DNA of 64,000 nucleotides, from IMG/VR virus record IMGVR_UViG_3300045988_125590, positions 1 through 64,000 of that record; one strand, given 5' to 3'. This stretch comes from a virus. The notes beneath the pieces are model-generated. The model searched no databases. It was given only the letters and a program-made list of their open reading frames with translations, and was not told the DNA's origin. The position numbers and the translations under genes were made by a program. Positions within the stretch are counted from its first letter, which is position 1; each line of letters begins with the position of its first letter. Positions 1 to 64,000 of the stretch are shown here, one piece after another.

Positions 1-241
1 TACCCCAAGGAGATACAATACCCTCTTCCTCTTCCTCTTCCTCTTCCTCTTCCTCGGGTTCGGGTTCGGGTTCGGGTTCGGGTTCGGGTTCGGGTTCGGG
101 TTCGGGTTCGGTTGCTGGAGGAACTTCTTCTGGTTCCTCGGGGATAGGTTCTTCCTTTTTTGGTTCAGGAATCTCTATCTCTTGCTTAGGAAATAAACTT
201 AAAATCCATTCCCACAGCCTTTGAAAAACATTCTTTTTCAT
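1..241 (-). CDS. Partial CDS (N-terminus in window): low-complexity protein with (NP)n repeat and poly-Glu tract
   Basis: Minus-strand ATG at 241-239. Reading toward the window edge gives MKKNVFQRLWEWILSLFPKQEIEIPEPKKEEP...TEPNPNPNPNP...EEEEEE. Open to position 1. Confidence 0.4.
   Translation of the reverse strand, partial: MKKNVFQRLWEWILSLFPKQEIEIPEPKKEEPIPEEPEEVPPATEPEPEPEPEPEPEPEPEPEEEEEEEEEEEGIVSPWG
22..113. repeat. Tandem hexamer repeats, (cctctt)x5 then (cgggtt)x~10
   Basis: Directly visible. Encodes the poly-E and (NP)n tracts of the partial minus-strand CDS. Confidence 0.9.
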
Positions 242-274
242 CTTATTCTACTTTAATCTTTATAAACTTAGAAG

Positions 275-350
275 GTTGAGAGGATTCGAACCTCTATAGA
301 GCCTTAACTCCAACCTAAACAGAGCACCTCCACTACTTCTATTTATCTTC
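275..350 (-). ncRNA. tRNA-like element: perfect T-arm (agagg-TTCGAAT-cctct) plus 3' acceptor strand, but no matching 5' acceptor/D-arm found by eye
   Basis: The plus-strand motif ggattcgaacctc is a minus-strand T-arm. Upstream sequence could not be folded into a cloverleaf by hand. Confidence 0.3.
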
Positions 351-500
351 TAATGGTAGCAAGAGAATATTCTACATTAACCTCAATAGAAATTGGACTA
401 GACCAGCTAGTTATTAAATTCAAAAAGTCATTCTATGAATAATATTATATTTTGAATTTTTGCTGCAAGTGCTCTTATTATGTAAATTATGGCAAAAACT

Positions 501-788
501 TCATTCTAAGATACCATATCCAAATCCTGATCTAGTTATTAAATACTTGCCTAAATTTTTCATTTTTTTACGCAATCTCGACATAGTAGTATCTACAGTT
601 CTTAAAGAAACTTTAGAATCCCATACATTATTAAGGATTTCCTGTCTGGAATGTATTTTGTTCTTGTTCTTTATAAGAAATTCAAGAAGATTAAATTCAT
701 TCCTTGTAAGATTGATTTCTTCTCCCTCTATAGTACATACCTTTATGTCTAAATTGAGATTTAGTTCTTTAAACACTAATTCATTCAT
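501..788 (-). CDS. Stand-alone OmpR/PhoB-type winged-helix DNA-binding protein (trans_reg_C-like)
   Basis: LTRNEFNLLEFLIKNKNKIHSRQEILNNVWD...RTVDTTMSRLRKKM...RSGFGYGI matches the effector-domain consensus (LT..E..LL..L.....V..R..L...VW.......RTVDVHI.RLRKK...I.TVRG.GY). Confidence 0.55.
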   Translation of the reverse strand: MNELVFKELNLNLDIKVCTIEGEEINLTRNEFNLLEFLIKNKNKIHSRQEILNNVWDSKVSLRTVDTTMSRLRKKMKNLGKYLITRSGFGYGILE

Positions 789-806
789 TACTTTTAATTT
801 TTATTG

Positions 807-880
807 TGCTCCCATCCAGATTCAAACTGGAAACCCACAGCTTAGAAGGCTGTTGCTCTATTCAATTGAGCTATGGGGGC
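807..880 (-). tRNA. tRNA-Arg (anticodon TCT)
   Basis: Hand-folded cloverleaf. Acceptor gccccca/tgggagc with one C-A mismatch; D-stem gctc/gagc; anticodon stem acagc/gctgt; loop cttctaa; T-arm tccag-tttgaat-ctgga. Confidence 0.7.
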
Positions 881-972
881 GGAAAGTCTACTCGATAGAG
901 TACATTTAATACCCATATCAAGTAGACTTGTAAAGATACTAATTCTTAGTTAATTTACAAAATTAACAAAGG

Positions 973-2781
973 TTAATCCTTCTTGACTTCTTCCTTGCCT
1001 ATGATAGCATTGAGAGTCTTCCTGAAAGGAAGAGACTTAAGAAGTTCAAATGCTGGATTAAGATTCTCAGCCATTGAAGCCATGAAATTACCAGCAGTGT
1101 TCTCGTTACCATAAACAGTAACCTCACCAAGATGGATATGCTCATAAACCTCAGCCTGAGCTTCGGCGATACCCTTAAGCTGATCAACAGTCTTGTACTG
1201 AACAATCATCTCTGGAGTCATACCTGTCTCAATCATCTTCTCAATCGCAAGTGCTGGAGCCATCTCGATAGCCTGAACCTTATCAGCCTCAGCCATCAAA
1301 GAGGCACGCTTACCTTCTGCCTCAGCAAGAAGTTTCTTCTTGTTACCTTCAGCCTCAGCTTCTGCCTTAGCTTGAATTGCCTGAGCCTCTGCCAAAGCTT
1401 TCTGCTTAATTGCTTCAGCCTCAGCCTGTGCCTCAACAATCTTCTTCTGCTTCTCAGCCTCAGCCTCAATAACTACAGCTTCCTTCTTCTTCTGAGCAGG
1501 AACAATAGATTCAGCGTTCAACTGTGCCTCTTTAGCTTCAGCATTCTTCTTAGCAATTGCTACTTCAGCTTCAGCCTTAGATACACCCTCAACGCGAACT
1601 GCCTCAGCCTGTGCCTTAGCAGCCTCAGCCTGTGCCTTAGAAACCTCGATAGTTGCTGTCTGCTCAGCTACGCCTGCCTGCTTATTAGCCTCAGCTGTAC
1701 GCTTACGCTTTTCAGCATCATACTCAGCTACCTTAGCTTCCTGCTCATTAGTAGCCTTTCTGGTTTCAGCTTCCTGCTGCTGTTCAGCCTTAGCCATACG
1801 AATATTCTTCTCAGCCTCCGCCTCTGCCTGTGCAGCAAGAGCATCTGCTTCAGACTTTGCTACAGAAGCAGCTGAACGAGCCTGTGCGGCAGCTGTAGCA
1901 GCTTCCTTATCGGCCTGCTGATTAGCAACCTCTGACTCCTTGGTCTTATCGGCCTCTGCAAGACTAATTGCCTTGTTCTTCTCGATCTCGGCAACCTTTA
2001 CTTCCTGCTCCTGCTTAGTCTGAGCCACCTGAGTAGCTTGATCCTTCTCTGCAGCAGCTACAGCAATTGCTTTCTCCTTCTTGGTTTCAGCAATCTGAAT
2101 ATCACCCTTCTTTTCCTCCTCAGCAATGTCTGCCTCAGCCTGTGCTTTTGCCTTGGTAGCTGCTTTCTTACCGAGATTCTTGATATAGTCAGCATCATCA
2201 GTAATATCAGCATTGTTAATGTTAATAATACTGAAACCTACCTTGTTCAATTCAGTCTCGATATTCTCCTTAGCATTACCAAGGAACTTGATTCGATCAG
2301 CATTGATTTCTTCAATGGTCATAGTAGCCATCAAAGCACGCGTTTCACCAATAAGAATATCGGTAATTTGAGCAGAAATTTCCTCGGGTTTAGCAGTCAG
2401 GAAACGACTTGCAGCATTTTGCATAAGTACATCAGTTGTACCAATTCCAGTAGTTAAGGTAACCGGAATTTTGACCTTAATCATCTGACTTGACACACCC
2501 GTTACCTCTGTCTGAATCTGAATTGGTTTCAGAGACATCTTCTTCCAATCCTGGATTACAGGGAATACAAAGGTACCTCCGCCATGAATGATCTTAGAAG
2601 GAAGGATTGTTGTCTCTTTCTTTCCAGTTGATGGATTAACTCCAACCTTCTTGCCAGCCTTACCAAAGACTACCAAGATTTCATCACTTGCACAACGGCG
2701 ATAACGTGACATGAGACCGATGAGGGTCAAGATTACAAGCACAACTATTGCGCCTGCAATAACTAAACTTTCTGTTAACAT
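973..2781 (-). CDS. Flotillin/SPFH (band-7) family membrane protein, YqiK-like
   Basis: N-terminal TM helix, SPFH domain, then a long Ala/Glu/Lys/Gln coiled-coil typical of bacterial flotillins. TAA stop. Confidence 0.75.
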   Translation of the reverse strand: MLTESLVIAGAIVVLVILTLIGLMSRYRRCASDEILVVFGKAGKKVGVNPSTGKKETTILPSKIIHGGGTFVFPVIQDWKKMSLKPIQIQTEVTGVSSQMIKVKIPVTLTTGIGTTDVLMQNAASRFLTAKPEEISAQITDILIGETRALMATMTIEEINADRIKFLGNAKENIETELNKVGFSIININNADITDDADYIKNLGKKAATKAKAQAEADIAEEEKKGDIQIAETKKEKAIAVAAAEKDQATQVAQTKQEQEVKVAEIEKNKAISLAEADKTKESEVANQQADKEAATAAAQARSAASVAKSEADALAAQAEAEAEKNIRMAKAEQQQEAETRKATNEQEAKVAEYDAEKRKRTAEANKQAGVAEQTATIEVSKAQAEAAKAQAEAVRVEGVSKAEAEVAIAKKNAEAKEAQLNAESIVPAQKKKEAVVIEAEAEKQKKIVEAQAEAEAIKQKALAEAQAIQAKAEAEAEGNKKKLLAEAEGKRASLMAEADKVQAIEMAPALAIEKMIETGMTPEMIVQYKTVDQLKGIAEAQAEVYEHIHLGEVTVYGNENTAGNFMASMAENLNPAFELLKSLPFRKTLNAIIGKEEVKKD

Positions 2782-2799
2782 TTATAAAATTTTTATTAA

Positions 2800-3321
2800 T
2801 TAAGAAATAAAATAAATTCCTGACTTATATGAGTCAATGTGAAGAATATCTCCACACCTTATTGTGTGATTCGCTGGCTTTGAAAGTCTACACCTATCCA
2901 GTGGAATGTATCCAGAGTCTGTTATACAGTTTCCGGAGTATTCCATTTCTGAAATCTGGACAGAAATTGCTACTTCCTTTCCAACTAAACTTTCTCCACT
3001 TTTGATTTGGGGTTCACTATTGAACTTTAAACATAGCCTATAGGCATAGTATAAAATCACAATAAATACAAAACCAATTACGGAAGCTATTGCTAGAGTA
3101 GTAAGGGTAACCTTTCCCGCTAGCATAAGCCATCCAGAGAAGCCCATTGCAAAATGAACTAATCCCTTGAAGGAGAGAACATCTCCAAGTCCAAAATCTG
3201 GTTCACCATCAAAATCGATGTCTAAATCTAAATCTCCCCAACCGAAGAAGTTGGAGAGAAGGAACTGGATAATGAAGATACCATAAGAGATGATTCCCAG
3301 AATGTAATACCACTCTATCAT
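2800..3321 (-). CDS. NfeD-like membrane protein (YqiJ-like partner of SPFH proteins)
   Basis: Multi-TM N-terminus plus C-terminal beta-rich OB-like segment, immediately upstream of the flotillin gene as in yqiJK operons. Confidence 0.55.
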   Translation of the reverse strand: MIEWYYILGIISYGIFIIQFLLSNFFGWGDLDLDIDFDGEPDFGLGDVLSFKGLVHFAMGFSGWLMLAGKVTLTTLAIASVIGFVFIVILYYAYRLCLKFNSEPQIKSGESLVGKEVAISVQISEMEYSGNCITDSGYIPLDRCRLSKPANHTIRCGDILHIDSYKSGIYFIS

Positions 3322-3434
3322 GATCTTCTTCTAATTCTTAAATATCATCACGAACAAACGCGATTACAATAATTAATACTATTAGTGAAACAATCATCCC
3401 ACCCATTTCCAATCACAGTTTGTGCCATACTTTG

Positions 3435-4667
3435 TTAAATCTTTAAGCTGTTAAACAATTCTTCCTCCATCCAAACGTCGGCTCCAATAGGATCTCCGTT
3501 TTCACGTTGATTTACACTAAGTGCCCAAAGCTTCTTTATACCGAGGCAAAGTTCTTTTGCCAAATCAGAAGGATAGCAATTATTCATAATCCTAGCTAGA
3601 TTAACACGACTCCCCGGCACATAGTACTCCTCGGCATATCTTAAGATGCCATTGAATATGTAAAGCCATAGGAGGATCTTTTTAAAGCTATAGGTTGGAC
3701 GAAGAAATCTGAACTCAATGGTTTTATTTACCTGATAGCAAAGAGCATTAATGAAGTTACACCAATAATAACGGGTTGGTATATTCCACTTTCTTTTTCG
3801 TTCCCTATCATCAGGATGAGCTTGGGTAAAACTTCCGAAGAATTGCCTTCCTACTAAATGCGAGTACATATCTTCAAAACTACCATACAAAGCAAGCTTT
3901 TTACAATAGTCTTTACCATTATCCTTATATCTAGCACTATTGAAAGTCAAAGCAGGAAGTATATTTTCTAACTCAGGTTCAATAGTTTTACATACAAGAT
4001 AAAGATTGTAGATAGTATCAGGCTTAAGAGGGTAGCCTCCTAGATGAACATGTAGAGAGCATTCCTTATTAAAGTTAGTATACTCTTTGAGCGTCTCTAC
4101 TTGCTGATGAAGAAGAGAAAGTCCTTCTCCTCCCTTCAATACAACGGTAGAATACTCTGGTCCGGTAATGGATCCATCCCTTAATGGGATTAATCCATCT
4201 CGATAACATACGTCCTCAGGCACATATCCTTGAGATGTTTCGAACTCCAGTCCAAAAGTGTACTTTAAATATTTTGCTAAGGGATACAAAGTTTCCCGGT
4301 CTTTAATTTCTTGCTTTCCCTTAAAAGCATCGAAATTCTCTACAGCTTCATATCTTCTAGTAAGGATGTAGGGAAAACCTCCAAGACCCTTTATGAGTTG
4401 TTCTGCGAGTATAAAATCCTCATCGTGATTGATAGGAGAAAAGTATATTCCATTTCTCCTACTATACAAGAGTTTCCCCTTATATAGATTTAAATCCGTT
4501 TCAAAATAGTTATTAAATCCATTAGAAGTAGTTATAAGGACTCTAACAACTCTATCAGGTTTACTAGTATATCCGAAGATAACTTGTTCCGGAAGTTGTT
4601 GGATGACAATCCTCGCACAATTTCGAGAGCTCACCCATCTTTTAGTTATTTCATCAAAGACTTGCAT
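3435..4667 (-). CDS. Putative amidoligase, glutamine-synthetase-like fold (Amidoligase_2 / GCS2-like)
   Basis: Motifs TFGLEFETS (G.E.E), SLHVHLG (H.H) and IEFRF (E.R) in the order expected for GS-like carboxylate-amine ligases. Confidence 0.5.
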   Translation of the reverse strand: MQVFDEITKRWVSSRNCARIVIQQLPEQVIFGYTSKPDRVVRVLITTSNGFNNYFETDLNLYKGKLLYSRRNGIYFSPINHDEDFILAEQLIKGLGGFPYILTRRYEAVENFDAFKGKQEIKDRETLYPLAKYLKYTFGLEFETSQGYVPEDVCYRDGLIPLRDGSITGPEYSTVVLKGGEGLSLLHQQVETLKEYTNFNKECSLHVHLGGYPLKPDTIYNLYLVCKTIEPELENILPALTFNSARYKDNGKDYCKKLALYGSFEDMYSHLVGRQFFGSFTQAHPDDRERKRKWNIPTRYYWCNFINALCYQVNKTIEFRFLRPTYSFKKILLWLYIFNGILRYAEEYYVPGSRVNLARIMNNCYPSDLAKELCLGIKKLWALSVNQRENGDPIGADVWMEEELFNSLKI

Positions 4668-5992
4668 TCTTCTTTAATTGTTTTGAAATTAACATCCAAT
4701 TTAGCTCCCTCTAGAGATATAAATGCCTCATCAGAACGCCTACCATATTTAGTAGTTCTTCTGCTTCCAGCAAAAAATTCTGTAGAAGAAGTTGATGTAA
4801 TCATGTTCAGTATTCCTGTAAATGGAATCCTCTTGGTTGGAGAGGTAGCTCTGTACCATACATCCTTCTCATGATATACACCATCAACACTTAAGTACCT
4901 TATAAGGTTCTTAAATTTCTTATTAAACTCTTTATCTTCGAGCTTACTGTCCTTCTTAAGGACTGTAAGAAATCGAAAGCATGCAACATTCTTAAGAGCA
5001 ACTCCATCCCAAAAGAATATCTCTTTATATGTTGCCTTTTTAGGAGCTTCATCCAGCATCATTCCATACTTATTGAGTAGCACTCGTCCTTGAAGCTTTT
5101 TGCCCTTTCCATGATAAGTATTATCTACTTGATTAGTTGAAATGAAATCGTCATAAAGACTGCCATCACTTTCCTCCAGCCCAAATTCTCCCCAATATTT
5201 TCTATCATATTTAGATGGAGTTACATATATGGTTTCCTTCCTTTGGTAAGCATTAGCTCTAGAAACTTCCTCGACAGCAATTAGGTCTCTACCATTAAAC
5301 TCATAGAGACAATTTGGATTTAAAATCCAGGTTGTGAGCTTATGTCTAAGGGACATCAAATAGGAAGCGATAGAAGAGAAGATTAACTCCCCCTTTACAG
5401 GATCAACACAGAAGTACAATGGGCGTTCATCAGTTTCCTTCTTGTCCCACTTGTCTTTCTTAGAGGCTCCTTTAAAGAGCAACACCTTTGGTTTTCCACC
5501 ACGGTAATCTGCAATTGCAAACACTGCGCCACCATTGTACTCACTAAGTGCTTTGTATCCAGAACGATAGAAAATTCTAGCCATTACTTGAGAATCAGTC
5601 ATACCAGTAATGTCAATGTCTGGTATATATTTATTAGCTAATTCCTCATAATTATAGATAGTTCCATTATGCATAAGAACGTATTCTACCTTTCCATTAG
5701 CATCAGTAAGTACCACTGGCTGAGCGGTCGTCTCGTCAATGATTCCGACAGATGCTTTTCTACAATGACCAAAAGCTACCGAACTCATTTTAAGTTCATT
5801 AAGGAACTTATTGTCTTGGAAAAAGCACTGAAACCACTTATCATTTCCTTTCGCTCCATACTCGTAGTGTCCATCAATAAAATATCCACAAGAGTCACCT
5901 CCTCTACTGTCATTAGCGATACCTAATGTACAGAAAGTTGGAAAGTCAAAAGACCGTGTGCTCTTTGTAACAATACCAAATATTCCACACAT
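4646..5992 (-). CDS. Class-II (Ntn) glutamine amidotransferase domain protein
   Basis: N-terminus MCGIFGIV with Cys2 nucleophile, typical of GATase-2 (PurF/GlmS/AsnB-type). C-terminal ~250 aa uncharacterised; no PP-loop seen. Confidence 0.65.
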   Translation of the reverse strand: MCGIFGIVTKSTRSFDFPTFCTLGIANDSRGGDSCGYFIDGHYEYGAKGNDKWFQCFFQDNKFLNELKMSSVAFGHCRKASVGIIDETTAQPVVLTDANGKVEYVLMHNGTIYNYEELANKYIPDIDITGMTDSQVMARIFYRSGYKALSEYNGGAVFAIADYRGGKPKVLLFKGASKKDKWDKKETDERPLYFCVDPVKGELIFSSIASYLMSLRHKLTTWILNPNCLYEFNGRDLIAVEEVSRANAYQRKETIYVTPSKYDRKYWGEFGLEESDGSLYDDFISTNQVDNTYHGKGKKLQGRVLLNKYGMMLDEAPKKATYKEIFFWDGVALKNVACFRFLTVLKKDSKLEDKEFNKKFKNLIRYLSVDGVYHEKDVWYRATSPTKRIPFTGILNMITSTSSTEFFAGSRRTTKYGRRSDEAFISLEGAKLDVNFKTIKEECKSLMK

Positions 5993-5994
5993 AA

Positions 5995-6786
5995 TTATGC
6001 TAAATTATAATGAGTTATTAACTGTTCAGCTAATTCAACATCACTGTTATTAATGGTTTTCTGAACTAAATCTCTACTTGGAAGACTATAGTTAATCTGA
6101 CAAGCTTTTAAAGCTTTTTGTAATTGCCTCCAGACGAAAGATAACTTAGATGAAGAACTCATCATGGTACTACTGAGAACTCGATACTCAACACCGTAAT
6201 CAGTCAGACGGAAGCATCCAGCTTTACCATAAAGAGAGCGACGCTTCTTATCTTTATCTTTAACAACAGAAGGAATACCTAAAAAGGCATCCATGTACCT
6301 TACAAGAGCAAGACTAGTATCTACATCAGGATTTTCATATCCCACATGAATGTGGAAACCAGCAGAGCGAAGATTAGTTGATGTACCCTCAGGTTTAGGG
6401 TTTGCTTTCATTGTATAAGCATTATAATCAACATCACATCCAAAAAGCTTAGCTTGATCACTCTGTAATTCAGATGTAGGTACAGTCTGAGAGGCTATGC
6501 ATTTGATACCAAGATTAGGATTTTTACTCTTAACAAACTTGTCTATATATTCTTGCATATAAACAATATTGGTAACAAAGTTTATCCCATCCTTAACAGG
6601 AGGAATGTTAAACTCTGCAAGAATATTATCAGTTTCAAGACCGAAGCCCTCAGGCATATCGTCAGCTCTCCATGGATTGCCTTTTTCACCAGGAATTAAT
6701 CCAACAGCAGACACCACCTTCTTTGTCTTCTCATTGATAATAAACAGTTCAGGGTCTGCACCAATAGTTACATTACGCAATTTCAT
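5995..6786 (-). CDS. Second, smaller amidoligase-like protein (GS-like fold)
   Basis: GADPELF / GFGLETD (G.E.E-type), FHIHVG (H.H) and VEYRV (E.R) motifs. Confidence 0.45.
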   Translation of the reverse strand: MKLRNVTIGADPELFIINEKTKKVVSAVGLIPGEKGNPWRADDMPEGFGLETDNILAEFNIPPVKDGINFVTNIVYMQEYIDKFVKSKNPNLGIKCIASQTVPTSELQSDQAKLFGCDVDYNAYTMKANPKPEGTSTNLRSAGFHIHVGYENPDVDTSLALVRYMDAFLGIPSVVKDKDKKRRSLYGKAGCFRLTDYGVEYRVLSSTMMSSSSKLSFVWRQLQKALKACQINYSLPSRDLVQKTINNSDVELAEQLITHYNLA

Positions 6787-7402
6787 TTACGAGATCTTTT
6801 ACAAGGTTATTAATCATTTTAGCAACAGGAGAATCAGGGATCATTTCGGGATGACCTTGCACTGCAAGGCACTTAGGTAATCCATTCTTGTGATATAAAA
6901 CGATTTCTGGTTCTCTTCCGAAAACAGCGTTAGGATCTATACCATCTCCTTCGTAATAGTCACTCTCTACTTCGTAAGATGTAAATAGGATATCATAATC
7001 ATCTTCACTAAGATCAAATGGATATTGCATCTGATGGTGGGTGGAAGTTATTTGATAAACCTTATCCCTATTAGTTATTCCGTGAGTGAATCCATTAGCA
7101 TGACTCGTTACATTTTGAATAAGCTTGCCACCATTCATCACACATAGAAATTGAGACCCACGGCAAATTCCTAGACAAACCTGTTTCTTCGGATCTACCT
7201 TATTAAAGATAGCTTGTTCTGCCTGGTCTCTTCTAAGGTTGGAATAGGTAGTTCTATGCTTCTTGCATCCATAAAGAGAAGGTGTGACATCTTCTCCGCC
7301 GGTAAACACCACTAATTGTGCATCCTCAAGTTTATCAACAAGTTGCACATTTTCAATGAAGTTGACGTAGTTATCAGCTCCACCTACAACATAAATCTTC
7401 AT
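6773..7402 (-). CDS. Class-I glutamine amidotransferase-like / gamma-glutamyl hydrolase (peptidase C26) family protein
   Basis: Catalytic Cys motif GICRGSQ and His-Glu motif AVQGHPE, characteristic of the GATase1 triad. Confidence 0.65.
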   Translation of the reverse strand: MKIYVVGGADNYVNFIENVQLVDKLEDAQLVVFTGGEDVTPSLYGCKKHRTTYSNLRRDQAEQAIFNKVDPKKQVCLGICRGSQFLCVMNGGKLIQNVTSHANGFTHGITNRDKVYQITSTHHQMQYPFDLSEDDYDILFTSYEVESDYYEGDGIDPNAVFGREPEIVLYHKNGLPKCLAVQGHPEMIPDSPVAKMINNLVKDLVNEIA

Positions 7403-8160
7403 TTCTTCTTTATTATTTCTTTATAAACATTCATATAAATTGGCTTCCTTCGTCTTTCAAAGATGTCGTCGCTTTCCCAAAATTCAAAATCAGAAGTGGT
7501 AAGATCCCCATCTCCGTCAGGAATTTGGTTATTTTTGACTTTGTTCTTCAACTTACCATAAATTTTGTTTAGCGTTTCGATATTATGGAGTTTCTCCCTA
7601 ATATCTCTCTTTAACATAGTCTTGCTAACTTGGTTCCTAGCTATTTGATGAATATTTCCGGGATCTTCGTTGAAACAGCCTAGCACAAGATTAAACAAGT
7701 CAGACATAGAGGTGAACCTAAAGCAGGGGTCCTTTTTTAACTTATAAGCATCATATAAGATAACATTATAAGGGTACTCATACATATATCTTAGCCAAGT
7801 TAAAAGATATTTATGAAATGTACCAGGAACATTAGTGAGTTTTAAGTGAACTTTAAATACATTATAGTTATCTCTCCAATTAGAAACTTCTGTAATGTAG
7901 AAATCAAATGGATAAATACCTTGAGCTTGTCTAAGATGATTTCTTATCTGTTTCTTTGTAAAGAGACACGAATTTGAACTATGCTTCTCTCTAGAAAAAT
8001 CAGTTCCCTTATAAAGGATAACTTCATATTCTTCACTCACATTTTTCTCACTAGTGCGTCTAAATACGAAGGAGAAACATGCTTCCGCATCCATCTCTTT
8101 TTCAAAGGCGCCCTTACATGAATATTCTGTATGGTAATCTAAAAATTGAAAATCTTTCAT
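7399..8160 (-). CDS. Hypothetical protein
   Basis: 253-aa ORF, 4-bp start/stop overlap with neighbours. No motif recognised. Confidence 0.45.
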   Translation of the reverse strand: MKDFQFLDYHTEYSCKGAFEKEMDAEACFSFVFRRTSEKNVSEEYEVILYKGTDFSREKHSSNSCLFTKKQIRNHLRQAQGIYPFDFYITEVSNWRDNYNVFKVHLKLTNVPGTFHKYLLTWLRYMYEYPYNVILYDAYKLKKDPCFRFTSMSDLFNLVLGCFNEDPGNIHQIARNQVSKTMLKRDIREKLHNIETLNKIYGKLKNKVKNNQIPDGDGDLTTSDFEFWESDDIFERRRKPIYMNVYKEIIKKK

Positions 8161-8223
8161 TAAAGAAAAAAAAAATAGAGACTCCTACTATTGTTCGGAG
8201 CCTCTTAGGGTTATGAGGGTGGA

Positions 8224-9258
8224 TTAGTCCTCGATGTCTTCCTCTTTTTCCTTCTCAGGAGCAGCCTGAGCAGTACCAAACATGTTACCAAAAGGATTGT
8301 TGCCTCCCATCATGCTCATCAAAAGCATGTCCTTGATAGACACATTATCCTTACCAGCAAGCAATGCAAACATCATAGGATTGCCAGCTATAGCACCTCC
8401 CTGCTGATTCATCATCATGAGAGGGAGCAACGAAGTCAATGAGTTATCATCCTTACCATCCTTAGCAAGTGCCATAAGCATCATAGGGTTCATCTGGCCT
8501 CCCATGTTACCAGTAAGAGATACCACTACGCGGACCATAGTCTGGTTGAACAGGAAGTCCTTGATGGTACGAATCAGCTTACCAGCACCTGTATAGCTGA
8601 TGGCGTTGATCTTCTCACCCTTGATAGAGGTAACTTTGGCATAGCTACGGTCAAGAGCAATGATATCACCTACTACAAGGTTCTCCTTAGGCTTGCTTAT
8701 GATGAACACAGGCAGTGGAAGAGTGAGTTCCTCTGGATAAGCAGTCAGGTGATTCTGAGCGTCAATTGCTACATAACCCTGATTGGTTGCAACACAGATG
8801 TTACCATCCCCAGAGACACGAACATCCTTAGCCCTTGTAGGCATATAGGTCTCTTCCAAGCGATCAGAGAAACCTGCAATAGTGTTCTTGGTAACACCCT
8901 CTACAGAAGAGTTTACAAGAGGTTTCTTTCCGCCAAATGGATAATCTACCTGTACAATACCAACGATGTTGCTCTTCCTAGCATAGCCGTAGTCACCACC
9001 TGTCTCAAGGACATAGATGTGATTGCCTTTGCTGCTGAGAATGTGTGCACCTTCCTCTACTGAGTAGAGTTCAGTACCTTCCTTTGCAAAGCAAGTCATG
9101 AACTTACCATTCTCTTCTGCGAAGTTAGCCACCTGCTCCAAAGTTGTTGGAACGAAATTAGGGTTTGAAGTGTACAAAATTGATTTGATCATTTTGTGTA
9201 AAAAATTTAAAAAGTTATTAATGTGCCTTTCGGCGTTATATACAAAAATAGCTGACAC
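8224..9258 (-). CDS. Hypothetical protein with Met/Gly/Asn-rich C-terminal low-complexity domain
   Basis: 344-aa ORF. C-terminus GQMNPMMLMALAKDG...LLPLMMMNQQGG...MLLMSMMGGNNPFGNMFG, then acidic tail. Confidence 0.45.
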   Translation of the reverse strand: MSAIFVYNAERHINNFLNFLHKMIKSILYTSNPNFVPTTLEQVANFAEENGKFMTCFAKEGTELYSVEEGAHILSSKGNHIYVLETGGDYGYARKSNIVGIVQVDYPFGGKKPLVNSSVEGVTKNTIAGFSDRLEETYMPTRAKDVRVSGDGNICVATNQGYVAIDAQNHLTAYPEELTLPLPVFIISKPKENLVVGDIIALDRSYAKVTSIKGEKINAISYTGAGKLIRTIKDFLFNQTMVRVVVSLTGNMGGQMNPMMLMALAKDGKDDNSLTSLLPLMMMNQQGGAIAGNPMMFALLAGKDNVSIKDMLLMSMMGGNNPFGNMFGTAQAAPEKEKEEDIED

Positions 9259-9282
9259 TATTACTAGTGCCAGCTTTAGAGG

Positions 9283-9375
9283 AGGGTGTGAGATTCGAAC
9301 TCACGGAACGCTCGTCACGTTCTCCGGTTTTCCAAGTAGTATATACTACTCCGACTATGTCTTAACCATGCGATT
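9283..9375 (-). ncRNA. tRNA-like element (T-arm gtgag-TTCGAAT-ctcac, long variable-arm-like hairpin, 3' acceptor) without identifiable 5' half
   Basis: gagattcgaactcac on the plus strand. 5' acceptor complement ggagggt not found nearby; a near match gggaggt lies ~200 nt upstream inside the conserved leader. Confidence 0.3.
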
Positions 9376-9384
9376 TCTCGTTTA

Positions 9385-9608
9385 GGTTGCAGGTGTATAG
9401 TCTGTACACATTTAAAAATAAAATAAATCTACACGCTTGTCGCTCCTTTGACACAACCATTCTATTCATCCTGGCATAGTAAAGTTAAAGTTTACTTTCA
9501 GGCACCTCCCGCCTTTATATGTCACCCATCGCTACCCCTTCAACCTCGATTTATTTATTTTATTTAGCACGGCGTTAATATACTTTATAGGGCGTATACT
9601 TTCACCGT
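9385..9608. repeat. Conserved leader element, copy A (shares ~23-bp palindromic core ggtgtatagtctGtacacattta and ~60 bp of flanking similarity with 18050-18150)
   Basis: Direct comparison with copy B. Both copies sit between a minus-strand gene end and a tRNA-like T-arm/acceptor element. Confidence 0.5.
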
Positions 9609-9872
9609 TTAGCCTGCTTCTACTTCCTGAATTTCTTCAGGAGCACTCGTACCCCAATCTAAATTAACTATATAAGGATTCCAATCTTCTGTAAGGGTTA
9701 ATGCCCCACTTACATTGATAAGACTACTAGGAATCTCATACATAGTTCCTTCTACAGTTACGATAAACACAACATCACAAGTCGTGTTGTCAAAGCGTCT
9801 TATTGTAGATTTGCCAGAAGCGCCTCCACAATTTTTAAGTTGGACTACATAGTAGGTATTATTTTTATTCAT
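9609..9872 (-). CDS. Hypothetical small protein
   Basis: 87-aa ORF. Confidence 0.35.
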   Translation of the reverse strand: MNKNNTYYVVQLKNCGGASGKSTIRRFDNTTCDVVFIVTVEGTMYEIPSSLINVSGALTLTEDWNPYIVNLDWGTSAPEEIQEVEAG

Positions 9873-10169
9873 ACCCTATGTAGTTTTAACCGACACTCGT
9901 AATAACTACCCATCTTTATCTACCACTAGATCATATTTCTATGTATCATTTAAAGGTAGCATAACAGGAATACAATTAGCTGTATAATAAGCTATTGCTC
10001 TTCCTAGTCCAACATTTCCCTAATGGGATTTGTAATTAGATGTCCAAGGATTCATAATTTAAATTTTAATTTTAATTTGGTCAAGACCGGTGCATTAAGC
10101 CAACTCTGCCAACCCTCCAAATAATAGGACTAAGAAAAGCATCGTGTCCTATAGATTACTCTATATGCC

Positions 10170-10454
10170 TTACTCATTCACCTTAACGCGCGTACTTGTT
10201 TCGTGTGTCGCTTCTTCCTGTCCTACCTTTAATATGTCCTGGTTCCACCAATCAGTTAATTCCTGAAAGGTGATACCAAATGTATCTTCAAATTTATCTT
10301 CTGGTACAGTTTCTATACCTATTTGTATAGCCCAATACCAACAAGCTTCAATTTCTTTTAATGGAATTGGTTCTTCACATAACCAGGTATCATCCATTAA
10401 GCAATCCAGAAACTCTCTATGTTCCTCCTTAAATTTATTAATTTTATCATTCAT
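10170..10454 (-). CDS. Hypothetical acidic small protein
   Basis: 94-aa ORF. Confidence 0.35.
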   Translation of the reverse strand: MNDKINKFKEEHREFLDCLMDDTWLCEEPIPLKEIEACWYWAIQIGIETVPEDKFEDTFGITFQELTDWWNQDILKVGQEEATHETSTRVKVNE

Positions 10455-10456
10455 AG

Positions 10457-10543
10457 CGGAGAGTAGCGGATTCGAACCTCTGGACCGATTACTCGATCAA
10501 CACCTTAGCAGGGTGCCACTTTAAACCACTCAGTCAACTCTCC
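10457..10543 (-). tRNA. tRNA-Ser (anticodon GCT), type II
   Basis: Acceptor ggagagt/actctcc perfect; anticodon stem gcacc/ggtgt; loop ctgctaa; long variable arm; T-loop ttcgaat. Confidence 0.7.
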
Positions 10544-10550
10544 TAGAGAA

Positions 10551-10784
10551 TTACTTCTCTTCACCTTTGAACACCTCAGCAGCTATAACTGCTGCTTTAA
10601 ATAGAGCCAGTACTTCATCGTTATGAAGCATTGCATTAAAAATCATATTCTGCAGACTTGCTCGTCCTTCTGAACCAATGCAAGCTGAGGAGTGTTCACC
10701 ATCGCTTACGATACATACCACACTCTTTACCTCTTCAAAGCTATTTATAGTCTTGAGGGCTTCCTTTTTAAAGTTTCTTTCCAT
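10551..10784 (-). CDS. Hypothetical small protein
   Basis: 77-aa ORF. Confidence 0.3.
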   Translation of the reverse strand: MERNFKKEALKTINSFEEVKSVVCIVSDGEHSSACIGSEGRASLQNMIFNAMLHNDEVLALFKAAVIAAEVFKGEEK

Positions 10785-10811
10785 ATTAAATATTTAATTA
10801 ATAATCTATTA

Positions 10812-10888
10812 GGGTCACATCTGGGAATCGAACCCATTCTTCAATGTTCACAGCATTGCGTGCTAACCGTTACACTAAATGGACCATT
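10812..10888 (-). tRNA. tRNA-His (anticodon GTG), acceptor register uncertain
   Basis: Anticodon stem caatg/cattg with loop ctgtgaa; T-loop ttcgatt. Acceptor pairing imperfect by eye. Confidence 0.45.
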
Positions 10889-10889
10889 C

Positions 10890-11213
10890 TCATAACACCT
10901 TCATATACAAGTTCTTTGGATAATTAGGAAAAACTGCTAATGTAACTGGACATAGCCAAATTTCCCCACTAAAGTTAAGAGTATTTACTCCATAAGTAGC
11001 CCCAAATTCATCCTCAGAAACTCTATTGAGGTGTATATAATCCTTTATAGGGTCTGTTGATACTTCTATGGAGATTCTAGTGTTTCCATTACAGAGGGAA
11101 TCTAGAAGTAAATCTGCACCTGCTACCATTTGCAGATCAGATACATCTCCTTCCCAAGGAATATCTACAAACCAACGTTCAGATAATTTAACGAAAGATA
11201 ATATTTTCTTCAT
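10890..11213 (-). CDS. Hypothetical protein
   Basis: 107-aa ORF. Confidence 0.35.
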   Translation of the reverse strand: MKKILSFVKLSERWFVDIPWEGDVSDLQMVAGADLLLDSLCNGNTRISIEVSTDPIKDYIHLNRVSEDEFGATYGVNTLNFSGEIWLCPVTLAVFPNYPKNLYMKVL

Positions 11214-11232
11214 TTACTATTACTTTAAGTTA

Positions 11233-11302
11233 GTAGATATAAGGGAATTGAACCCTTCCTCTCAACCGCACAGGCAGGCTCTCACCAGTGAGCTAATATC
11301 TA
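11233..11302 (-). pseudogene. tRNA-like with intact acceptor, D and T arms but truncated / non-pairing anticodon arm
   Basis: Acceptor tagatat/atatcta; D-stem gctc/gagc; T-arm aaggg-ttcaatt-ccctt. Only 20 nt lie between D and T arms and no 5-bp anticodon stem is possible. Confidence 0.4.
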
Positions 11303-11312
11303 ACCAAAATAG

Positions 11313-11383
11313 AGGGTAGTGAGGGAGTCGAACCCTCTTACACGGTTTTGCGGACCGTGACCTAACCGTTCGGACAACCACCC
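11313..11383 (-). tRNA. tRNA-Cys-like (anticodon GCA) with unusual C32-C33
   Basis: Acceptor gggtggt/actaccc (one G-U); anticodon stem acggt/accgt; loop ccgcaaa; T-arm gaggg-ttcgact-ccctc; irregular D-arm as in Cys tRNAs. Confidence 0.45.
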
Positions 11384-11582
11384 TTAAAACAGAATACATT
11401 TTAGAAATTAACCATGATAATTATCGATAAAATTGCTGATAGTATTCTTATTGTAACAAAATGGAAAAACAAAAACGGAATGCTACTAGAAATGTTCAAG
11501 ATTAAAAGTCTCGTATTATAGTCTAAGTTTGCTGTACGCATTCCTATAACAATCTTCTAAATTATACAATATTTAAGTGGAG

Positions 11583-11660
11583 ATGAGGGGAGTCGAACCC
11601 CTGTCTTACATATTTGCATCAAAGCATTCTTACAGCTTAGGTTTTAAAGACTATCCTTGT
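11583..11660 (-). ncRNA. tRNA-like 3' element (T-arm agggg-TTCGACT-cccct plus acceptor strand) without foldable 5' half
   Basis: gggagtcgaacccct on the plus strand. Upstream region does not supply a complementary 5' acceptor. Confidence 0.3.
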
Positions 11661-11946
11661 CTATTAGGGTTGACAGGATTGATATACTGCCAACTTCCAC
11701 CACTCTGTTCCTAAAGTATACAGAGAACTTATAGAATTGTTAATGGTGCACCTTTCTGTTCCTAAGCAAGTGCTGCTCGACTTATTAGGCAGCAGCCTGA
11801 TAAGCAGGAGTCATATTAATAACCCTAGCATTTATGGTTTTGTTGTCTTTCCAACTGTCTTTGCTGTGCTTCTTATCTCCTACGCAATCAAAACCAAACA
11901 TCCCCATAACAAGCAGTTTCGGGTCATGCTCAGGACTCTCTTTCAC

Positions 11947-12468
11947 TTATACCATTTCTTTCAATAGTCCAGTATAGTTTGGATGGCTAGCATATCCAAT
12001 TCGATTTAGAAAGGCATAATAACTGCCTCCATTATATCTATTAGATATACATTTCTTATAATCCTCTACACATTCTGTCCAATGGGAATACCGTCTATAA
12101 CGATTTCCCTTTTTAAGTCCAAAAATATTCTGATGAGTACGAACTAAGTTAGACTTAAAATTACCTGTTTCAAGCTTGGCTTGAGCAAGTACAATATTTG
12201 CGTGAGGTATATTGTTCTTAATAAGTTCAGCCTTCAAATTGGTTTCATTAAGAACTTTTGGTTTAGCAACTGGCTTTACCTGAGCGACTTTAACATTTTT
12301 GTCCTTAGATGTAACCTTTGCTGAATCCTTTACCATTTCAATACGGATAGTATTTTCAGATGGTCTAGGAGAACTTTTTGGCACTGAAATTATAGTAATT
12401 AAAGCACCAAGGATTAAACCTATCATCAGGTAAAATCCATTTTGATAAATCTGTTGTTTCATAATCAT
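11947..12468 (-). CDS. Membrane-anchored peptidoglycan hydrolase, glucosaminidase/FlgJ-like (GH73 family)
   Basis: N-terminal TM helix. Motif NIVLAQAKLETGNFKSNLVRTHQNIFGLK matches the LytD/FlgJ glucosaminidase signature (AQA.LE.G......NN.FGIK). Confidence 0.55.
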   Translation of the reverse strand: MIMKQQIYQNGFYLMIGLILGALITIISVPKSSPRPSENTIRIEMVKDSAKVTSKDKNVKVAQVKPVAKPKVLNETNLKAELIKNNIPHANIVLAQAKLETGNFKSNLVRTHQNIFGLKKGNRYRRYSHWTECVEDYKKCISNRYNGGSYYAFLNRIGYASHPNYTGLLKEMV

Positions 12469-12586
12469 AGTTTTTAATTAATAAATACTAATCTAAAACA
12501 GGAATCTATTCTTTTATAGCTGCTGCTTTTATAAGAATATATTTGCTGTTAGATTCCTTCTTAGCATGTCAAAAACGTAAATGGCG

Positions 12587-12674
12587 TCTAGGTGACAGGA
12601 CTCGAACCTGCATCCGCTTATTAAGCCTCCACCTGATCCCAAATCAGGGCTCTAGCCAATTAGAGTACACCTAG
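12587..12674 (-). tRNA. Type-II tRNA (Leu-like D-arm, long variable arm) with apparent anticodon TGG
   Basis: Acceptor ctaggtg/cacctag perfect; D-arm ctc-taattggcta-gag (Leu-like); anticodon stem cctga/tcagg; loop tttggga; ~20-nt variable arm; T-arm gcagg-ttcgagt-cctgt. Confidence 0.5.
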
Positions 12675-12783
12675 ATAAACAGAAGACTTATTTGTACTTA
12701 CTTGATCCCTAATCGAGTGTATTAAATATTTGCTGTTAGTCTTCTTATTTATTAACAATAAAAAACAAAAAAGTATCCAGTTG

Positions 12784-12831
12784 AGGTGCACGAGGATTCG
12801 AACCCCTACTTCCCACTGAGGAATGCACCTT
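12784..12831 (-). ncRNA. tRNA-like mini-helix (7-bp acceptor-like stem aggtgca/tgcacct enclosing a T-arm-like ggttcgaatcc core), ~48 nt
   Basis: Too short for a tRNA: no anticodon or D arm. Confidence 0.25.
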
Positions 12832-12901
12832 AAACAAAGAACTTAAAAAGAATCATAAAATACCATTAGCAACATTGCTGAAGTTCTCTACGATAGCTAG
12901 T

Positions 12902-14347
12902 TTACTGCACGTTATAGTTATTCAAACTATCGTCGAAGTAATTTTCAGCCATTGCAATGAACTGTTTAGTACGCTTGTTGTCTACATCTAGGCATTCCTT
13001 GAGTGCCTCAACAAGTCTCTTCTCAGGAGTTTGAGACATATCCTTCTTCCGAGAAAGCTTAACCTGATGCAGATAAGACTTAACAGAGTTAAGAATATAC
13101 TCTGCCTTTACAACACACTCATCAGTGAGTACCATCATAGATTTAACCTTCTCGATAATTTCTGCCATAAATGCAGGAGCGATATTGTTCTCTTCGATGA
13201 ACTTACAAACATCTGTAAGGTCGTCCTCAATCTGATAACAACCAATCTCGAAAGATTTACGAATAAACTCTTCTGCTGTAGCAGCATCCAGAGTACCCAT
13301 AGAGATGATAGTGCCAACTCGCTTACCTCTTAAGAAGGTAGGTTCAATGAGTTCAATATGATTAGTAGTGAAAAGGGTAATGACATTCATATCCTTAGTA
13401 TCACCACCATCCAATGTGTTAAGGATGTCCTGCATAGCAGAGTCACGATTGCCTCGTGTTACCTGATCAATATCCTCAACAAAGATTACAACACCATGTC
13501 CAGACTGATCAATGATCTTAGACATGCGAAGAGATTCTGCCAAGAGTTTTGGGTCCTTCAGATAAATGAACATCCAATTGTTCTTGACAGCTTCACGAGC
13601 AAGTTTGAAGGCAAGAAGAGTTTTACCAGTTCCATAGCCTCCTTCTAATAATGCTCCAAACTTCAACGGAATGCCTTTCTCAATACACTTTTCTGGATTG
13701 AGAATGCGAGCATTGATTGGACGAAGGGCATACTCAGTTTCCTTACTAATAACCATTAACTGGTCGTCAATGTTACGTAAGTCAAGAATTTCTGGATTGT
13801 TAATGTTAGAAATCTCCAGAGCCTGACCCTTATAAATCGAATTAGTCTTCAAATTCGTTTTAGTCTGCTCGATAATGTCATCCATTAAAGATGAAAAACG
13901 GAACTGGAGTCTTCCAGTAATTATCAGCTCATGTGTATCAGAATGATAATTAATGTTAATTGAGGAATCCTCTCCGAGACCATCAAGCTGAATATCTCCA
14001 TAAGGAGCCTTAACTCTAGTTCCGTCAGCAAGAGTAATGTCTACAGTTTGAACACTCTTTTCACCTGATGGACTGCCACTTTCCTTAGAAACAACAGATC
14101 CAAACACCTGAGAAATAGCCTGATTGAGCTGATAGATACCATCGTTGCGGAAACACTGAATGCGATAGTTGATTTTTGCCATCTTCTTAGATTGGGCAAT
14201 CTCGCTCTCAATGTAGTCAAGGCAATCAGCATAAGTTGTATCCTGTAACTGCATTACCTCTATGAACTTACCTTTCATAGCCTCCTCATAGTTGTTTACC
14301 TTCTGCTCAAGAGTAGAACTCTTGCTTTTTCTTGTAACTTGATTCAT
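12902..14347 (-). CDS. AAA-family ATPase (classic AAA clade)
   Basis: Walker A GGYGTGKT, Walker B VIFVEDID, sensor-1 TTN and downstream Arg in the C-terminal half. ~230-aa uncharacterised N-terminal domain. Confidence 0.7.
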   Translation of the reverse strand: MNQVTRKSKSSTLEQKVNNYEEAMKGKFIEVMQLQDTTYADCLDYIESEIAQSKKMAKINYRIQCFRNDGIYQLNQAISQVFGSVVSKESGSPSGEKSVQTVDITLADGTRVKAPYGDIQLDGLGEDSSININYHSDTHELIITGRLQFRFSSLMDDIIEQTKTNLKTNSIYKGQALEISNINNPEILDLRNIDDQLMVISKETEYALRPINARILNPEKCIEKGIPLKFGALLEGGYGTGKTLLAFKLAREAVKNNWMFIYLKDPKLLAESLRMSKIIDQSGHGVVIFVEDIDQVTRGNRDSAMQDILNTLDGGDTKDMNVITLFTTNHIELIEPTFLRGKRVGTIISMGTLDAATAEEFIRKSFEIGCYQIEDDLTDVCKFIEENNIAPAFMAEIIEKVKSMMVLTDECVVKAEYILNSVKSYLHQVKLSRKKDMSQTPEKRLVEALKECLDVDNKRTKQFIAMAENYFDDSLNNYNVQ

Positions 14348-14621
14348 CTGGTTTTAATTTTTTTTTTTTTAATTTAATAATTCTGCGCCTAATATTTAGG
14401 CAGTTTTCCATAGTAGTTGTTAAACATCCGAGATGGACAATTCCATTGTCCTTAGTGATTGTAAGATTCTTTTCTGGAATTTCTCCCTTGTCTTCCCTAT
14501 TTCTAATGATACGCTCTATTATAGGGAATTTAACAGCAGTATTCTTACAAAAAATCACATCCTTCTCAGAAATGTAAACAACCTCATTGCCGTTTATTTC
14601 ACCTACTTTGTGTTTAGGCAT
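14307..14621 (-). CDS. Hypothetical protein (start trimmed to the internal Met of MPKHKVGEING)
   Basis: ORF 14307..14705; upstream part overlaps the next ORF. Confidence 0.3.
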   Translation of the reverse strand: MPKHKVGEINGNEVVYISEKDVIFCKNTAVKFPIIERIIRNREDKGEIPEKNLTITKDNGIVHLGCLTTTMENCLNIRRRIIKLKKKKLKPDESSYKKKQEFYS

Positions 14622-14794
14622 ACAATTAAACCTACAATGATAAAAGTAATGATTAACAAGATTATCGGTCCATAGAATGGGAGAGTAACCCACCACCAAG
14701 ACCAATCAATTACGCCAACTAGCTTTAATACCACGAAGGCGACACCCAATAGTCCAAGAATACCTGGACCTTTGTAATTTACCTGCTTTTCCAT
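14603..14794 (-). CDS. Small membrane protein (start trimmed to MEKQVNYKG so as not to overlap tRNA-Thr)
   Basis: Two hydrophobic helices (GILGLLGVAFVVLKLVGV, GPIILLIITFIIVGLIV). Confidence 0.35.
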   Translation of the reverse strand: MEKQVNYKGPGILGLLGVAFVVLKLVGVIDWSWWWVTLPFYGPIILLIITFIIVGLIVCLNTK

Positions 14795-14817
14795 ATTAAT
14801 ACCTTTTAAAATGTTAG

Positions 14818-14890
14818 AGCCCTCTGCCGGACTCGAACCGACAACCTCCTGTTTACAAGACAGGCACTCTGCCATTAAAGTTAAGAGGGC
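14818..14890 (-). tRNA. tRNA-Thr (anticodon TGT)
   Basis: Acceptor gccctct/agagggc; anticodon stem cctgt/acagg; loop cttgtaa; T-arm gtcgg-ttcgagt-ccggc. Confidence 0.65.
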
Positions 14891-14956
14891 ATTTTCGGAG
14901 GGTTCATAGTTAGTTGAACCCTCCTATTCTTTGTGAAAAGAGTTAAATACCTATTC

Positions 14957-16738
14957 TCACGAATCAGTATGAACTGTATACTTTTTATTTTTACGCTTAG
15001 CTACACTAAGCTTCACAATTCTTACTCTGTTAAGTAACTCCTGATCCATTGCTGTCAAGAACAACTCTTCTGCATTTTTAGGAGCTTTGAACTCAGGTTT
15101 ATTTCCTCCTAAAATGAATGCTACAGCACTCGGGTCATAGCCAGACATATAGAAGAAATTAGGAGCATTCGCAAAGTCTTCAAACTTTACTTTGTTGTCA
15201 GCACCATACCATCCATTAGGAATATCCCAAAGGATAATCTTAAAGGAATTAACGTACTCCTTACTAAACCCTGCTTCACGAAGTCTCCTAATTGCAAGTT
15301 GGAAATTTGTAGATTTGTTAGTACCACATCTATCAAACTCCCCGTCACTTACGCAGAGGATTCCACTTGGGAAATCTCTTTCTTCAACTCCTTTCAATTT
15401 TAATCCTACAAAGAGATCTATTACAGACTGGAAATTGGTACTTCCGTAAGCCTCACAACGATCATTGATATACTTGTCAACTGGGGTTGCTCCATTCCAT
15501 CTAAGAAGTTTGCAGCTATTAGAGAACTCTGCAAATGTATTAGCAAAGTATCCTTCTAAGAACTCAGAGAAATACAATGCCATAGACTTGGCAATACAAG
15601 ATGAAGATACATTACACCCTCTAGCAGTTGATTCCATTGAGCATGAGGTATCTCGTACTACAAGTAGTGAAGACTTAGCATCCACATTCTCTTTGCCCGT
15701 CTTTACAAGTTGTGCAAATTGCGCATTGATTGTCTTTTCCTTGTAATCCTCTATATGTCGATAGTTTCCATCGAAAGGAGCAAACAGCTCAAACACATAT
15801 CCTGTAAACTTAGCTACAGGCTTAGAGGAAATCCAATCAATATACTTCTTGGTAAGATTGTGGTTTTCCAAGAAGTTAGAACCAACCAAGAGAGCTAAAG
15901 CTCTACCTGCAATGTGATCAAAGTTAAGTGAATCGTACAACTGCTGAGAAATAAGTTGTTGCCATTCATGGGCAATACCCTTAGACTTAATCTTTCGATA
16001 AGCTTTATAAGCAGATTCCTTCTCCAATTTAGGAGAGAATTTTCTAGCCAACCATCTACCTATAAGAGTATCTGCTTGAGACTCAAGCGTTGTACAGTTC
16101 TTATTGGTTCTAATAGTTGGTAGGTACTTACGTACCAGGTGGGTTGTATCAGGATTGTTAAGTCCTGCTAACAAAGTCAGATATAGGAAATTCCAATCTA
16201 ACTTTCTCTCTTTCCAACCGTGATATTGTAAGTCTAAAGAGAGCATTTGGATGACATCCTTCCATGAGCCTGCTGCAATGAAAAGAGGAAGATTTACGTT
16301 AAATGTTGCAGGTTGATTAATCGCCAACCACAGCATTCTCATAATACCTTCATTCCTTAAGCCTTGTCCACGCTGAACCTCTAGTTCTTCACTCTTGTTT
16401 ATAGTGACAATTTTAGACTTACGTGTGATGAGTCTGAAATAGAGTGCAAGTTTTACACAGAGAGTAGGATTTGAACTCCATAGAGTTTGCATATCCTTTG
16501 CCACCTCCTCATAAGAGCGAGGCTCTTTGAAATATGAAGCAGCAGCAAAGTTATCAACAAAATCATTTCCAGTTGTGGAATACTTCTTTGCTCCATTGCC
16601 TGACTCAGTTTCAGAAGACACTTCCGATGCTTGCTCTACGAACTGATTCTCGGCAGGTTTAATGTCGAGAAGTGAATTTACCTTCTTTTGAAATTCCATA
16701 CTTTTTACATGATTATTAAAAATTTTTATAACTTCCAT
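14957..16738 (-). CDS. vWA-domain protein (MIDAS motif D-T-S-C-S-M); speculatively Ro60/TROVE-like
   Basis: LLVVRDTSCSMEST is a DxSxS MIDAS motif at the start of a C-terminal vWA-like region. ~350-aa mostly alpha-helical N-terminal region. Sits next to the AAA ATPase. Confidence 0.5.
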   Translation of the reverse strand: MEVIKIFNNHVKSMEFQKKVNSLLDIKPAENQFVEQASEVSSETESGNGAKKYSTTGNDFVDNFAAASYFKEPRSYEEVAKDMQTLWSSNPTLCVKLALYFRLITRKSKIVTINKSEELEVQRGQGLRNEGIMRMLWLAINQPATFNVNLPLFIAAGSWKDVIQMLSLDLQYHGWKERKLDWNFLYLTLLAGLNNPDTTHLVRKYLPTIRTNKNCTTLESQADTLIGRWLARKFSPKLEKESAYKAYRKIKSKGIAHEWQQLISQQLYDSLNFDHIAGRALALLVGSNFLENHNLTKKYIDWISSKPVAKFTGYVFELFAPFDGNYRHIEDYKEKTINAQFAQLVKTGKENVDAKSSLLVVRDTSCSMESTARGCNVSSSCIAKSMALYFSEFLEGYFANTFAEFSNSCKLLRWNGATPVDKYINDRCEAYGSTNFQSVIDLFVGLKLKGVEERDFPSGILCVSDGEFDRCGTNKSTNFQLAIRRLREAGFSKEYVNSFKIILWDIPNGWYGADNKVKFEDFANAPNFFYMSGYDPSAVAFILGGNKPEFKAPKNAEELFLTAMDQELLNRVRIVKLSVAKRKNKKYTVHTDS

Positions 16739-17063
16739 CAGAGAATATTACTCTTCTTAAGGTTTGCCTTAAAGGTCTATAGTAATTCGGTAATGGATAA
16801 TAATTAATTATTTTGGATGTGCCAGATTCTATATAGGTTTTTACTACAGCCTCCTTGTAACGATCAGTATCATACTTAGAAGGGAAATCGTATTCAATTG
16901 TGAATACTATACAAACTATATCTTTCCATGTATTATTTAATACTTTAGTTTTTATATAAGGGGTATTATTAGAATCATAACATCCTTTTGCTCTCACTAC
17001 CTTTTGAGAGACTGCACTAGTACTTATGAGTACAAGTAGCAAAGCACATAAAATTTTCTTCAT
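16716..17063 (-). CDS. Secreted small protein (signal peptide MKKILCALLLVLISTSAVSQ); start trimmed to avoid tRNA-Leu overlap
   Basis: ORF 16716..17213; the upstream part overlaps the tRNA at 17081-17161. Confidence 0.4.
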   Translation of the reverse strand: MKKILCALLLVLISTSAVSQKVVRAKGCYDSNNTPYIKTKVLNNTWKDIVCIVFTIEYDFPSKYDTDRYKEAVVKTYIESGTSKIINYYPLPNYYRPLRQTLRRVIFSDGSYKNF

Positions 17064-17080
17064 ATTAGTTACTTTTAAGG

Positions 17081-17161
17081 TCGGAGTAGTGGGACTCGAA
17101 CCCACACGCATTACTGCATATGCTCCTAAGGCATACGTGTCTACCATTCCACCATACTCCG
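17081..17161 (-). tRNA. tRNA-Leu (anticodon TAG), type II
   Basis: Acceptor cggagta/tactccg perfect; anticodon stem tatgc/gcata; loop cttagga; variable arm present; T-arm gtggg-ttcgagt-cccac. Confidence 0.7.
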
Positions 17162-17365
17162 TGGTGCCTTTTCCTTTGCTATTATAATAGCTAACCCTAG
17201 AGAAAAGATGCATAAAAGACTAAGTTTCTATAGATAAAGTATTACTTGTAAGCCTCGTCTAATTCCTTAGACCAAGCTTGATAAACACTAATGAATGGTT
17301 GCTGCATCATATTATGCTTTTTGGCATAATCGAGCAAATACCTTAGTTCCTGTAAATCCATAATG

Positions 17366-17911
17366 TTATATTTTAATAGTATTGATAGCGTCTTCTATTA
17401 CATTTGATGCTTTCAGTAAAGCCTTGTTGCTGCTCAGTAGCTTTCCCTTAAGGTCATTTAGTTCTGCCTTTATAGCATTGCATTGTTTCTTTAGACTTTT
17501 GTTCTCCTCATATATAGAGTCGGCAACCTCGAGATCTGACCTTAGCTTAGCATTGTTTAGCTCCGCAGAAGCTTTTTGAAGATTCTTGTTAGTCTTTTTG
17601 AGAGACTTTAGTAAGCTCTTTATATGCCCTGCAAATAAATCCCTTATACTAAAGTAACTTTTTAAAAATCCTACAATATCTTCCTTATAAAAGCAAGAAG
17701 TTATTCTGAAGTCCTTGTCAGTAAAATAATAGCAGCCGTTGGAAAGCTTGACTATTTCAAAATCAACGAACTCATGTTCGCTGTAATGATCAGAAAACCT
17801 AATTGTAGTAGATCCTTTTTGATAATATCTAGAACTATTAGTAGAAGCTTTCTTATAAGAATCAGTCATTGAAACCAACAACTTGTGAATTGATTTATCT
17901 CTATAATCCAT
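17366..17911 (-). CDS. Hypothetical protein with C-terminal coiled coil
   Basis: 181-aa ORF; Lys/Leu/Asn-rich heptad-like C-terminal half. Confidence 0.4.
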   Translation of the reverse strand: MDYRDKSIHKLLVSMTDSYKKASTNSSRYYQKGSTTIRFSDHYSEHEFVDFEIVKLSNGCYYFTDKDFRITSCFYKEDIVGFLKSYFSIRDLFAGHIKSLLKSLKKTNKNLQKASAELNNAKLRSDLEVADSIYEENKSLKKQCNAIKAELNDLKGKLLSSNKALLKASNVIEDAINTIKI

Positions 17912-17929
17912 TTCTTTTCGTTTTTATGT

Positions 17930-18012
17930 TAATGTTTGTAGCTCGAACAAGAATCGAACTTGCACGCCCATTACTGGGCAACAGATTTTCAATGAGCTTA
18001 CTCTCATTTGGA
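17930..18012 (-). ncRNA. tRNA-like element: T-arm (gcaag-TTCGATT-cttgt), acceptor-like stem and a cccagtaatggg hairpin, with no D or anticodon arm
   Basis: caagaatcgaacttg on the plus strand. Immediately followed (minus sense, upstream) by conserved leader copy B. Confidence 0.3.
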
Positions 18013-18049
18013 CTATGTCTTCTCCATGCATTTAAATATTTAAATGTTT

Positions 18050-18150
18050 AGGAGGCTGGTGTATAGTCTCTACACATTTATGTATTAATTACAATTTAGC
18101 TCGGCGTTATTATCATTTAAAGGCTGATACCTTCGCCGAATTAGCCAGCA
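18050..18150. repeat. Conserved leader element, copy B (ggtgtatagtctCtacacattta core plus flanks similar to 9385-9608)
   Basis: Alignment with copy A shows the ends gcaggctaaacggtgaaagtatacgcc...aacgccgtgctaaat vs gctggctaattcggcgaaggtatcagcc...aacgccgagctaaat, with paired substitutions. Confidence 0.5.
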
Positions 18151-18151
18151 T

Positions 18152-18649
18152 TCACGCAAGAGATTTCTCATCTTGGTGCTCATTACCTTTAGATCTGTTT
18201 CGAGAGCGAAAATTATCAGTCCGACTATGACAATTAGGACAAAGAATTTGTAAATTTTCTATCCTATTATCAGTGCTATCCCCATTTATGTGATGTAATT
18301 CACATACTAGAGGTTTACCAAGCCATTCTGTAATTCCACATATTTCACACTTATTTTCTTTCAAACCTAATTTATACACCAAATTTTTAGCATTAGAACT
18401 ATTTAGTGAGCTATGTTCACATAGTTTTGCTAAATATTTACCTTTATAAACTGGGTTACTAGGATTTTTATTCCAAGCTTTTCCAGTAAAGTGTGAATAA
18501 TCTACTCCAAATTCATCCATCTTTTTTCTTAGTGTTTTAGGATTTGAACCTTCTGGAGCTAATCCTAAACGACGACATAACTCTGCAAAGGAATAACAAC
18601 CCTTCACATTTTCTTCTAATAATTCTTTTGTATATTTTATCCTTTTCAT
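18152..18649 (-). CDS. HNH homing-endonuclease-like protein
   Basis: CEICG...ELHHINGDSTDNRIENLQILCPNCH is a classic HNH / zinc-ribbon motif. Located within the tRNA array. Confidence 0.75.
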   Translation of the reverse strand: MKRIKYTKELLEENVKGCYSFAELCRRLGLAPEGSNPKTLRKKMDEFGVDYSHFTGKAWNKNPSNPVYKGKYLAKLCEHSSLNSSNAKNLVYKLGLKENKCEICGITEWLGKPLVCELHHINGDSTDNRIENLQILCPNCHSRTDNFRSRNRSKGNEHQDEKSLA

Positions 18650-18750
18650 GGGATAATAATATACAGAAATTTTCGTCTACCAAGAAATAGTAAGTTAATT
18701 TTCCTTAAAGTCTGTCGGGTCTACCAATTCCCCCATCGAGCCATCCTTTC

Positions 18751-18993
18751 TTAAAGAAGTTTGTAGGAAGTTTCTATAAATTTATCAATTAAGTCATCTC
18801 TGTAGAAACAATCTACACCATAATCAAATTGCACTTTTCTTGCAATTTTATACTTAGACTCAATATAATTAAATACCTTCTGTCCTTTTCTCCAACTATT
18901 TGGGAGGTCTTTAATATTTTTAAAAATATCTCCTCTAAATTCTTCGTATGTCATAATTATTATTTTCAAAATAGTCCTGTACGATTTGAGCAT
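18751..18993 (-). CDS. Hypothetical small protein
   Basis: 80-aa ORF. Confidence 0.3.
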   Translation of the reverse strand: MLKSYRTILKIIIMTYEEFRGDIFKNIKDLPNSWRKGQKVFNYIESKYKIARKVQFDYGVDCFYRDDLIDKFIETSYKLL

Positions 18994-19406
18994 TGTTAAG
19001 AGGCTTGACAGGAAATTAGTTAGTGTATAGAGAATCGAACTCTATTTGTGACCATCACACCACAGCAGCAGGAGTATTCTCCAATTGAGAATATCCTAGA
19101 ATTAATCTATTAACCTTTGTAACTAATGTAAGGAATTGTGCAGCTTGGAGTCCAGGCATATGTCTTAGCTGCCAAATTTAAGTACCATTTAATTGCTTTC
19201 TTAAGTGTCTTCATCATAATTAATTTTTGGTAAATAACTAGTTAATCTTAAGCACAGGGATTCAAGTATCCCCTCTCATACAACTCTGAGTACTTTCTAA
19301 AGTACCAACTCACAGCTCTCTTTACAAATTTAAACATAATAATTAATTTTTAAAAGTTAAACAACCGCTAAATTCTTATAATCTATAATTATGCAAGTTT
19401 AATTGT

Positions 19407-19479
19407 TCGGGTGTGTGGGAGTCGAACCCACTGTTTTCTGCTTATGAGACAGACGTGTAAGCCGTTTCACTCACCCCGG
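19407..19479 (-). tRNA. tRNA with anticodon CAT (Met or Ile2 type), acceptor with mismatches
   Basis: Anticodon stem tctgt/gcaga with loop ctcataa; T-arm gtggg-ttcgact-cccac; acceptor has 2 mismatches by eye. Confidence 0.45.
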
Positions 19480-19603
19480 ATGTTAAAAAGGTATCAGGCG
19501 ATTAGATAGACTCACGCAACGACTAATTCCTTACGAACAGTTCGCTATCTTTACGATTGGAGGGCATTGTCTAAATTAACCTTGTTTGCAGTTTCTATAC
19601 CTT

Positions 19604-19679
19604 GGTAGCGGAAGTAGGGCTTGAACCTACGACCTCAACATTATGAATGTTGCGCTCTAGCCAGCTGAGCTATTCCGCC
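19604..19679 (-). tRNA. tRNA with anticodon CAT (Met/Ile2), CCA encoded
   Basis: Acceptor ggcggaa/ttccgct (G1-U72); D gctc/gagc; anticodon stem caaca/tgttg with loop ttcataa; T-arm gtagg-ttcaagc-cctac; 3' ACCA. Confidence 0.7.
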
Positions 19680-19805
19680 ATCTCGTCTCTTCTTTATCGT
19701 GTAGAGACTTAGGAACACGTATAGCCCGAAAGCTATCCACACACGATTCTCACGAACAGTAGTACTGCCATTTGATTCAAACAGCGTCTATGATTATTTA
19801 TCACC

Positions 19806-19894
19806 TGGTGTTCCCTATGGGACTCGAACCCATGACCCTCGGATTAAAAGTCCGATGCTCTCAAGCCTTACGGAACCAACTGAGCTAAGGGAAC
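19806..19894 (-). tRNA. tRNA-Lys (anticodon TTT) with enlarged (~21-nt) D-loop, CCA encoded
   Basis: Acceptor gttccct/agggaac; anticodon stem tcgga/tccga with loop cttttaa; T-arm atggg-ttcgagt-cccat; D region gctc-agttggttccgtaaggcttga-gagc. Confidence 0.55.
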
Positions 19895-20225
19895 GAATGA
19901 CGTAGGAGTTTCTAGCTTTATTCTCAAACTACTAGAAGGTCTCCTACGTGTTACTCTTTATGAGCCTGGCATCAATTTGGGACGATGTTCAGTCCTCAGC
20001 ATTTTCTTGTTGAAAATCAACAAAAGTCACTAGTTTATGGATTACTAGAAACCTGAGAATGTGAAGGTACAAAACTCCAAGAGAGGAAACTTCGCTTCAA
20101 TGTTTTTACAGTAATTCTTTTCATTTTGAAGTGCACCGGTTTCTATAGGAAAGACAGAGCTCTTCTAGCCTAGGACTTATAGAAGGGCTAAGGAAATTAT
20201 CCAGTACCGACTGGAACTGTATTCA

Positions 20226-20498
20226 TTACTGACACTTATAAAGATTATACACCTCTACAAATGGTTCATCCATTAAGTTCTTATCCTTAGCATATTTAAG
20301 GATATCTCTTAAATCATTACCATTGTACCTTACAACACGGATGGTTTTTGATTCAAGAAGATCATTGGCAAGTGCAGCTGCTCGCATTGCATCACCAATT
20401 GTTTCATACTTTGTTGCTCTCTCCTTATCAGGAGTAATTACAAGTTCATCATTAAATACTCTGATGAACGTTCTGGAAGTTACTTGAACTATAAACAT
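20226..20498 (-). CDS. Hypothetical small protein
   Basis: 90-aa ORF. Confidence 0.3.
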   Translation of the reverse strand: MFIVQVTSRTFIRVFNDELVITPDKERATKYETIGDAMRAAALANDLLESKTIRVVRYNGNDLRDILKYAKDKNLMDEPFVEVYNLYKCQ

Positions 20499-20799
20499 AC
20501 TTATATACTTTTATTGTTAATAATGCGGGTAGTAAGAGACTCAAATTCCCGACACTGACGTTCATAGAATCGTTCTTTGGTCCAACTACCCATAAATTTA
20601 TTTAATTCTTCACAGTGAATTACTCTGTATGTGAATACAAGATACTTACGTTCTATAGACTGTAGAAACTCCTGATATGCTGCACAGCATCACATAACAA
20701 CAGAGCTATCTTGTATCATGCTTGAAATTACATACCCTATACGGAAAAGAGCGACTCGCTCCACCAATTAAGTATTTTTTTTTTTCATTATTGTTGTGA

Positions 20800-20885
20800 G
20801 TGTAGGAGTCGAACCTACTATCGTACGGATTATGAGACCGACATGATTTACAAATATCCGTTTCACTCCCTCACGATATATGTTG
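20800..20885 (-). ncRNA. tRNA-like element (T-arm gtagg-TTCGACT-cctac, CAT-type loop ctcataa present) that does not fold into a canonical cloverleaf by hand; possibly intron-containing or degenerate
   Basis: A long acggat...atccgt stem encloses ~25 nt. Confidence 0.3.
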
Positions 20886-21053
20886 TTTAAAGAATTTTCG
20901 GCGGAGGCAGATCCTTAAGTACCATCACCGGGGATAAATTTTATCAGTTTCTTCTAGTCTTCTACGTGCTATATTATGAGCAGCGCTACTTCTCCTTTCA
21001 ACGTTCCATGAACTAGAGTACTTCCTTAGGTACAGCCTCCATGTTTTAATATT

Positions 21054-21130
21054 TGGTGGGCCCAGAGAGGTATGATCTCCCGACCTTGTCATTATGAGTG
21101 ACCTGCTCTAACCAACTGAGCTATGAGCCC
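21054..21130 (-). tRNA. tRNA with anticodon CAT (third CAT tRNA), CCA encoded, unusual T-loop atcatac
   Basis: Acceptor gggctca/tgggccc; D gctc/gagc; anticodon loop ctcataa with a 27-43 G-A mismatch; 3' ACCA. Confidence 0.55.
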
Positions 21131-21436
21131 GTAAGCACATCTTTCGATGTGCGTGCCTTAGCATATTCCATCTAAGGGTTTAACTCTCTTTTAGAGATAC
21201 TTTGCCAAGTCGGGGATTAATCCATACACACAGTGTCGACTGAAGCAGTGTCCGCATTGAGGGTATCTACCTGAGCAGTATCAATACTGTCATTGTCAGC
21301 ATTAGCTGAGTTAGTAGAATTTCCGCATGAAGCAAACATTGCTCCAAACATCAGTGCAAATGCAAAAATTAACTTTTTCATTTTAATACAATTTAATTAA
21401 ACATTTAAATTATCTATGCTACATCCAAAAATTGTC

Positions 21437-21535
21437 AGGCTTAGAGATTCGAACTCCTTAGACTTATTCCCGTACGTCCTATTCGCCAATCTATCCCTCT
21501 ATAGAATGCGGTTCCCACACCGCAAGTCGCCTGTA
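21437..21535 (-). ncRNA. tRNA-like element with T-arm (ggag-TTCGAAT-ctct); ~99 nt; not resolved into a cloverleaf
   Basis: gagattcgaactcc on the plus strand; 5-of-7 acceptor pairing only. Confidence 0.25.
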
Positions 21536-21539
21536 ATTG

Positions 21540-21610
21540 TTGGACCACTCGGATTCGAACCGGGACTAACAGAATCAAAATCTGTTGTGCTACCATTACA
21601 CCATAGTCCA
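21540..21610 (-). tRNA. tRNA-Gln (anticodon TTG)
   Basis: Acceptor tggacta/tggtcca (U1-A72); D gtgt-aatggta-gcac; anticodon stem acaga/tctgt with loop ttttgat. Confidence 0.65.
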
Positions 21611-21719
21611 ATAAAGTAGAACTACCTTCACAGGCAATTCTACTAAAACAAAAACAAACAATAAAACAATGTTTGCGTTTTGTTATTGATTTGTGTCTTT
21701 TAATTGTTGATTTGAGAAG

Positions 21720-21803
21720 TGGGAGAGGAGAGACTCGAACTCCCAGTCCTGTTAGGGAACGGATTTACAGTCCGTGCGGCTACCAATTACCGGTTACTCT
21801 CCC
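21720..21803 (-). tRNA. tRNA-Tyr (anticodon GTA), type II
   Basis: Acceptor gggagag/ctctccc perfect; anticodon stem acgga/tccgt with loop ctgtaaa; long variable arm. Confidence 0.7.
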
Positions 21804-21942
21804 AAATGACTTAGTAAAGAACCCAAGTTTCCTTATTTAATCCTGACTAACTTAGTAGGGCAATGGGTTTGTCTCCTACCTTTAAAATCCAGTCTCTAAG
21901 TCTAAATAACCACCTTGGGTTAGACTAATGTATTGTTAACAG

Positions 21943-22015
21943 TGGGACAACGTGGTAACGATCCACGACCTTCGGATTTTCAGTCCGACGCTCAGACCAT
22001 CTAAGCTATTGTCCC
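21943..22015 (-). tRNA. tRNA-Phe (anticodon GAA)
   Basis: Acceptor gggacaa/ttgtccc perfect; anticodon stem tcgga/tccga with loop ctgaaaa; T-arm cgtgg-atcgtta-ccacg. Confidence 0.65.
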
Positions 22016-22081
22016 AATTTGCTAGAAAATCTATTCACATAGACTTCCTAGCTTGCATATCATGCCTACAAAACAAAGTGT

Positions 22082-22155
22082 CCACGGTACAGGACTCGAA
22101 CCTATAACCTAGAGTTTAGGAAACTCTCGCTCTATCCCAGTTGAGCTAACCGTGG
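22082..22155 (-). tRNA. tRNA-Arg (anticodon CCT)
   Basis: Acceptor ccacggt/accgtgg perfect; D gctc/gagc; anticodon stem agagt/actct with loop ttcctaa. Confidence 0.65.
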
Positions 22156-22225
22156 ATAAAAATGAACTCTATATTCACATACCGAGTTCATATATAGTAC
22201 ATAGTTAAAAAATAAATTAAATACT

Positions 22226-22300
22226 GTGGAGCCGATGGGGAACGATCCCACAACCTCCTGCTTGCAAAGCAGGTGCTCTAGCCAATTGAGCTACAGCCCC
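22226..22300 (-). tRNA. tRNA-Ala (anticodon TGC) with G3-U70
   Basis: Acceptor ggggctg/cggctcc including the G3-U70 Ala identity pair; anticodon stem cctgc/gcagg with loop tttgcaa. Confidence 0.7.
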
Positions 22301-22560
22301 AAAATGCTACTGAAAAAACACTCTGGTACAAACAGTAACTAGTCTTGTACTTCGACTTTGTTTTTTTTTTTAGGACTCAGTATTTTCTTACCTTTAATTG
22401 TAACTCTCTAAATTCATCTTTAGAAAGAACTTCTTTAAGAACCTCTAAAGAGATATAAGTATGAGAAGTATCTGGAAAATTCATCATAGGATATTCTGTC
22501 CAAATATTTCTCGTAATGTCATTAGTATAAATATATTTCTTCATCTCCTTATCTTATTAG

Positions 22561-22634
22561 CGCACCCTGCAGGACTCGAACCTGCGACCTTCTGATTAAC
22601 AGTCAGACGTTCTAACCAACTGAACTAAGGGTAC
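22561..22634 (-). tRNA. tRNA-Asn (anticodon GTT)
   Basis: D gttc-agttggtta-gaac; anticodon stem tctga/tcaga with loop ctgttaa; T-arm gcagg-ttcgagt-cctgc. Confidence 0.7.
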
Positions 22635-22827
22635 GAATCCACTATCGAGTTCCTCAAGCTCTTGTAATTGAATACAGATAGTGGTGGAAGGTTTCTAGAT
22701 TACCTTCTAACTGACTCTCTTTTGGCGTAGTCACATCCTTCTGTCATTATAGTGTACAGATAGCACTGAGGAACACAAAACCTGTATATAATAGGTCTTG
22801 AAACTAACTTCTAAATAAGAAGTAGTG

Positions 22828-22899
22828 TATCGCCAACCAGATTCGAACTGGTGTTGCAACATTGAAAATGTTGAGTCCTAACCACTAGACGATGGCGAT
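22828..22899 (-). tRNA. tRNA-Glu (anticodon TTC)
   Basis: Acceptor atcgcca/tggcgat perfect; anticodon stem caaca/tgttg with loop ttttcaa; T-arm accag-ttcgaat-ctggt. Confidence 0.65.
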
Positions 22900-23219
22900 A
22901 AAAGCAGAGTACAATATATATTTCCTGAAAATATGTAGGTAAGAAATTTATATAAAATTTGCTGTAAGTACTCTTGTTATAAATTTAAATTTATGAAGAA
23001 TATCAGAGGGCAGAACACCCTTGTACTTCCAAAGAGTTGCGGAACAAAATTGCTGTTAGTGTTCTTATATTTAACTAAACAAAAAATAGATTTCAAAATT
23101 ATCAGATGACGTTTTGGTTGTTTATTTACTTCGGGCAACCTCCGAATACCCAATTACCATAAAAATTGTGTTTAGAATAGATAATTTTTGCTGTGCGTCA
23201 TCTTGTTGGTGAAAAGAAG

Positions 23220-23292
23220 AGCGGGAAATGGGATTCAAACCCACGACCCTCTGCTTGGAAGGCAGATGCTCTAATCCCTGAGCTACTCCCGC
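23220..23292 (-). tRNA. tRNA-Gly (anticodon TCC)
   Basis: Acceptor gcgggag/ttcccgc; D gctc-agggatta-gagc; anticodon stem tctgc/gcaga with loop cttccaa; T-loop tttgaat. Confidence 0.7.
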
Positions 23293-23440
23293 ATAAAATT
23301 GAACTTTTTGTTCTCCCTTGTAAAATTGTATAGCAAAGATAGTATCTACAAAGAAAATTGCAAAATCAAATACTGTTAAAATTTGTAAATTGATCTAAAT
23401 CAAGTCTTCCTCATAAATACTATCTCAACCCAATAAAAGA

Positions 23441-23875
23441 TTATATATCAAGACATATCTTTTGGACACTGAGTACAACATCCATACCATTCTCTCTTAA
23501 GAGTTTGATTGCCGCTTGTATATCAGGTCTTTTAAGTACATCCTTACGTCTCTTCTTATCATACCATTTATTATAATAGGTATTCACTTTCTTTTGGTAT
23601 TCCTTATAAATCTCACTAAGCTTATGAAAATGAATAGGCTTATTAGGACTATTAAAGCAATACAAGTCGTCTCCAATTTGCTTTACAAGTCCTGAGTGAG
23701 AAAATACCTTCCAAAATACTAGATTTGATGGTATTCCACAACTCTTGAATCCTTCTCGGATTGTATCACTTGTAAAAGGAGTTTTAGCTAGCTGATGGCG
23801 CAATGTATTTAATCCTACAATATGTACCTCAGCATCAAACTTTCTAGCCATTGATATTCTCCTTGTAAAGTCCAC
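23441..23875 (-). CDS. Hypothetical protein
   Basis: 144-aa ORF. Confidence 0.4.
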   Translation of the reverse strand: MDFTRRISMARKFDAEVHIVGLNTLRHQLAKTPFTSDTIREGFKSCGIPSNLVFWKVFSHSGLVKQIGDDLYCFNSPNKPIHFHKLSEIYKEYQKKVNTYYNKWYDKKRRKDVLKRPDIQAAIKLLRENGMDVVLSVQKICLDI

Positions 23876-24098
23876 GCATCTCCTCTACTAAGTCTGAGCA
23901 CCAATCCATAGTGCGACCGTGATACTTGGAGAATAAATCCACGCCACGGAAAGTTCTAGGCTGGATGTCATGAATCTGGTTGTTCTTGTCAATTGTAAGC
24001 TCCAATTCAAATGGGAGATTTACAACAGCCTTCTGCTGATTCTGACCAACCTGTGCATCTTTGTTTGTAGTGATAATAGCTTTAAAATTCTTTAACAT
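23844..24098 (-). CDS. Hypothetical small protein
   Basis: 84-aa ORF overlapping the start of the previous ORF by 32 nt. Confidence 0.3.
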   Translation of the reverse strand: MLKNFKAIITTNKDAQVGQNQQKAVVNLPFELELTIDKNNQIHDIQPRTFRGVDLFSKYHGRTMDWCSDLVEEMRGLYKENING

Positions 24099-24214
24099 AG
24101 AATTTCCCCTCCCTAGCGAGGATTTGTTACGTCTAGGAAAAATTACAGTCTTTGACTGTCAGTCAGTATAATTTTTCAAGCGGAGCTACTATTATTCACT
24201 CAAAACTATACAAA

Positions 24215-24300
24215 ACTAGAAATGTGTTCCCTCTCTAGGTATCGAACCTAGTAACTATCTCTTCTATAGCCTACAGATAAGAAAGTTAACAGCTATACTT
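24215..24300 (-). ncRNA. Possible tRNA-like element (T-arm ctagg-TTCGATA-cctag) without resolvable cloverleaf
   Basis: ggtatcgaacctag on the plus strand. Confidence 0.2.
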
Positions 24301-24568
24301 GGTGGACTAGGCATTTTTACTTTCTTTTAAGGAGATGTTATCCTATTTTAGAGGGAATTGTGGGAACCATACGAATCGAACGTATTTAGGTTACTTGATG
24401 TATTCAATTCTACTATAGTATAATTAAATTATAGCTAGTTCGGAAATTTAACCTGTTAAGTTACCTTTTCACCCTATCACCTGTCCTATATATTCGCGAC
24501 TATACAGGTAGCTCCCAGTCCACCTTTTCATTTAATTGAGAGGTGTAACTCAATTCTCTTAGGATTGC

Positions 24569-24871
24569 CTACTTTTCCTCATCCATTTTCTTAATGGCTT
24601 CTTCGGAAAGTTTCCCTGCATTTTCTTCGGAAGGATTCTTCGTTTCTCTCATCTTCTTTTTAATTTCAGAAGCTTTAGAAAGAACTTGTCTCATTTGTGC
24701 ATTAATTGCAACATGTCCTGCCAAAACTGAAGCAAGAACCATAGCCTGTACTTCTTCAGGAAGCTCTTTAATACTTTCTTTAAAGATATGGTCCCCGCAA
24801 CTAAATCCCATTGCTACAGCTGAGGTTGCTTTGTTTACAACTTCAAAACTGTACATTTTCTTTTTCTCCAT
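24569..24871 (-). CDS. Hypothetical protein
   Basis: 100-aa ORF preceded (minus sense) by an A-rich leader. Confidence 0.4.
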   Translation of the reverse strand: MEKKKMYSFEVVNKATSAVAMGFSCGDHIFKESIKELPEEVQAMVLASVLAGHVAINAQMRQVLSKASEIKKKMRETKNPSEENAGKLSEEAIKKMDEEK

Positions 24872-24950
24872 TGCTTTTTTTTTTAGTTAACTAATTAAAG
24901 ATATAGCCTACTATTCTTTAGCTATACCAAATTTCTGGATAATCTGTCAT

Positions 24951-25148
24951 TTAATTTACCTGATTTAATGTGATTACTATTTCATGTTCTTCTTTTGGAT
25001 TAGTACTAAAGTGCCAGCATAAATCTGATACTCTATACATGCTTCCATCTACATATACTAGGTCTCCTTTAACTGGAGTTGTAGGTATAGAAAGAAGAAC
25101 AGCATTCGGACTATTCTCCTTATAAAGTATGAAGGTTGCTTTTATCAT
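24951..25148 (-). CDS. Hypothetical small protein
   Basis: 65-aa ORF. Confidence 0.3.
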   Translation of the reverse strand: MIKATFILYKENSPNAVLLSIPTTPVKGDLVYVDGSMYRVSDLCWHFSTNPKEEHEIVITLNQVN

Positions 25149-25384
25149 AATACTATGATTACTATCTCAACCTCTACAACTTTAGGGAGCTGAACATAAG
25201 ACTTATCAATTGCCTGAAGAAGCATTGATGCAATCTGTGCTGCTTCATTTTCTCCGGACTTCTGAGCATCAATTGCAATATTACTTACAAAGTCCACTGC
25301 TTCCTTCTTAGAGAGGGTTCCGAGTACTGATTCTCCATCTGAGAAGAACTCTATTCCGTTTGAACATGCAAAAATCTTTTTCAT
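25145..25384 (-). CDS. Hypothetical small protein
   Basis: 79-aa ORF, 4-bp overlap with the downstream ORF. Confidence 0.3.
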   Translation of the reverse strand: MKKIFACSNGIEFFSDGESVLGTLSKKEAVDFVSNIAIDAQKSGENEAAQIASMLLQAIDKSYVQLPKVVEVEIVIIVL

Positions 25385-25417
25385 TTCTTTTTGTTTTTAT
25401 TGTTAATAACTGGAGAC

Positions 25418-25497
25418 TATCTGGGAGTCGAACCCAGGTGACTTAGCCAAGGCACAGTATCCTAACCGTTAGATGAATAGTCTCTTATAAATGAATG
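25418..25497 (-). pseudogene. tRNA-like with good acceptor (agactat/atagtct), D and T arms but non-pairing anticodon arm
   Basis: T-arm ctggg-ttcgact-cccag. The 21 nt between D and T arms (actgtgccttggctaagtcac) cannot form a 5-bp stem. Confidence 0.35.
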
Positions 25498-25510
25498 GAC
25501 ACAAGAAATT

Positions 25511-25999
25511 CTAATAGCCTAAACTTTTATAATAAGGATAATTGTTTCTTGCTTTGTTGAACATAGTACGGATGTTAGAACTTAGAAGTTTTCTGTATTG
25601 GTCGACAATCATCTCATAAAGACTGAGATTTTCATCTATTCCGAATCCATTACATCCATACTTATCCTCCTTACGCTCCTCCCAGAATGAAATCGGCTTG
25701 GTTACAAGTCCCCATATTCCTCCCAAATAAATTTGATCAGGAGTCATACTTGGAATATCTAGTGTTCTAAATACTCCATAAGGACAAGGTCCAATATTCG
25801 AGTTCTGGAATCCAGTTCCCCATGCATCCTTATGAATATTCATAAGAGTGATGAGTGTGTTAGGTCCCTCAATTTTGTCAAGGAATCTCTGTCCTTCTAA
25901 ACACTGCTTAGTGTAGATAGACATTTGCTTAACGTTCTCTTGAACTTCAGCTTTATGGAACAATCTGTTCCAAATATTATTCTTTCTCATGATTATCAT
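25511..25999 (-). CDS. Hypothetical protein
   Basis: 162-aa ORF. Confidence 0.4.
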   Translation of the reverse strand: MIIMRKNNIWNRLFHKAEVQENVKQMSIYTKQCLEGQRFLDKIEGPNTLITLMNIHKDAWGTGFQNSNIGPCPYGVFRTLDIPSMTPDQIYLGGIWGLVTKPISFWEERKEDKYGCNGFGIDENLSLYEMIVDQYRKLLSSNIRTMFNKARNNYPYYKSLGY

Positions 26000-26192
26000 T
26001 CTAGTTATCGCTATCCAAATTTAGAATTAACAGCCAGATAATTATGCAAGCTGTAAACACTATTGTTGTGATGGCATTATGCCATATAAAGACACTAGCC
26101 CATGCTAAAATGCACAAGCATGCTAAAATGATTATCTTAAGAATTTCTGCTATTCTTCTCATATTCTTTTCACCTTTTATAAGTTAGAATGC

Positions 26193-26384
26193 TTAGTGCA
26201 CTCTCACTTTGATTATTTTCTTTACTATTCCATTACTGTTCATTGTCTTGAGGATTTGTCTTTCCATTTCCTCTTTGAACATACCTCTCTTTGCTGTTCG
26301 AAACTGATAAGAGATAACAGTTTTCTCCCCATCTACATTTGTAAGGGTAGCGAGAATTTTAATGTCTGATGTGATAAATAACAT
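26193..26384 (-). CDS. Hypothetical small protein
   Basis: 63-aa ORF. Confidence 0.25.
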   Translation of the reverse strand: MLFITSDIKILATLTNVDGEKTVISYQFRTAKRGMFKEEMERQILKTMNSNGIVKKIIKVRVH

Positions 26385-26386
26385 AA

Positions 26387-26578
26387 TTATTTTGTTTTAT
26401 AAATTGATTTAAAAAATTCATGTACAAACTCCAAATAGAAGCTTTCAACCCCCTTGTAATTTTCCTCAGTCATTTCATTGACTGTACACCAATAGTTATT
26501 TGCCCTTGAGGCAGTAATACAATTGTTTGCTTCATCATAAATGATTTCAAGCATTTTTAACATATTTTCCTTTTTCAT
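26387..26578 (-). CDS. Hypothetical small protein
   Basis: 63-aa ORF. Confidence 0.25.
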   Translation of the reverse strand: MKKENMLKMLEIIYDEANNCITASRANNYWCTVNEMTEENYKGVESFYLEFVHEFFKSIYKTK

Positions 26579-26653
26579 ATCTACTTTGTTTTGTTTGCTC
26601 TCACTCTGAGTTCTAACCTCAGTACAATAGTTTTATTTAAGTGAGAATTATCT

Positions 26654-26989
26654 TTAGTCCATATGAATAGAGTTGATATAAATATCATAGTGTACCATTG
26701 GTCCAAATGTATATGCACATTTAAAATAACCTGCATAGATCCAACAATCACCAGTTTTCTCATTTCTTTTAATTTCTGGTAATTCTATTTTGAATCCTCT
26801 ATAGTCCTTATTGTGATACTCTTGTTCAACTTCATTCTTAATTGCCTCAATTGCCTCTTCTGGAGTATTGAAGAGTTTATGAGTAGACTTGAGATTTGGT
26901 TTCTCTGTATAGTTATTTCCTTCTAAGGAATAAACTACGAATACTGTATACTTTTTCATTTTTCTTACTTTGTTTTGTTTCACAGACAC
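26654..26989 (-). CDS. Hypothetical protein
   Basis: 111-aa ORF. Confidence 0.35.
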   Translation of the reverse strand: MSVKQNKVRKMKKYTVFVVYSLEGNNYTEKPNLKSTHKLFNTPEEAIEAIKNEVEQEYHNKDYRGFKIELPEIKRNEKTGDCWIYAGYFKCAYTFGPMVHYDIYINSIHMD

Positions 26990-27648
26990 AGAGCCATTAT
27001 TAATACTATCCAGTGATTAATAGTTTCTCTCTGTGTTTCGTCCAGTCTCATCAGTGTGAATTTTATAGTCTCCTGGCTGACTTATAAGTGTGTAAGGGTC
27101 TCTCTTACACTTTTAAGTACTAATATCATCATTATAGTTTCTATATGAGCACCCATATCCATTATAATAACGATTTCAACTATCTCTTACTCCTTCGTCA
27201 CGGGAAGCCTCTCTTTAAGCACCGAGGATATCGCTTTCTAAAATGTAGAGTCCTTTATCACTTACTATCTCCTCTACTAATTTTCATTCGGTATTTGTGA
27301 ATAACCGTTAGAACACATCCTGTTAATAACTCTTCTTTATGAAGAGAGAAAAAATCATCTGTTCTGCTGATGTTTTTTACTTTTTAGCTTAAGTTTAAAT
27401 TGTCATAAATTTTTTAGTTTAACCTATAATACTAAAAAGGTTTACTTATTAAATTTTTGTCGACTTTTATATAATCCCAATAATGGGAAAATTTTTAAAC
27501 TTTTGAATTTTGAGGATTTGATGGCGTACATGTGTGTGCTCTCGTTTACATCATTTCTCCTCTCTTAAAAAACATCACCAATTAAAGCAAACTTACTATC
27601 ACTATGAGAATATAACCAATCAAGAGCAATAGAATGAGAAAGAGAATT

Positions 27649-27855
27649 TTACTTCTCCTTCTCTTCCATTACTCTTAAAAGGTCATACTTGAATCCAAGA
27701 CGCTTCACTAAGAAGTAACCATTACACTTTCTCTTAGAATCCTTAGTTAGCCATAGAGTTTTGTTATCAGTTACAATATGGTCATTAACTAAATATCCTT
27801 TTACAGTTTCATAGCGCATACACTTACACCAAAACAAAGGGGCATAAAGCCCCAA
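27649..27855 (-). CDS. Hypothetical small protein
   Basis: 68-aa ORF. Confidence 0.3.
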   Translation of the reverse strand: MGLYAPLFWCKCMRYETVKGYLVNDHIVTDNKTLWLTKDSKRKCNGYFLVKRLGFKYDLLRVMEEKEK

Positions 27856-27859
27856 TGTT

Positions 27860-28255
27860 TTAAGCTACCTCAAATTTGAGGTAACGAGATGTTGATTTGC
27901 TACCATCTGGCTGGTCAAAAGAACGCTCAACAACCTTTGTTACCTTCAACTTGAGAGTTCCCTCCTCGCTGAACAAATCAACGAAAGAGACAAGACGCTC
28001 CTTAATAGTCTTACCAGTTAAGGCAAGACCATTGTTGCGACGTGTGAGCTGAGATGCTGAAACGGCAACATCGCCATCGGTCTGAACATCGGTCCACTCC
28101 TGTGTTGTGCCATTGATAGTTTCCTTGCGAGGTACAAACATCTCCTTAGAGAGTGTAAAGTTGAGTTCATCACTAACAGCGAGAGGAACCATACGAGCTT
28201 CCTTTTCACCACCCTTGATAACTACGTCATCAATCTTAAATTCATTCTTTTTCAT
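27860..28255 (-). CDS. Hypothetical protein
   Basis: 131-aa ORF. Confidence 0.4.
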   Translation of the reverse strand: MKKNEFKIDDVVIKGGEKEARMVPLAVSDELNFTLSKEMFVPRKETINGTTQEWTDVQTDGDVAVSASQLTRRNNGLALTGKTIKERLVSFVDLFSEEGTLKLKVTKVVERSFDQPDGSKSTSRYLKFEVA

Positions 28256-28329
28256 AATGCTAAAATTTTTAATTAGTAATGTTTATTTTTGTTTTTGTTC
28301 AAGACTGTAGGGGGGACTGAAAGATGTTG

Positions 28330-28441
28330 TGGACTCTCCCATGCATAACATATAAAATTTTTAATTTTTGGACTCTCCCGTTCATAATACTCTAAAATTT
28401 TTGGATTCCGACAAATAGGGGGAGGGGGGATAAAAAAAAAA
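28330..28441. repeat. Two imperfect ~38-bp direct repeats (ggactctccc[a/g]t[g/t]cataa.a...aaaatttttNNtttttgga) followed by a G-rich run and A10
   Basis: Visible directly. Lies in the leader of the minus-strand gene starting at 28255. Confidence 0.6.
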
Positions 28442-28452
28442 GCTAACCCAGA

Positions 28453-28716
28453 TTACTCTGGATCAGCTTCAAATGATTCAATTGTTTCCTTAAATTCTTT
28501 AACTTGTTCTGGATTGCCAGAATGATCTCTAACAGATAAAATATTAAGTGCATCTTCAAAATTAATATAGAATTGTTCATCTGTTAGTTTTAGTTTCTCT
28601 GCCTCATCAGCAGCTAGGGTAGCCATATGCAGTGCAATTTGGCACATAGTCCAAACTCTATTCTTTTCATTTGGAAATCTACCTGACTTAATCAATTTCA
28701 TTAATTCACTTCTCAT
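28453..28716 (-). CDS. Hypothetical small protein
   Basis: 87-aa ORF. Confidence 0.35.
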   Translation of the reverse strand: MRSELMKLIKSGRFPNEKNRVWTMCQIALHMATLAADEAEKLKLTDEQFYINFEDALNILSVRDHSGNPEQVKEFKETIESFEADPE

Positions 28717-28732
28717 AATACATATTTTTAAT

Positions 28733-28807
28733 TGGTCGCCCCATTCAGATTCGAACTGAAACGTGCGGTTTTAGAGACCGCTGTGCTAACCATTACACCA
28801 TAGGGCA
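28733..28807 (-). tRNA. Amber-suppressor tRNA (anticodon CTA), tRNA-Gln-like body, CCA encoded
   Basis: Acceptor tgcccta/tggggcg (U1-G72); D gtgt-aatggtta-gcac nearly identical to tRNA-Gln(TTG) at 21540-21610; anticodon stem gcggt/accgc with loop ctctaaa (C34 U35 A36 reads UAG); T-arm ttcag-ttcgaat-ctgaa; 3' ACCA. Confidence 0.7.
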
Positions 28808-28846
28808 ATAAGTGCTACTTTTTAAAAGGAGTAGCCAACCTTAAAA

Positions 28847-29287
28847 TTAAAACTTTTCATAAAGTTCAACCATACCTTGAATTTTATGCTGAAGATGCAA
28901 ACAAATAATGTCTGTAGAAATATCAATCATTTTTTCCACCTCTTGTGCTTGGTCTTCATCAAAGCTTTCTAAATCAAGAAGTTCATTAAATCTAGTTAAA
29001 TCCAATTTAGATTTAAGCTCATCCACTATTTCTACAAATAAATCATCATCAAGAGCTTTAATTCCTTCTTTATATTCCTCAACAATTTCCTTAGTGGCAG
29101 AATCATCAAATTCTCCATCTTGTTCAGGGATATTAGCTTCAATCTCTATTTTAAGATGACCATTATCTTTTTCCAAATGACATTTTAAATCATCACTTTC
29201 AAATGTCTCTACAGTTCCGTCTGGAATACATAAACCTAATATATTCGTAAGGTCTGGAAGTTCGTTAAAATTAATAGTTTTATCCAT
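28847..29287 (-). CDS. Hypothetical acidic protein (standard code)
   Basis: 146-aa ORF, highly Asp/Glu-rich. Confidence 0.4.
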   Translation of the reverse strand: MDKTINFNELPDLTNILGLCIPDGTVETFESDDLKCHLEKDNGHLKIEIEANIPEQDGEFDDSATKEIVEEYKEGIKALDDDLFVEIVDELKSKLDLTRFNELLDLESFDEDQAQEVEKMIDISTDIICLHLQHKIQGMVELYEKF

Positions 29288-29389
29288 GTTATTTTGCTTA
29301 TTTGATTACATAGCAAATATATATTCTCCTTCTAAAAATCAAAAATAGAATATTGTTAAAAACTATTAAGATTTAAATTTACCTCCATT

Positions 29390-30236
29390 TTTAAGAGTAA
29401 ATCCCTAACTAGTCCAACTTGGGACAGTTTGAAGATTAAAATCCAATAGTTTAGGCTTTTTAAAGAAAGTTAATCCTACATTTCCAGGAGATACATCATC
29501 AACTACTACAGTACCATTGGTATATGCTCTATATTGTACATTTGGATCATTGACTTTTCTAAAACCACTCTTCTACATAGCTTTATCCAGTTTACCAACA
29601 TACTTTGGAAAAGTCTTTTCACTAAGGACTTTTACTTTCTTCTAAATGAAAGTTGGAAATCTTTTAGACCCATCCCTCACATATCCTACAAACTTTAGAG
29701 GAAGGGAATTTGGAATTGCATTCCTTTTCAACATTTCACCACTTCCAACCTAAGTTATCTTTCCTACTGTAGTAGGAGAATTTCTTATTACAAGGGCTTC
29801 TGAACCCTATCCTATTTTATAAGGAGTTAAGGCGGATAACTTACCTACTGTAACTCTTCTAGAAACAGAAGGTAAAACACCTTTAAAAGAACTTGCAGGT
29901 CCTACAGTTATAAGGGAAGTTCCTATGTTCTTTACATTATCTTTAGCATAATTAAAATTAGACTATATTTTCTTCTAATCCTTTTCTTTAGAAGGGTCAT
30001 AATGAGTTTGCTTTCCAAATACTCCATATCCAAAGAAGTTATCATTATAGAAGTTCTACATATTCTAATAGTACTTAGCTTTGTCTGCATCATAGATTAC
30101 TGCTTGATTTCTTTTAGCAGCTTCCTATAATCTTCTCTACCTAATTCTAGCCTACTGTTCTTTAGTAAGTCGAAAAGCTAGAGGTTGTTTTCTAACAACT
30201 CTAGTATTATCCTATACTGCAATACCGCCTCTCTAA
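29390..30236 (-). CDS. Hypothetical protein, TAG-recoded (boundaries approximate)
   Basis: Minus-strand frame from ATG at ~30236 is open for ~280 codons if the ~13 TAGs are read as sense: MIKFQRGGIAVQDNTRVV... Confidence 0.3.
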
Positions 30237-30239
30237 AAC

Positions 30240-30461
30240 TTAATCATTCATTTTACCTTTCCAAATTCCAGTTACTGAATCTATTCCTAGTAATAAACAT
30301 ACTGCATATATAAAAGGTTCTATCATTAGAGGGGCTTGAATAGAAGATATTGTACAATAGACTAACACAAAAATAATAATAAGGAATCCAATTACTCCAC
30401 AGACTCTTTTACTACTAATGCCAGAATGTGAAGTAATCATCAACCTAAGAAATTCTTTCAT
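30240..30461 (-). CDS. Small two-TM membrane protein, holin candidate
   Basis: 73 aa; two hydrophobic helices (VCGVIGFLIIIFVLVYCTI, FIYAVCLLLGIDSV); near the virion-lysin gene. Confidence 0.4.
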   Translation of the reverse strand: MKEFLRLMITSHSGISSKRVCGVIGFLIIIFVLVYCTISSIQAPLMIEPFIYAVCLLLGIDSVTGIWKGKMND

Positions 30462-30970
30462 AATATTATAAGAATAATTATAGCTCTTATACCTAATTAA
30501 TATTATAATTATATATCTGTGCTATTGGATTTAATCCCTATTCTTTATTCCACTAATTAATAATCTATTTATCTTTATTTCTTCCTCGGTTCATTTCTAT
30601 ATTATAGAATGCAGGTCTATTATTATACCTCTTCTATTTTAATTTCTACTTAAATTGATTAAAGTTCTGTACATTCTATAAATTCTTATATCGCCCAACA
30701 GTCAAAGAATCAGATGCATTCTTAGTCCAATCCTGCAAGTTAGTTGCTCTTTTACCAAATGAATAAAATTTATTAGGTCTTCCATCTTCTATTAGAGATA
30801 AATGGGCTGTATCAAAAGCAGCCTAAGCTGGAATACCTTTATTTAGTAGAGCTACATATCTTTGAGTTATTTGGGGCATAGTGTTATCAATCTTATAGAG
30901 ATTCCCTCCAGTTTGTCTTTTTGGAACTAACTACATACTATACAAAATTTTAATTGTTATAACGGTATTC

Positions 30971-31957
30971 TCACGTCTAATATGCGAATTTAATTCGTTT
31001 ATTCATATTCATCTCATTATTACCAGCTCTCTCAAAGTGCTTTGCAAATACTTTAGTGGCGTCAGAAATAGTATTAGTGTTAAGTAGTTTCTAAAAAGCT
31101 TTACTTTCTGTAGAATTTAATTCTTCCCATATAAATTCTAGCTGCTATGATACAGTGGGATTCATTCCATACTTTTGAATGAGCCTCTATTTACGAGGAC
31201 CTAACCATTGTGCCAACCCAAAGGCTTTACTAGATTTATTTATTGCAGTGTGCTTTCCCCTGCTTTCCTACATTAGATTTCCTACTATTCCTCTAGCCTA
31301 AGCATCTGATAATCCTTTATTTTTAAAGAAGTTTAAAGCGTATTGATTAAATTGACTATCGTTTATAGTTCCTAGGATTCTTCTAACACTTTTAATTTTT
31401 AGATTTGGAAGTAGCCTTTCAACTATTCCTAATTTCTTTCCAGCTGCATCTATAATATATATCTATCCATTATCTATTCTACTTATAAGTCCTATATGCT
31501 AGCCACTAGGACTATTCTTACTTCCAAACCAGATTACATCTCCAGGCTATGCCTACTATAGATTAATTTCTTGTCCAACTTTCCCCTGCTAAGCTGCAGT
31601 TCTAGGAAGATTAATTCCTACACTATTAAAGACATACTTTATAAGTCCACTACAATCAAATCCAGAACTTGGACTAGAACCTCCCCAACTATACTTTCCA
31701 CCTAAGAACTATCTAGCCTAGTTAATTACTTTCTAAGCTGCAGAAGAGGTATTCTCAGATTTAGAAGGAGTATAATTAAAAGTAGGTTCCTGAATGTCCT
31801 ATTCAGGTACATCTAGGAAACTCCAGTCTATATTTGAGTCTTCTACTTCCTAAGTAGGCTACTACATTAACTGTATTTCCTGATAATTCTATTGCACATC
31901 TGGGGTAACTATATCTGGTGGAGATACCGATTCAAATGTTGTAAATAATTCAGCCAT
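30971..31957 (-). CDS. Peptidoglycan hydrolase: N-terminal NlpC/P60 (CHAP-like) peptidase plus C-terminal phage-tail-lysozyme-like domain; TAG-recoded
   Basis: Hand translation with TAG=Q: [25 protein letters not shown]...[29 protein letters not shown]...GQHIGLI (Cys-His NlpC/P60 core), then [37 protein letters not shown] (GIAQW-type lysozyme motif). ATG overlaps the upstream TAA. Confidence 0.55.
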
Positions 31958-32259
31958 TACATTAAATTATTTAAATTAATCTCAATTTTATATGGAATAT
32001 TATCTAAATATTCTTTTACATCTTTATTAGTCCAATCTATAGTACACCGAGCTATTTCTTTACCATCTTTAAAAAAGCAAGCATACTAAGAGGGTAACAA
32101 ACATGGACAAGCTTTAAAGAGAATCAAAGCTTGTTTAAAATTATTCGTAATAACTTTTTCACTATAATAAGTATTATGTGCAAATATTATTTTAATGCAA
32201 TCAAACGTATAGGTGTTATTTCTAACAAGTGATGAGAAGTCATTCTCCATTTCCTAGTT

Positions 32260-33619
32260 GATTGGAAGCCAATGCTCCTACTACTGGGATTCCTAAGGCT
32301 ATAGTTTTTCCATATAAGTTATTAAGAGATTCATTAGTAAATATCTATCTAGCATTATCTATTTGAGTAAGTTCTTCCTCAGATGCATTTGGGTGATTTC
32401 TTTTGTACTAATTTACAGCACCTGCTCTGGCTCTTGACTCTTGAGGAGTCTACCAATACTTTACTCTATCCCCGATCCAATGTCTAGCTTCCACTTCAGA
32501 CATTCCATATTTAGTTTGCAATTTGTTCATTAAAGTAGTAAACTTATTAGGGTCTATTTCCAGTCTATCATTAAGGGCTTTAGCATTTCTAAGAACCTTA
32601 TCTAGCGCATTCTATTCAATTGGAGATAAAGTTATTTGAGGTGTAGCCCACCCAGTTGAGCCGATATTAAAAGTACCGTGATGCATTCCTTCATGTATTG
32701 CTGTATAGTAGGGATGTGATGCCTAATTAGATATAGCTATAAAATGTTCAGATGGATACTAATTAGTATGTATGCTCTTAGGCAAGAATTGAGAGTATCC
32801 CTAAACGCCTTTACCCATATCCTCCACCATAACGTTTACTGGTCCAAACCTATCACTCATAGGGAGTTTTTGAGATAGAACTCTTCCCTATAAGTTCTAA
32901 AAGGCTTTTATTTCATCCTGGGTCAAACCTCTTGAAGCAGCCCTAGTTTCCCATTGTGGGCTTCTATACCACATCATTATATCTCTAACACCTTCATTAG
33001 CTTCCTATCTTATCTACTATGGTGTTAGCTTAGTCATCTGTTCCTTAAATGCCTTCATTTCTTTTGGAGGAATTATAGTAGAAGTAATAGGATCGAAGAT
33101 AAATGTAACATTCTGGTTAGAAGTTTTATTATCCTTAATTCCCTAAAACTTAACTGCATCTGCTCCAGACTATTCAGCTTCTCTAAGTATATGGTTGCGC
33201 AGTTTATTTTTACCCTGGGCAGGAATATCTCCAATCTATACCATTGGTTTCTTAAGAATCTATTGAAGCTATATTAATATTGGTCTATCATTCATAAACC
33301 CAATATCTTTTTTCTCTGATACCCACAATCCATTCTTTGGCGCTTCATGCTCTTTAGCATCCCACCTTCCTTTAAATACTCTTTTAATTTTAAAATTAGG
33401 ATTGTTAGTTCTATGCCATACTGTACGAGTTTCTGCAGGACTCCATCCAAGTTGTCCTGGAAATATATATGGAGCTTTGAGATCTTTTACTTGTCCGAGA
33501 CGCGATGCCAATAATCTACCCCTTGCTTTAGAGGCTAACTTAGGAGAGACTTTCTACAAGAGTTTGATAATTCCTCCTAATTGCTTCTTTTCAGTTTTAA
33601 TAGGTTCCCATCTTTTCAT
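32260..33619 (-). CDS. Hypothetical ~450-aa protein, TAG-recoded (boundaries approximate)
   Basis: Minus-strand ATG at ~33619 (MKRWEPIKTEKKQLGG...); open with TAG as sense to a TGA near 32260. Confidence 0.3.
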
Positions 33620-34341
33620 AATTAATGATTCCAAGTTCTAGCATTGGCAGCAAATGTAGCCCTCTTTCTAATCTTAGGATTCGGGCTATTCTTTCCTTTC
33701 TGAATGCAGGCATCAGTTACATTTCCTCCACAGTACTCAGTAAACTTACCTCTATTCTCCTTTTTAATACGTATCTTGTGTCCTTTTTTATAAAGTTCAA
33801 TTGGATCTGAATAATTCTCTAACTTTAAAGGGAGTTTAAGCTAAGAATTATCCTCAAAAAACTAAGAAAATTCGGTTAATTGATTCTAAGTATATTTCAT
33901 ATTAGATTTTGTTAAAAGTAACACATACTTTATTTGGGTATTCAAATTTAATATTTATATTTGTATAATTGAAATGAATATAACTCATAAGTTAAATAGA
34001 AAATTTCTCGTATAAATATACTTGTACAAACTCAAAGACTAATAGATTAACTATATAATATCTAACAAATGAGTTACAAAACAAACTTAAATTCTAGACT
34101 ACTTGTTGCTGTAATTTTAACTATAGTAGGAAGTGGTTTATTAATTGCTGGATTTTCAGTTCCTCCTCTAGGAATAATTGATGGTTCAGTTTTAGTAGCA
34201 TTCGGAGAGACTAGTACATTTGTCGCTGCATTGCTTGGAATAGATTACAATTATAAATATTAGATGTATAAAAACAAAGTTCTTTCAGGACTTAGTGGAA
34301 ATGGGAAATGAAATAATGAAGTAAACTAAATAAAGTGTAAT

Positions 34342-35211
34342 ATGAAAATTGATAAGCAGAATGGAACGGTTGCGTTCAATGATCAAGAGCATATTTATTG
34401 GAATGTAAATGACAATAAGAGATATGTCTCAGTTACTACTCTAATTCACAGATACACTCAAGAATTTGATAAGGAATTTTGGTCTTCCTATAAGGCTTTA
34501 GAAAAATTGCTTCCAAAGAAGTCATGGGAAATAGAAAAGAAGTCTTTACTAAATACTAAGAAGTTCAATAAGGAATTGTTGAGTTTATATGATATAGATG
34601 AGAATGATTTCAATGCGGTTCAGCAAGACATCTTAGATGCTTGGGATGAAGAAAATAGAAAGTCGTGTGAAAGAGGAACTAAAATACACTCAGAAATAGA
34701 AAATTCCTTTTATGATCATCCTACCGATATTTCTTTAAAGAAGTTTGGTTTAGGAGGAAAATTCGAGTGTAAAAAAGATTATTCAGAATTGGATTTAGAG
34801 CATGGAGTATATCCAGAGTATTTGATATATAGAGAATCAGATGATGGAATCTTACGCATAGCAGGACAGGTGGATCTTATAATTAAATCTGGAAATGAAA
34901 TAACAATTGTAGACCACAAGACAAATAAAAAAATTGATCAAAAGTCTGGATTCAATACAACTACAAAATCAAATACCAAGATGAAATATCCTCTAAATAA
35001 TCTGATGGACTGTAATTTTTATCATTACACTTTACAGCTCTCTACTTATGCTTGGATGTTGCAGAAGATAAATCCAAATTTCGTAATTAAGGACTTGATT
35101 TTGAATCACTATGATCATAATGGTAATAACACATTATATCATTGTGAGTATCTGAAGCATGATGTAGAAAAAATGCTTTATCATTATAAGAAAAGTCTCA
35201 TTTTGGAATAG
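34342..35211 (+). CDS. PD-(D/E)XK-family nuclease-like protein
   Basis: GTKIHSEIE ... RIAGQVDLIIKSGNEITIVDHKTNKK resembles the D...(D/E)xK core of RecB/Cas4-like exonucleases. Standard code, no TAG. Confidence 0.4.
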   Translation: MKIDKQNGTVAFNDQEHIYWNVNDNKRYVSVTTLIHRYTQEFDKEFWSSYKALEKLLPKKSWEIEKKSLLNTKKFNKELLSLYDIDENDFNAVQQDILDAWDEENRKSCERGTKIHSEIENSFYDHPTDISLKKFGLGGKFECKKDYSELDLEHGVYPEYLIYRESDDGILRIAGQVDLIIKSGNEITIVDHKTNKKIDQKSGFNTTTKSNTKMKYPLNNLMDCNFYHYTLQLSTYAWMLQKINPNFVIKDLILNHYDHNGNNTLYHCEYLKHDVEKMLYHYKKSLILE

Positions 35212-35338
35212 AAAAGAAGTGCAAGAAAAAGAATAGAATACTAATCATTATTAAGGGCATATTGAATCCCAATTTTGGATTAAATGTCAACACTATACAC
35301 TAAAAGCAATCTATTCTTTTTCTTTTTATTTTTAGATT

Positions 35339-35607
35339 ATGAATGTATTTGATATTATTAATGGTCATACAAAAGAAGTCCTTAATCTTAACTAGGACTT
35401 AAGTAGCAATAGATTAAAAATCTGCTATAGTTGTCCTCTATACTCAGGTAAGTTTGGGGGAATGTGTAATAACAAATTATGGTTGAATGTTAATACAGGA
35501 GATGTAAGTAGTGTCCAGAAACCTGGATATAAACGTGGATGTGGGTGCAGATTGCAAGCTAAGACTAGACTTCCAAATGCAGTATGTCCACTAAGCAAAT
35601 GGTAATA
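35339..35607 (+). CDS. Small Cys-rich (zinc-ribbon-like) protein, contains in-frame TAG
   Basis: MNVFDIINGHTKEVLNLNQDLSS...CYSCP...CGC... read with TAG=Q. Confidence 0.3.
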
Positions 35608-35625
35608 ATTAAATGTTAATGATTT

Positions 35626-36216
35626 ATGAAAGACGTAAGACTTTACTCAACAGAGAATGAAAAAATTGCTAAAGAATTACTTGGAACAGATAGTAATTTT
35701 ACTTCAGTAAACATGAAAGAAAACTCACTTGATTCTTTAATTAAAAAAGAGAAGGCTCGCAAGTTTAATTCAGAAGTAGAAAAGTACAATGAAAAACTGG
35801 AACAAAATAATAAAGATTTTGAAGAAAGCCAGGATAAGGTAGAATATGATATTTCCAAAGCAGAAATAAAGCCAATGTTTTCTCGTATTCTAGTACAACC
35901 TTTTAAGGTTAATCCGTTCCAAAAAATGAAAGTGGAAAATGGACTTATAATTGATACTGGAGGATATACCCCTCATACTCAACTTAATGAGCAAACTGGT
36001 AGATATGAAGAACAAAAGCAATTCATAGTTACAGGATGTGTCGTTGAAGTTGGACCAGAGGTCAAGTACTTAAAAGAAGGAGATGTTATTTTTTATAGGG
36101 TTGATACTGCAGTACCTGTTCCGTTCTTTAAGCAGGGATTCATAAGTTTAGCAGAGAGTCAAATTATAGCAGTTGTTAATGAAGGTCTACAAGACCGTTT
36201 TAATAATATTAAATAA
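35626..36216 (+). CDS. GroES-like co-chaperonin (Hsp10/gp31-like) with ~90-aa N-terminal extension
   Basis: C-terminal 100 aa IKPMFSRILVQP...GLIIDTG...FIVTGCVVEVGPEV...LKEGDVIFY...QIIAVVNEG follows the GroES pattern. Confidence 0.5.
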   Translation: MKDVRLYSTENEKIAKELLGTDSNFTSVNMKENSLDSLIKKEKARKFNSEVEKYNEKLEQNNKDFEESQDKVEYDISKAEIKPMFSRILVQPFKVNPFQKMKVENGLIIDTGGYTPHTQLNEQTGRYEEQKQFIVTGCVVEVGPEVKYLKEGDVIFYRVDTAVPVPFFKQGFISLAESQIIAVVNEGLQDRFNNIK

Positions 36217-36453
36217 TATGGAAGAGAATAATATATATTTTAATCCTGGCTAGATAGTATAGCTTAAGTAGGATATACCTAATAAGCCAAGGATGATTGT
36301 TGTAAAGAAAGAAACATCTTTATTCAAGCATGACTCAAGAAGGGAGGATAAACGTCCTATCCTTATAGGAATTAGATGTCGTTGGTTTACTACTACTGGG
36401 GCTATGCAAGAAGCGGTGTTTAATACTAAAGACATTGAATTAATTAAAGAATA

Positions 36454-37791
36454 ATGGCTAACAATTGGAATTATGGAGACTCCTATTTTGATGGGAACTC
36501 CTATAAAACAAGAGCGTAGGCATTTGCTGCCGCCAGAAAGAATGGCAGGGGAGTATTTACTTATAAAGGCAAGTAGTATAATACAATGTAGAAAGGTGAG
36601 AATGCTGATGAGTTTAGAAGAGCTCACGCAGACTATGACTACTTCCTTGGGAATGTAGCAAAGGACTAGGGAGGATGGAAACCATCTGACCCAGTCTAGA
36701 CTTCTTATAAGGTAAATAAGGTCCCAGATGCATATACAAAACCCCTTCCAAAGAGTTCAAAGCCTCAAACTCCAGCAAGAACTAAATTATCTATGTTTAC
36801 TAATGATGATATTAGAAATTTAGGATTTAGAAATTATGCTGGAATGGTAAGTGCTATTGGAAATAAAGCTAATGCAAATAATAATTTTGTAAAGGCTATG
36901 ATTGATAGATATGGCTCTGATACTAGTAAGTGGAATCAGAATACTATAGAAAATGATCTCGGTGTTAAAGGAACTTATAGAAGTTTTGGAGGAGGTGATT
37001 TTGGAGATATGTCCAGAGCAATGGCTGGATGGGTAGGATAGAATAATGGGGAGATAGATAGACAGGATTTACAAAGTAGAACTGGCTCAGATGGTGTAGT
37101 CTATGCTAATAGTAGGGTAAAAGACTTGTTTGACAAGGTACACTTAAAACCTAAGACATTTACCTTTAATACCAGTTTATTTGGGACTAATTTATTTGGA
37201 ACACCTAAGAAGCAATAGGGAGGTCAACTTAATATGAATGAACAGCAATTACAATAGGCATTTCTACAGTATTTAATGTAGAAAACTGGAGCTCAAAATG
37301 AGTAGCAATTAGAACAAGTAGTTTAGTAGTTAGGAGAGGATGGCTTAAAGTAGGCATATGCTCAGTTTATGCAGGAAATGTAGCAATAGCAGGTTCAAGC
37401 TGCTAAGTTTGGAGCTAAACTCAATTATATAAAGAAACTTAATGGTTAGTGTCCAGAAGGAATGGAAATGCATTACTACAAACAGGGAGGAAGACTTTGC
37501 AGAAAATGCATGCAGGCTAAATAGAATGAAGGAGAAAGGGAAACTCCTTCTAATCCAATTGATGCTTTCAAGTGCGGAAGAAAAATAAAGAAAGACTAGC
37601 ATGGTAAAAAGCTGCCTCAAATAAAATCTAATAAAAATGGTTAGGACTAGGCTACTAAGGATTCTATTGCAGCTAATTGCTACAATGATTAGGATGTTCA
37701 AATAAACAGACCTGGTTCTTATAAGAAGAATGCAAAAGGACAAGTACAGTGGACTCCTGATAGAACTAAAGCACCTTATAGGAAAAAGTAA
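36454..37791 (+). CDS. Hypothetical protein with TAG-encoded Gln-rich segment; TAG-recoded
   Basis: Frame open from ATG 36454 to TAA 37789 except TAG codons. Segment ~37245-37420 has ~15 TAGs giving QQLQQAFLQYLMQ...QEMQQQVQAAK. Confidence 0.35.
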
Positions 37792-38412
37792 TCTTTATAA
37801 GTGTAGAAATATGAATTAATGAATTATGGTTTAGGATATATTTGTTTATAATAATCAACTCAACAGAGTTGATCTCAATACACATGAAATATTATTGGTT
37901 AAGGAATTTAAAGCCCTCCTTGAACCAAGCAGAAATAAATGCAAAGAAGACCCAAGTGGATTAATGGGTCTTCGAGCATTTAGAGAATTTACCTATATAT
38001 GGCTTGCTATATGTTGGAAATCTGTATATAGCGAGTATGATGAATAGGTAAGACATTAGGAATCCCTAAAGGATGCAAACCTAACGGAAGAAGAATTTAA
38101 TAACCCGGAATTTAGAGCAGCATGTAGGAAATTTAGACAAATACAAGAATCTAATCTTTCTATTAAAATGCTACATGCTGCACAGGAAACTGTTAATAAG
38201 TTCATAGAATACTTTAATTCAGTGGATCCTTTAGAGAGAGATGAGTAGACTGGAAAGCCCGTGTATAAAGTTAAAGACATTATGGCTGAATTGAGTTCTT
38301 TAGGAAAAGTTCATGATGAGTTAGTCGATTTGGAAGGAAGAGTCAAGAAAGAATTAACTGAACAATCTTCAGTACGTGGTGGAGCTATAGACGGATACCA
38401 ACCTAACTTTTA

Positions 38413-40773
38413 ACAACTATGGAAGAAATTAAAAGGAAGAGAGGGAGACCTAAGAAGGTTAAACTTCCAGAGGAAATAAAAACCCTAGTACAGGAAGTCT
38501 AGTAGGAAAAGAAGACTGAACCTACTAAAATATAGGAACCTATACCAGAATCAATAAAATCTTCAGAATGGGATGTTCCAAAGGAAGAGTATATAAAATT
38601 CTTTGATAAAAGACTTTCTTATGAGCTAACAGGTTACAAGCCAATTACAGAAACTTAGGGATTGGACTTTGATCCAAGTTGGTTTACGGTGGCAAGAGAT
38701 ACCTATATAAGAACTGGAAAATATTGCAGCTATCGAATATATAGCAAACCTTATAATGACTTCTGGCATGAGGAATATCGTAGGTGTCGTGAAGGATATA
38801 CAGTAAATGGATATACACTAACTGGTCCGAATTACTATTATCTTAATTATTATCAACTTCCTAATATTGATGTAGAAATAGCTGGTAGTGGACGTAGTTA
38901 GATATTTCCTAAATTTTTGGTATTTCAATATGAGTTCTTCCACTACTTTGAAATATGTAGAAGGGAGAAGAAGGATGTATGTCTTATGAAGTCCCGTGGT
39001 ATTGGTTTCTCTGAAATAAATGCAGCTATTTGCGCCTGTATTTATAATTGCTTTAGAAACAGTAAGTGTATGATTACTACAAGTTTGTCTAATTACTTAG
39101 AGAAATCTCTTGATAAGGTATGGAATGCACTTAGTTTTGCAAATGAACATACTTAGGGAGGTCTTGCTAAACTTAGATAGGCTAAGGATACATAGTTCTT
39201 AAAAAGAGCTTCTACTTTAGTAAAAGACTCAAACGGTATACCATCTGAGACAGGTTGGATGTCTTAGATTGAAGGTGTTGTAGCGGAAACTGATGCTAAA
39301 ATTAGAGGTGACCGTATTGATTTACTAGTATATGAAGAAGCCGGTTCTAACTCCGTTTTAAGAAAATCTTACATTAAAGGAAAGGCTTTGATATACATTG
39401 GAGGTACAAAGTTTGGAATTAGGCTGGCTGGAGGAACTGGTGGTGATAAAGGTGCTGCCTTACAAGGACTTAGAGATATATACTATGATCCAAATGGATT
39501 TGATGTACTTCCATTTTATCATAACTATACAGAAGGAGGTGAGTGGGTATATACAGGATATTTCATTCCATCTTATATAGGAGCCATTACAGAATATGGA
39601 ACTGATATTAATGGAGTAAGAAGATAGTTACTTGATAAGAGAGGTTACTGTTTATGGAAAAACTATAAAGAATAGTTGGATTTAGATAGGGCTAATCTAT
39701 CCTCAAACCCTAGAGCCTTGATTGACCACTCTGCTGAGTACTGTTATACAGCTGAAGAAGCTTTTGCTTTGGAGGGTGATAACAAATTCAATAAGGTAAA
39801 TATTGCTGAGCAACTTACAAATATCAGGGCTCTAAAGAAATGTCCTCCAATCGAAAGAGGTTATATTGAATATAAATTCAAAGAAGGGGCTCATATTCAG
39901 TAGAATATAGATGGCTTTAAGTGGATTCCAAATTAGAATAGTAAACTTTAGATACTGGAACATCCAATTTGGACTTTGCCTCCAGTTGAGGATGAAAATG
40001 GAAAAGTAATCTGGAAGCCACCTACTGAAAAGGTTAGAAACCTGTATGTAATAGGAATAGATGGTATCGATATTGGTGCAGCGCAAACATCAGAAGCTAC
40101 TAAGGATCCATCTGATTTCTGTCTTGTTGTTTACAAGAGAGCTTATGGTATAGAAGAACCAAAATTCGTAGCACTTTATAAGGATAGACCTAACGATGTT
40201 AGAGAGTGCTATAAGATAGCTATTAAACTAGCATAGTATTATAATGCTACAATAAATATAGAAGCAACCAGATAGAGTATAATTCCATATGCACGAGAAA
40301 GGAAACTTCTTAATCTCTTTATGAAAAGACCTAGAGCTACACTTGCAGACTCTGCTAGAAATACAAATAAGCAATATGGAACTCCTGCAACTCCTGCTAT
40401 TATAGACCATCAGACTGACTTAATAGCAGACTATATAACTGACTATTGTCATCTTATATGGTTTGATGAAATGCTTGATGAATTTAATAGGTATACTGAT
40501 GAAAATAAGAAGAAATTTGATATTGTTGCAGCGGTGGCAATGGCTCTATTAGCAGACGAAGAATTGCAAGGAATTGTACCTAAAGTTGTAGAAGAGGTTA
40601 AAGATACCTGGTAGGATATAGGATTTTATACAGACGAGTATGGAAGAAGACGCTATGGAACACTTCCAAAAAATACTCCATAGATACGGTTTAATAATAA
40701 TTTTGGATAGTTATATGACGACTTAGGACCTAGAACAAGTAATACAAGACTATATTCTGGATATTTATCATAA
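38413..40773 (+). CDS. terL: Terminase large subunit (TerL), TAG-recoded; true start uncertain (first canonical in-frame start TTG at 38662)
   Basis: One frame open from 38413 to TAA 40771 with ~9 in-frame TAGs. Motifs: KSRGIGFSE (P-loop-like), DLLVYEEAGS (Walker B), VIGIDGIDIGAAQTSEATKDPSDFCLVVY and IIDHQTDL (RNaseH-like nuclease). Confidence 0.6.
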
Positions 40774-41009
40774 GAAGTATATAGGAAAAATAGTCATTGA
40801 GAAATTAAACCCAATAGGATATTATATTAAGTTGGGTATGGATCATCCGTATTAGCCTATAATTATATATGCAGAGTTAGAGGATGATAAGTTTCTTAAG
40901 TTTCTCAAGTAGGAACTTAAAGATAGGCGCTTTAACCTAGTATATTATGGTAAACTATAGTTAACTTACCCATATGATTGTAATCCAATAAATACAGCAT
41001 GTAGTTGTC

Positions 41010-43187
41010 ATGACAAAGGATGAATTGATAGAGAAAACAGACAAAGCAATATCTGAACTAGTCTACCCTAAATATGATTTATAGAAAGCATATAACTACT
41101 ATAATGGTGTAAGAGATTCAGACTAGTTCAGATACTTAGAGGAGGTATACGGAGCTAATGCACCAACTACATTACACTTTACCCCTTTAATAAAGAAGCA
41201 TATTGATGCTCTTATAGGAGAATATTTGGGAACCCCTATAATTCCAAAGATATTCTGTAAGGACAGTTAGACAATAACTAATATAGATAGAGAAAAACAA
41301 TTAAAGATTGCCTCAGAACTTCATGAATATTTAAAAAATCATCTTAGAAATTCAGTTCTAAATTTTATAGATGGAAAGAATATTAATGATGGTCTCATTG
41401 AATAGCAATTGAAAAGAATAGTGGAAGATATAAATAATACGTTCGTATCGGAGTATGAGATTGCTGCCTAGAATGTAGTAGAATATATTATGCAATCTAG
41501 GGATACTGATATGATTACAGTATTGAGAGATCTTCTTCTAGACCTTTTAATTACTGGATACGCTTTCTATAGAGTCCTTCCTACGGTGGAAAATAATAGT
41601 ATTAGAATATAGGCTTTAAGCCCTCTAAACACATTCATTGATAGAAATTTTGAATCTCCATATATTAAAAACTCCTATAGAGTTGTAGTAAGAAGTTGGA
41701 TGACTAAGAATCAAATCTTAAATGAGTATGGTAAGGAAATGAAAGCCTCAGATAGGAAACTCTTAGATGAGAAGTGGGATTCAGTCTATGAGAATGCTAT
41801 GTATTACGTTAGAATGGGTGAAACTAATGGCATACCAAATACTGATGGAGTTTAGGCAGGTGTAGAAGTTACCCCAGGATATCCAGATAGTAGGTCTGGA
41901 ATAACCCATGAGCTTATTCCTGTTTATGAAGTTGAGTGGCTAGAAACCGATAAAGACTTTGTAATGTAGAGATATAAGACTGTTAGGATTGGGGAACAAA
42001 TATATATACTTAGAGGAAAAGATGAAAAGGTTATGAGAACTAAATCAAACCCTTCTTATTGTAGTCTTTCTATTAATGGTATATATTTCTTAAATAGAGG
42101 TACAAAGCCTTACTCAATGGTTCTAGCTTGTGCTCACCTATAGGACTAGTATGACCTTCTGAATTTCTACAGAGATAATCTTATTGCAAATAGTGGAACG
42201 GTTGGAGACTGGATTGACTTAACGTTAATCCCTGCTGAATTGGGAGTAAATCTTCCAGAAAGACTTATAAAATGGTAGGCTTTAAAGAAGCAGGGACTTG
42301 GTGTACTTGATTCCTCACAGGAAGGAAGACTAGCTTCCGGATAGGCTCCATTGAATACTATTTTTAATGGATTTGATAATACTGTTAAAACGTAGGCTGT
42401 TCAAGCTATACAGGTAGCAATAGATGCTATAGAGTAGACTACATCATCTATTACTGGAGTATTTAGGGAAAGATTGAATGGTATTGAGTAGAGAGATGCT
42501 GTTACTAATGTTAAAATTGGATAGAACAATTCATTTATTATAACTAAACAGTATTACCATCAAATGGATTTAATAGTAAATGAAATGTTACTAGACTGTT
42601 TAAACCTTGCTAAGGTTGTATTCAAAAATGGTCTAACTGGAACTATAATATTAGGAGATAAATACCAAAGAATATTTACTGCTCTTCCAGAGTATTTTAC
42701 AATGACTGATCATGATATTAGGATCATTACTAGTACAGATATTGTAAAGGATTTAGAGTAGATAAAGAATATTATTCCAGAATTTGTTAAATCTGGAGGA
42801 CTACCTCCTGATATCATTATTGAGGCAGTAACAAGTAAAAGCTTGCCTGATCTTAAGTATAAAGTTAGAAAAGCTATGCAAATTTAGAAAGATGAAAACA
42901 ACCAAATTCAGTAGTTAACTTAGTAGGTCTAGTAGTTATAGGAGCAGTTAAAGCAAGCTTCTACAGAGTTAAAGAAGTCTCAAGGTGAGATTGAATCTCT
43001 TAATAAAGCTAAGATAAGCCTTGAACAGAAAGAAATAGAAATGAAATACAAACTTGAATGGTACAAGGCCGATACTGATAGAACTTATAAGGAGGCTACT
43101 GCCGAAGAGTAGAAGAGACGTACTGAAGCAGAAATAGCATAGCTATCAGATGGAAACCCTTACAATGATAAAATTAGACAAAACTGA
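41010..43187 (+). CDS. Putative portal protein, TAG-recoded, C-terminal coiled coil rich in TAG-encoded Gln
   Basis: ~725-codon frame from ATG 41010 to TGA 43185, open apart from TAGs. Size and position (directly after TerL) fit a portal; no specific motif verified. Confidence 0.4.
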
Positions 43188-43190
43188 TTA

Positions 43191-43937
43191 ATGGAACTAA
43201 AAATTAAAATAATTACTTGCAATGCCTGTGATAATTGTAAGGTCACTGTACAAGACAATAGTACTTATTTATCAGAGGACAATGTAGGGACTGTAAAGGG
43301 AAAATTCAAATTCTCTGATACTGTCTCTATAGATATACTTTAGCTAAATAAATCATAGGAGGCAATATATTTAGATCCTACGTTTACTGATCATTCCTTT
43401 CTAGATAATTCTACTCTACAGGTATCCTCAGACGGGTGGTATAGTTTAGTTCATATTGTACTGCCGTCTAAGGAATGGTTTGAAAGAGAGTTAAATAAAC
43501 AAGAAGGTTCAGCACTTGGATTATATAATCTAGTATATTTTGCAAGCAATAATAAAGTATACAAGTATATAAACGGGAATACTTCCTAGGTTGATTTATC
43601 TGAAATACTGGAAGTAAATCCTGTAAATACAACAATTTCAAGAACATCAGAAGACTTTATATCTATTTGTTTTTTACGAAAATGTTATATAAATTTGTGC
43701 AAGCAAATTCTAAACGATAGAGGATTCTCTTCTTGTTGGAATAAAAATAAGATAGATAGTGAATTAATATATAAAAGAGATCTAGTCTGGATGGCGATTA
43801 ATGTTATAAAATATCTCACAGAGTGTGAACAACTTGCAGAAGTTGAAAGGCTAGTTGAGATAATTAATGGATGTAACGGCTTATGCTCTCAGTCTAACTC
43901 TTATTAGAATAGTAATGGATGTGGATGCTCTAAGTGA
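43191..43937 (+). CDS. Cys-rich hypothetical protein, TAG-recoded
   Basis: MELKIKIITCNACDNCKV... ~248 codons. Confidence 0.3.
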
Positions 43938-44111
43938 TTTAAAGAAAAAGGTATCCGAAGAATTTTTCCAGCTCATGTGTAGAGTTAGAAGGGGATACAA
44001 ACCAAACTATGAATTTATATTAGAAGAGATTTCTTTTATAGACTTAATAAAGAATAGGGAAATAGATGATAAATTATCTTTAACTGCATTATAGTACTAT
44101 TTAAATAACAA

Positions 44112-45641
44112 ATGGCAGATAATTCAATCTTAACTCCGGGATGCTAGGATACTGTAGATGTTCCTACAACTGCTGATGAGTCTGTTCAGTATTTGGAAAA
44201 GGATAATTTTCTTTCTGAATATGAGAATGAATCAGAGAAGTCAGTAGTAAGAGAAAATCTAAATGTGTATCCAAAGAATGCAGTATATACTAAGGATGAG
44301 ACAGATACTAACATTGCTACAACAGTAACAACTGCTGTTAATAAGCATCTTAGTGTTGAAGACCCTCATGGAACCTTGGATACTGTAAGAGAGATGATTG
44401 CAGACATGGCTAAAACAGATGGAAGTACTCCATTTACATCTCCTCAATCTGGAGTTGAGCCTATTTCTGATAGTCATTTAACAACAAAGAAATTTGTAAC
44501 TAGATTACTAAATGAACATACTAGATTAGTTGGACCTGATGATCCTCACCAAATATTGCCAGAAGTAAGAACTATCCTAGAGAAATACGTTAAGTCTTCT
44601 GACATATTTACTAAATCACAGCTCTATACAAAACAGGATGTAGATAACCTATTAAAGACTTTCTTAAAGAAAGATGGAAGTACTCCATTTACTATTGCTC
44701 AAATAGGAGTTGATCCAACTATAGATAGTCATCTAGCTACTAAGCGTTACGTAGATAAAACCCTTTATGCTCACTTAGTAGATGTGGATCCTCACGGATT
44801 TCTAACTATTTTAAATCAAAGGTTAGCTTCTTATGCTAAGATAGCTAATGTGTATGATAAGACTCAAACATACTCTAGAAGTCAAATTGATGCATTTATT
44901 AACAAGTGGGTCTAGGAAGCTGTAGCTGGGGCTATTGCAGAGTATATGGAAACAGTAGACGATAGATTTGAAACTATTCGTCAAGAAAAATATGTTAAAC
45001 AGGACGGATCAGTTCCATTTAAGGCTCCTCAGAAAGGTGTTGACGCTATTGATCCCCAAGATTTAGTAACTCTATACTAGGTTGAGGAAAAAGTAGAAAA
45101 CTTATAGGAGTAGATTACTAATAATGAACCTATATGGAAGACTTCTGGTCCTGTAGAATCTACCGTAGGACATATTGACGATAACACTCCAGTTCCAGCA
45201 ACAATGAGTTTGCAAGAAGTATTGGATGCTATATTCTATGGTAAAGGAATTTCAATTTCAGCTCCAGACTATGTAACTATCAATAATAAGGTTCCGGTTA
45301 CACTATGTGTTCATGGTTCTACTGGACTCATTGATGTAGCAGAATTATACCAAGATGGTGAGTTAACAATTTCTTTTGTTAAAGAAGATTTTGAAAATGG
45401 ATGTGTGACTACTGATAGCTTGCCTATTATAGAAGACACAGAATTTACCTTTAAGGTAACTTACACTAATGGGGCTGTGCATGAAGAATCTACTACTGTA
45501 AAGGTAGCTCTTCCAATTTTTGTTGGCCTTCTTCCAAAATGGAAATTTGGAAATGTGATTACGTGGAATTATTTAGAGGAACTAGCCTCAGAAGAACCTA
45601 ATAACAATCAATTTATAAGTAGTAGTAACAACTTAAACTAG
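44112..45641 (+). CDS. Structural (fibre-like) protein with a thrice-repeated ~28-aa motif
   Basis: Repeats TDGSTPFTSPQSGVEPISDSHLTTKKFV / KDGSTPFTIAQIGVDPTIDSHLATKRYV / QDGSVPFKAPQKGVDAIDPQDLVTLYQV; two in-frame TAGs. Confidence 0.45.
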
Positions 45642-45889
45642 ATCTCTATAAATTATGGTTTTTAGGATGCAAAATTAAGACATCCCTTTGTTGTAGTCCC
45701 TGTGTCCTATCCAGACCTAGACAATATGTCTACAACTCCACAGAAATTTGGGATAGATGCTTTTGATGTAATTGATATGATTCCTTTGAAAGTGCCTGGA
45801 GTCGAGAAAGACATAATTTTTAAGATTTACATATACAGATAGGCACTGTCTAGCCTAAACTAGGAAGTAACTTTTAATTTTGCATAAAA

Positions 45890-47356
45890 ATGAGTCAATA
45901 TAGTGAAATGATGGGTAGTTTCATCAGAACAGGTGACTATCCAATGGAGGCCAACTACATATTTAGTAGTGAAGAGGAATTAAAAGCATTCTATGCTGAT
46001 GAGCTTAATAATACTACTCTACATAAGGGATTACTTAAGATAGTATCGTCTGGAGATTCTTAGACTTTATACTGGGTTATTGAAGTTGGAGGAGAATTAC
46101 AGTTCAAACCTCTTATACAAGAAGGATCTATTGATAAACTATTTGATAGGTTAGCTCAGATAAGAAACGATCTCAATTAGGAAATTTCTGACAGAAAGAA
46201 TAGTATTCTTGAAATTGTCGGAACTGATGACATGTCAGAGTTTCATAATCAACTAGACAACTTACTTGCGATTTCAAATGCTGTAGTAGATTTACAGAAA
46301 TAGTCTGCCGAACATTCTAATATCTTGTCAGCTATAGTAGGAACGGAGGAAGAGAATGTTTTGGAATACTTAAAATCTTTAGATTATAATAATCTATCAG
46401 ATATTTCCAACTTGCTTCACAAGTTTTTTGATACGGTCGATGACTCAGACTCATAGATAAATACTCTTCCAGAATTGCAAAAATTCTTAAGAGGTTTTGA
46501 TTATACTCATAACCTGTATCAACATTTAAGAGACTTGTGGAATGAAATTCAAGGAACACCTACTCCGAGTACTACTTTTAGAACGCTAAGAGGTGTATAG
46601 GATTTTGTGGAGACTCTTGCCTCAGTTTCTAATAATAGAGATAATAATTTCTAGACAGAGCTAGACTAGACCTAGGTGGGAGTGGGACTAAGTGGAGATG
46701 GATCATTTAGTCCTGACTAGGAAACTAACTATCTGAAAAGTGCTACATCAGTGATGAATGCACTGAAGACTTTAGATGGACTTATTGCATAGGCTTTAAG
46801 AACTTCTAAATTAATTCCTACAGAAACCAATACAGTCTCCATTACAGTTGATGAAGACGTTAAAAGTTCAGATATCTCGGCTAATGTAAAAGTTTCCAAC
46901 GGAAGTGATATTATCGTTAATAATGATGGTTTATATACTAAACTGTCTACAGAATATGAGAATGGCATCTTAACGATTAAAGTCAATGGAAATATTAGAT
47001 CACAGCATGCCTTAGCTATTTCCTCTATTATAGACAATGCTTACTACGATCAGGATACTGAGTCTTTAGTTTTTAATTTTAAAAATTCTTAGGAAGTAAT
47101 TATTCCAATAGATAATCTTATAGAGGAATGGGTTGTAGACAATCCAGATGATAAAGTAGTAGAACTTTCTAGAGAAAGAGTAGTATCAGGAACAGATAAA
47201 TTATCTGCAGATGTAAGACTGGATTCTTCGAACTATAATATTCTAAAGAAAACTGGAAATTCTTTAAGCGTAGACGGAAGATCCTCCAGTATAACACATG
47301 ATGGACACCCTCTTAGTGAAGTTTTAAAAGACATAACTGAATGGTATGAAGGATAA
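45890..47356 (+). CDS. Hypothetical structural protein, TAG-recoded
   Basis: ~488 codons open except ~15 TAGs. Confidence 0.35.
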
Positions 47357-48209
47357 AAGAAAACCAGGATAGAGTCAGCTTGATTATTTATGGGTAAACT
47401 ATGGAGAATTTTCTGTATCTACTGAACCATCAGATGATACAGATGCGATTCTCACCTAGGGGGCTATAAATTCTATACTACAGAACTTCAGTGGAATCTC
47501 CTCTGTGGAAGTTGTCGAATAGGAAGGAAATAAGGTTTTAAAAGTAGTAACTTCCGACGGTAAAATATCAACATATCCTTTTCCTTCTAGTATTACAATA
47601 CAGAGCTTTACAAAAAGATAGATAACTCAAGCTGACAGAAATAAAGGGTGTGAATTACCATTGGGTACTTGGGTATATTCAATTCTATTATCAGACGGTA
47701 ATGAATATCTAGCTCCTATAGATAAATATATAGGAAAAAGTTCAGAATCTATCATAATAGATGTAATAGAAAACTCAATATATGCTGAACTAAAGATCAG
47801 TAACCGTCCTTCTATAGTATCTTTAGGAGTATATGGAGATGGTATTTCCGCCGATTTAGATCTCTCTTCTAAAGTAGGAGGAGTAGTTTTTGAAAAGAAA
47901 GACGATGGTCTCTCGGGAGAAGTAGTTCTGCAAAACTCAGACAAAGTTATCAGGTTTAGCTTACTGACATCTGAAGAATACTCCGATTTAGTTGAAGCTG
48001 ATCTAGTGGATGATACTACTATGTATTTTATAAAAGGGTCTAAGTATTTTTATTTTGGACTGTATAAAATGGGAGGAACATCCGGAAGTGTAGAACTAGA
48101 CGATTACTATACTAAACAAGAGATCGATAGCAAATTGAGAAGTTATGCTACTAAAGATTACGTACAGACAGAATTAGATAAAGTAACTATAAACTGGATA
48201 AACGTTTAA
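47346..48209 (+). CDS. Hypothetical structural protein, TAG-recoded, overlaps previous gene by 11 nt
   Basis: ATG 47346 in frame with ORF 47661..48209. Confidence 0.35.
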
Positions 48210-48213
48210 TTTA

Positions 48214-49329
48214 ATGATTAAATTTTTCAGAGGTCTAAGAGCAAGTTACACTTATACTACAGAAAACCCTGGTAACTTGCTTGATGCTTTATTTTTTGCA
48301 ACGGATACTGGAGAACTCCTTTTAAATGGAAAACTCTATGGATCTGATGGAGAAAAAGTAAAAGATGTGGAGTTTGATCCTTCAACTAATACATTTACCT
48401 TTACAAAGGCAGATGATTCTACAGTAGTTGCAAATCTTGGAGACAAACTTCTAACAGATGCCGATAGAACCCTACTTAATAATGTCGCAGACATGTTTGA
48501 GGGAGGTTAGATGAATGTAACTTATAACTCGGGATTAGATAGCACCGTTGCTACAGTAGAAAAACTTGGAGGTATTGCTGCTGGAACAACAGTAGCTCAA
48601 CTCACAGGGTAGACTATTTCTAAAGTGCTAGACACTCTAATATTCCCAACTATTCAACCTACAATTACTGCACCATCTGCTTCTCTTTCTTTAAAATCTG
48701 GGGTATCCAACATTAAAGAAGTAGGAGATGCTGGATACACCACAAAAGATTTCACTTCTACCTTTAACCAAGGCGCTATTAAAATAGGTACCTCTACATA
48801 GGGCCCAAGAGCTGGAGCAAAATCATCTGATGTTATTTATGCTGGAAGTGAAGCAAACGGGATTCCAAATGCTATAACTGCTGGAACAACAAACTTCTAC
48901 TACAAGGTGTAGTATGCTAAGGGTCCTGTGCCACTAGATTCTAAGGGTAATCCTGCTGCATCTTATACAGCTCTTCCTGCTGGATCAGTTACTTCTTCTG
49001 CAGTAGCTACTTATGGGGTATATCCATTCTATGCTAACATAGAAAATGCAGCTCCTTCTAAGTTACCTCTTACAAAGAATCTGACGTTTACAGCAACTCT
49101 AGCTGCTGAAGGTCCTAACAAACATGTATTTAAACTTCCCCATGTTGTTACCAAGATTGAGATGTTGAATACTTTGTCAAATCAGTATGAAGTATATGCG
49201 CTTGAAAACTTTACTACTGGAACAGAAGAAATTACTGTTCAAGGAACAAATGTAAATTACAATACTTATACTAGAAACGATGCAGGATTCAATGGAGAAA
49301 CTACTTATAGAATTACTTACTCTAAATAA
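48214..49329 (+). CDS. Fibre-like protein, paralog-family member 1 (shared N-terminal motif), TAG-recoded
   Basis: N-terminus ...LLDALFFATDTGELLLNGKLYG. ORFs 48214..48510 and 48928..49329 are in the same frame, linked through TAG codons. Confidence 0.4.
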
Positions 49330-49336
49330 TTAAGTT

Positions 49337-50308
49337 ATGGCAAGAAATAGAGGAATATTTAATTTTTCGGCTAACCTAGAGGTTAAGAAGAATGCTCCGT
49401 TAGATTCTAGAGTAGTAGTAGATACCCTCATTGAATTAACAGAGACTTCTACATGGGCTGATAGTGATAATAAAGTATGGCTTTATGATGGTATTGTAGT
49501 ATCAGTACGAGAAAATCATGGGCTATACATGCTTACTAAATATGATGCAGTTACAGCCCCTACAGCATATACTGACTCTAATAATTGGGTTGCAGTAGAT
49601 GCCTCAGCCGCTAAGACAGACGTTACAGATAATCTAACCTCGACAAGTACTACGTCAGCTTTATCGGCTAATCAAGGTCGAGTTCTTAAAGAAAATATAG
49701 ATAATCTAAAAACATCTCTATCTGCAGTCTACATTTATAAAGGATCTGTAGATACTTACGATGCTCTTCCTACAGAAGTTGCAATTGGCGACACTTATAA
49801 TGTAGTAGCTGCCCATGGAAGCACACCTGCTGGAACTAACTATGCTTGGAATGGAGAAAGCTGGGATGCCCTTGGTGGATCGGTTGATTTAAGCTCATAT
49901 TACACTAAGAGTGAGGCTGATAAAGCTATTAGTGGGGCTGTTTCAAAAGTAAGCGAAGATGTTTCTACTTTAAAAGAATCTGTAGCTCAAAATACATCTG
50001 CCTTAAACGTACTTAATGGTACTGAAGAAACAGCAGGATCTCTGGCTAACACACTTAAGATCGCCAAAGACTATACCAATACGCAACTAACTGGATACGT
50101 TGCCAAGGTAGAAGGAAGTTCTTTAATTTCAGAAGAAAAACTGGCACTAATTGATACTAATGCTGCTAGTATTGCAGCATTAAAGGCTAAAGTTGAAGCA
50201 AATGAAGCTGCACTAGCCACACTAAATGGAGATGCAAGTACTTCTGGATCAGTTACAAATACAGTAAATTTAGCAATTAATTCTGCTTTAGAGTGGAATG
50301 AAATTTAA
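49337..50308 (+). CDS. Fibre-like structural protein (Ala/Ser/Thr-rich), no TAG
   Basis: 323-aa ORF. Confidence 0.45.
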   Translation: MARNRGIFNFSANLEVKKNAPLDSRVVVDTLIELTETSTWADSDNKVWLYDGIVVSVRENHGLYMLTKYDAVTAPTAYTDSNNWVAVDASAAKTDVTDNLTSTSTTSALSANQGRVLKENIDNLKTSLSAVYIYKGSVDTYDALPTEVAIGDTYNVVAAHGSTPAGTNYAWNGESWDALGGSVDLSSYYTKSEADKAISGAVSKVSEDVSTLKESVAQNTSALNVLNGTEETAGSLANTLKIAKDYTNTQLTGYVAKVEGSSLISEEKLALIDTNAASIAALKAKVEANEAALATLNGDASTSGSVTNTVNLAINSALEWNEI

Positions 50309-50325
50309 CAAAAAATATATAAAGT

Positions 50326-51753
50326 ATGAAAAAAAAAATGTTTGTTCACATTGCGAGTAAAGCATCGTTTACTGCAGACCTTTAGGCTTAGTATACAAAT
50401 TCTATAGTCTTTATTAAGGACTCTGGAGAAATCTTTACTCATGGTAAATTCTATGGTTTGAGCTCTGAGTGGCAAGAAAAAATAACCACTGCAGAAAGTG
50501 AGATAGATGCTTTACAAGAAGCTGTCAAAGCTCTTCAAGCCATTAACGCATTCACAACTATTTCTGATGGTACTAACACCGCTTCGGCAACTTCTACTGC
50601 TAAAACTATTAAGTTCAATGCTGGTGGTAAGGCTAGTGTGTCTGTAGGTGTTAATGGTGTAACAATTAGTGCTTCTGGCACGACTTTGGCAGAAGGTACT
50701 GCTAATGGTGAGACTTCTGTAGATGGAGTAAGTAAGTCTATCATCAAGGGGCTCGGCACTGCCGCTTACCGTTCAGAGGATGCTTTCTACTCAGCTACTG
50801 ATGGTGCAGCTGCAGCTGCAGCTGCTGAGGCTGCCAAGAAGGCTGCTGAGTCTAAAGTTGCTAGCGTAACTGCTACTACAGGTTCCGCAATTGAAGTCAC
50901 TGGAACAGCAACTGCTCCAACAGTTGGACTCAAATTGGATAAAGCTTCTGGCAATGTAACTCTCAGTCAAAGTGCTGCTGGTCTTAAAGCTTCTGTACAA
51001 ATACCAGCAGCTACTGTAACAGGAGTTGCTACAGGTGATAAAGTTCTCGGACTCAATGGAACTCTATTATCATCTACATTGAATCTAAAATATAACTCTA
51101 CTACTAAGAAGATTCAATTACTTGGAATTAAAAATGCAGTTATTGCCGAAGTAGATGCTTCTGACTTTATTAAAGACGGAATGGTTAATACCGTTTCTTT
51201 TGATCCTAAATCTAAAGCTCTAACTATTACTTTCAATACAGATTCAGGTAAAGAGACTATTACAGTAGATCTATCGTCATTAGTTGATACATATACAGCA
51301 GGTAATGGCATTGCTATAGATAAAAATGCTGTATCTATAAAAGTAGATCCTACTTCAGAAAAGTTCTTGTCCGTAGATACAGCTGGAGTGAAAATATCTG
51401 GAGTACAGTCTGCAATTGACGCAGCTAAGGATGCAGTAGTTGGCGAGGATACTGATACTGCTACTTCAAATACTGTGCATGGTGCAAAGGCTTATGCAGC
51501 TTCTCTAGCAAGCAATTATGCCACAGCTGCTCAAGGTAAAAAGGCTGACAGTGCTCTTCAATCAATTACTAAGGGAACAGATGGTTCTTATGTGACTACA
51601 ACTGTAGGAGCTAAGTCCAATAATTCTCAGACTATAGCTACTTCGGTAACTGTTCAGGCTATTAGCTCTGCTTCTAGTACAGCTAAAGGTCTTGCAGAAG
51701 CTAACGATGTTAAAACATACGTTGATGCCCTCTTTGCTTGGGAAGAACTTTAA
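50326..51753 (+). CDS. Fibre-like protein, paralog-family member 2; A10 homopolymer at codons 2-4
   Basis: ATG 50326 in frame with ORF 50458..51753 through two TAGs. N-terminus ...SIVFIKDSGEIFTHGKFYG; long Ala/Thr/Ser/Gly-rich C-terminal region. Confidence 0.45.
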
Positions 51754-51874
51754 TTAAAAAAAAAATTGAAATAAATTTGGAAGTTAGTAATCACTAATTT
51801 TTATTTTAACTTATATAACATTTCATAGTCTCTCTTGATGGTAAGGGAGACTATGAAATTCCAAACATTTTATT

Positions 51875-52345
51875 ATGGCTATAAATAAAAAATTAATCCA
51901 TTTTCAAAATAAAACAGCATTTACTACAGAATTAAATGCTGGAAATATCCTAGATACTTCTATAGTATTTATAAAAGATACAAAGGAAATCTGGACGCAC
52001 GGTCAGCTTTACTCTTGCTCCCTTACTGAAGAAGAAGTAATTTCTATTATAGAGAACAGTGACTCCATATCTAATCTTACAAATGCATTAAACAATAAGG
52101 TAGATAAAGTTGATGGTAAAAGTCTCACTTCTAATGACTTTACTGATATCCTAAAGACTAAGCTAGATGGAATCGCTGAGAATGCCAATAACTATTCACT
52201 GCCAACTGCTAGTGACACTGAATTGGGTGGGGTTATAGTAGATAGTATTTTAAGTCCTACATCTACAAACCCGGTTTAGAATAAAGTAGTAAAATCTGCA
52301 ATAGATGAAATAGATGGTAAGCTATCTTGGGCTAAAATAAACTAA
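51875..52345 (+). CDS. Paralog-family member 3 (short), TAG-recoded
   Basis: N-terminus ...SIVFIKDTKEIWTHGQLYS; continues past TAG at 52277 to TAA 52343. Confidence 0.4.
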
Positions 52346-52375
52346 TTATAGAAATCTTCCTAAAATAATTATATT

Positions 52376-54163
52376 ATGGCTGAAATTGAACAACAATTTA
52401 TTCAAGTAAAAACAAAGTCCAACTTTGATACTAGACTCAAGTCTGGAGATATTAAAGATACTTCAATAGCTTTCATTGAGGACTCAGATCAAATTTGGGC
52501 CAAGGGAAAGTATTATTCAGCTATTCCCAAAGAAGGTCACAAAAGGCAAATACTAGCATGGAAGGCTAATGGAGAAGCTAAGTGGGAAGATCTAGCAAAT
52601 ATGTTTGCTGGTCTTGAAGAGATATTAGCTTATGGTGTATAGTTTGATATAACTGTAGCTGATCCACATCTTACTCGTATTGGTAACATGTCCTTTCATA
52701 AGTCTCTTCCTATTCAATCTCAATTGAAAGGTTGTATTGCTCAAGGAGGTAAAGTAATCTATTGGTTAGATGAATTTGATTGGAGGTTTAGAAAAGAAGC
52801 TATTACTAAGTCAGTAGAACTAACTGTAGCAGGTAATGTTTATACTATGGTAGCTGATGTATTCAATACTTTACAGTATGATAAATAGTGGGTAAAGGTT
52901 AATGGAGTAGCTTGCCAAATTAGCAGCATCGACACTGGTACTAATACGGCAACCCTTCTTGTTAATTACGATCTTGCAGTTCTTAATCTATAGAGTGGTA
53001 CAAAGTCTATAGAACTAGGAGCAGTTCTGAATGGTTATGATGGTACTGTACGAGTATATTGCCCAGCTTTCTATATTAAGTCTACAGTTGATGGTAATGT
53101 ATCTAAAGTATGGTTGTCTACTATTGAGCTTGATGATACTTATACTTATCAACCAGAAATCTTAGTTGACGCTTACAGAAGTACAGTTCTAAATTCTGTT
53201 CCAGAGAACATGGGATATCTAAGTACTTTACCTGTAAATAGTGCTATCTCTGTAGTAAATACTAATGCATACTGTAGAGGTGGAGCAAATAGAGATTATC
53301 TAGATAAGAATTTAGCAACTGATCCATTCAGAACAGACTTAGGTAAGCCTAGGACTATTATTTCTAGAGCTACTATGAGAGAATACTCTAGAAATGCTAA
53401 CTCTCAAATGTTGAGTTATGACTAGTATAAGAACATATTCTATTGGCTTTATGTAGTAGAATATGCTAACTTTAACTCACGGGAGGCTTATAATGAAACT
53501 CTCACAGACGAAGGTTATCGTCAGGGAGGTATGGGAGTTGGTATTACTTGGATGGATGGCTGGTGGGATTATAATTCAGGCGCTCCACTAACTCCTTGTG
53601 GTTATGGTAATGTTCTTGGAAATGGAACAGGACTTGCAACCTTAACTATTCCTAAATTTACTTGTAGTACTGATAATACTGAAATAGCTGCACAAACAAT
53701 GTCAATGCCAAGATGGAGAGGATTCGATAATCCATTTGGAGACATTTTTACTAATCTTGACGGAATTATAATAGATGCTGACTCGAATAATCATCCTGAT
53801 CGTATGACCTATGTATATACTTGCCAGGATGCTAGTAAGTATGCAGACACTCTTAACGATTCTTATGTTAAGGTAGGAGAGGAAATACATCAGGATGGAA
53901 ATATTAAGTCATTTGACCTAGGAGACGCTGCCCATATAATTCCTAATCGTATAGGAGGTGATTCTACCACATACATTTGTGATTTTCACCTGGCAGGATA
54001 TAAAGACAAGACCTTACGTACGCTTCTCGTGGGCAGTTACGCTCTTGGCAGCCCGATTATGGGTCTCGGTAGCTTCAACTCGAGTAGCGACGTGTCTAGC
54101 GCCTAGACGTATATCGGCTTCCGGTCGGTTTCTGATTTTGTTTCTTTTCCTTCAGGTAAATAA
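52376..54163 (+). CDS. Paralog-family member 4, large (~595 aa) fibre/receptor-binding-like protein, TAG-recoded
   Basis: ORFs 52376, 52688, 53114 and 53531 share one frame, joined by TAGs. N-terminus ...SIAFIEDSDQIWAKGKYYS. Confidence 0.4.
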
Positions 54164-54303
54164 TAGAAGCAAAAAGGTAAAATAAATAAAAGAGAGAAGT
54201 AATTTTAGATACTCAGGTTGGAATAAAAAAGAAGTTGGAATAAAATAATTTTTTATTTATTTAAACTCAATACCTAAGTATCCTGCATAAATTAAATTGA
54301 ACA

Positions 54304-55026
54304 ATGTTTACAGCGATAAAAATTGAATCTACCATTGAGCCTAAAAGCTTTGAATCATTAAACAATGGTATTTGGTATTATAACTATGACGTAGAGAAGA
54401 AAGTAGTTAAGGTCTCTTCTGTGAGGGGAGACGAAATAGAAGAAACAGAGGAAACTAGATATTCTTATGTTCAAGTAAGAATTTCTGGAGAACCTACTTT
54501 ATCTAAGTGCTTTGAGGCGATACTTAGAGCATATAAAGATGAACACAACACTAGCCTTTATGATGTTCTCCTATCAGAGGGAACTAATGACTAGATAGAT
54601 GATATTAATTACAATATAAAAGTTGATTTTAATATTGCTCCAGAAAAGTCACCATTAGATAGAGCTAAAGAGTTAGTGCTTAGAGAGATTGACTAGTATG
54701 ATACGTCTTCTAATGTTAATGGGTTTATGTTAAATGGAGTCTAGGTTTGGTTAAGTAAGGATACCAGAGTCGGACTTATGAACTCTATAAATATTGAGAA
54801 GAATGCTGGAAAAGAGGAATCAGTTTTATGGTTAAATGGAATTTGCATTACCGTTAACTGTGATGCAGCAGTTCAAATGTTAAGCTCTTTGGAGTTATAT
54901 GCATTAGCTTGTTATAACAAAACTGCAGAGCATAAGTTAGCAGTTAGTTAGCTAACTGATGTATCTAAAGTGAAGGCTTATGATTATACTGCTGGTTATC
55001 CAGATAAGTTATCATTTAAGATTTGA
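54304..55026 (+). CDS. Hypothetical protein, TAG-recoded
   Basis: ORF 54304..54594 continues through TAGs to TGA 55024. Confidence 0.35.
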
Positions 55027-55136
55027 TGTCCACTTTTGCCTTATCCTGTTTAATACTATCACTTGCTATATATATTGGATATACAGTATACATTAGAATT
55101 AAATACAAACCAGACTGTATATCATAGAGCTATTAT

Positions 55137-55514
55137 TTGCTTAATAATGGAAATATTTTCACTGCATGTATAGTGGCAATTGCATTTCTTACCTTCCCAG
55201 CGTGGGTGGAGATTAGTCCTATATGTTTTCAATTTCTCCCATTCTTATCAGTAATAGCTTTAGTATTAGTTGGATTATGCCCAAGGTATCTAGGGCAAGA
55301 TAGAATCCCTCATATAGCGGGAGCTAGCATAACTTGTATATTATCCATAGTTTGGAACATAGTTTCTGGAACACTATTAATTCCGGTATTATTGCTAATA
55401 GTATTAATACTTATATTTGCATTCAATGTTAAAGATAAGCTATTCTGGACAGAATGTTTAGCGTTCTTAAATATTTATTCTTCAATAATTATCAAAGCGA
55501 GCCTGGTCTTATGA
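55137..55514 (+). CDS. Multi-pass membrane protein
   Basis: 125 aa, 3-4 predicted TM helices; followed by a hairpin plus T-run. Confidence 0.45.
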   Translation: MLNNGNIFTACIVAIAFLTFPAWVEISPICFQFLPFLSVIALVLVGLCPRYLGQDRIPHIAGASITCILSIVWNIVSGTLLIPVLLLIVLILIFAFNVKDKLFWTECLAFLNIYSSIIIKASLVL

Positions 55515-55530
55515 CCAGGCTTTTCTTGTT
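55495..55530 (+). terminator. Rho-independent terminator candidate
   Basis: agcctggtc-ttat-gaccaggct stem-loop followed by tttcttgttt. Confidence 0.45.
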
Positions 55531-55731
55531 TATATACATATTCCGACTTAGAAATTTTTTCTATTATTTTTAACATTTGTTAACATTATTTAATTTGGAT
55601 TCATTAAAATAAGTTGTAATTTTGATTGTTACAAAATTGTACTAATTTAGTTACGAAGCGCTTCAGTTTAAAACCAGATTCACTTTAGTATTATAGATCT
55701 TTTATTATAACAATCTTCTAAATATAATTTT

Positions 55732-56727
55732 ATGTCTGACAGTAAAGTTTTTATGTTCCCAGAAAATGGAACAAATAACAACGGACTAATATCAATGTTA
55801 GCTCCTCTACTTCAGTAGAGAGGAATAGATCCTAATGTATTGCTTGCCACAAGGAATAATTCTGGCTTCGGAGGAGAAGGCGGATGGTTCATGTGGGTAA
55901 TATTCTTATTCTTCCTCATGGGATGGGGAGGAAATGGCTGGAATGGTTTCGGAGGAAACCGTGGAGCAGGTCAAGTAGGAGCAGATTTAGGAAACTTAAT
56001 TAACAATGATAATGGTCGAGAACTTTTAATGCAAGCTATTCAAGGAAATGGTAACGCTATTAGTCAGCTTGCTACAACCCTTAATTGTACTCTTGGTGAT
56101 GTTTAGAGTGCCATTAATGGAGTTATGTCACAGATTTAGGGAGTAGGAAACCAAGTTGGTATGTCTTCTCAGCAAATTATTAATGCAGTCCAGGCAGGTA
56201 ATTGCCAAATTGCTAGCAAAATTGCAGATTGTTGCTGCGAAAATAGACTAGCAACATGCCAGCAAACAAATACTCTGCAGAATGCAATAAATACAGTTGC
56301 AAATGGACAAGAGAGAGGTTTTTCTTCTGTTGCCTACGAGACACAAAGACAAACTTGTGACCTTAAAGATAGTATAAAATCTGCAGCAGATTCAATCTTA
56401 GCAGGTCAGAGAGATGCAGAGATGAGAGAAATGCAAAATAAGATAGATGCGCTAAGGGAGTCAAATTCTCAGAAGGACGTTGCTATAAATAATGGTCATC
56501 AAACTGCAGTATTCAATCAAATGATTCAGTCCGCAACTGCACCATTAGCTGGTGCTCTAGCTACTTTACAAAGTGATATAAATGGAGTTAAGTGTAAGCT
56601 TCCAGAGACTGTAACACTTCCATATAGTTGTGCGACAGCAGTTCCTACTAATTTAGTTTATGGATATAATCTAGCAAACTATGGATTAGGAGGATGCTCA
56701 TGTGGAAATAACTCACTATGGGGTTGA
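55732..56727 (+). CDS. Membrane-anchored Gly/Asn/Gln-rich protein, TAG-recoded
   Basis: ATG 55732 in frame with ORFs 55840 and 56161. TM segment GWFMWVIFLFFLMGW; Cys-rich segment NCQIASKIADCCCENRLATCQQ. Confidence 0.4.
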
Positions 56728-57555
56728 GAAAGGAGGGAATATGATATTACCTGCTTATATTAATGTAAATATTGGTGGTATCCCTGCACTTCGTTCATTA
56801 TCTGTAACTGTTACATCTTCTAAAGTTCAATATGATTTTAACAATCACAGAAATGTAGGAAGACCTTATCGTGGACTATTAGTTATTAATTTAGCATAGC
56901 CTATTCCAACGGGAACTACTACAACTCTTCCAGTAGTGTTTACCACTTCTGGAGGTAATGAACAGCCACTAGTTAAGGCAAATAATGCTCCCGCAACGGT
57001 AGAAGATATATCTGGAACTGGGATATACTTAGTTTGGTATGAAAGCTAGACTAATACCTTACAATTAATTAATCTATAAAATTTATAATATGTTTTCAGC
57101 TTTGAGATAGGGCAGTGTGGTTTACATCTTGGAAAAGGGAGAAAACCCAGTTCTGAAGGTAGGACAAGTAGTAAGTATAACACAACCCAACTATAGTAGT
57201 AATTTTTTAATGAATGGATCAACCATTGATATTAATGTAAAGGTTAATAATTAGAATATGGACTTTAAGAACGTTCCGTCCTCTTAGTCTGTAGCTAATT
57301 ATAATAATGCTGTTATAACAGAAACAAAAGAATTAATGTCAAATGAGGTTGACAATATGTTATAGAACAGTAGGAGTATTGTGGATAGTGTTACTTATCA
57401 CAATAATATAATAACTTCCTGTGAAAGTATCCTTAAGGAGCTTAATCCTAGATTTGCTAAGGAAAAGGAACGGGACGAAGATATTAATAACCTAAAGGAT
57501 AAAATGGGAGGTATAGAATCTAAGATGGATAAAATATTGGGCCTACTCCAGAAGG

Positions 57556-57804
57556 ATGGAAATAAATAACATTATTGCTATGAAAGGATTTATTGAAATA
57601 AAGGAAGATTCTTATGAAGATACTATTGAGCATCTTCACAGAATAAAGCTACTCGCATGTAAACTTATAAAAATGCTTTCTGAACATTCAGAAGTTTATG
57701 ATAAAGATGACGACTATGAGGACGAGGATGAAGATATGAGAGATAGACGCTACGGCTACAAAGAGTCTATGTCTCGCAAGTCTAAGGGAAGATATAACTA
57801 TTAA
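57556..57804 (+). CDS. Small acidic hypothetical protein
   Basis: 82-aa ORF; terminator-like hairpin downstream. Confidence 0.35.
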   Translation: MEINNIIAMKGFIEIKEDSYEDTIEHLHRIKLLACKLIKMLSEHSEVYDKDDDYEDEDEDMRDRRYGYKESMSRKSKGRYNY

Positions 57805-57810
57805 TAATAG

Positions 57811-57848
57811 GTAGGCGGTGGCAGATTATTTTGCTTCCGCCTATTTTC
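57811..57848 (+). terminator. Rho-independent terminator candidate
   Basis: ggcggtggcag-attattttgcttcc-gcc stem then tatttt. Confidence 0.45.
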
Positions 57849-57858
57849 ATTTAAGACT

Positions 57859-58236
57859 ATGAGAGAGGATTTTACTGAATATGATATTAAACCTGAGGGA
57901 TTTATTAACTACTTAAGGTACTACGGCCCTCATTTTAATAAAAAGTTATGCGAATTTGCATGTAAGCAAATGTAGAAGATGGAATATTCTAAGGAAAAGC
58001 TTGATGTACTATTACAATCCCATAATATCGAGATCCAAAATGCTAAGTTACACGACGCTGTATATGTCGCTAACTGGTGCAGAAATGTTTTCTATGGATC
58101 TAGTATTGCTGATGAGAAGCATTTTGTTCTCTTTATTAAAGACATTTTTGATAAGGAGCCTGATTTCATTTTCAATAGGTGGTACGCAGATATGGCTAAG
58201 TAGGGTATTCCTATAGAATGGGAAGATATGATTTAA
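57859..58236 (+). CDS. Hypothetical protein, one in-frame TAG
   Basis: MREDFTEYDIKPEGFINYL...; ORF 57979..58203 extended through TAG to TAA 58234. Confidence 0.35.
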
Positions 58237-58320
58237 ATAAATGCCTAGTGTTCATTTCGTTTGGACATTAGGCATTTATTGTTTATAATTGCAATATAAA
58301 CTAATTGACAAGAATTTGTT

Positions 58321-58920
58321 ATGGAAACTATTAAAAGTAATTACATTATATGTTTAGACAATGGACATGGGGTAAATACTCCAGGAAAGTGTAGTCCAGA
58401 CAAAAGGCTTAAAGAGTATTAGTATGCTAGAGAGATAGTTAAAAGACTAGAATCTAAATTGAAGGAAAATGGCTACAAGGTATATGTGGTCACCCCAGAA
58501 TAGGAAGATATTTCTCTAAGGGAAAGATGTCAAAGAATTAATAAGGTATGTAGAGAAAATGGAAATAAGGCTATTTCCATCTCTGTACACTGTAATGCTG
58601 CTGGAGCAGATGGTAAATGGCATACTGCCTCAGGCTGGAGTGTATTTATATCTTAGAATGCTTCTCAAAATTCAAAGAAGCTTGCTAAGACTCTTTACGA
58701 TGAGGCTCTTCTACTAAATCTTAAGGGAAATAGAGCTATTCCAAAAGAACGTTACTGGGTGTAGAATCTTGCGATGTGCAGAGATACTATTTGCCCAGCA
58801 GTGCTAACAGAAAATCTATTTTAGGATAATAAAGATGATGTTAATTTTTTACTCTCAGAAAAAGGGAAACAAGCTATAGTAGATGCTCACTATAATGGAA
58901 TTGTAAAATATTTAGGATAA
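58321..58920 (+). CDS. N-acetylmuramoyl-L-alanine amidase (Amidase_3 family) endolysin, TAG-recoded
   Basis: LDNGHGVNTPG, ISISVHCNAAG and NLAMCRDTICPAVLTENLFQDN match the Amidase_3 zinc-ligand and catalytic motifs; ~6 in-frame TAGs. Confidence 0.65.
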
Positions 58921-60869
58921 TGGACTTAGAAAAGGAAATTCTGCAGTTAAAAGCTAAAATATCTGAATTAGAAGCCTCCAAAAAGAATAATCTGTTCGGA
59001 AGTACTTATAACAATGCCGGATCTTCTTCTGCAGACTTCCTTATAAAAACCAAAGGTAAGGTAAAAATACAGTATGGATCCAAATTTATTGATCTTATAA
59101 AAGATGGAAAAATAAATGTGGATGCTAAATTTATATATAAGGAGAAAGAAGTAGGAGTAAAGGACGGTATTTATGTTATCGGAGAGGGAGAAGACAGTAG
59201 AGTAGTTCTTCTTATAAATGGAACACAAATAGATTTAAAAGGAGATGTTGGAACTACATACGTTTCTTTTCTTGGCCCACAGGAAACCTCTTCTGATGGA
59301 AAGCATATAGCTTTAACTAACATAGGTTTTATATATCCAAGTTTATAGGATATTAAGGATACTAGCTTGAAAGATGGTATAATATATATCGAATCTGAGT
59401 AGAAACTTTATATAGTGTAGGGAGGTCAATTATCAGAATATGAAATGTCTATACCAACTCCCTATTCTAAGTAGTTCATAATAGCTAAAGAAGATTCTAA
59501 TGAAGGAGCTTTAGTTATATATGGTGAAGGTATATATAATTCTATAGCCTTTGATTCTTTTCACATATACGAAAAAGATTCTGATGGATGCATTCTTACA
59601 AAGAATAATTTAAAAGTATTAGTAAATGGGAACTAGAAAATGATAGTTAAGGATGATATAATTATATGTTCTAATCCTGTGTCCTCTACCATATTTTAGT
59701 CAATCGGAGCATCTCAAGCTAATGGCTTTAGATTATATGATAATGGAAGCCAATCTACATTAGAAGTTGATAATTTAGTTGTAAGAAATTCTACAGATAA
59801 TAACACTCTACAAACTCTACCTGAGTATTGGTATAGTACTAATAATATTATCAATTCTGCTTCATATTATACAGACGATATCGTGGAAGAGACCGCCTTA
59901 CAATTTACCTTAAAACTCAAATATGCTAATGAGTTCCAAGAATAGGATAAATTAAAGGTATATGCTTAGTATATTCAGAACTCTCTAACAGTACAAGATC
60001 TAATTCCATTAGTAGTCCTTAGCGTAAACAGTGATGATAATTCAATTAGAGTAAAAATTGATCAATCTCAAGTATCTGCGGCTAGTATAGATTAGATTGG
60101 GAGTGATTCTATTATTTCTGGTTTAAGTAATTAGATATTGTTCTTAACAGAAAGAATTGATAAAGCTATTCCAACAGTTAATCATAAAGGATTCGCAATA
60201 ACTAAGGGAGACAAGAAAGTAGTCTAGGCAGGAACCCTAGACGAATTAGAAATAAAAGTAAAGGAATAGGTTGTTACTGGGATTGGACTCTATACTGATT
60301 AGTTATTTTTAAAGAAAGCCTCCTATATTGATACCTATACCCTAGAACCTAACGACAAATCTCAGAACTTTGCCTCAACTGAGTGGGTGCAGAAGTATAT
60401 AAATAATTTATTTCCAAGTGGAAGTATTATAATGTTTAACGGATAGTCCTCGACTATTCCATAGGGATGGGCTATATGTGATGGAAAGAATGGTACTCCT
60501 AACTTAATTGGAAAATTCATAAAGGCTTCTGATAGTTCCGGAAAAACTGGAGGAAACTCAAGAATAGAGCTATCAGTCGACAACTTACCTAAACATTCTC
60601 ATTCTATTCCAGAATTATAGGGAACTGCTATATCTGCTGGAGAACATACTCATACTACAAGTGCTTTACAAGCAACTACTAAAGTTGCTTAGGGAGACGA
60701 AATATCTGTAATGTCTACTGTTACTACTGTAGAGGGAACTACATCATCAAATGGCACTCACACTCATGGTGTAACTATTGAAAGCAGTTCTACTGGATAT
60801 ACAGGAACAGGAACTCCTCTAGAATGGGAACCACCGTATTACTCCTTGATATATATCATGAAATTGTAA
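58920..60869 (+). CDS. Tail fibre protein with C-terminal phage-tail-collar-like domain, TAG-recoded
   Basis: ATG overlaps the amidase TAA. C-terminus PQGWAICDGKNGTPNLIGKFIKASDSSGKTGG...NLPKHSH resembles the collar-domain consensus (P.GW..CDG....YP.L....G...G....LPD). Confidence 0.5.
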
Positions 60870-60949
60870 TTTCAAAATAAACTTTAATATAGTTCTTTTT
60901 TGAAAAGTTAAAAAATATTATATTTACTAATAAACTAAAAATTTTAATT

Positions 60950-62023
60950 ATGGAAATAGGAAATAATGATGACATTGACTTCATCGATGAATTAGACGAT
61001 GAACAGCAATCTAATGAACAAAAACAGGATCCAGGTCCTGATAATCATCAAGAACCAGAGAATCCAGAGCCAAAGGATCCAGACAATACAGACACTCCAG
61101 ATCCAGAGGAAGGAAAAGAGGATGACTTTCTTACCTCTCTTCTAAAATCTAGAGGAATTGAAGATAAATCTAAGATTAAGTTTGCAACAGAAGAAGGTGA
61201 TGTAGAAGAAGTAGATTGGGATAGTCTAAGCAATGAAGACAAACTTAACATTCTTAGTTCTTCTGAAAGCACCCCTGAAAACGGCTTAGATGAGTCCGAA
61301 ATTCAACTTATAAATGCTATCAGAAATAGCGGCATGAGTCCGTCTGAGTATCTTCAATTTATAGGAAATGGCGAAGTTGAGCGCTACATTCAAAATTCTC
61401 AAGAGCCACAATATGAAATTGACGCATATTCAGATGATGAACTATTTCTCATGGACTTTATGAGCAGAATGGGAGAGGTAACTGAAGATGAGGCAACCGA
61501 AGCTTTAGAGAGGGCTAAAGCTAATGAAGGTCTGTTTAAGAAACAAATAGAAGCTATTCGTAACGAATATAAGCAAGCGGAACAGGAGAATCAAATGCAA
61601 GCACAGCTTGAACAAGAATAGATTGCTCAATAGCAATATGATTAGTTTTCTGACTAGATTGTAGACGAAATCAACAACCTTAAGGAGATTCAAGGATTTG
61701 AGTTAAATATGGAAAATAATGATATGCAGGAACTTTATGACTTTATTACTGGTCGAGATGCTGCAGGAAATAATTATTTAGCCAAAGCTTTATCAGATCC
61801 TCATGTCTTAGTTAAGACTGCATGGTTAGCTCTAAATGGTGATCAAATGGTCAACGACATTACAAGCTATTTTCAGAAAGAAATAGCAAGTGTTCGTAAA
61901 GAAAGTTACAAGAAAGGAGTTACCGATACTCAAAAGAAGATGGAGAAAACTGATAATGTTGTATTTAAGGATACACACACTAAGCCATCAAAGGAAATAT
62001 TTGATGACCTTGATGAACTTTAA
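60950..62023 (+). CDS. Acidic coiled-coil protein, scaffolding-protein candidate, TAG-recoded
   Basis: ORFs 60950 and 61709 share a frame and are joined by 4 TAGs. Highly acidic; lies immediately upstream of the capsid-like gene. Confidence 0.4.
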
Positions 62024-62053
62024 TTTTTAAATTAATCTTTATATTTTAGTAAT

Positions 62054-63483
62054 ATGTTAGTTGCAAATTTTACAAGCAGAATCCCTACAATGGGTTAGAC
62101 AAAGACATACGAGGACTGGTCTAAGTACCTCGGAAGTAAACCTCATCGTATCGGTGTAGTTGCCCGTATGTACACAGATAATACTCTTAACTTCATTACT
62201 GATGGTTTGAGAAATATCTTCTACAAGGATGAGAAAGCAGACCAATTCCAACTTTCTAGTTCACTTTTATTTGAGTGGATTGTGGAAACAAATAATATCA
62301 AGAAAGTTGAATTTGCAGAAGTTCCAACTGAAACAGGAGAAAATGGAACAGAAATCACAATGGCATTCAGAGAAAATTATTATCAGAAGTATGATATTTT
62401 CCGTATTGATAAGACAAAGCAGCAATGTCAAGTAGTAAGCCGTCCAATTAGGAAACGTGACGATTATTGGGAAGTTCAGGTACGTCTAATCGACAATGAT
62501 TACGATACAATACTTGATACTGATGGATGCCAGGTAGGTGACACTACTACATTCCAATCTGTAGCTATGCCTGAACTATCAGAGGAAGGTTACTCAAAGT
62601 TCCAGAGCCAAATGGAACGTCACCGCAATTTTATGACTACATTCCGTGCAGATGCTAGCTGGTCTAGTTTGTATGCTATTCAGGAAAATGTATTCATGAG
62701 TATTGCTGATGATAAGGACCAAACCAAGTCTGAGGGTGTATATAAGATGCTCAAGAAAGAGAAGGAACTTCTTGACACATTTATGTATGCAATGAATACA
62801 GGTCTTACATTCAATAAAGGTAATATTGATGTAAACGGTAAGGCTACTATTTCAGAGCCAGAAACTGGACGTCCTATCTATATTGGTGAGGGACTTATCC
62901 CTCAAATTGAAGCTGCTGCTAATAAGTATTGCTATAGCAATAGACCTAATCTACAGCTGTTTAACATGATTATGTCAGATATGGCTGATAAGGCTTAGTC
63001 TGATACAGGTAATAAATTTATCTTCATTGTTAACAGGAAGATGTGGAATGACCTACAAATGACTCTTGGAGAGTATCTTGCTAATTATAGGACTGATGGT
63101 ACTTATATGTATTCTAAGTCTGCTAACAAGGGATTAGGTGGATACGTAAAGGTAGGTGCTACTTTTGATACTTATGAGTATGCAGGAAACCAGGTAAGCT
63201 TTGTAGTTGATCGTGCATTGACTCGTGAATATCCTGCAAAGGGATATGGTGTATGCATCGACCTAACTGCTGATAAGACTTCTGGTACTCCAGCTATTGC
63301 TAAATTCAGCTTGACTGGTAAGGACTTCATGACTAACAAGATTGTTGGTGTTGGAGGCTATGATGGAAAGAGTTCTGGCGAAGTTGCTAGCAACGTTGCT
63401 GGTTCTAAACTTGTTATGATGGGTTATGCAGGTGTTGCTGCATTTACTCCTTATAGAAGTGTAATCGTAAGAGAAGCTTAATA
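62054..63483 (+). CDS. Major capsid protein candidate, TAG-recoded
   Basis: ATG 62054 through ORFs 62168 and 63041 (same frame, 2 TAGs), ~475 aa. No SD. Followed by a strong hairpin terminator. Family not verified. Confidence 0.4.
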
Positions 63484-63508
63484 AAACTTATAATAGAGGT
63501 TAGATTGA

Positions 63509-63548
63509 CAGGAGGAGCCGTAAAACCCTCCTCCTGTATGTTTTTAAT
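63509..63548 (+). terminator. Rho-independent terminator candidate after the capsid-like gene
   Basis: caggaggag-ccgtaaaaccc-tcctcctg stem followed by tatgttttt. Confidence 0.5.
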
Positions 63549-63564
63549 GATAATATGAACTAAT

Positions 63565-64000
63565 ATGGCAACAAATACTGGAATAAAAAAGACAGTGACC
63601 AAAACTGATGTCGTTTTTGACGACAAAATAATTACATTAAGAAGCGTATATGACAAGGCAAATATTAAATATATGATTATGCCTTGTAAGAATAAGTATG
63701 GACAATATCCAAGTTGTATAAAAAGAGTTAATTCATAGGGCGATATGATTATGAGTGAGAAGGAAAAGAATGAGTTCTCTGAGGGAACTGCAGTATTCTT
63801 CCCAGAAAACCACTTATTTGAAGTTACCAGTGGAAAAACTTATAACTTAAACGATATTTATGATAAGGCAGAATGGGAAGCAATAGAAAATTGCCCTTAT
63901 ATTGCTAAGAGCCGAGATGCCCGTGATGAGAAAGGTAATCTAATCATAGATGGACCTAAGTCTACTCCTAGTAAACCTACTAGGAATGGTGTGGCTGAGC
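63565..64000 (+). CDS. Partial CDS (C-terminus outside window), hypothetical, contains in-frame TAG
   Basis: MATNTGIKKTVTKTDVVFDDKIITLRSVYDK...; open to the window end with TAG read as sense. Confidence 0.3.

Follow-up and report, generated by a model that had tools for sequence, protein, structure and literature searches.

The window, by which we mean the whole 64,000-nucleotide stretch of viral DNA that was analyzed, contains a block of fiber genes downstream of the terminase gene, the portal gene, and four conserved genes. Four of the genes in this block encode a short N-terminal module of one of two types, A or B, and the features referred to below are as follows:

28733 to 28807, minus strand: tRNA with anticodon CTA, detected by ARAGORN (label "Pyl").
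48214 to 49329, plus strand: g48214, 371 amino acids (aa), with four in-frame TAG codons when TAG is translated as glutamine; B-type N terminus and β-rich body.
48214 to 48342, plus strand: B-type module of g48214, residues 1 to 43 (MIKFFRGLRASY...ALFFATDTGELLLNGKLYG), from subfamily comparison and profile-profile alignment.
49337 to 50308, plus strand: g49337, 323 aa, a fiber protein within the array that lacks the module; Pfam Phage_fiber_rpt at residues 96 to 125.
50326 to 51753, plus strand: g50326, 475 aa, A-type module and Ala/Thr/Ser-rich fiber body, C terminus ...LFAWEEL.
50326 to 50457, plus strand: A-type module of g50326, residues 1 to 44.
51875 to 52345, plus strand: g51875, 156 aa, a short fiber with an A-type module and a predicted helical stalk, ending ...LSWAKIN.
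51875 to 52015, plus strand: A-type module of g51875, residues 1 to 47.
52376 to 54163, plus strand: g52376, 595 aa, A-type module followed by a body of the phrog_5302 "tail protein" family at residues 63 to 585.
52376 to 52519, plus strand: A-type module of g52376, residues 1 to 48.

TAG is a sense codon in this phage, probably for glutamine (Q). The four module-bearing genes are intact at the coordinates above only when TAG is translated and are fragmented under the standard code; all of their internal stops are TAG, and all of their terminators are TAA. Once TAG is translated as Q, the genes, lengths, and quoted strings reported in a first-pass annotation of this DNA agree with ours; the need for TAG read-through was not mentioned there. 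Treating TAG as sense nearly doubled the open reading frame (ORF) coverage of the window. Late genes are rich in TAG (up to 26 each), and genes at 1 to 28 kb have none. Where orthologs of g52376 align to its TAG sites, Q is the most frequent residue (20/40), followed by E (6/40). By sequence, the in-frame TAG codons, the suppressor tRNA, and the alignment of TAG with Q appear to place this phage among those with a code 15-type recoding, and the tRNA at 28733 to 28807 is likely the TAG suppressor that enables translation of the four fiber genes. Two TAG codons (50383 and 50389) fall inside the module of g50326, so a standard-code call of this gene, which starts at the TTG at 50458, loses the whole module.

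Scans for promoters and terminators gave counts at chance level. The body of g48214 matched no family in Pfam or PHROGs. Residues 71 to 137 of g51875 matched the ϕ29 head-fiber family PF11133 (E = 4.5e-4), with a score of 20.2 bits that is under the gathering cutoff of 24.6, and a search of PDB sequences with g51875 found nothing above chance level.

The first-pass annotation held that all four genes share an N-terminal motif of about 35 aa. This was borne out for three of them. In BLASTP comparisons, g50326 matched g51875 (E = 2e-9), g51875 matched g52376 (E = 1.5e-9), and g50326 matched g52376 (E = 2e-3). When a hidden Markov model (HMM) of the family was used to search the complete six-frame ORF set of the window (1,122 ORFs), these three genes scored E = 1e-17 to 1e-31; the next ORF was at E = 0.27, and no further module copies were found. 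Similarity of g48214 to the A-type HMM was not significant (5.8 bits; the top score among 5,000 shuffles was 7.4 bits) when the ortholog P0016, which is 94% identical to g48214, was excluded from training. Profile-profile alignment of the B-type with the A-type (hhalign), however, placed the two in register from the start methionine over 47 columns, with a score of 21.3 (P = 1e-3); column-shuffled profiles (n = 40) scored no higher than 14.9, and a reversed profile scored 9.1. We therefore regard the N terminus of g48214, with moderate confidence, as a divergent second subfamily linked to the A-type by profile similarity. In all four genes, the conserved unit is a whole small domain of about 43 to 48 aa rather than a 35-aa motif. 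A stretch of g47346 (DDTTMYFIKGSKYFYFG) was considered as a further module and rejected because its similarity was not significant; it resembles a PF24243-type motif at a level under Pfam thresholds. The PF24243 phage tail tip domain was not matched by any of the window's proteins in Pfam, and it does occur at the C terminus of some other family members.

Within the window, the A-type modules reach 44% identity at the amino acid level, and the module DNA of the paralogs is 46 to 57% identical, with no exact match of more than 10 nucleotides (nt). Selection therefore operates at the level of the protein, and recent gene conversion has not taken place. More generally, module subtypes are 29 to 44% identical within a genome, and modules of the same subtype are 60 to 96% identical between phages. 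The module of g51875 belongs to the subtype nearest the family consensus, MAINKKLIHF...DTSIVFIKDT.EIWTHG..Y.

The module defines a large family, with at least 2,036 cluster representatives at an E value of ≤1e-3 and 826 at ≤1e-10. It lies at residues 1 to 50 in nearly all representatives, in proteins of 50 to 1,913 aa. Scans of Pfam, PHROGs, and NCBIfam contained no model for the A-type or B-type module, and papers on Zeta crAss-like phages and phAss-1 do not describe it. The module is a distinct, unannotated domain of 43 to 48 aa; a conserved N terminus with exchangeable bodies is already textbook phage biology. Bodies in the family include Peptidase_S74, Fibritin_C (at the C terminus of two members), Phage_fiber_2, a pectate-lyase-like domain, and Lcl_C; PF11133 is matched by two members. 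Fifty long members matched 80 PHROG families, many of which are named tail fiber, tail protein, or tail collar fiber. In a word-indexed search, all A-type matches were 38 to 97 aa long. Standard-code gene callers cut most family members short at the first recoded stop, and a large domain family is thus hidden from standard gene calling. Genome assemblies did not yield a host: matches occurred only in metagenome-assembled genomes with scattered taxonomic labels, which are probably misbinned phage contigs.

Related phages place the array in a recurrent setting. In each related locus, a variable slot with conserved flanks lies downstream of the portal gene and contains one to six A- or B-type genes in tandem, and one related module-bearing phage recodes TGA. 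Which module-bearing genes occupy the slot between g47346 and g52376 differs from one related phage to the next. Orthologs of g48214 are present in L001 and L002, and orthologs of g52376 are present in L003, L004, L006, and L007. The block is best explained as the variable fiber cassette of a TAG-recoding gut phage. The sister phage L001, which is 98% identical, lacks a segment of this cassette:

52029 to 52604, plus strand: 576-bp segment missing from L001, which takes in the C-terminal coding end of g51875, the intergenic spacer, and the opening codons of g52376.

As a result, residues 1 to 51 of g51875 run on in frame into residue 79 and onward of g52376, joined at a CTG microhomology, and the chimera has lost the g52376 module together with the 27 residues that follow it. 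Homologous recombination between modules was rejected as the origin of this fusion because the fusion point, at the 3-nt microhomology, is not within the module alignment and the modules share no exact match of more than 10 nt. At the level of sequence, the chimera shows a natural module swap that appears to be tolerated, its viability being assumed from a metagenomic contig. The annotation had further described the C-terminal parts as unrelated and as interchangeable modules. Both descriptions hold: the bodies are essentially unrelated in sequence comparisons, and the varied fiber and spike bodies across the family, the variable slot, and the L001 chimera all attest to exchange, with the same N terminus seen on different C termini both within the window and across related phage loci.

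The module is confidently predicted to adopt a β-α-β-β-β fold. In the AlphaFold2 (AF2) model of the g51875 module, strands span residues 7 to 10, 30 to 33, 38 to 41, and 44 to 47, and a helix spans residues 13 to 21, with a pLDDT of about 90 or more. AF2 module models reached a pLDDT of 92 to 97 in context; alone, the pLDDT was 86.8 and the pTM was 0.65. The best 10 Foldseek matches were all trimerization domains of collagen XVIII or XV (probability, 0.97 to 1.0), and the monomer model superposes on this multiplexin domain, a compact α/β unit of about 55 residues that was the best match by two methods. HMMER profile searches of PDB sequences (E ≤ 10) gave no link from the module to collagen domains, and PDB sequence searches with two module profiles, as well as with g49337 and the capsid protein, returned chance-level matches only. 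A likeness of the collagen XV/XVIII stretch FIYLRDSTEFF to SIVFIKDTKEIW was not supported by HMMER.

On balance, we think that the module is probably a trimer-forming, virion-proximal cap that also docks the fiber, with bodies exchanged at its boundary. At the end of the fiber nearest the virion, three copies of the module would assemble as a compact trimer, a cap that would fix the register of the trimeric stalk downstream, which in g51875 and g50326 is a predicted helical coiled coil directly after the module. The same cap would plug into a site on the virion, and the C-terminal body would provide a binding or enzymatic function and could be exchanged freely at the module-body boundary. Trimer formation is suggested by fold similarity, and docking, and with it the virion-attachment adaptor envisaged in the first-pass annotation, is suggested by analogy with other phage fibers; the support for trimer nucleation is no weaker than that for docking, and the two are compatible. 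The divergence of subtypes within a genome counts against one common docking site and is equally consistent with homotrimer specificity.

A less probable reading drops the docking step. The module would then be only a nucleus for trimerization and registration, an N-terminal counterpart of the foldon, with virion attachment through other parts of the fiber or through other fibers, and subtype divergence would prevent mixed trimers among fibers that are expressed together. The closest fold matches are indeed autonomous trimerization domains, the helical stalk is predicted to begin where the module ends, and the divergence of paralogs in one genome alongside the conservation of the same subtypes across phages fits this reading, as does the presence of the module on very heterogeneous proteins, some of 1,000 to 1,900 aa. 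However, a conserved external partner is suggested by the way the module starts strictly at residue 1 and by the high conservation of its opening residues (MAINKK...) across many phages and genetic codes. In characterized phages, the N terminus of a fiber is usually the attachment end. Moreover, because L001 also lost the residues after the g52376 module, there is no obvious other anchor upstream of the body in its chimera. In a stronger version, which we consider rather unlikely, the module would be an autonomous and very stable N-terminal trimerizer related to the multiplexin domain by common ancestry or convergence, its subtypes would form a homotrimer code, and it would serve as a universal plug for shuffling receptor-binding bodies in recoded gut phages.

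It is similarly doubtful that some or all of the array proteins are head (capsid) fibers whose module binds a capsid hexon pocket, as gp21 of PhiCrAss001 does. The cassette is flanked by the portal and capsid genes, like gp21 in that phage, g51875 is short and weakly matches ϕ29 gp8.5, and the matches of two family members to the same Pfam family (PF11133) are in keeping with this reading. The g51875 match, however, is subthreshold and falls over a generic fiber repeat, the annotated bodies are mostly of tail fiber, tailspike, or tail protein types, and no match to gp21 or gp29 of crAss001 was seen in the sequence searches or among the fold matches listed. Finally, the possibility that the N-terminal resemblance reflects chance, compositional bias, or nucleotide constraint at gene 5′ ends has little beyond the failure of g48214 in the clean A-type HMM test to recommend it and is extremely improbable, given the HMM scores of the other three modules, the thousands of database relatives, the confidently predicted fold, and conservation at the protein level; for g50326, g51875, and g52376 it is already refuted.

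Uncultured recoded gut phages could be screened with a model of the domain, which would flag their fiber and receptor-binding genes and mark a natural splice point for host range engineering. If strong trimerization were borne out, the module would offer a compact N-terminal trimerization tag to complement the C-terminal foldon.

Among known systems, PhiCrAss001 offers a structural precedent for fiber N termini that dock: residues 1 to 38 of gp21 bind a capsid hexon pocket, and residues 1 to 26 of gp22 sit in a tail hub (PMC10172136). Both fibers are trimeric, and their genes are flanked by the portal and capsid genes (PMC10172136), a position like that of the array. gp21 is a short fiber with a ϕ29-like C-terminal part, and g51875 may be alike. 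The portal and capsid proteins of the window are nevertheless unrelated in sequence to those of PhiCrAss001. The module, g51875, g49337, and the capsid protein matched no crAss001 chain among PDB sequences, crAss001 chains were absent among the fold-search matches listed for the module, and the window phage is therefore not close to PhiCrAss001. The sole PDB match of the window's portal protein, an unrelated TAL effector (E = 1e-4), was set aside.

The multiplexin trimerization domain (PDB codes 3n3f, 3hsh, and 3hon) is like the module in its size of about 50 to 55 residues and in adjoining a trimeric rod, a likeness that rests on the AlphaFold monomer model. The two differ in that structure-aligned identity is 7 to 16% with no HMM-level similarity, and the multiplexin domain belongs to a metazoan extracellular protein and is joined to a collagen triple helix, whereas the phage module is joined to a predicted coiled coil or to β-structure. 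The role proposed for the module resembles that of the T4 fibritin foldon (Pfam Fibritin_C), the small autonomous domain from which trimerization of that phage fiber nucleates; the foldon is a C-terminal β-hairpin of about 27 residues, whereas the module is N-terminal, α/β, and twice that size.

The array as a whole resembles systems in which modular receptor-binding proteins carry conserved anchors or docking peptides at their N termini, as reviewed for K1-5/SP6, the Klebsiella KP32/KP34 dual receptor-binding proteins, and the Ackermannviridae tailspike complexes (PMC6872550, PMC11414711, PMC13352976). The module has no detectable sequence relationship to those systems and, unlike them, occurs in uncultured stop-codon-recoding gut phages, where any docking or branching is putative. 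In both settings, tandem fiber or spike genes combine a conserved N terminus with exchangeable, variable C-terminal specificity domains, with swaps falling where the two parts meet.

Standard-code translation of the fibre region yielded broken ORFs. Straight-through translation revealed that the reading frames of the array are interrupted by TAG only and that every frame closes with TAA, and ORF coverage of the whole window nearly doubled when TAG was read as sense. TAG is nearly absent from the minus-strand genes at 1 to 28 kb, while single late and structural genes have as many as 26 in frame. In orthologue alignments, TAG positions mostly corresponded to glutamine (20 of 40 aligned residues). 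Together with a tRNA gene bearing a CTA anticodon, these features argue that the window is part of a phage that recodes TAG to glutamine. The array is listed here with TAG read as sense; genes are named by start coordinate.

806..23292, 19 further tRNA genes
28733..28807, minus strand, tRNA gene, anticodon CTA, at the boundary between TAG-poor and TAG-rich genes
38419..40773, large terminase, upstream of the array
41010..43187, portal, upstream of the array
48214..49329, g48214, 371 aa
49337..50308, g49337, 323 aa
50326..51753, g50326, 475 aa
51875..52345, g51875, 156 aa
52376..54163, g52376, 595 aa
58920..60869, tail-collar fibre g58920, downstream of the array (phrog_1800, E = 6e-20)
62054..63481, major head protein, downstream of the array

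The first-pass annotation had proposed that four of these genes share an N-terminal motif. For g50326, g51875, and g52376, this similarity is significant: BLASTP gave E values of 2e-9 (g50326-g51875), 1.5e-9 (g51875-g52376), and 2e-3 (g50326-g52376), and a family HMM run against 1,122 six-frame window ORFs recovered all three at E = 1e-17 to 1e-31, the next-best ORF scoring E = 0.27. We refer to this N-terminal domain as the A-type module. No further copies were found within the window, and g49337 lacks the module. The fourth gene, g48214, was rejected as a clean A-type member, because its E value of 3e-8 came from an HMM trained with P0016, its 94%-identical orthologue; with P0016 left out, it scored 5.8 bits, and the best of 5,000 shuffles reached 7.4 bits. 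It belongs instead to a B-type subfamily ('M..VNF.RG.K..Y....hYF.TDT.EhLLNG..YG'), which also occurs on other fibre genes of related loci and in 32 database clusters. Starting at the initiator Met, 47 columns of the B and A profiles aligned with a score of 21.3 (P = 1e-3), compared to at most 14.9 for 40 column-shuffled controls and 9.1 for a reversed profile. In the related locus L002, a B-type module is followed by a short element ('IPEGGSEGQILMYAGPRQVKWATIE') that also follows the A-type module of g52376. Thus, g48214 is a probable distant relative of the A-type genes, with moderate statistical support. The window modules are only 46 to 57% identical in DNA and share no exact match longer than 10 nt, which marks them as old paralogues under protein-level selection.

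The g50326 module holds two TAG codons (50383 and 50389), and the standard-code call of this gene begins at TTG 50458, so that the entire module is lost; this illustrates how recoding conceals the family. A word-indexed module-profile search of 5.8 billion proteins returned 231 proteins, all of 38 to 97 aa and many on contigs of 60 to 176 kb. These short matches are gene calls ended at the first recoded stop. Exhaustive HMMER searching of 1.84 billion cluster representatives yielded 2,036 matches at E ≤ 1e-3 (826 at E ≤ 1e-10), nearly all with the module at residues 1 to 50 of proteins spanning 50 to 1,913 aa. Domain matches among fifty long members were to Peptidase_S74, Fibritin_C, Phage_fiber_2, Phage_fiber_rpt, Lcl_C, a pectate-lyase-like domain, and PF24243, and the same members match 80 PHROG families, many of which bear names such as tail fibre, tail collar fibre, or tail protein. 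No model for the module itself exists in Pfam, PHROGs, or NCBIfam.

The module is present on nine viral contigs of 63 to 176 kb. Most recode TAG; L008 (IMGVR_UViG_3300009716_000010) recodes TGA, and L005 looks standard. Since L008 carries three tandem A-type genes at 6519, 7718, and 9998 (405, 757, and 1,327 aa), the family spans phages with different recoded stops. In each 15- to 20-kb locus, one to six A- or B-type genes stand in tandem; all but two loci have two or more, and the bodies that follow the module measure 16 to 1,278 aa. Gene order is conserved (portal, g43191, g44112, g45890, g47346, a variable slot, g52376, g54304 and onward), and the contents of the slot differ from phage to phage; the expectation that related genomes would carry the same N-terminus on different C-termini was thus borne out. 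Contigs L010 to L014 also bear the module and were assigned to MAGs labelled Methanobacteriaceae, Intestinibacter, Lachnospiraceae, Roseburia (a 172-kb contig), and Anaeroplasmataceae; mis-binning of phage contigs with bacterial or archaeal genomes is the most likely explanation.

Other features of the region were also recorded. Adjoining the fibre slot and conserved in most relatives, g44112 (44112..45887, 591 aa) contains about three copies of an internal repeat ('DGSTPFT.PQ.GV.P..DSHL.TK..V'), also seen as a 73-bp DNA self-match (44417..44489 versus 44672..44744). Near the fibre cluster are two conserved cysteine-rich proteins, either of which could be a structural or docking component: g43191 (43191..43937; C-terminus ...NGCGCSK), which is shared by L008 and the TAG-recoding relatives L001, L002, and L007, and a Gly/Trp/Cys-rich protein (55732..56727, phrog_16490). 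The His-rich C-terminal stretch of g58920 (KHSHSIPE...GEHTHTT...GTHTHGV) recalls the HxH motifs with which phage fibres bind metal. A 121-nt spacer upstream of g51875, the one long gap between genes of the array, contains an inverted repeat (CATAGTCTCTC...GGGAGACTATG, 51820..51855) that was not called by a terminator scan.

A natural swap was found in the sister phage L001 (169.5-kb contig), which matches window 41865..62000 at 97 to 98.5% identity except that 52029..52604 is missing. This fuses g51875 residues 1 to 51 in frame to g52376 from residue 79, via CTG microhomology. Assembly collapse is an unlikely source, because the junction does not lie within a repeat. Given the low DNA identity of the modules and their lack of long exact matches, the swap was illegitimate rather than homologous recombination. 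This chimera and the diversity of bodies among the 50 long members show that C-terminal bodies are interchangeable on the shared N-terminus, as first proposed. P0001 (65 aa; 852-bp ENA contig) consists of only the g51875 module and the final dozen or so residues (…KLSWAKID), so module and C-terminal tail can evidently exist stalk-free. Residues 52 to 78 of g52376 (52529..52609) form a short post-module element (KEGHKRQILAWKANGEAKWEDLANMFA), which recurs after a B-type module in L002 (about 19490..19560, as EGGSEGQILMYAGPRQVKWATIE) and is deleted in the L001 chimera; it thus behaves like a separate, dispensable mini-module.

Five consecutive fibre-like proteins end in similar Trp-containing tails (ITEWYEG, TINWINV, ALEWNEI, LFAWEEL, and LSWAKIN; gene ends at 47356, 48209, 50308, 51753, and 52345). 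By count, such endings occur in about 11 of 29 module-bearing ORFs of the window and related loci (L002 to L005, L007, and L009), e.g., LTWTILD, LNWETID, and NEWTTIE. This tail may act as a docking peptide or as a C-terminal element resembling the foldon.

AlphaFold2 modelling of g51875 residues 1 to 134 (95-sequence alignment) gave pLDDT values of 92 to 97 over residues 11 to 50 and predicted a strand (7 to 10), a helix (13 to 21), and three strands (30 to 33, 38 to 41, and 44 to 47), followed by long helices. Modelled alone, the module adopted the same fold (pLDDT, 86.8; pTM, 0.65). The ten best Foldseek matches in the PDB were all the collagen XVIII/XV trimerization domain (probability, 0.97 to 1.0), although with E values of only 0.015 to 0.14. 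While no sequence similarity to this domain was detected, it is the best structural analogue of the predicted fold and an unexpected lead. The module is interpreted as a small domain that heads trimeric phage fibres. Its analogue trimerizes autonomously, and a helical stalk is predicted directly after the module. The most economical mechanism would be a three-copy cap that nucleates the fibre and sets its register. Trimerization may be the whole role of the module. Three observations suggest that the same trimeric cap would also plug the fibre into the virion: residue 1 is invariably the start of the module, the opening residues are strongly conserved from phage to phage, and fibres of characterised phages attach via their N-terminus. 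In PhiCrAss001, residues 1 to 38 of gp21 are bound in a hexon pocket and residues 1 to 26 of gp22 are seated in a tail hub (PMC10172136). For the module described here, attachment may be to the tail or to the head, and divergent subtypes within one genome may serve separate sites or prevent mixed trimers. The principle of a conserved N-terminus with exchangeable bodies is already well known; what is new here is a large, undescribed domain family concealed by stop-codon recoding.
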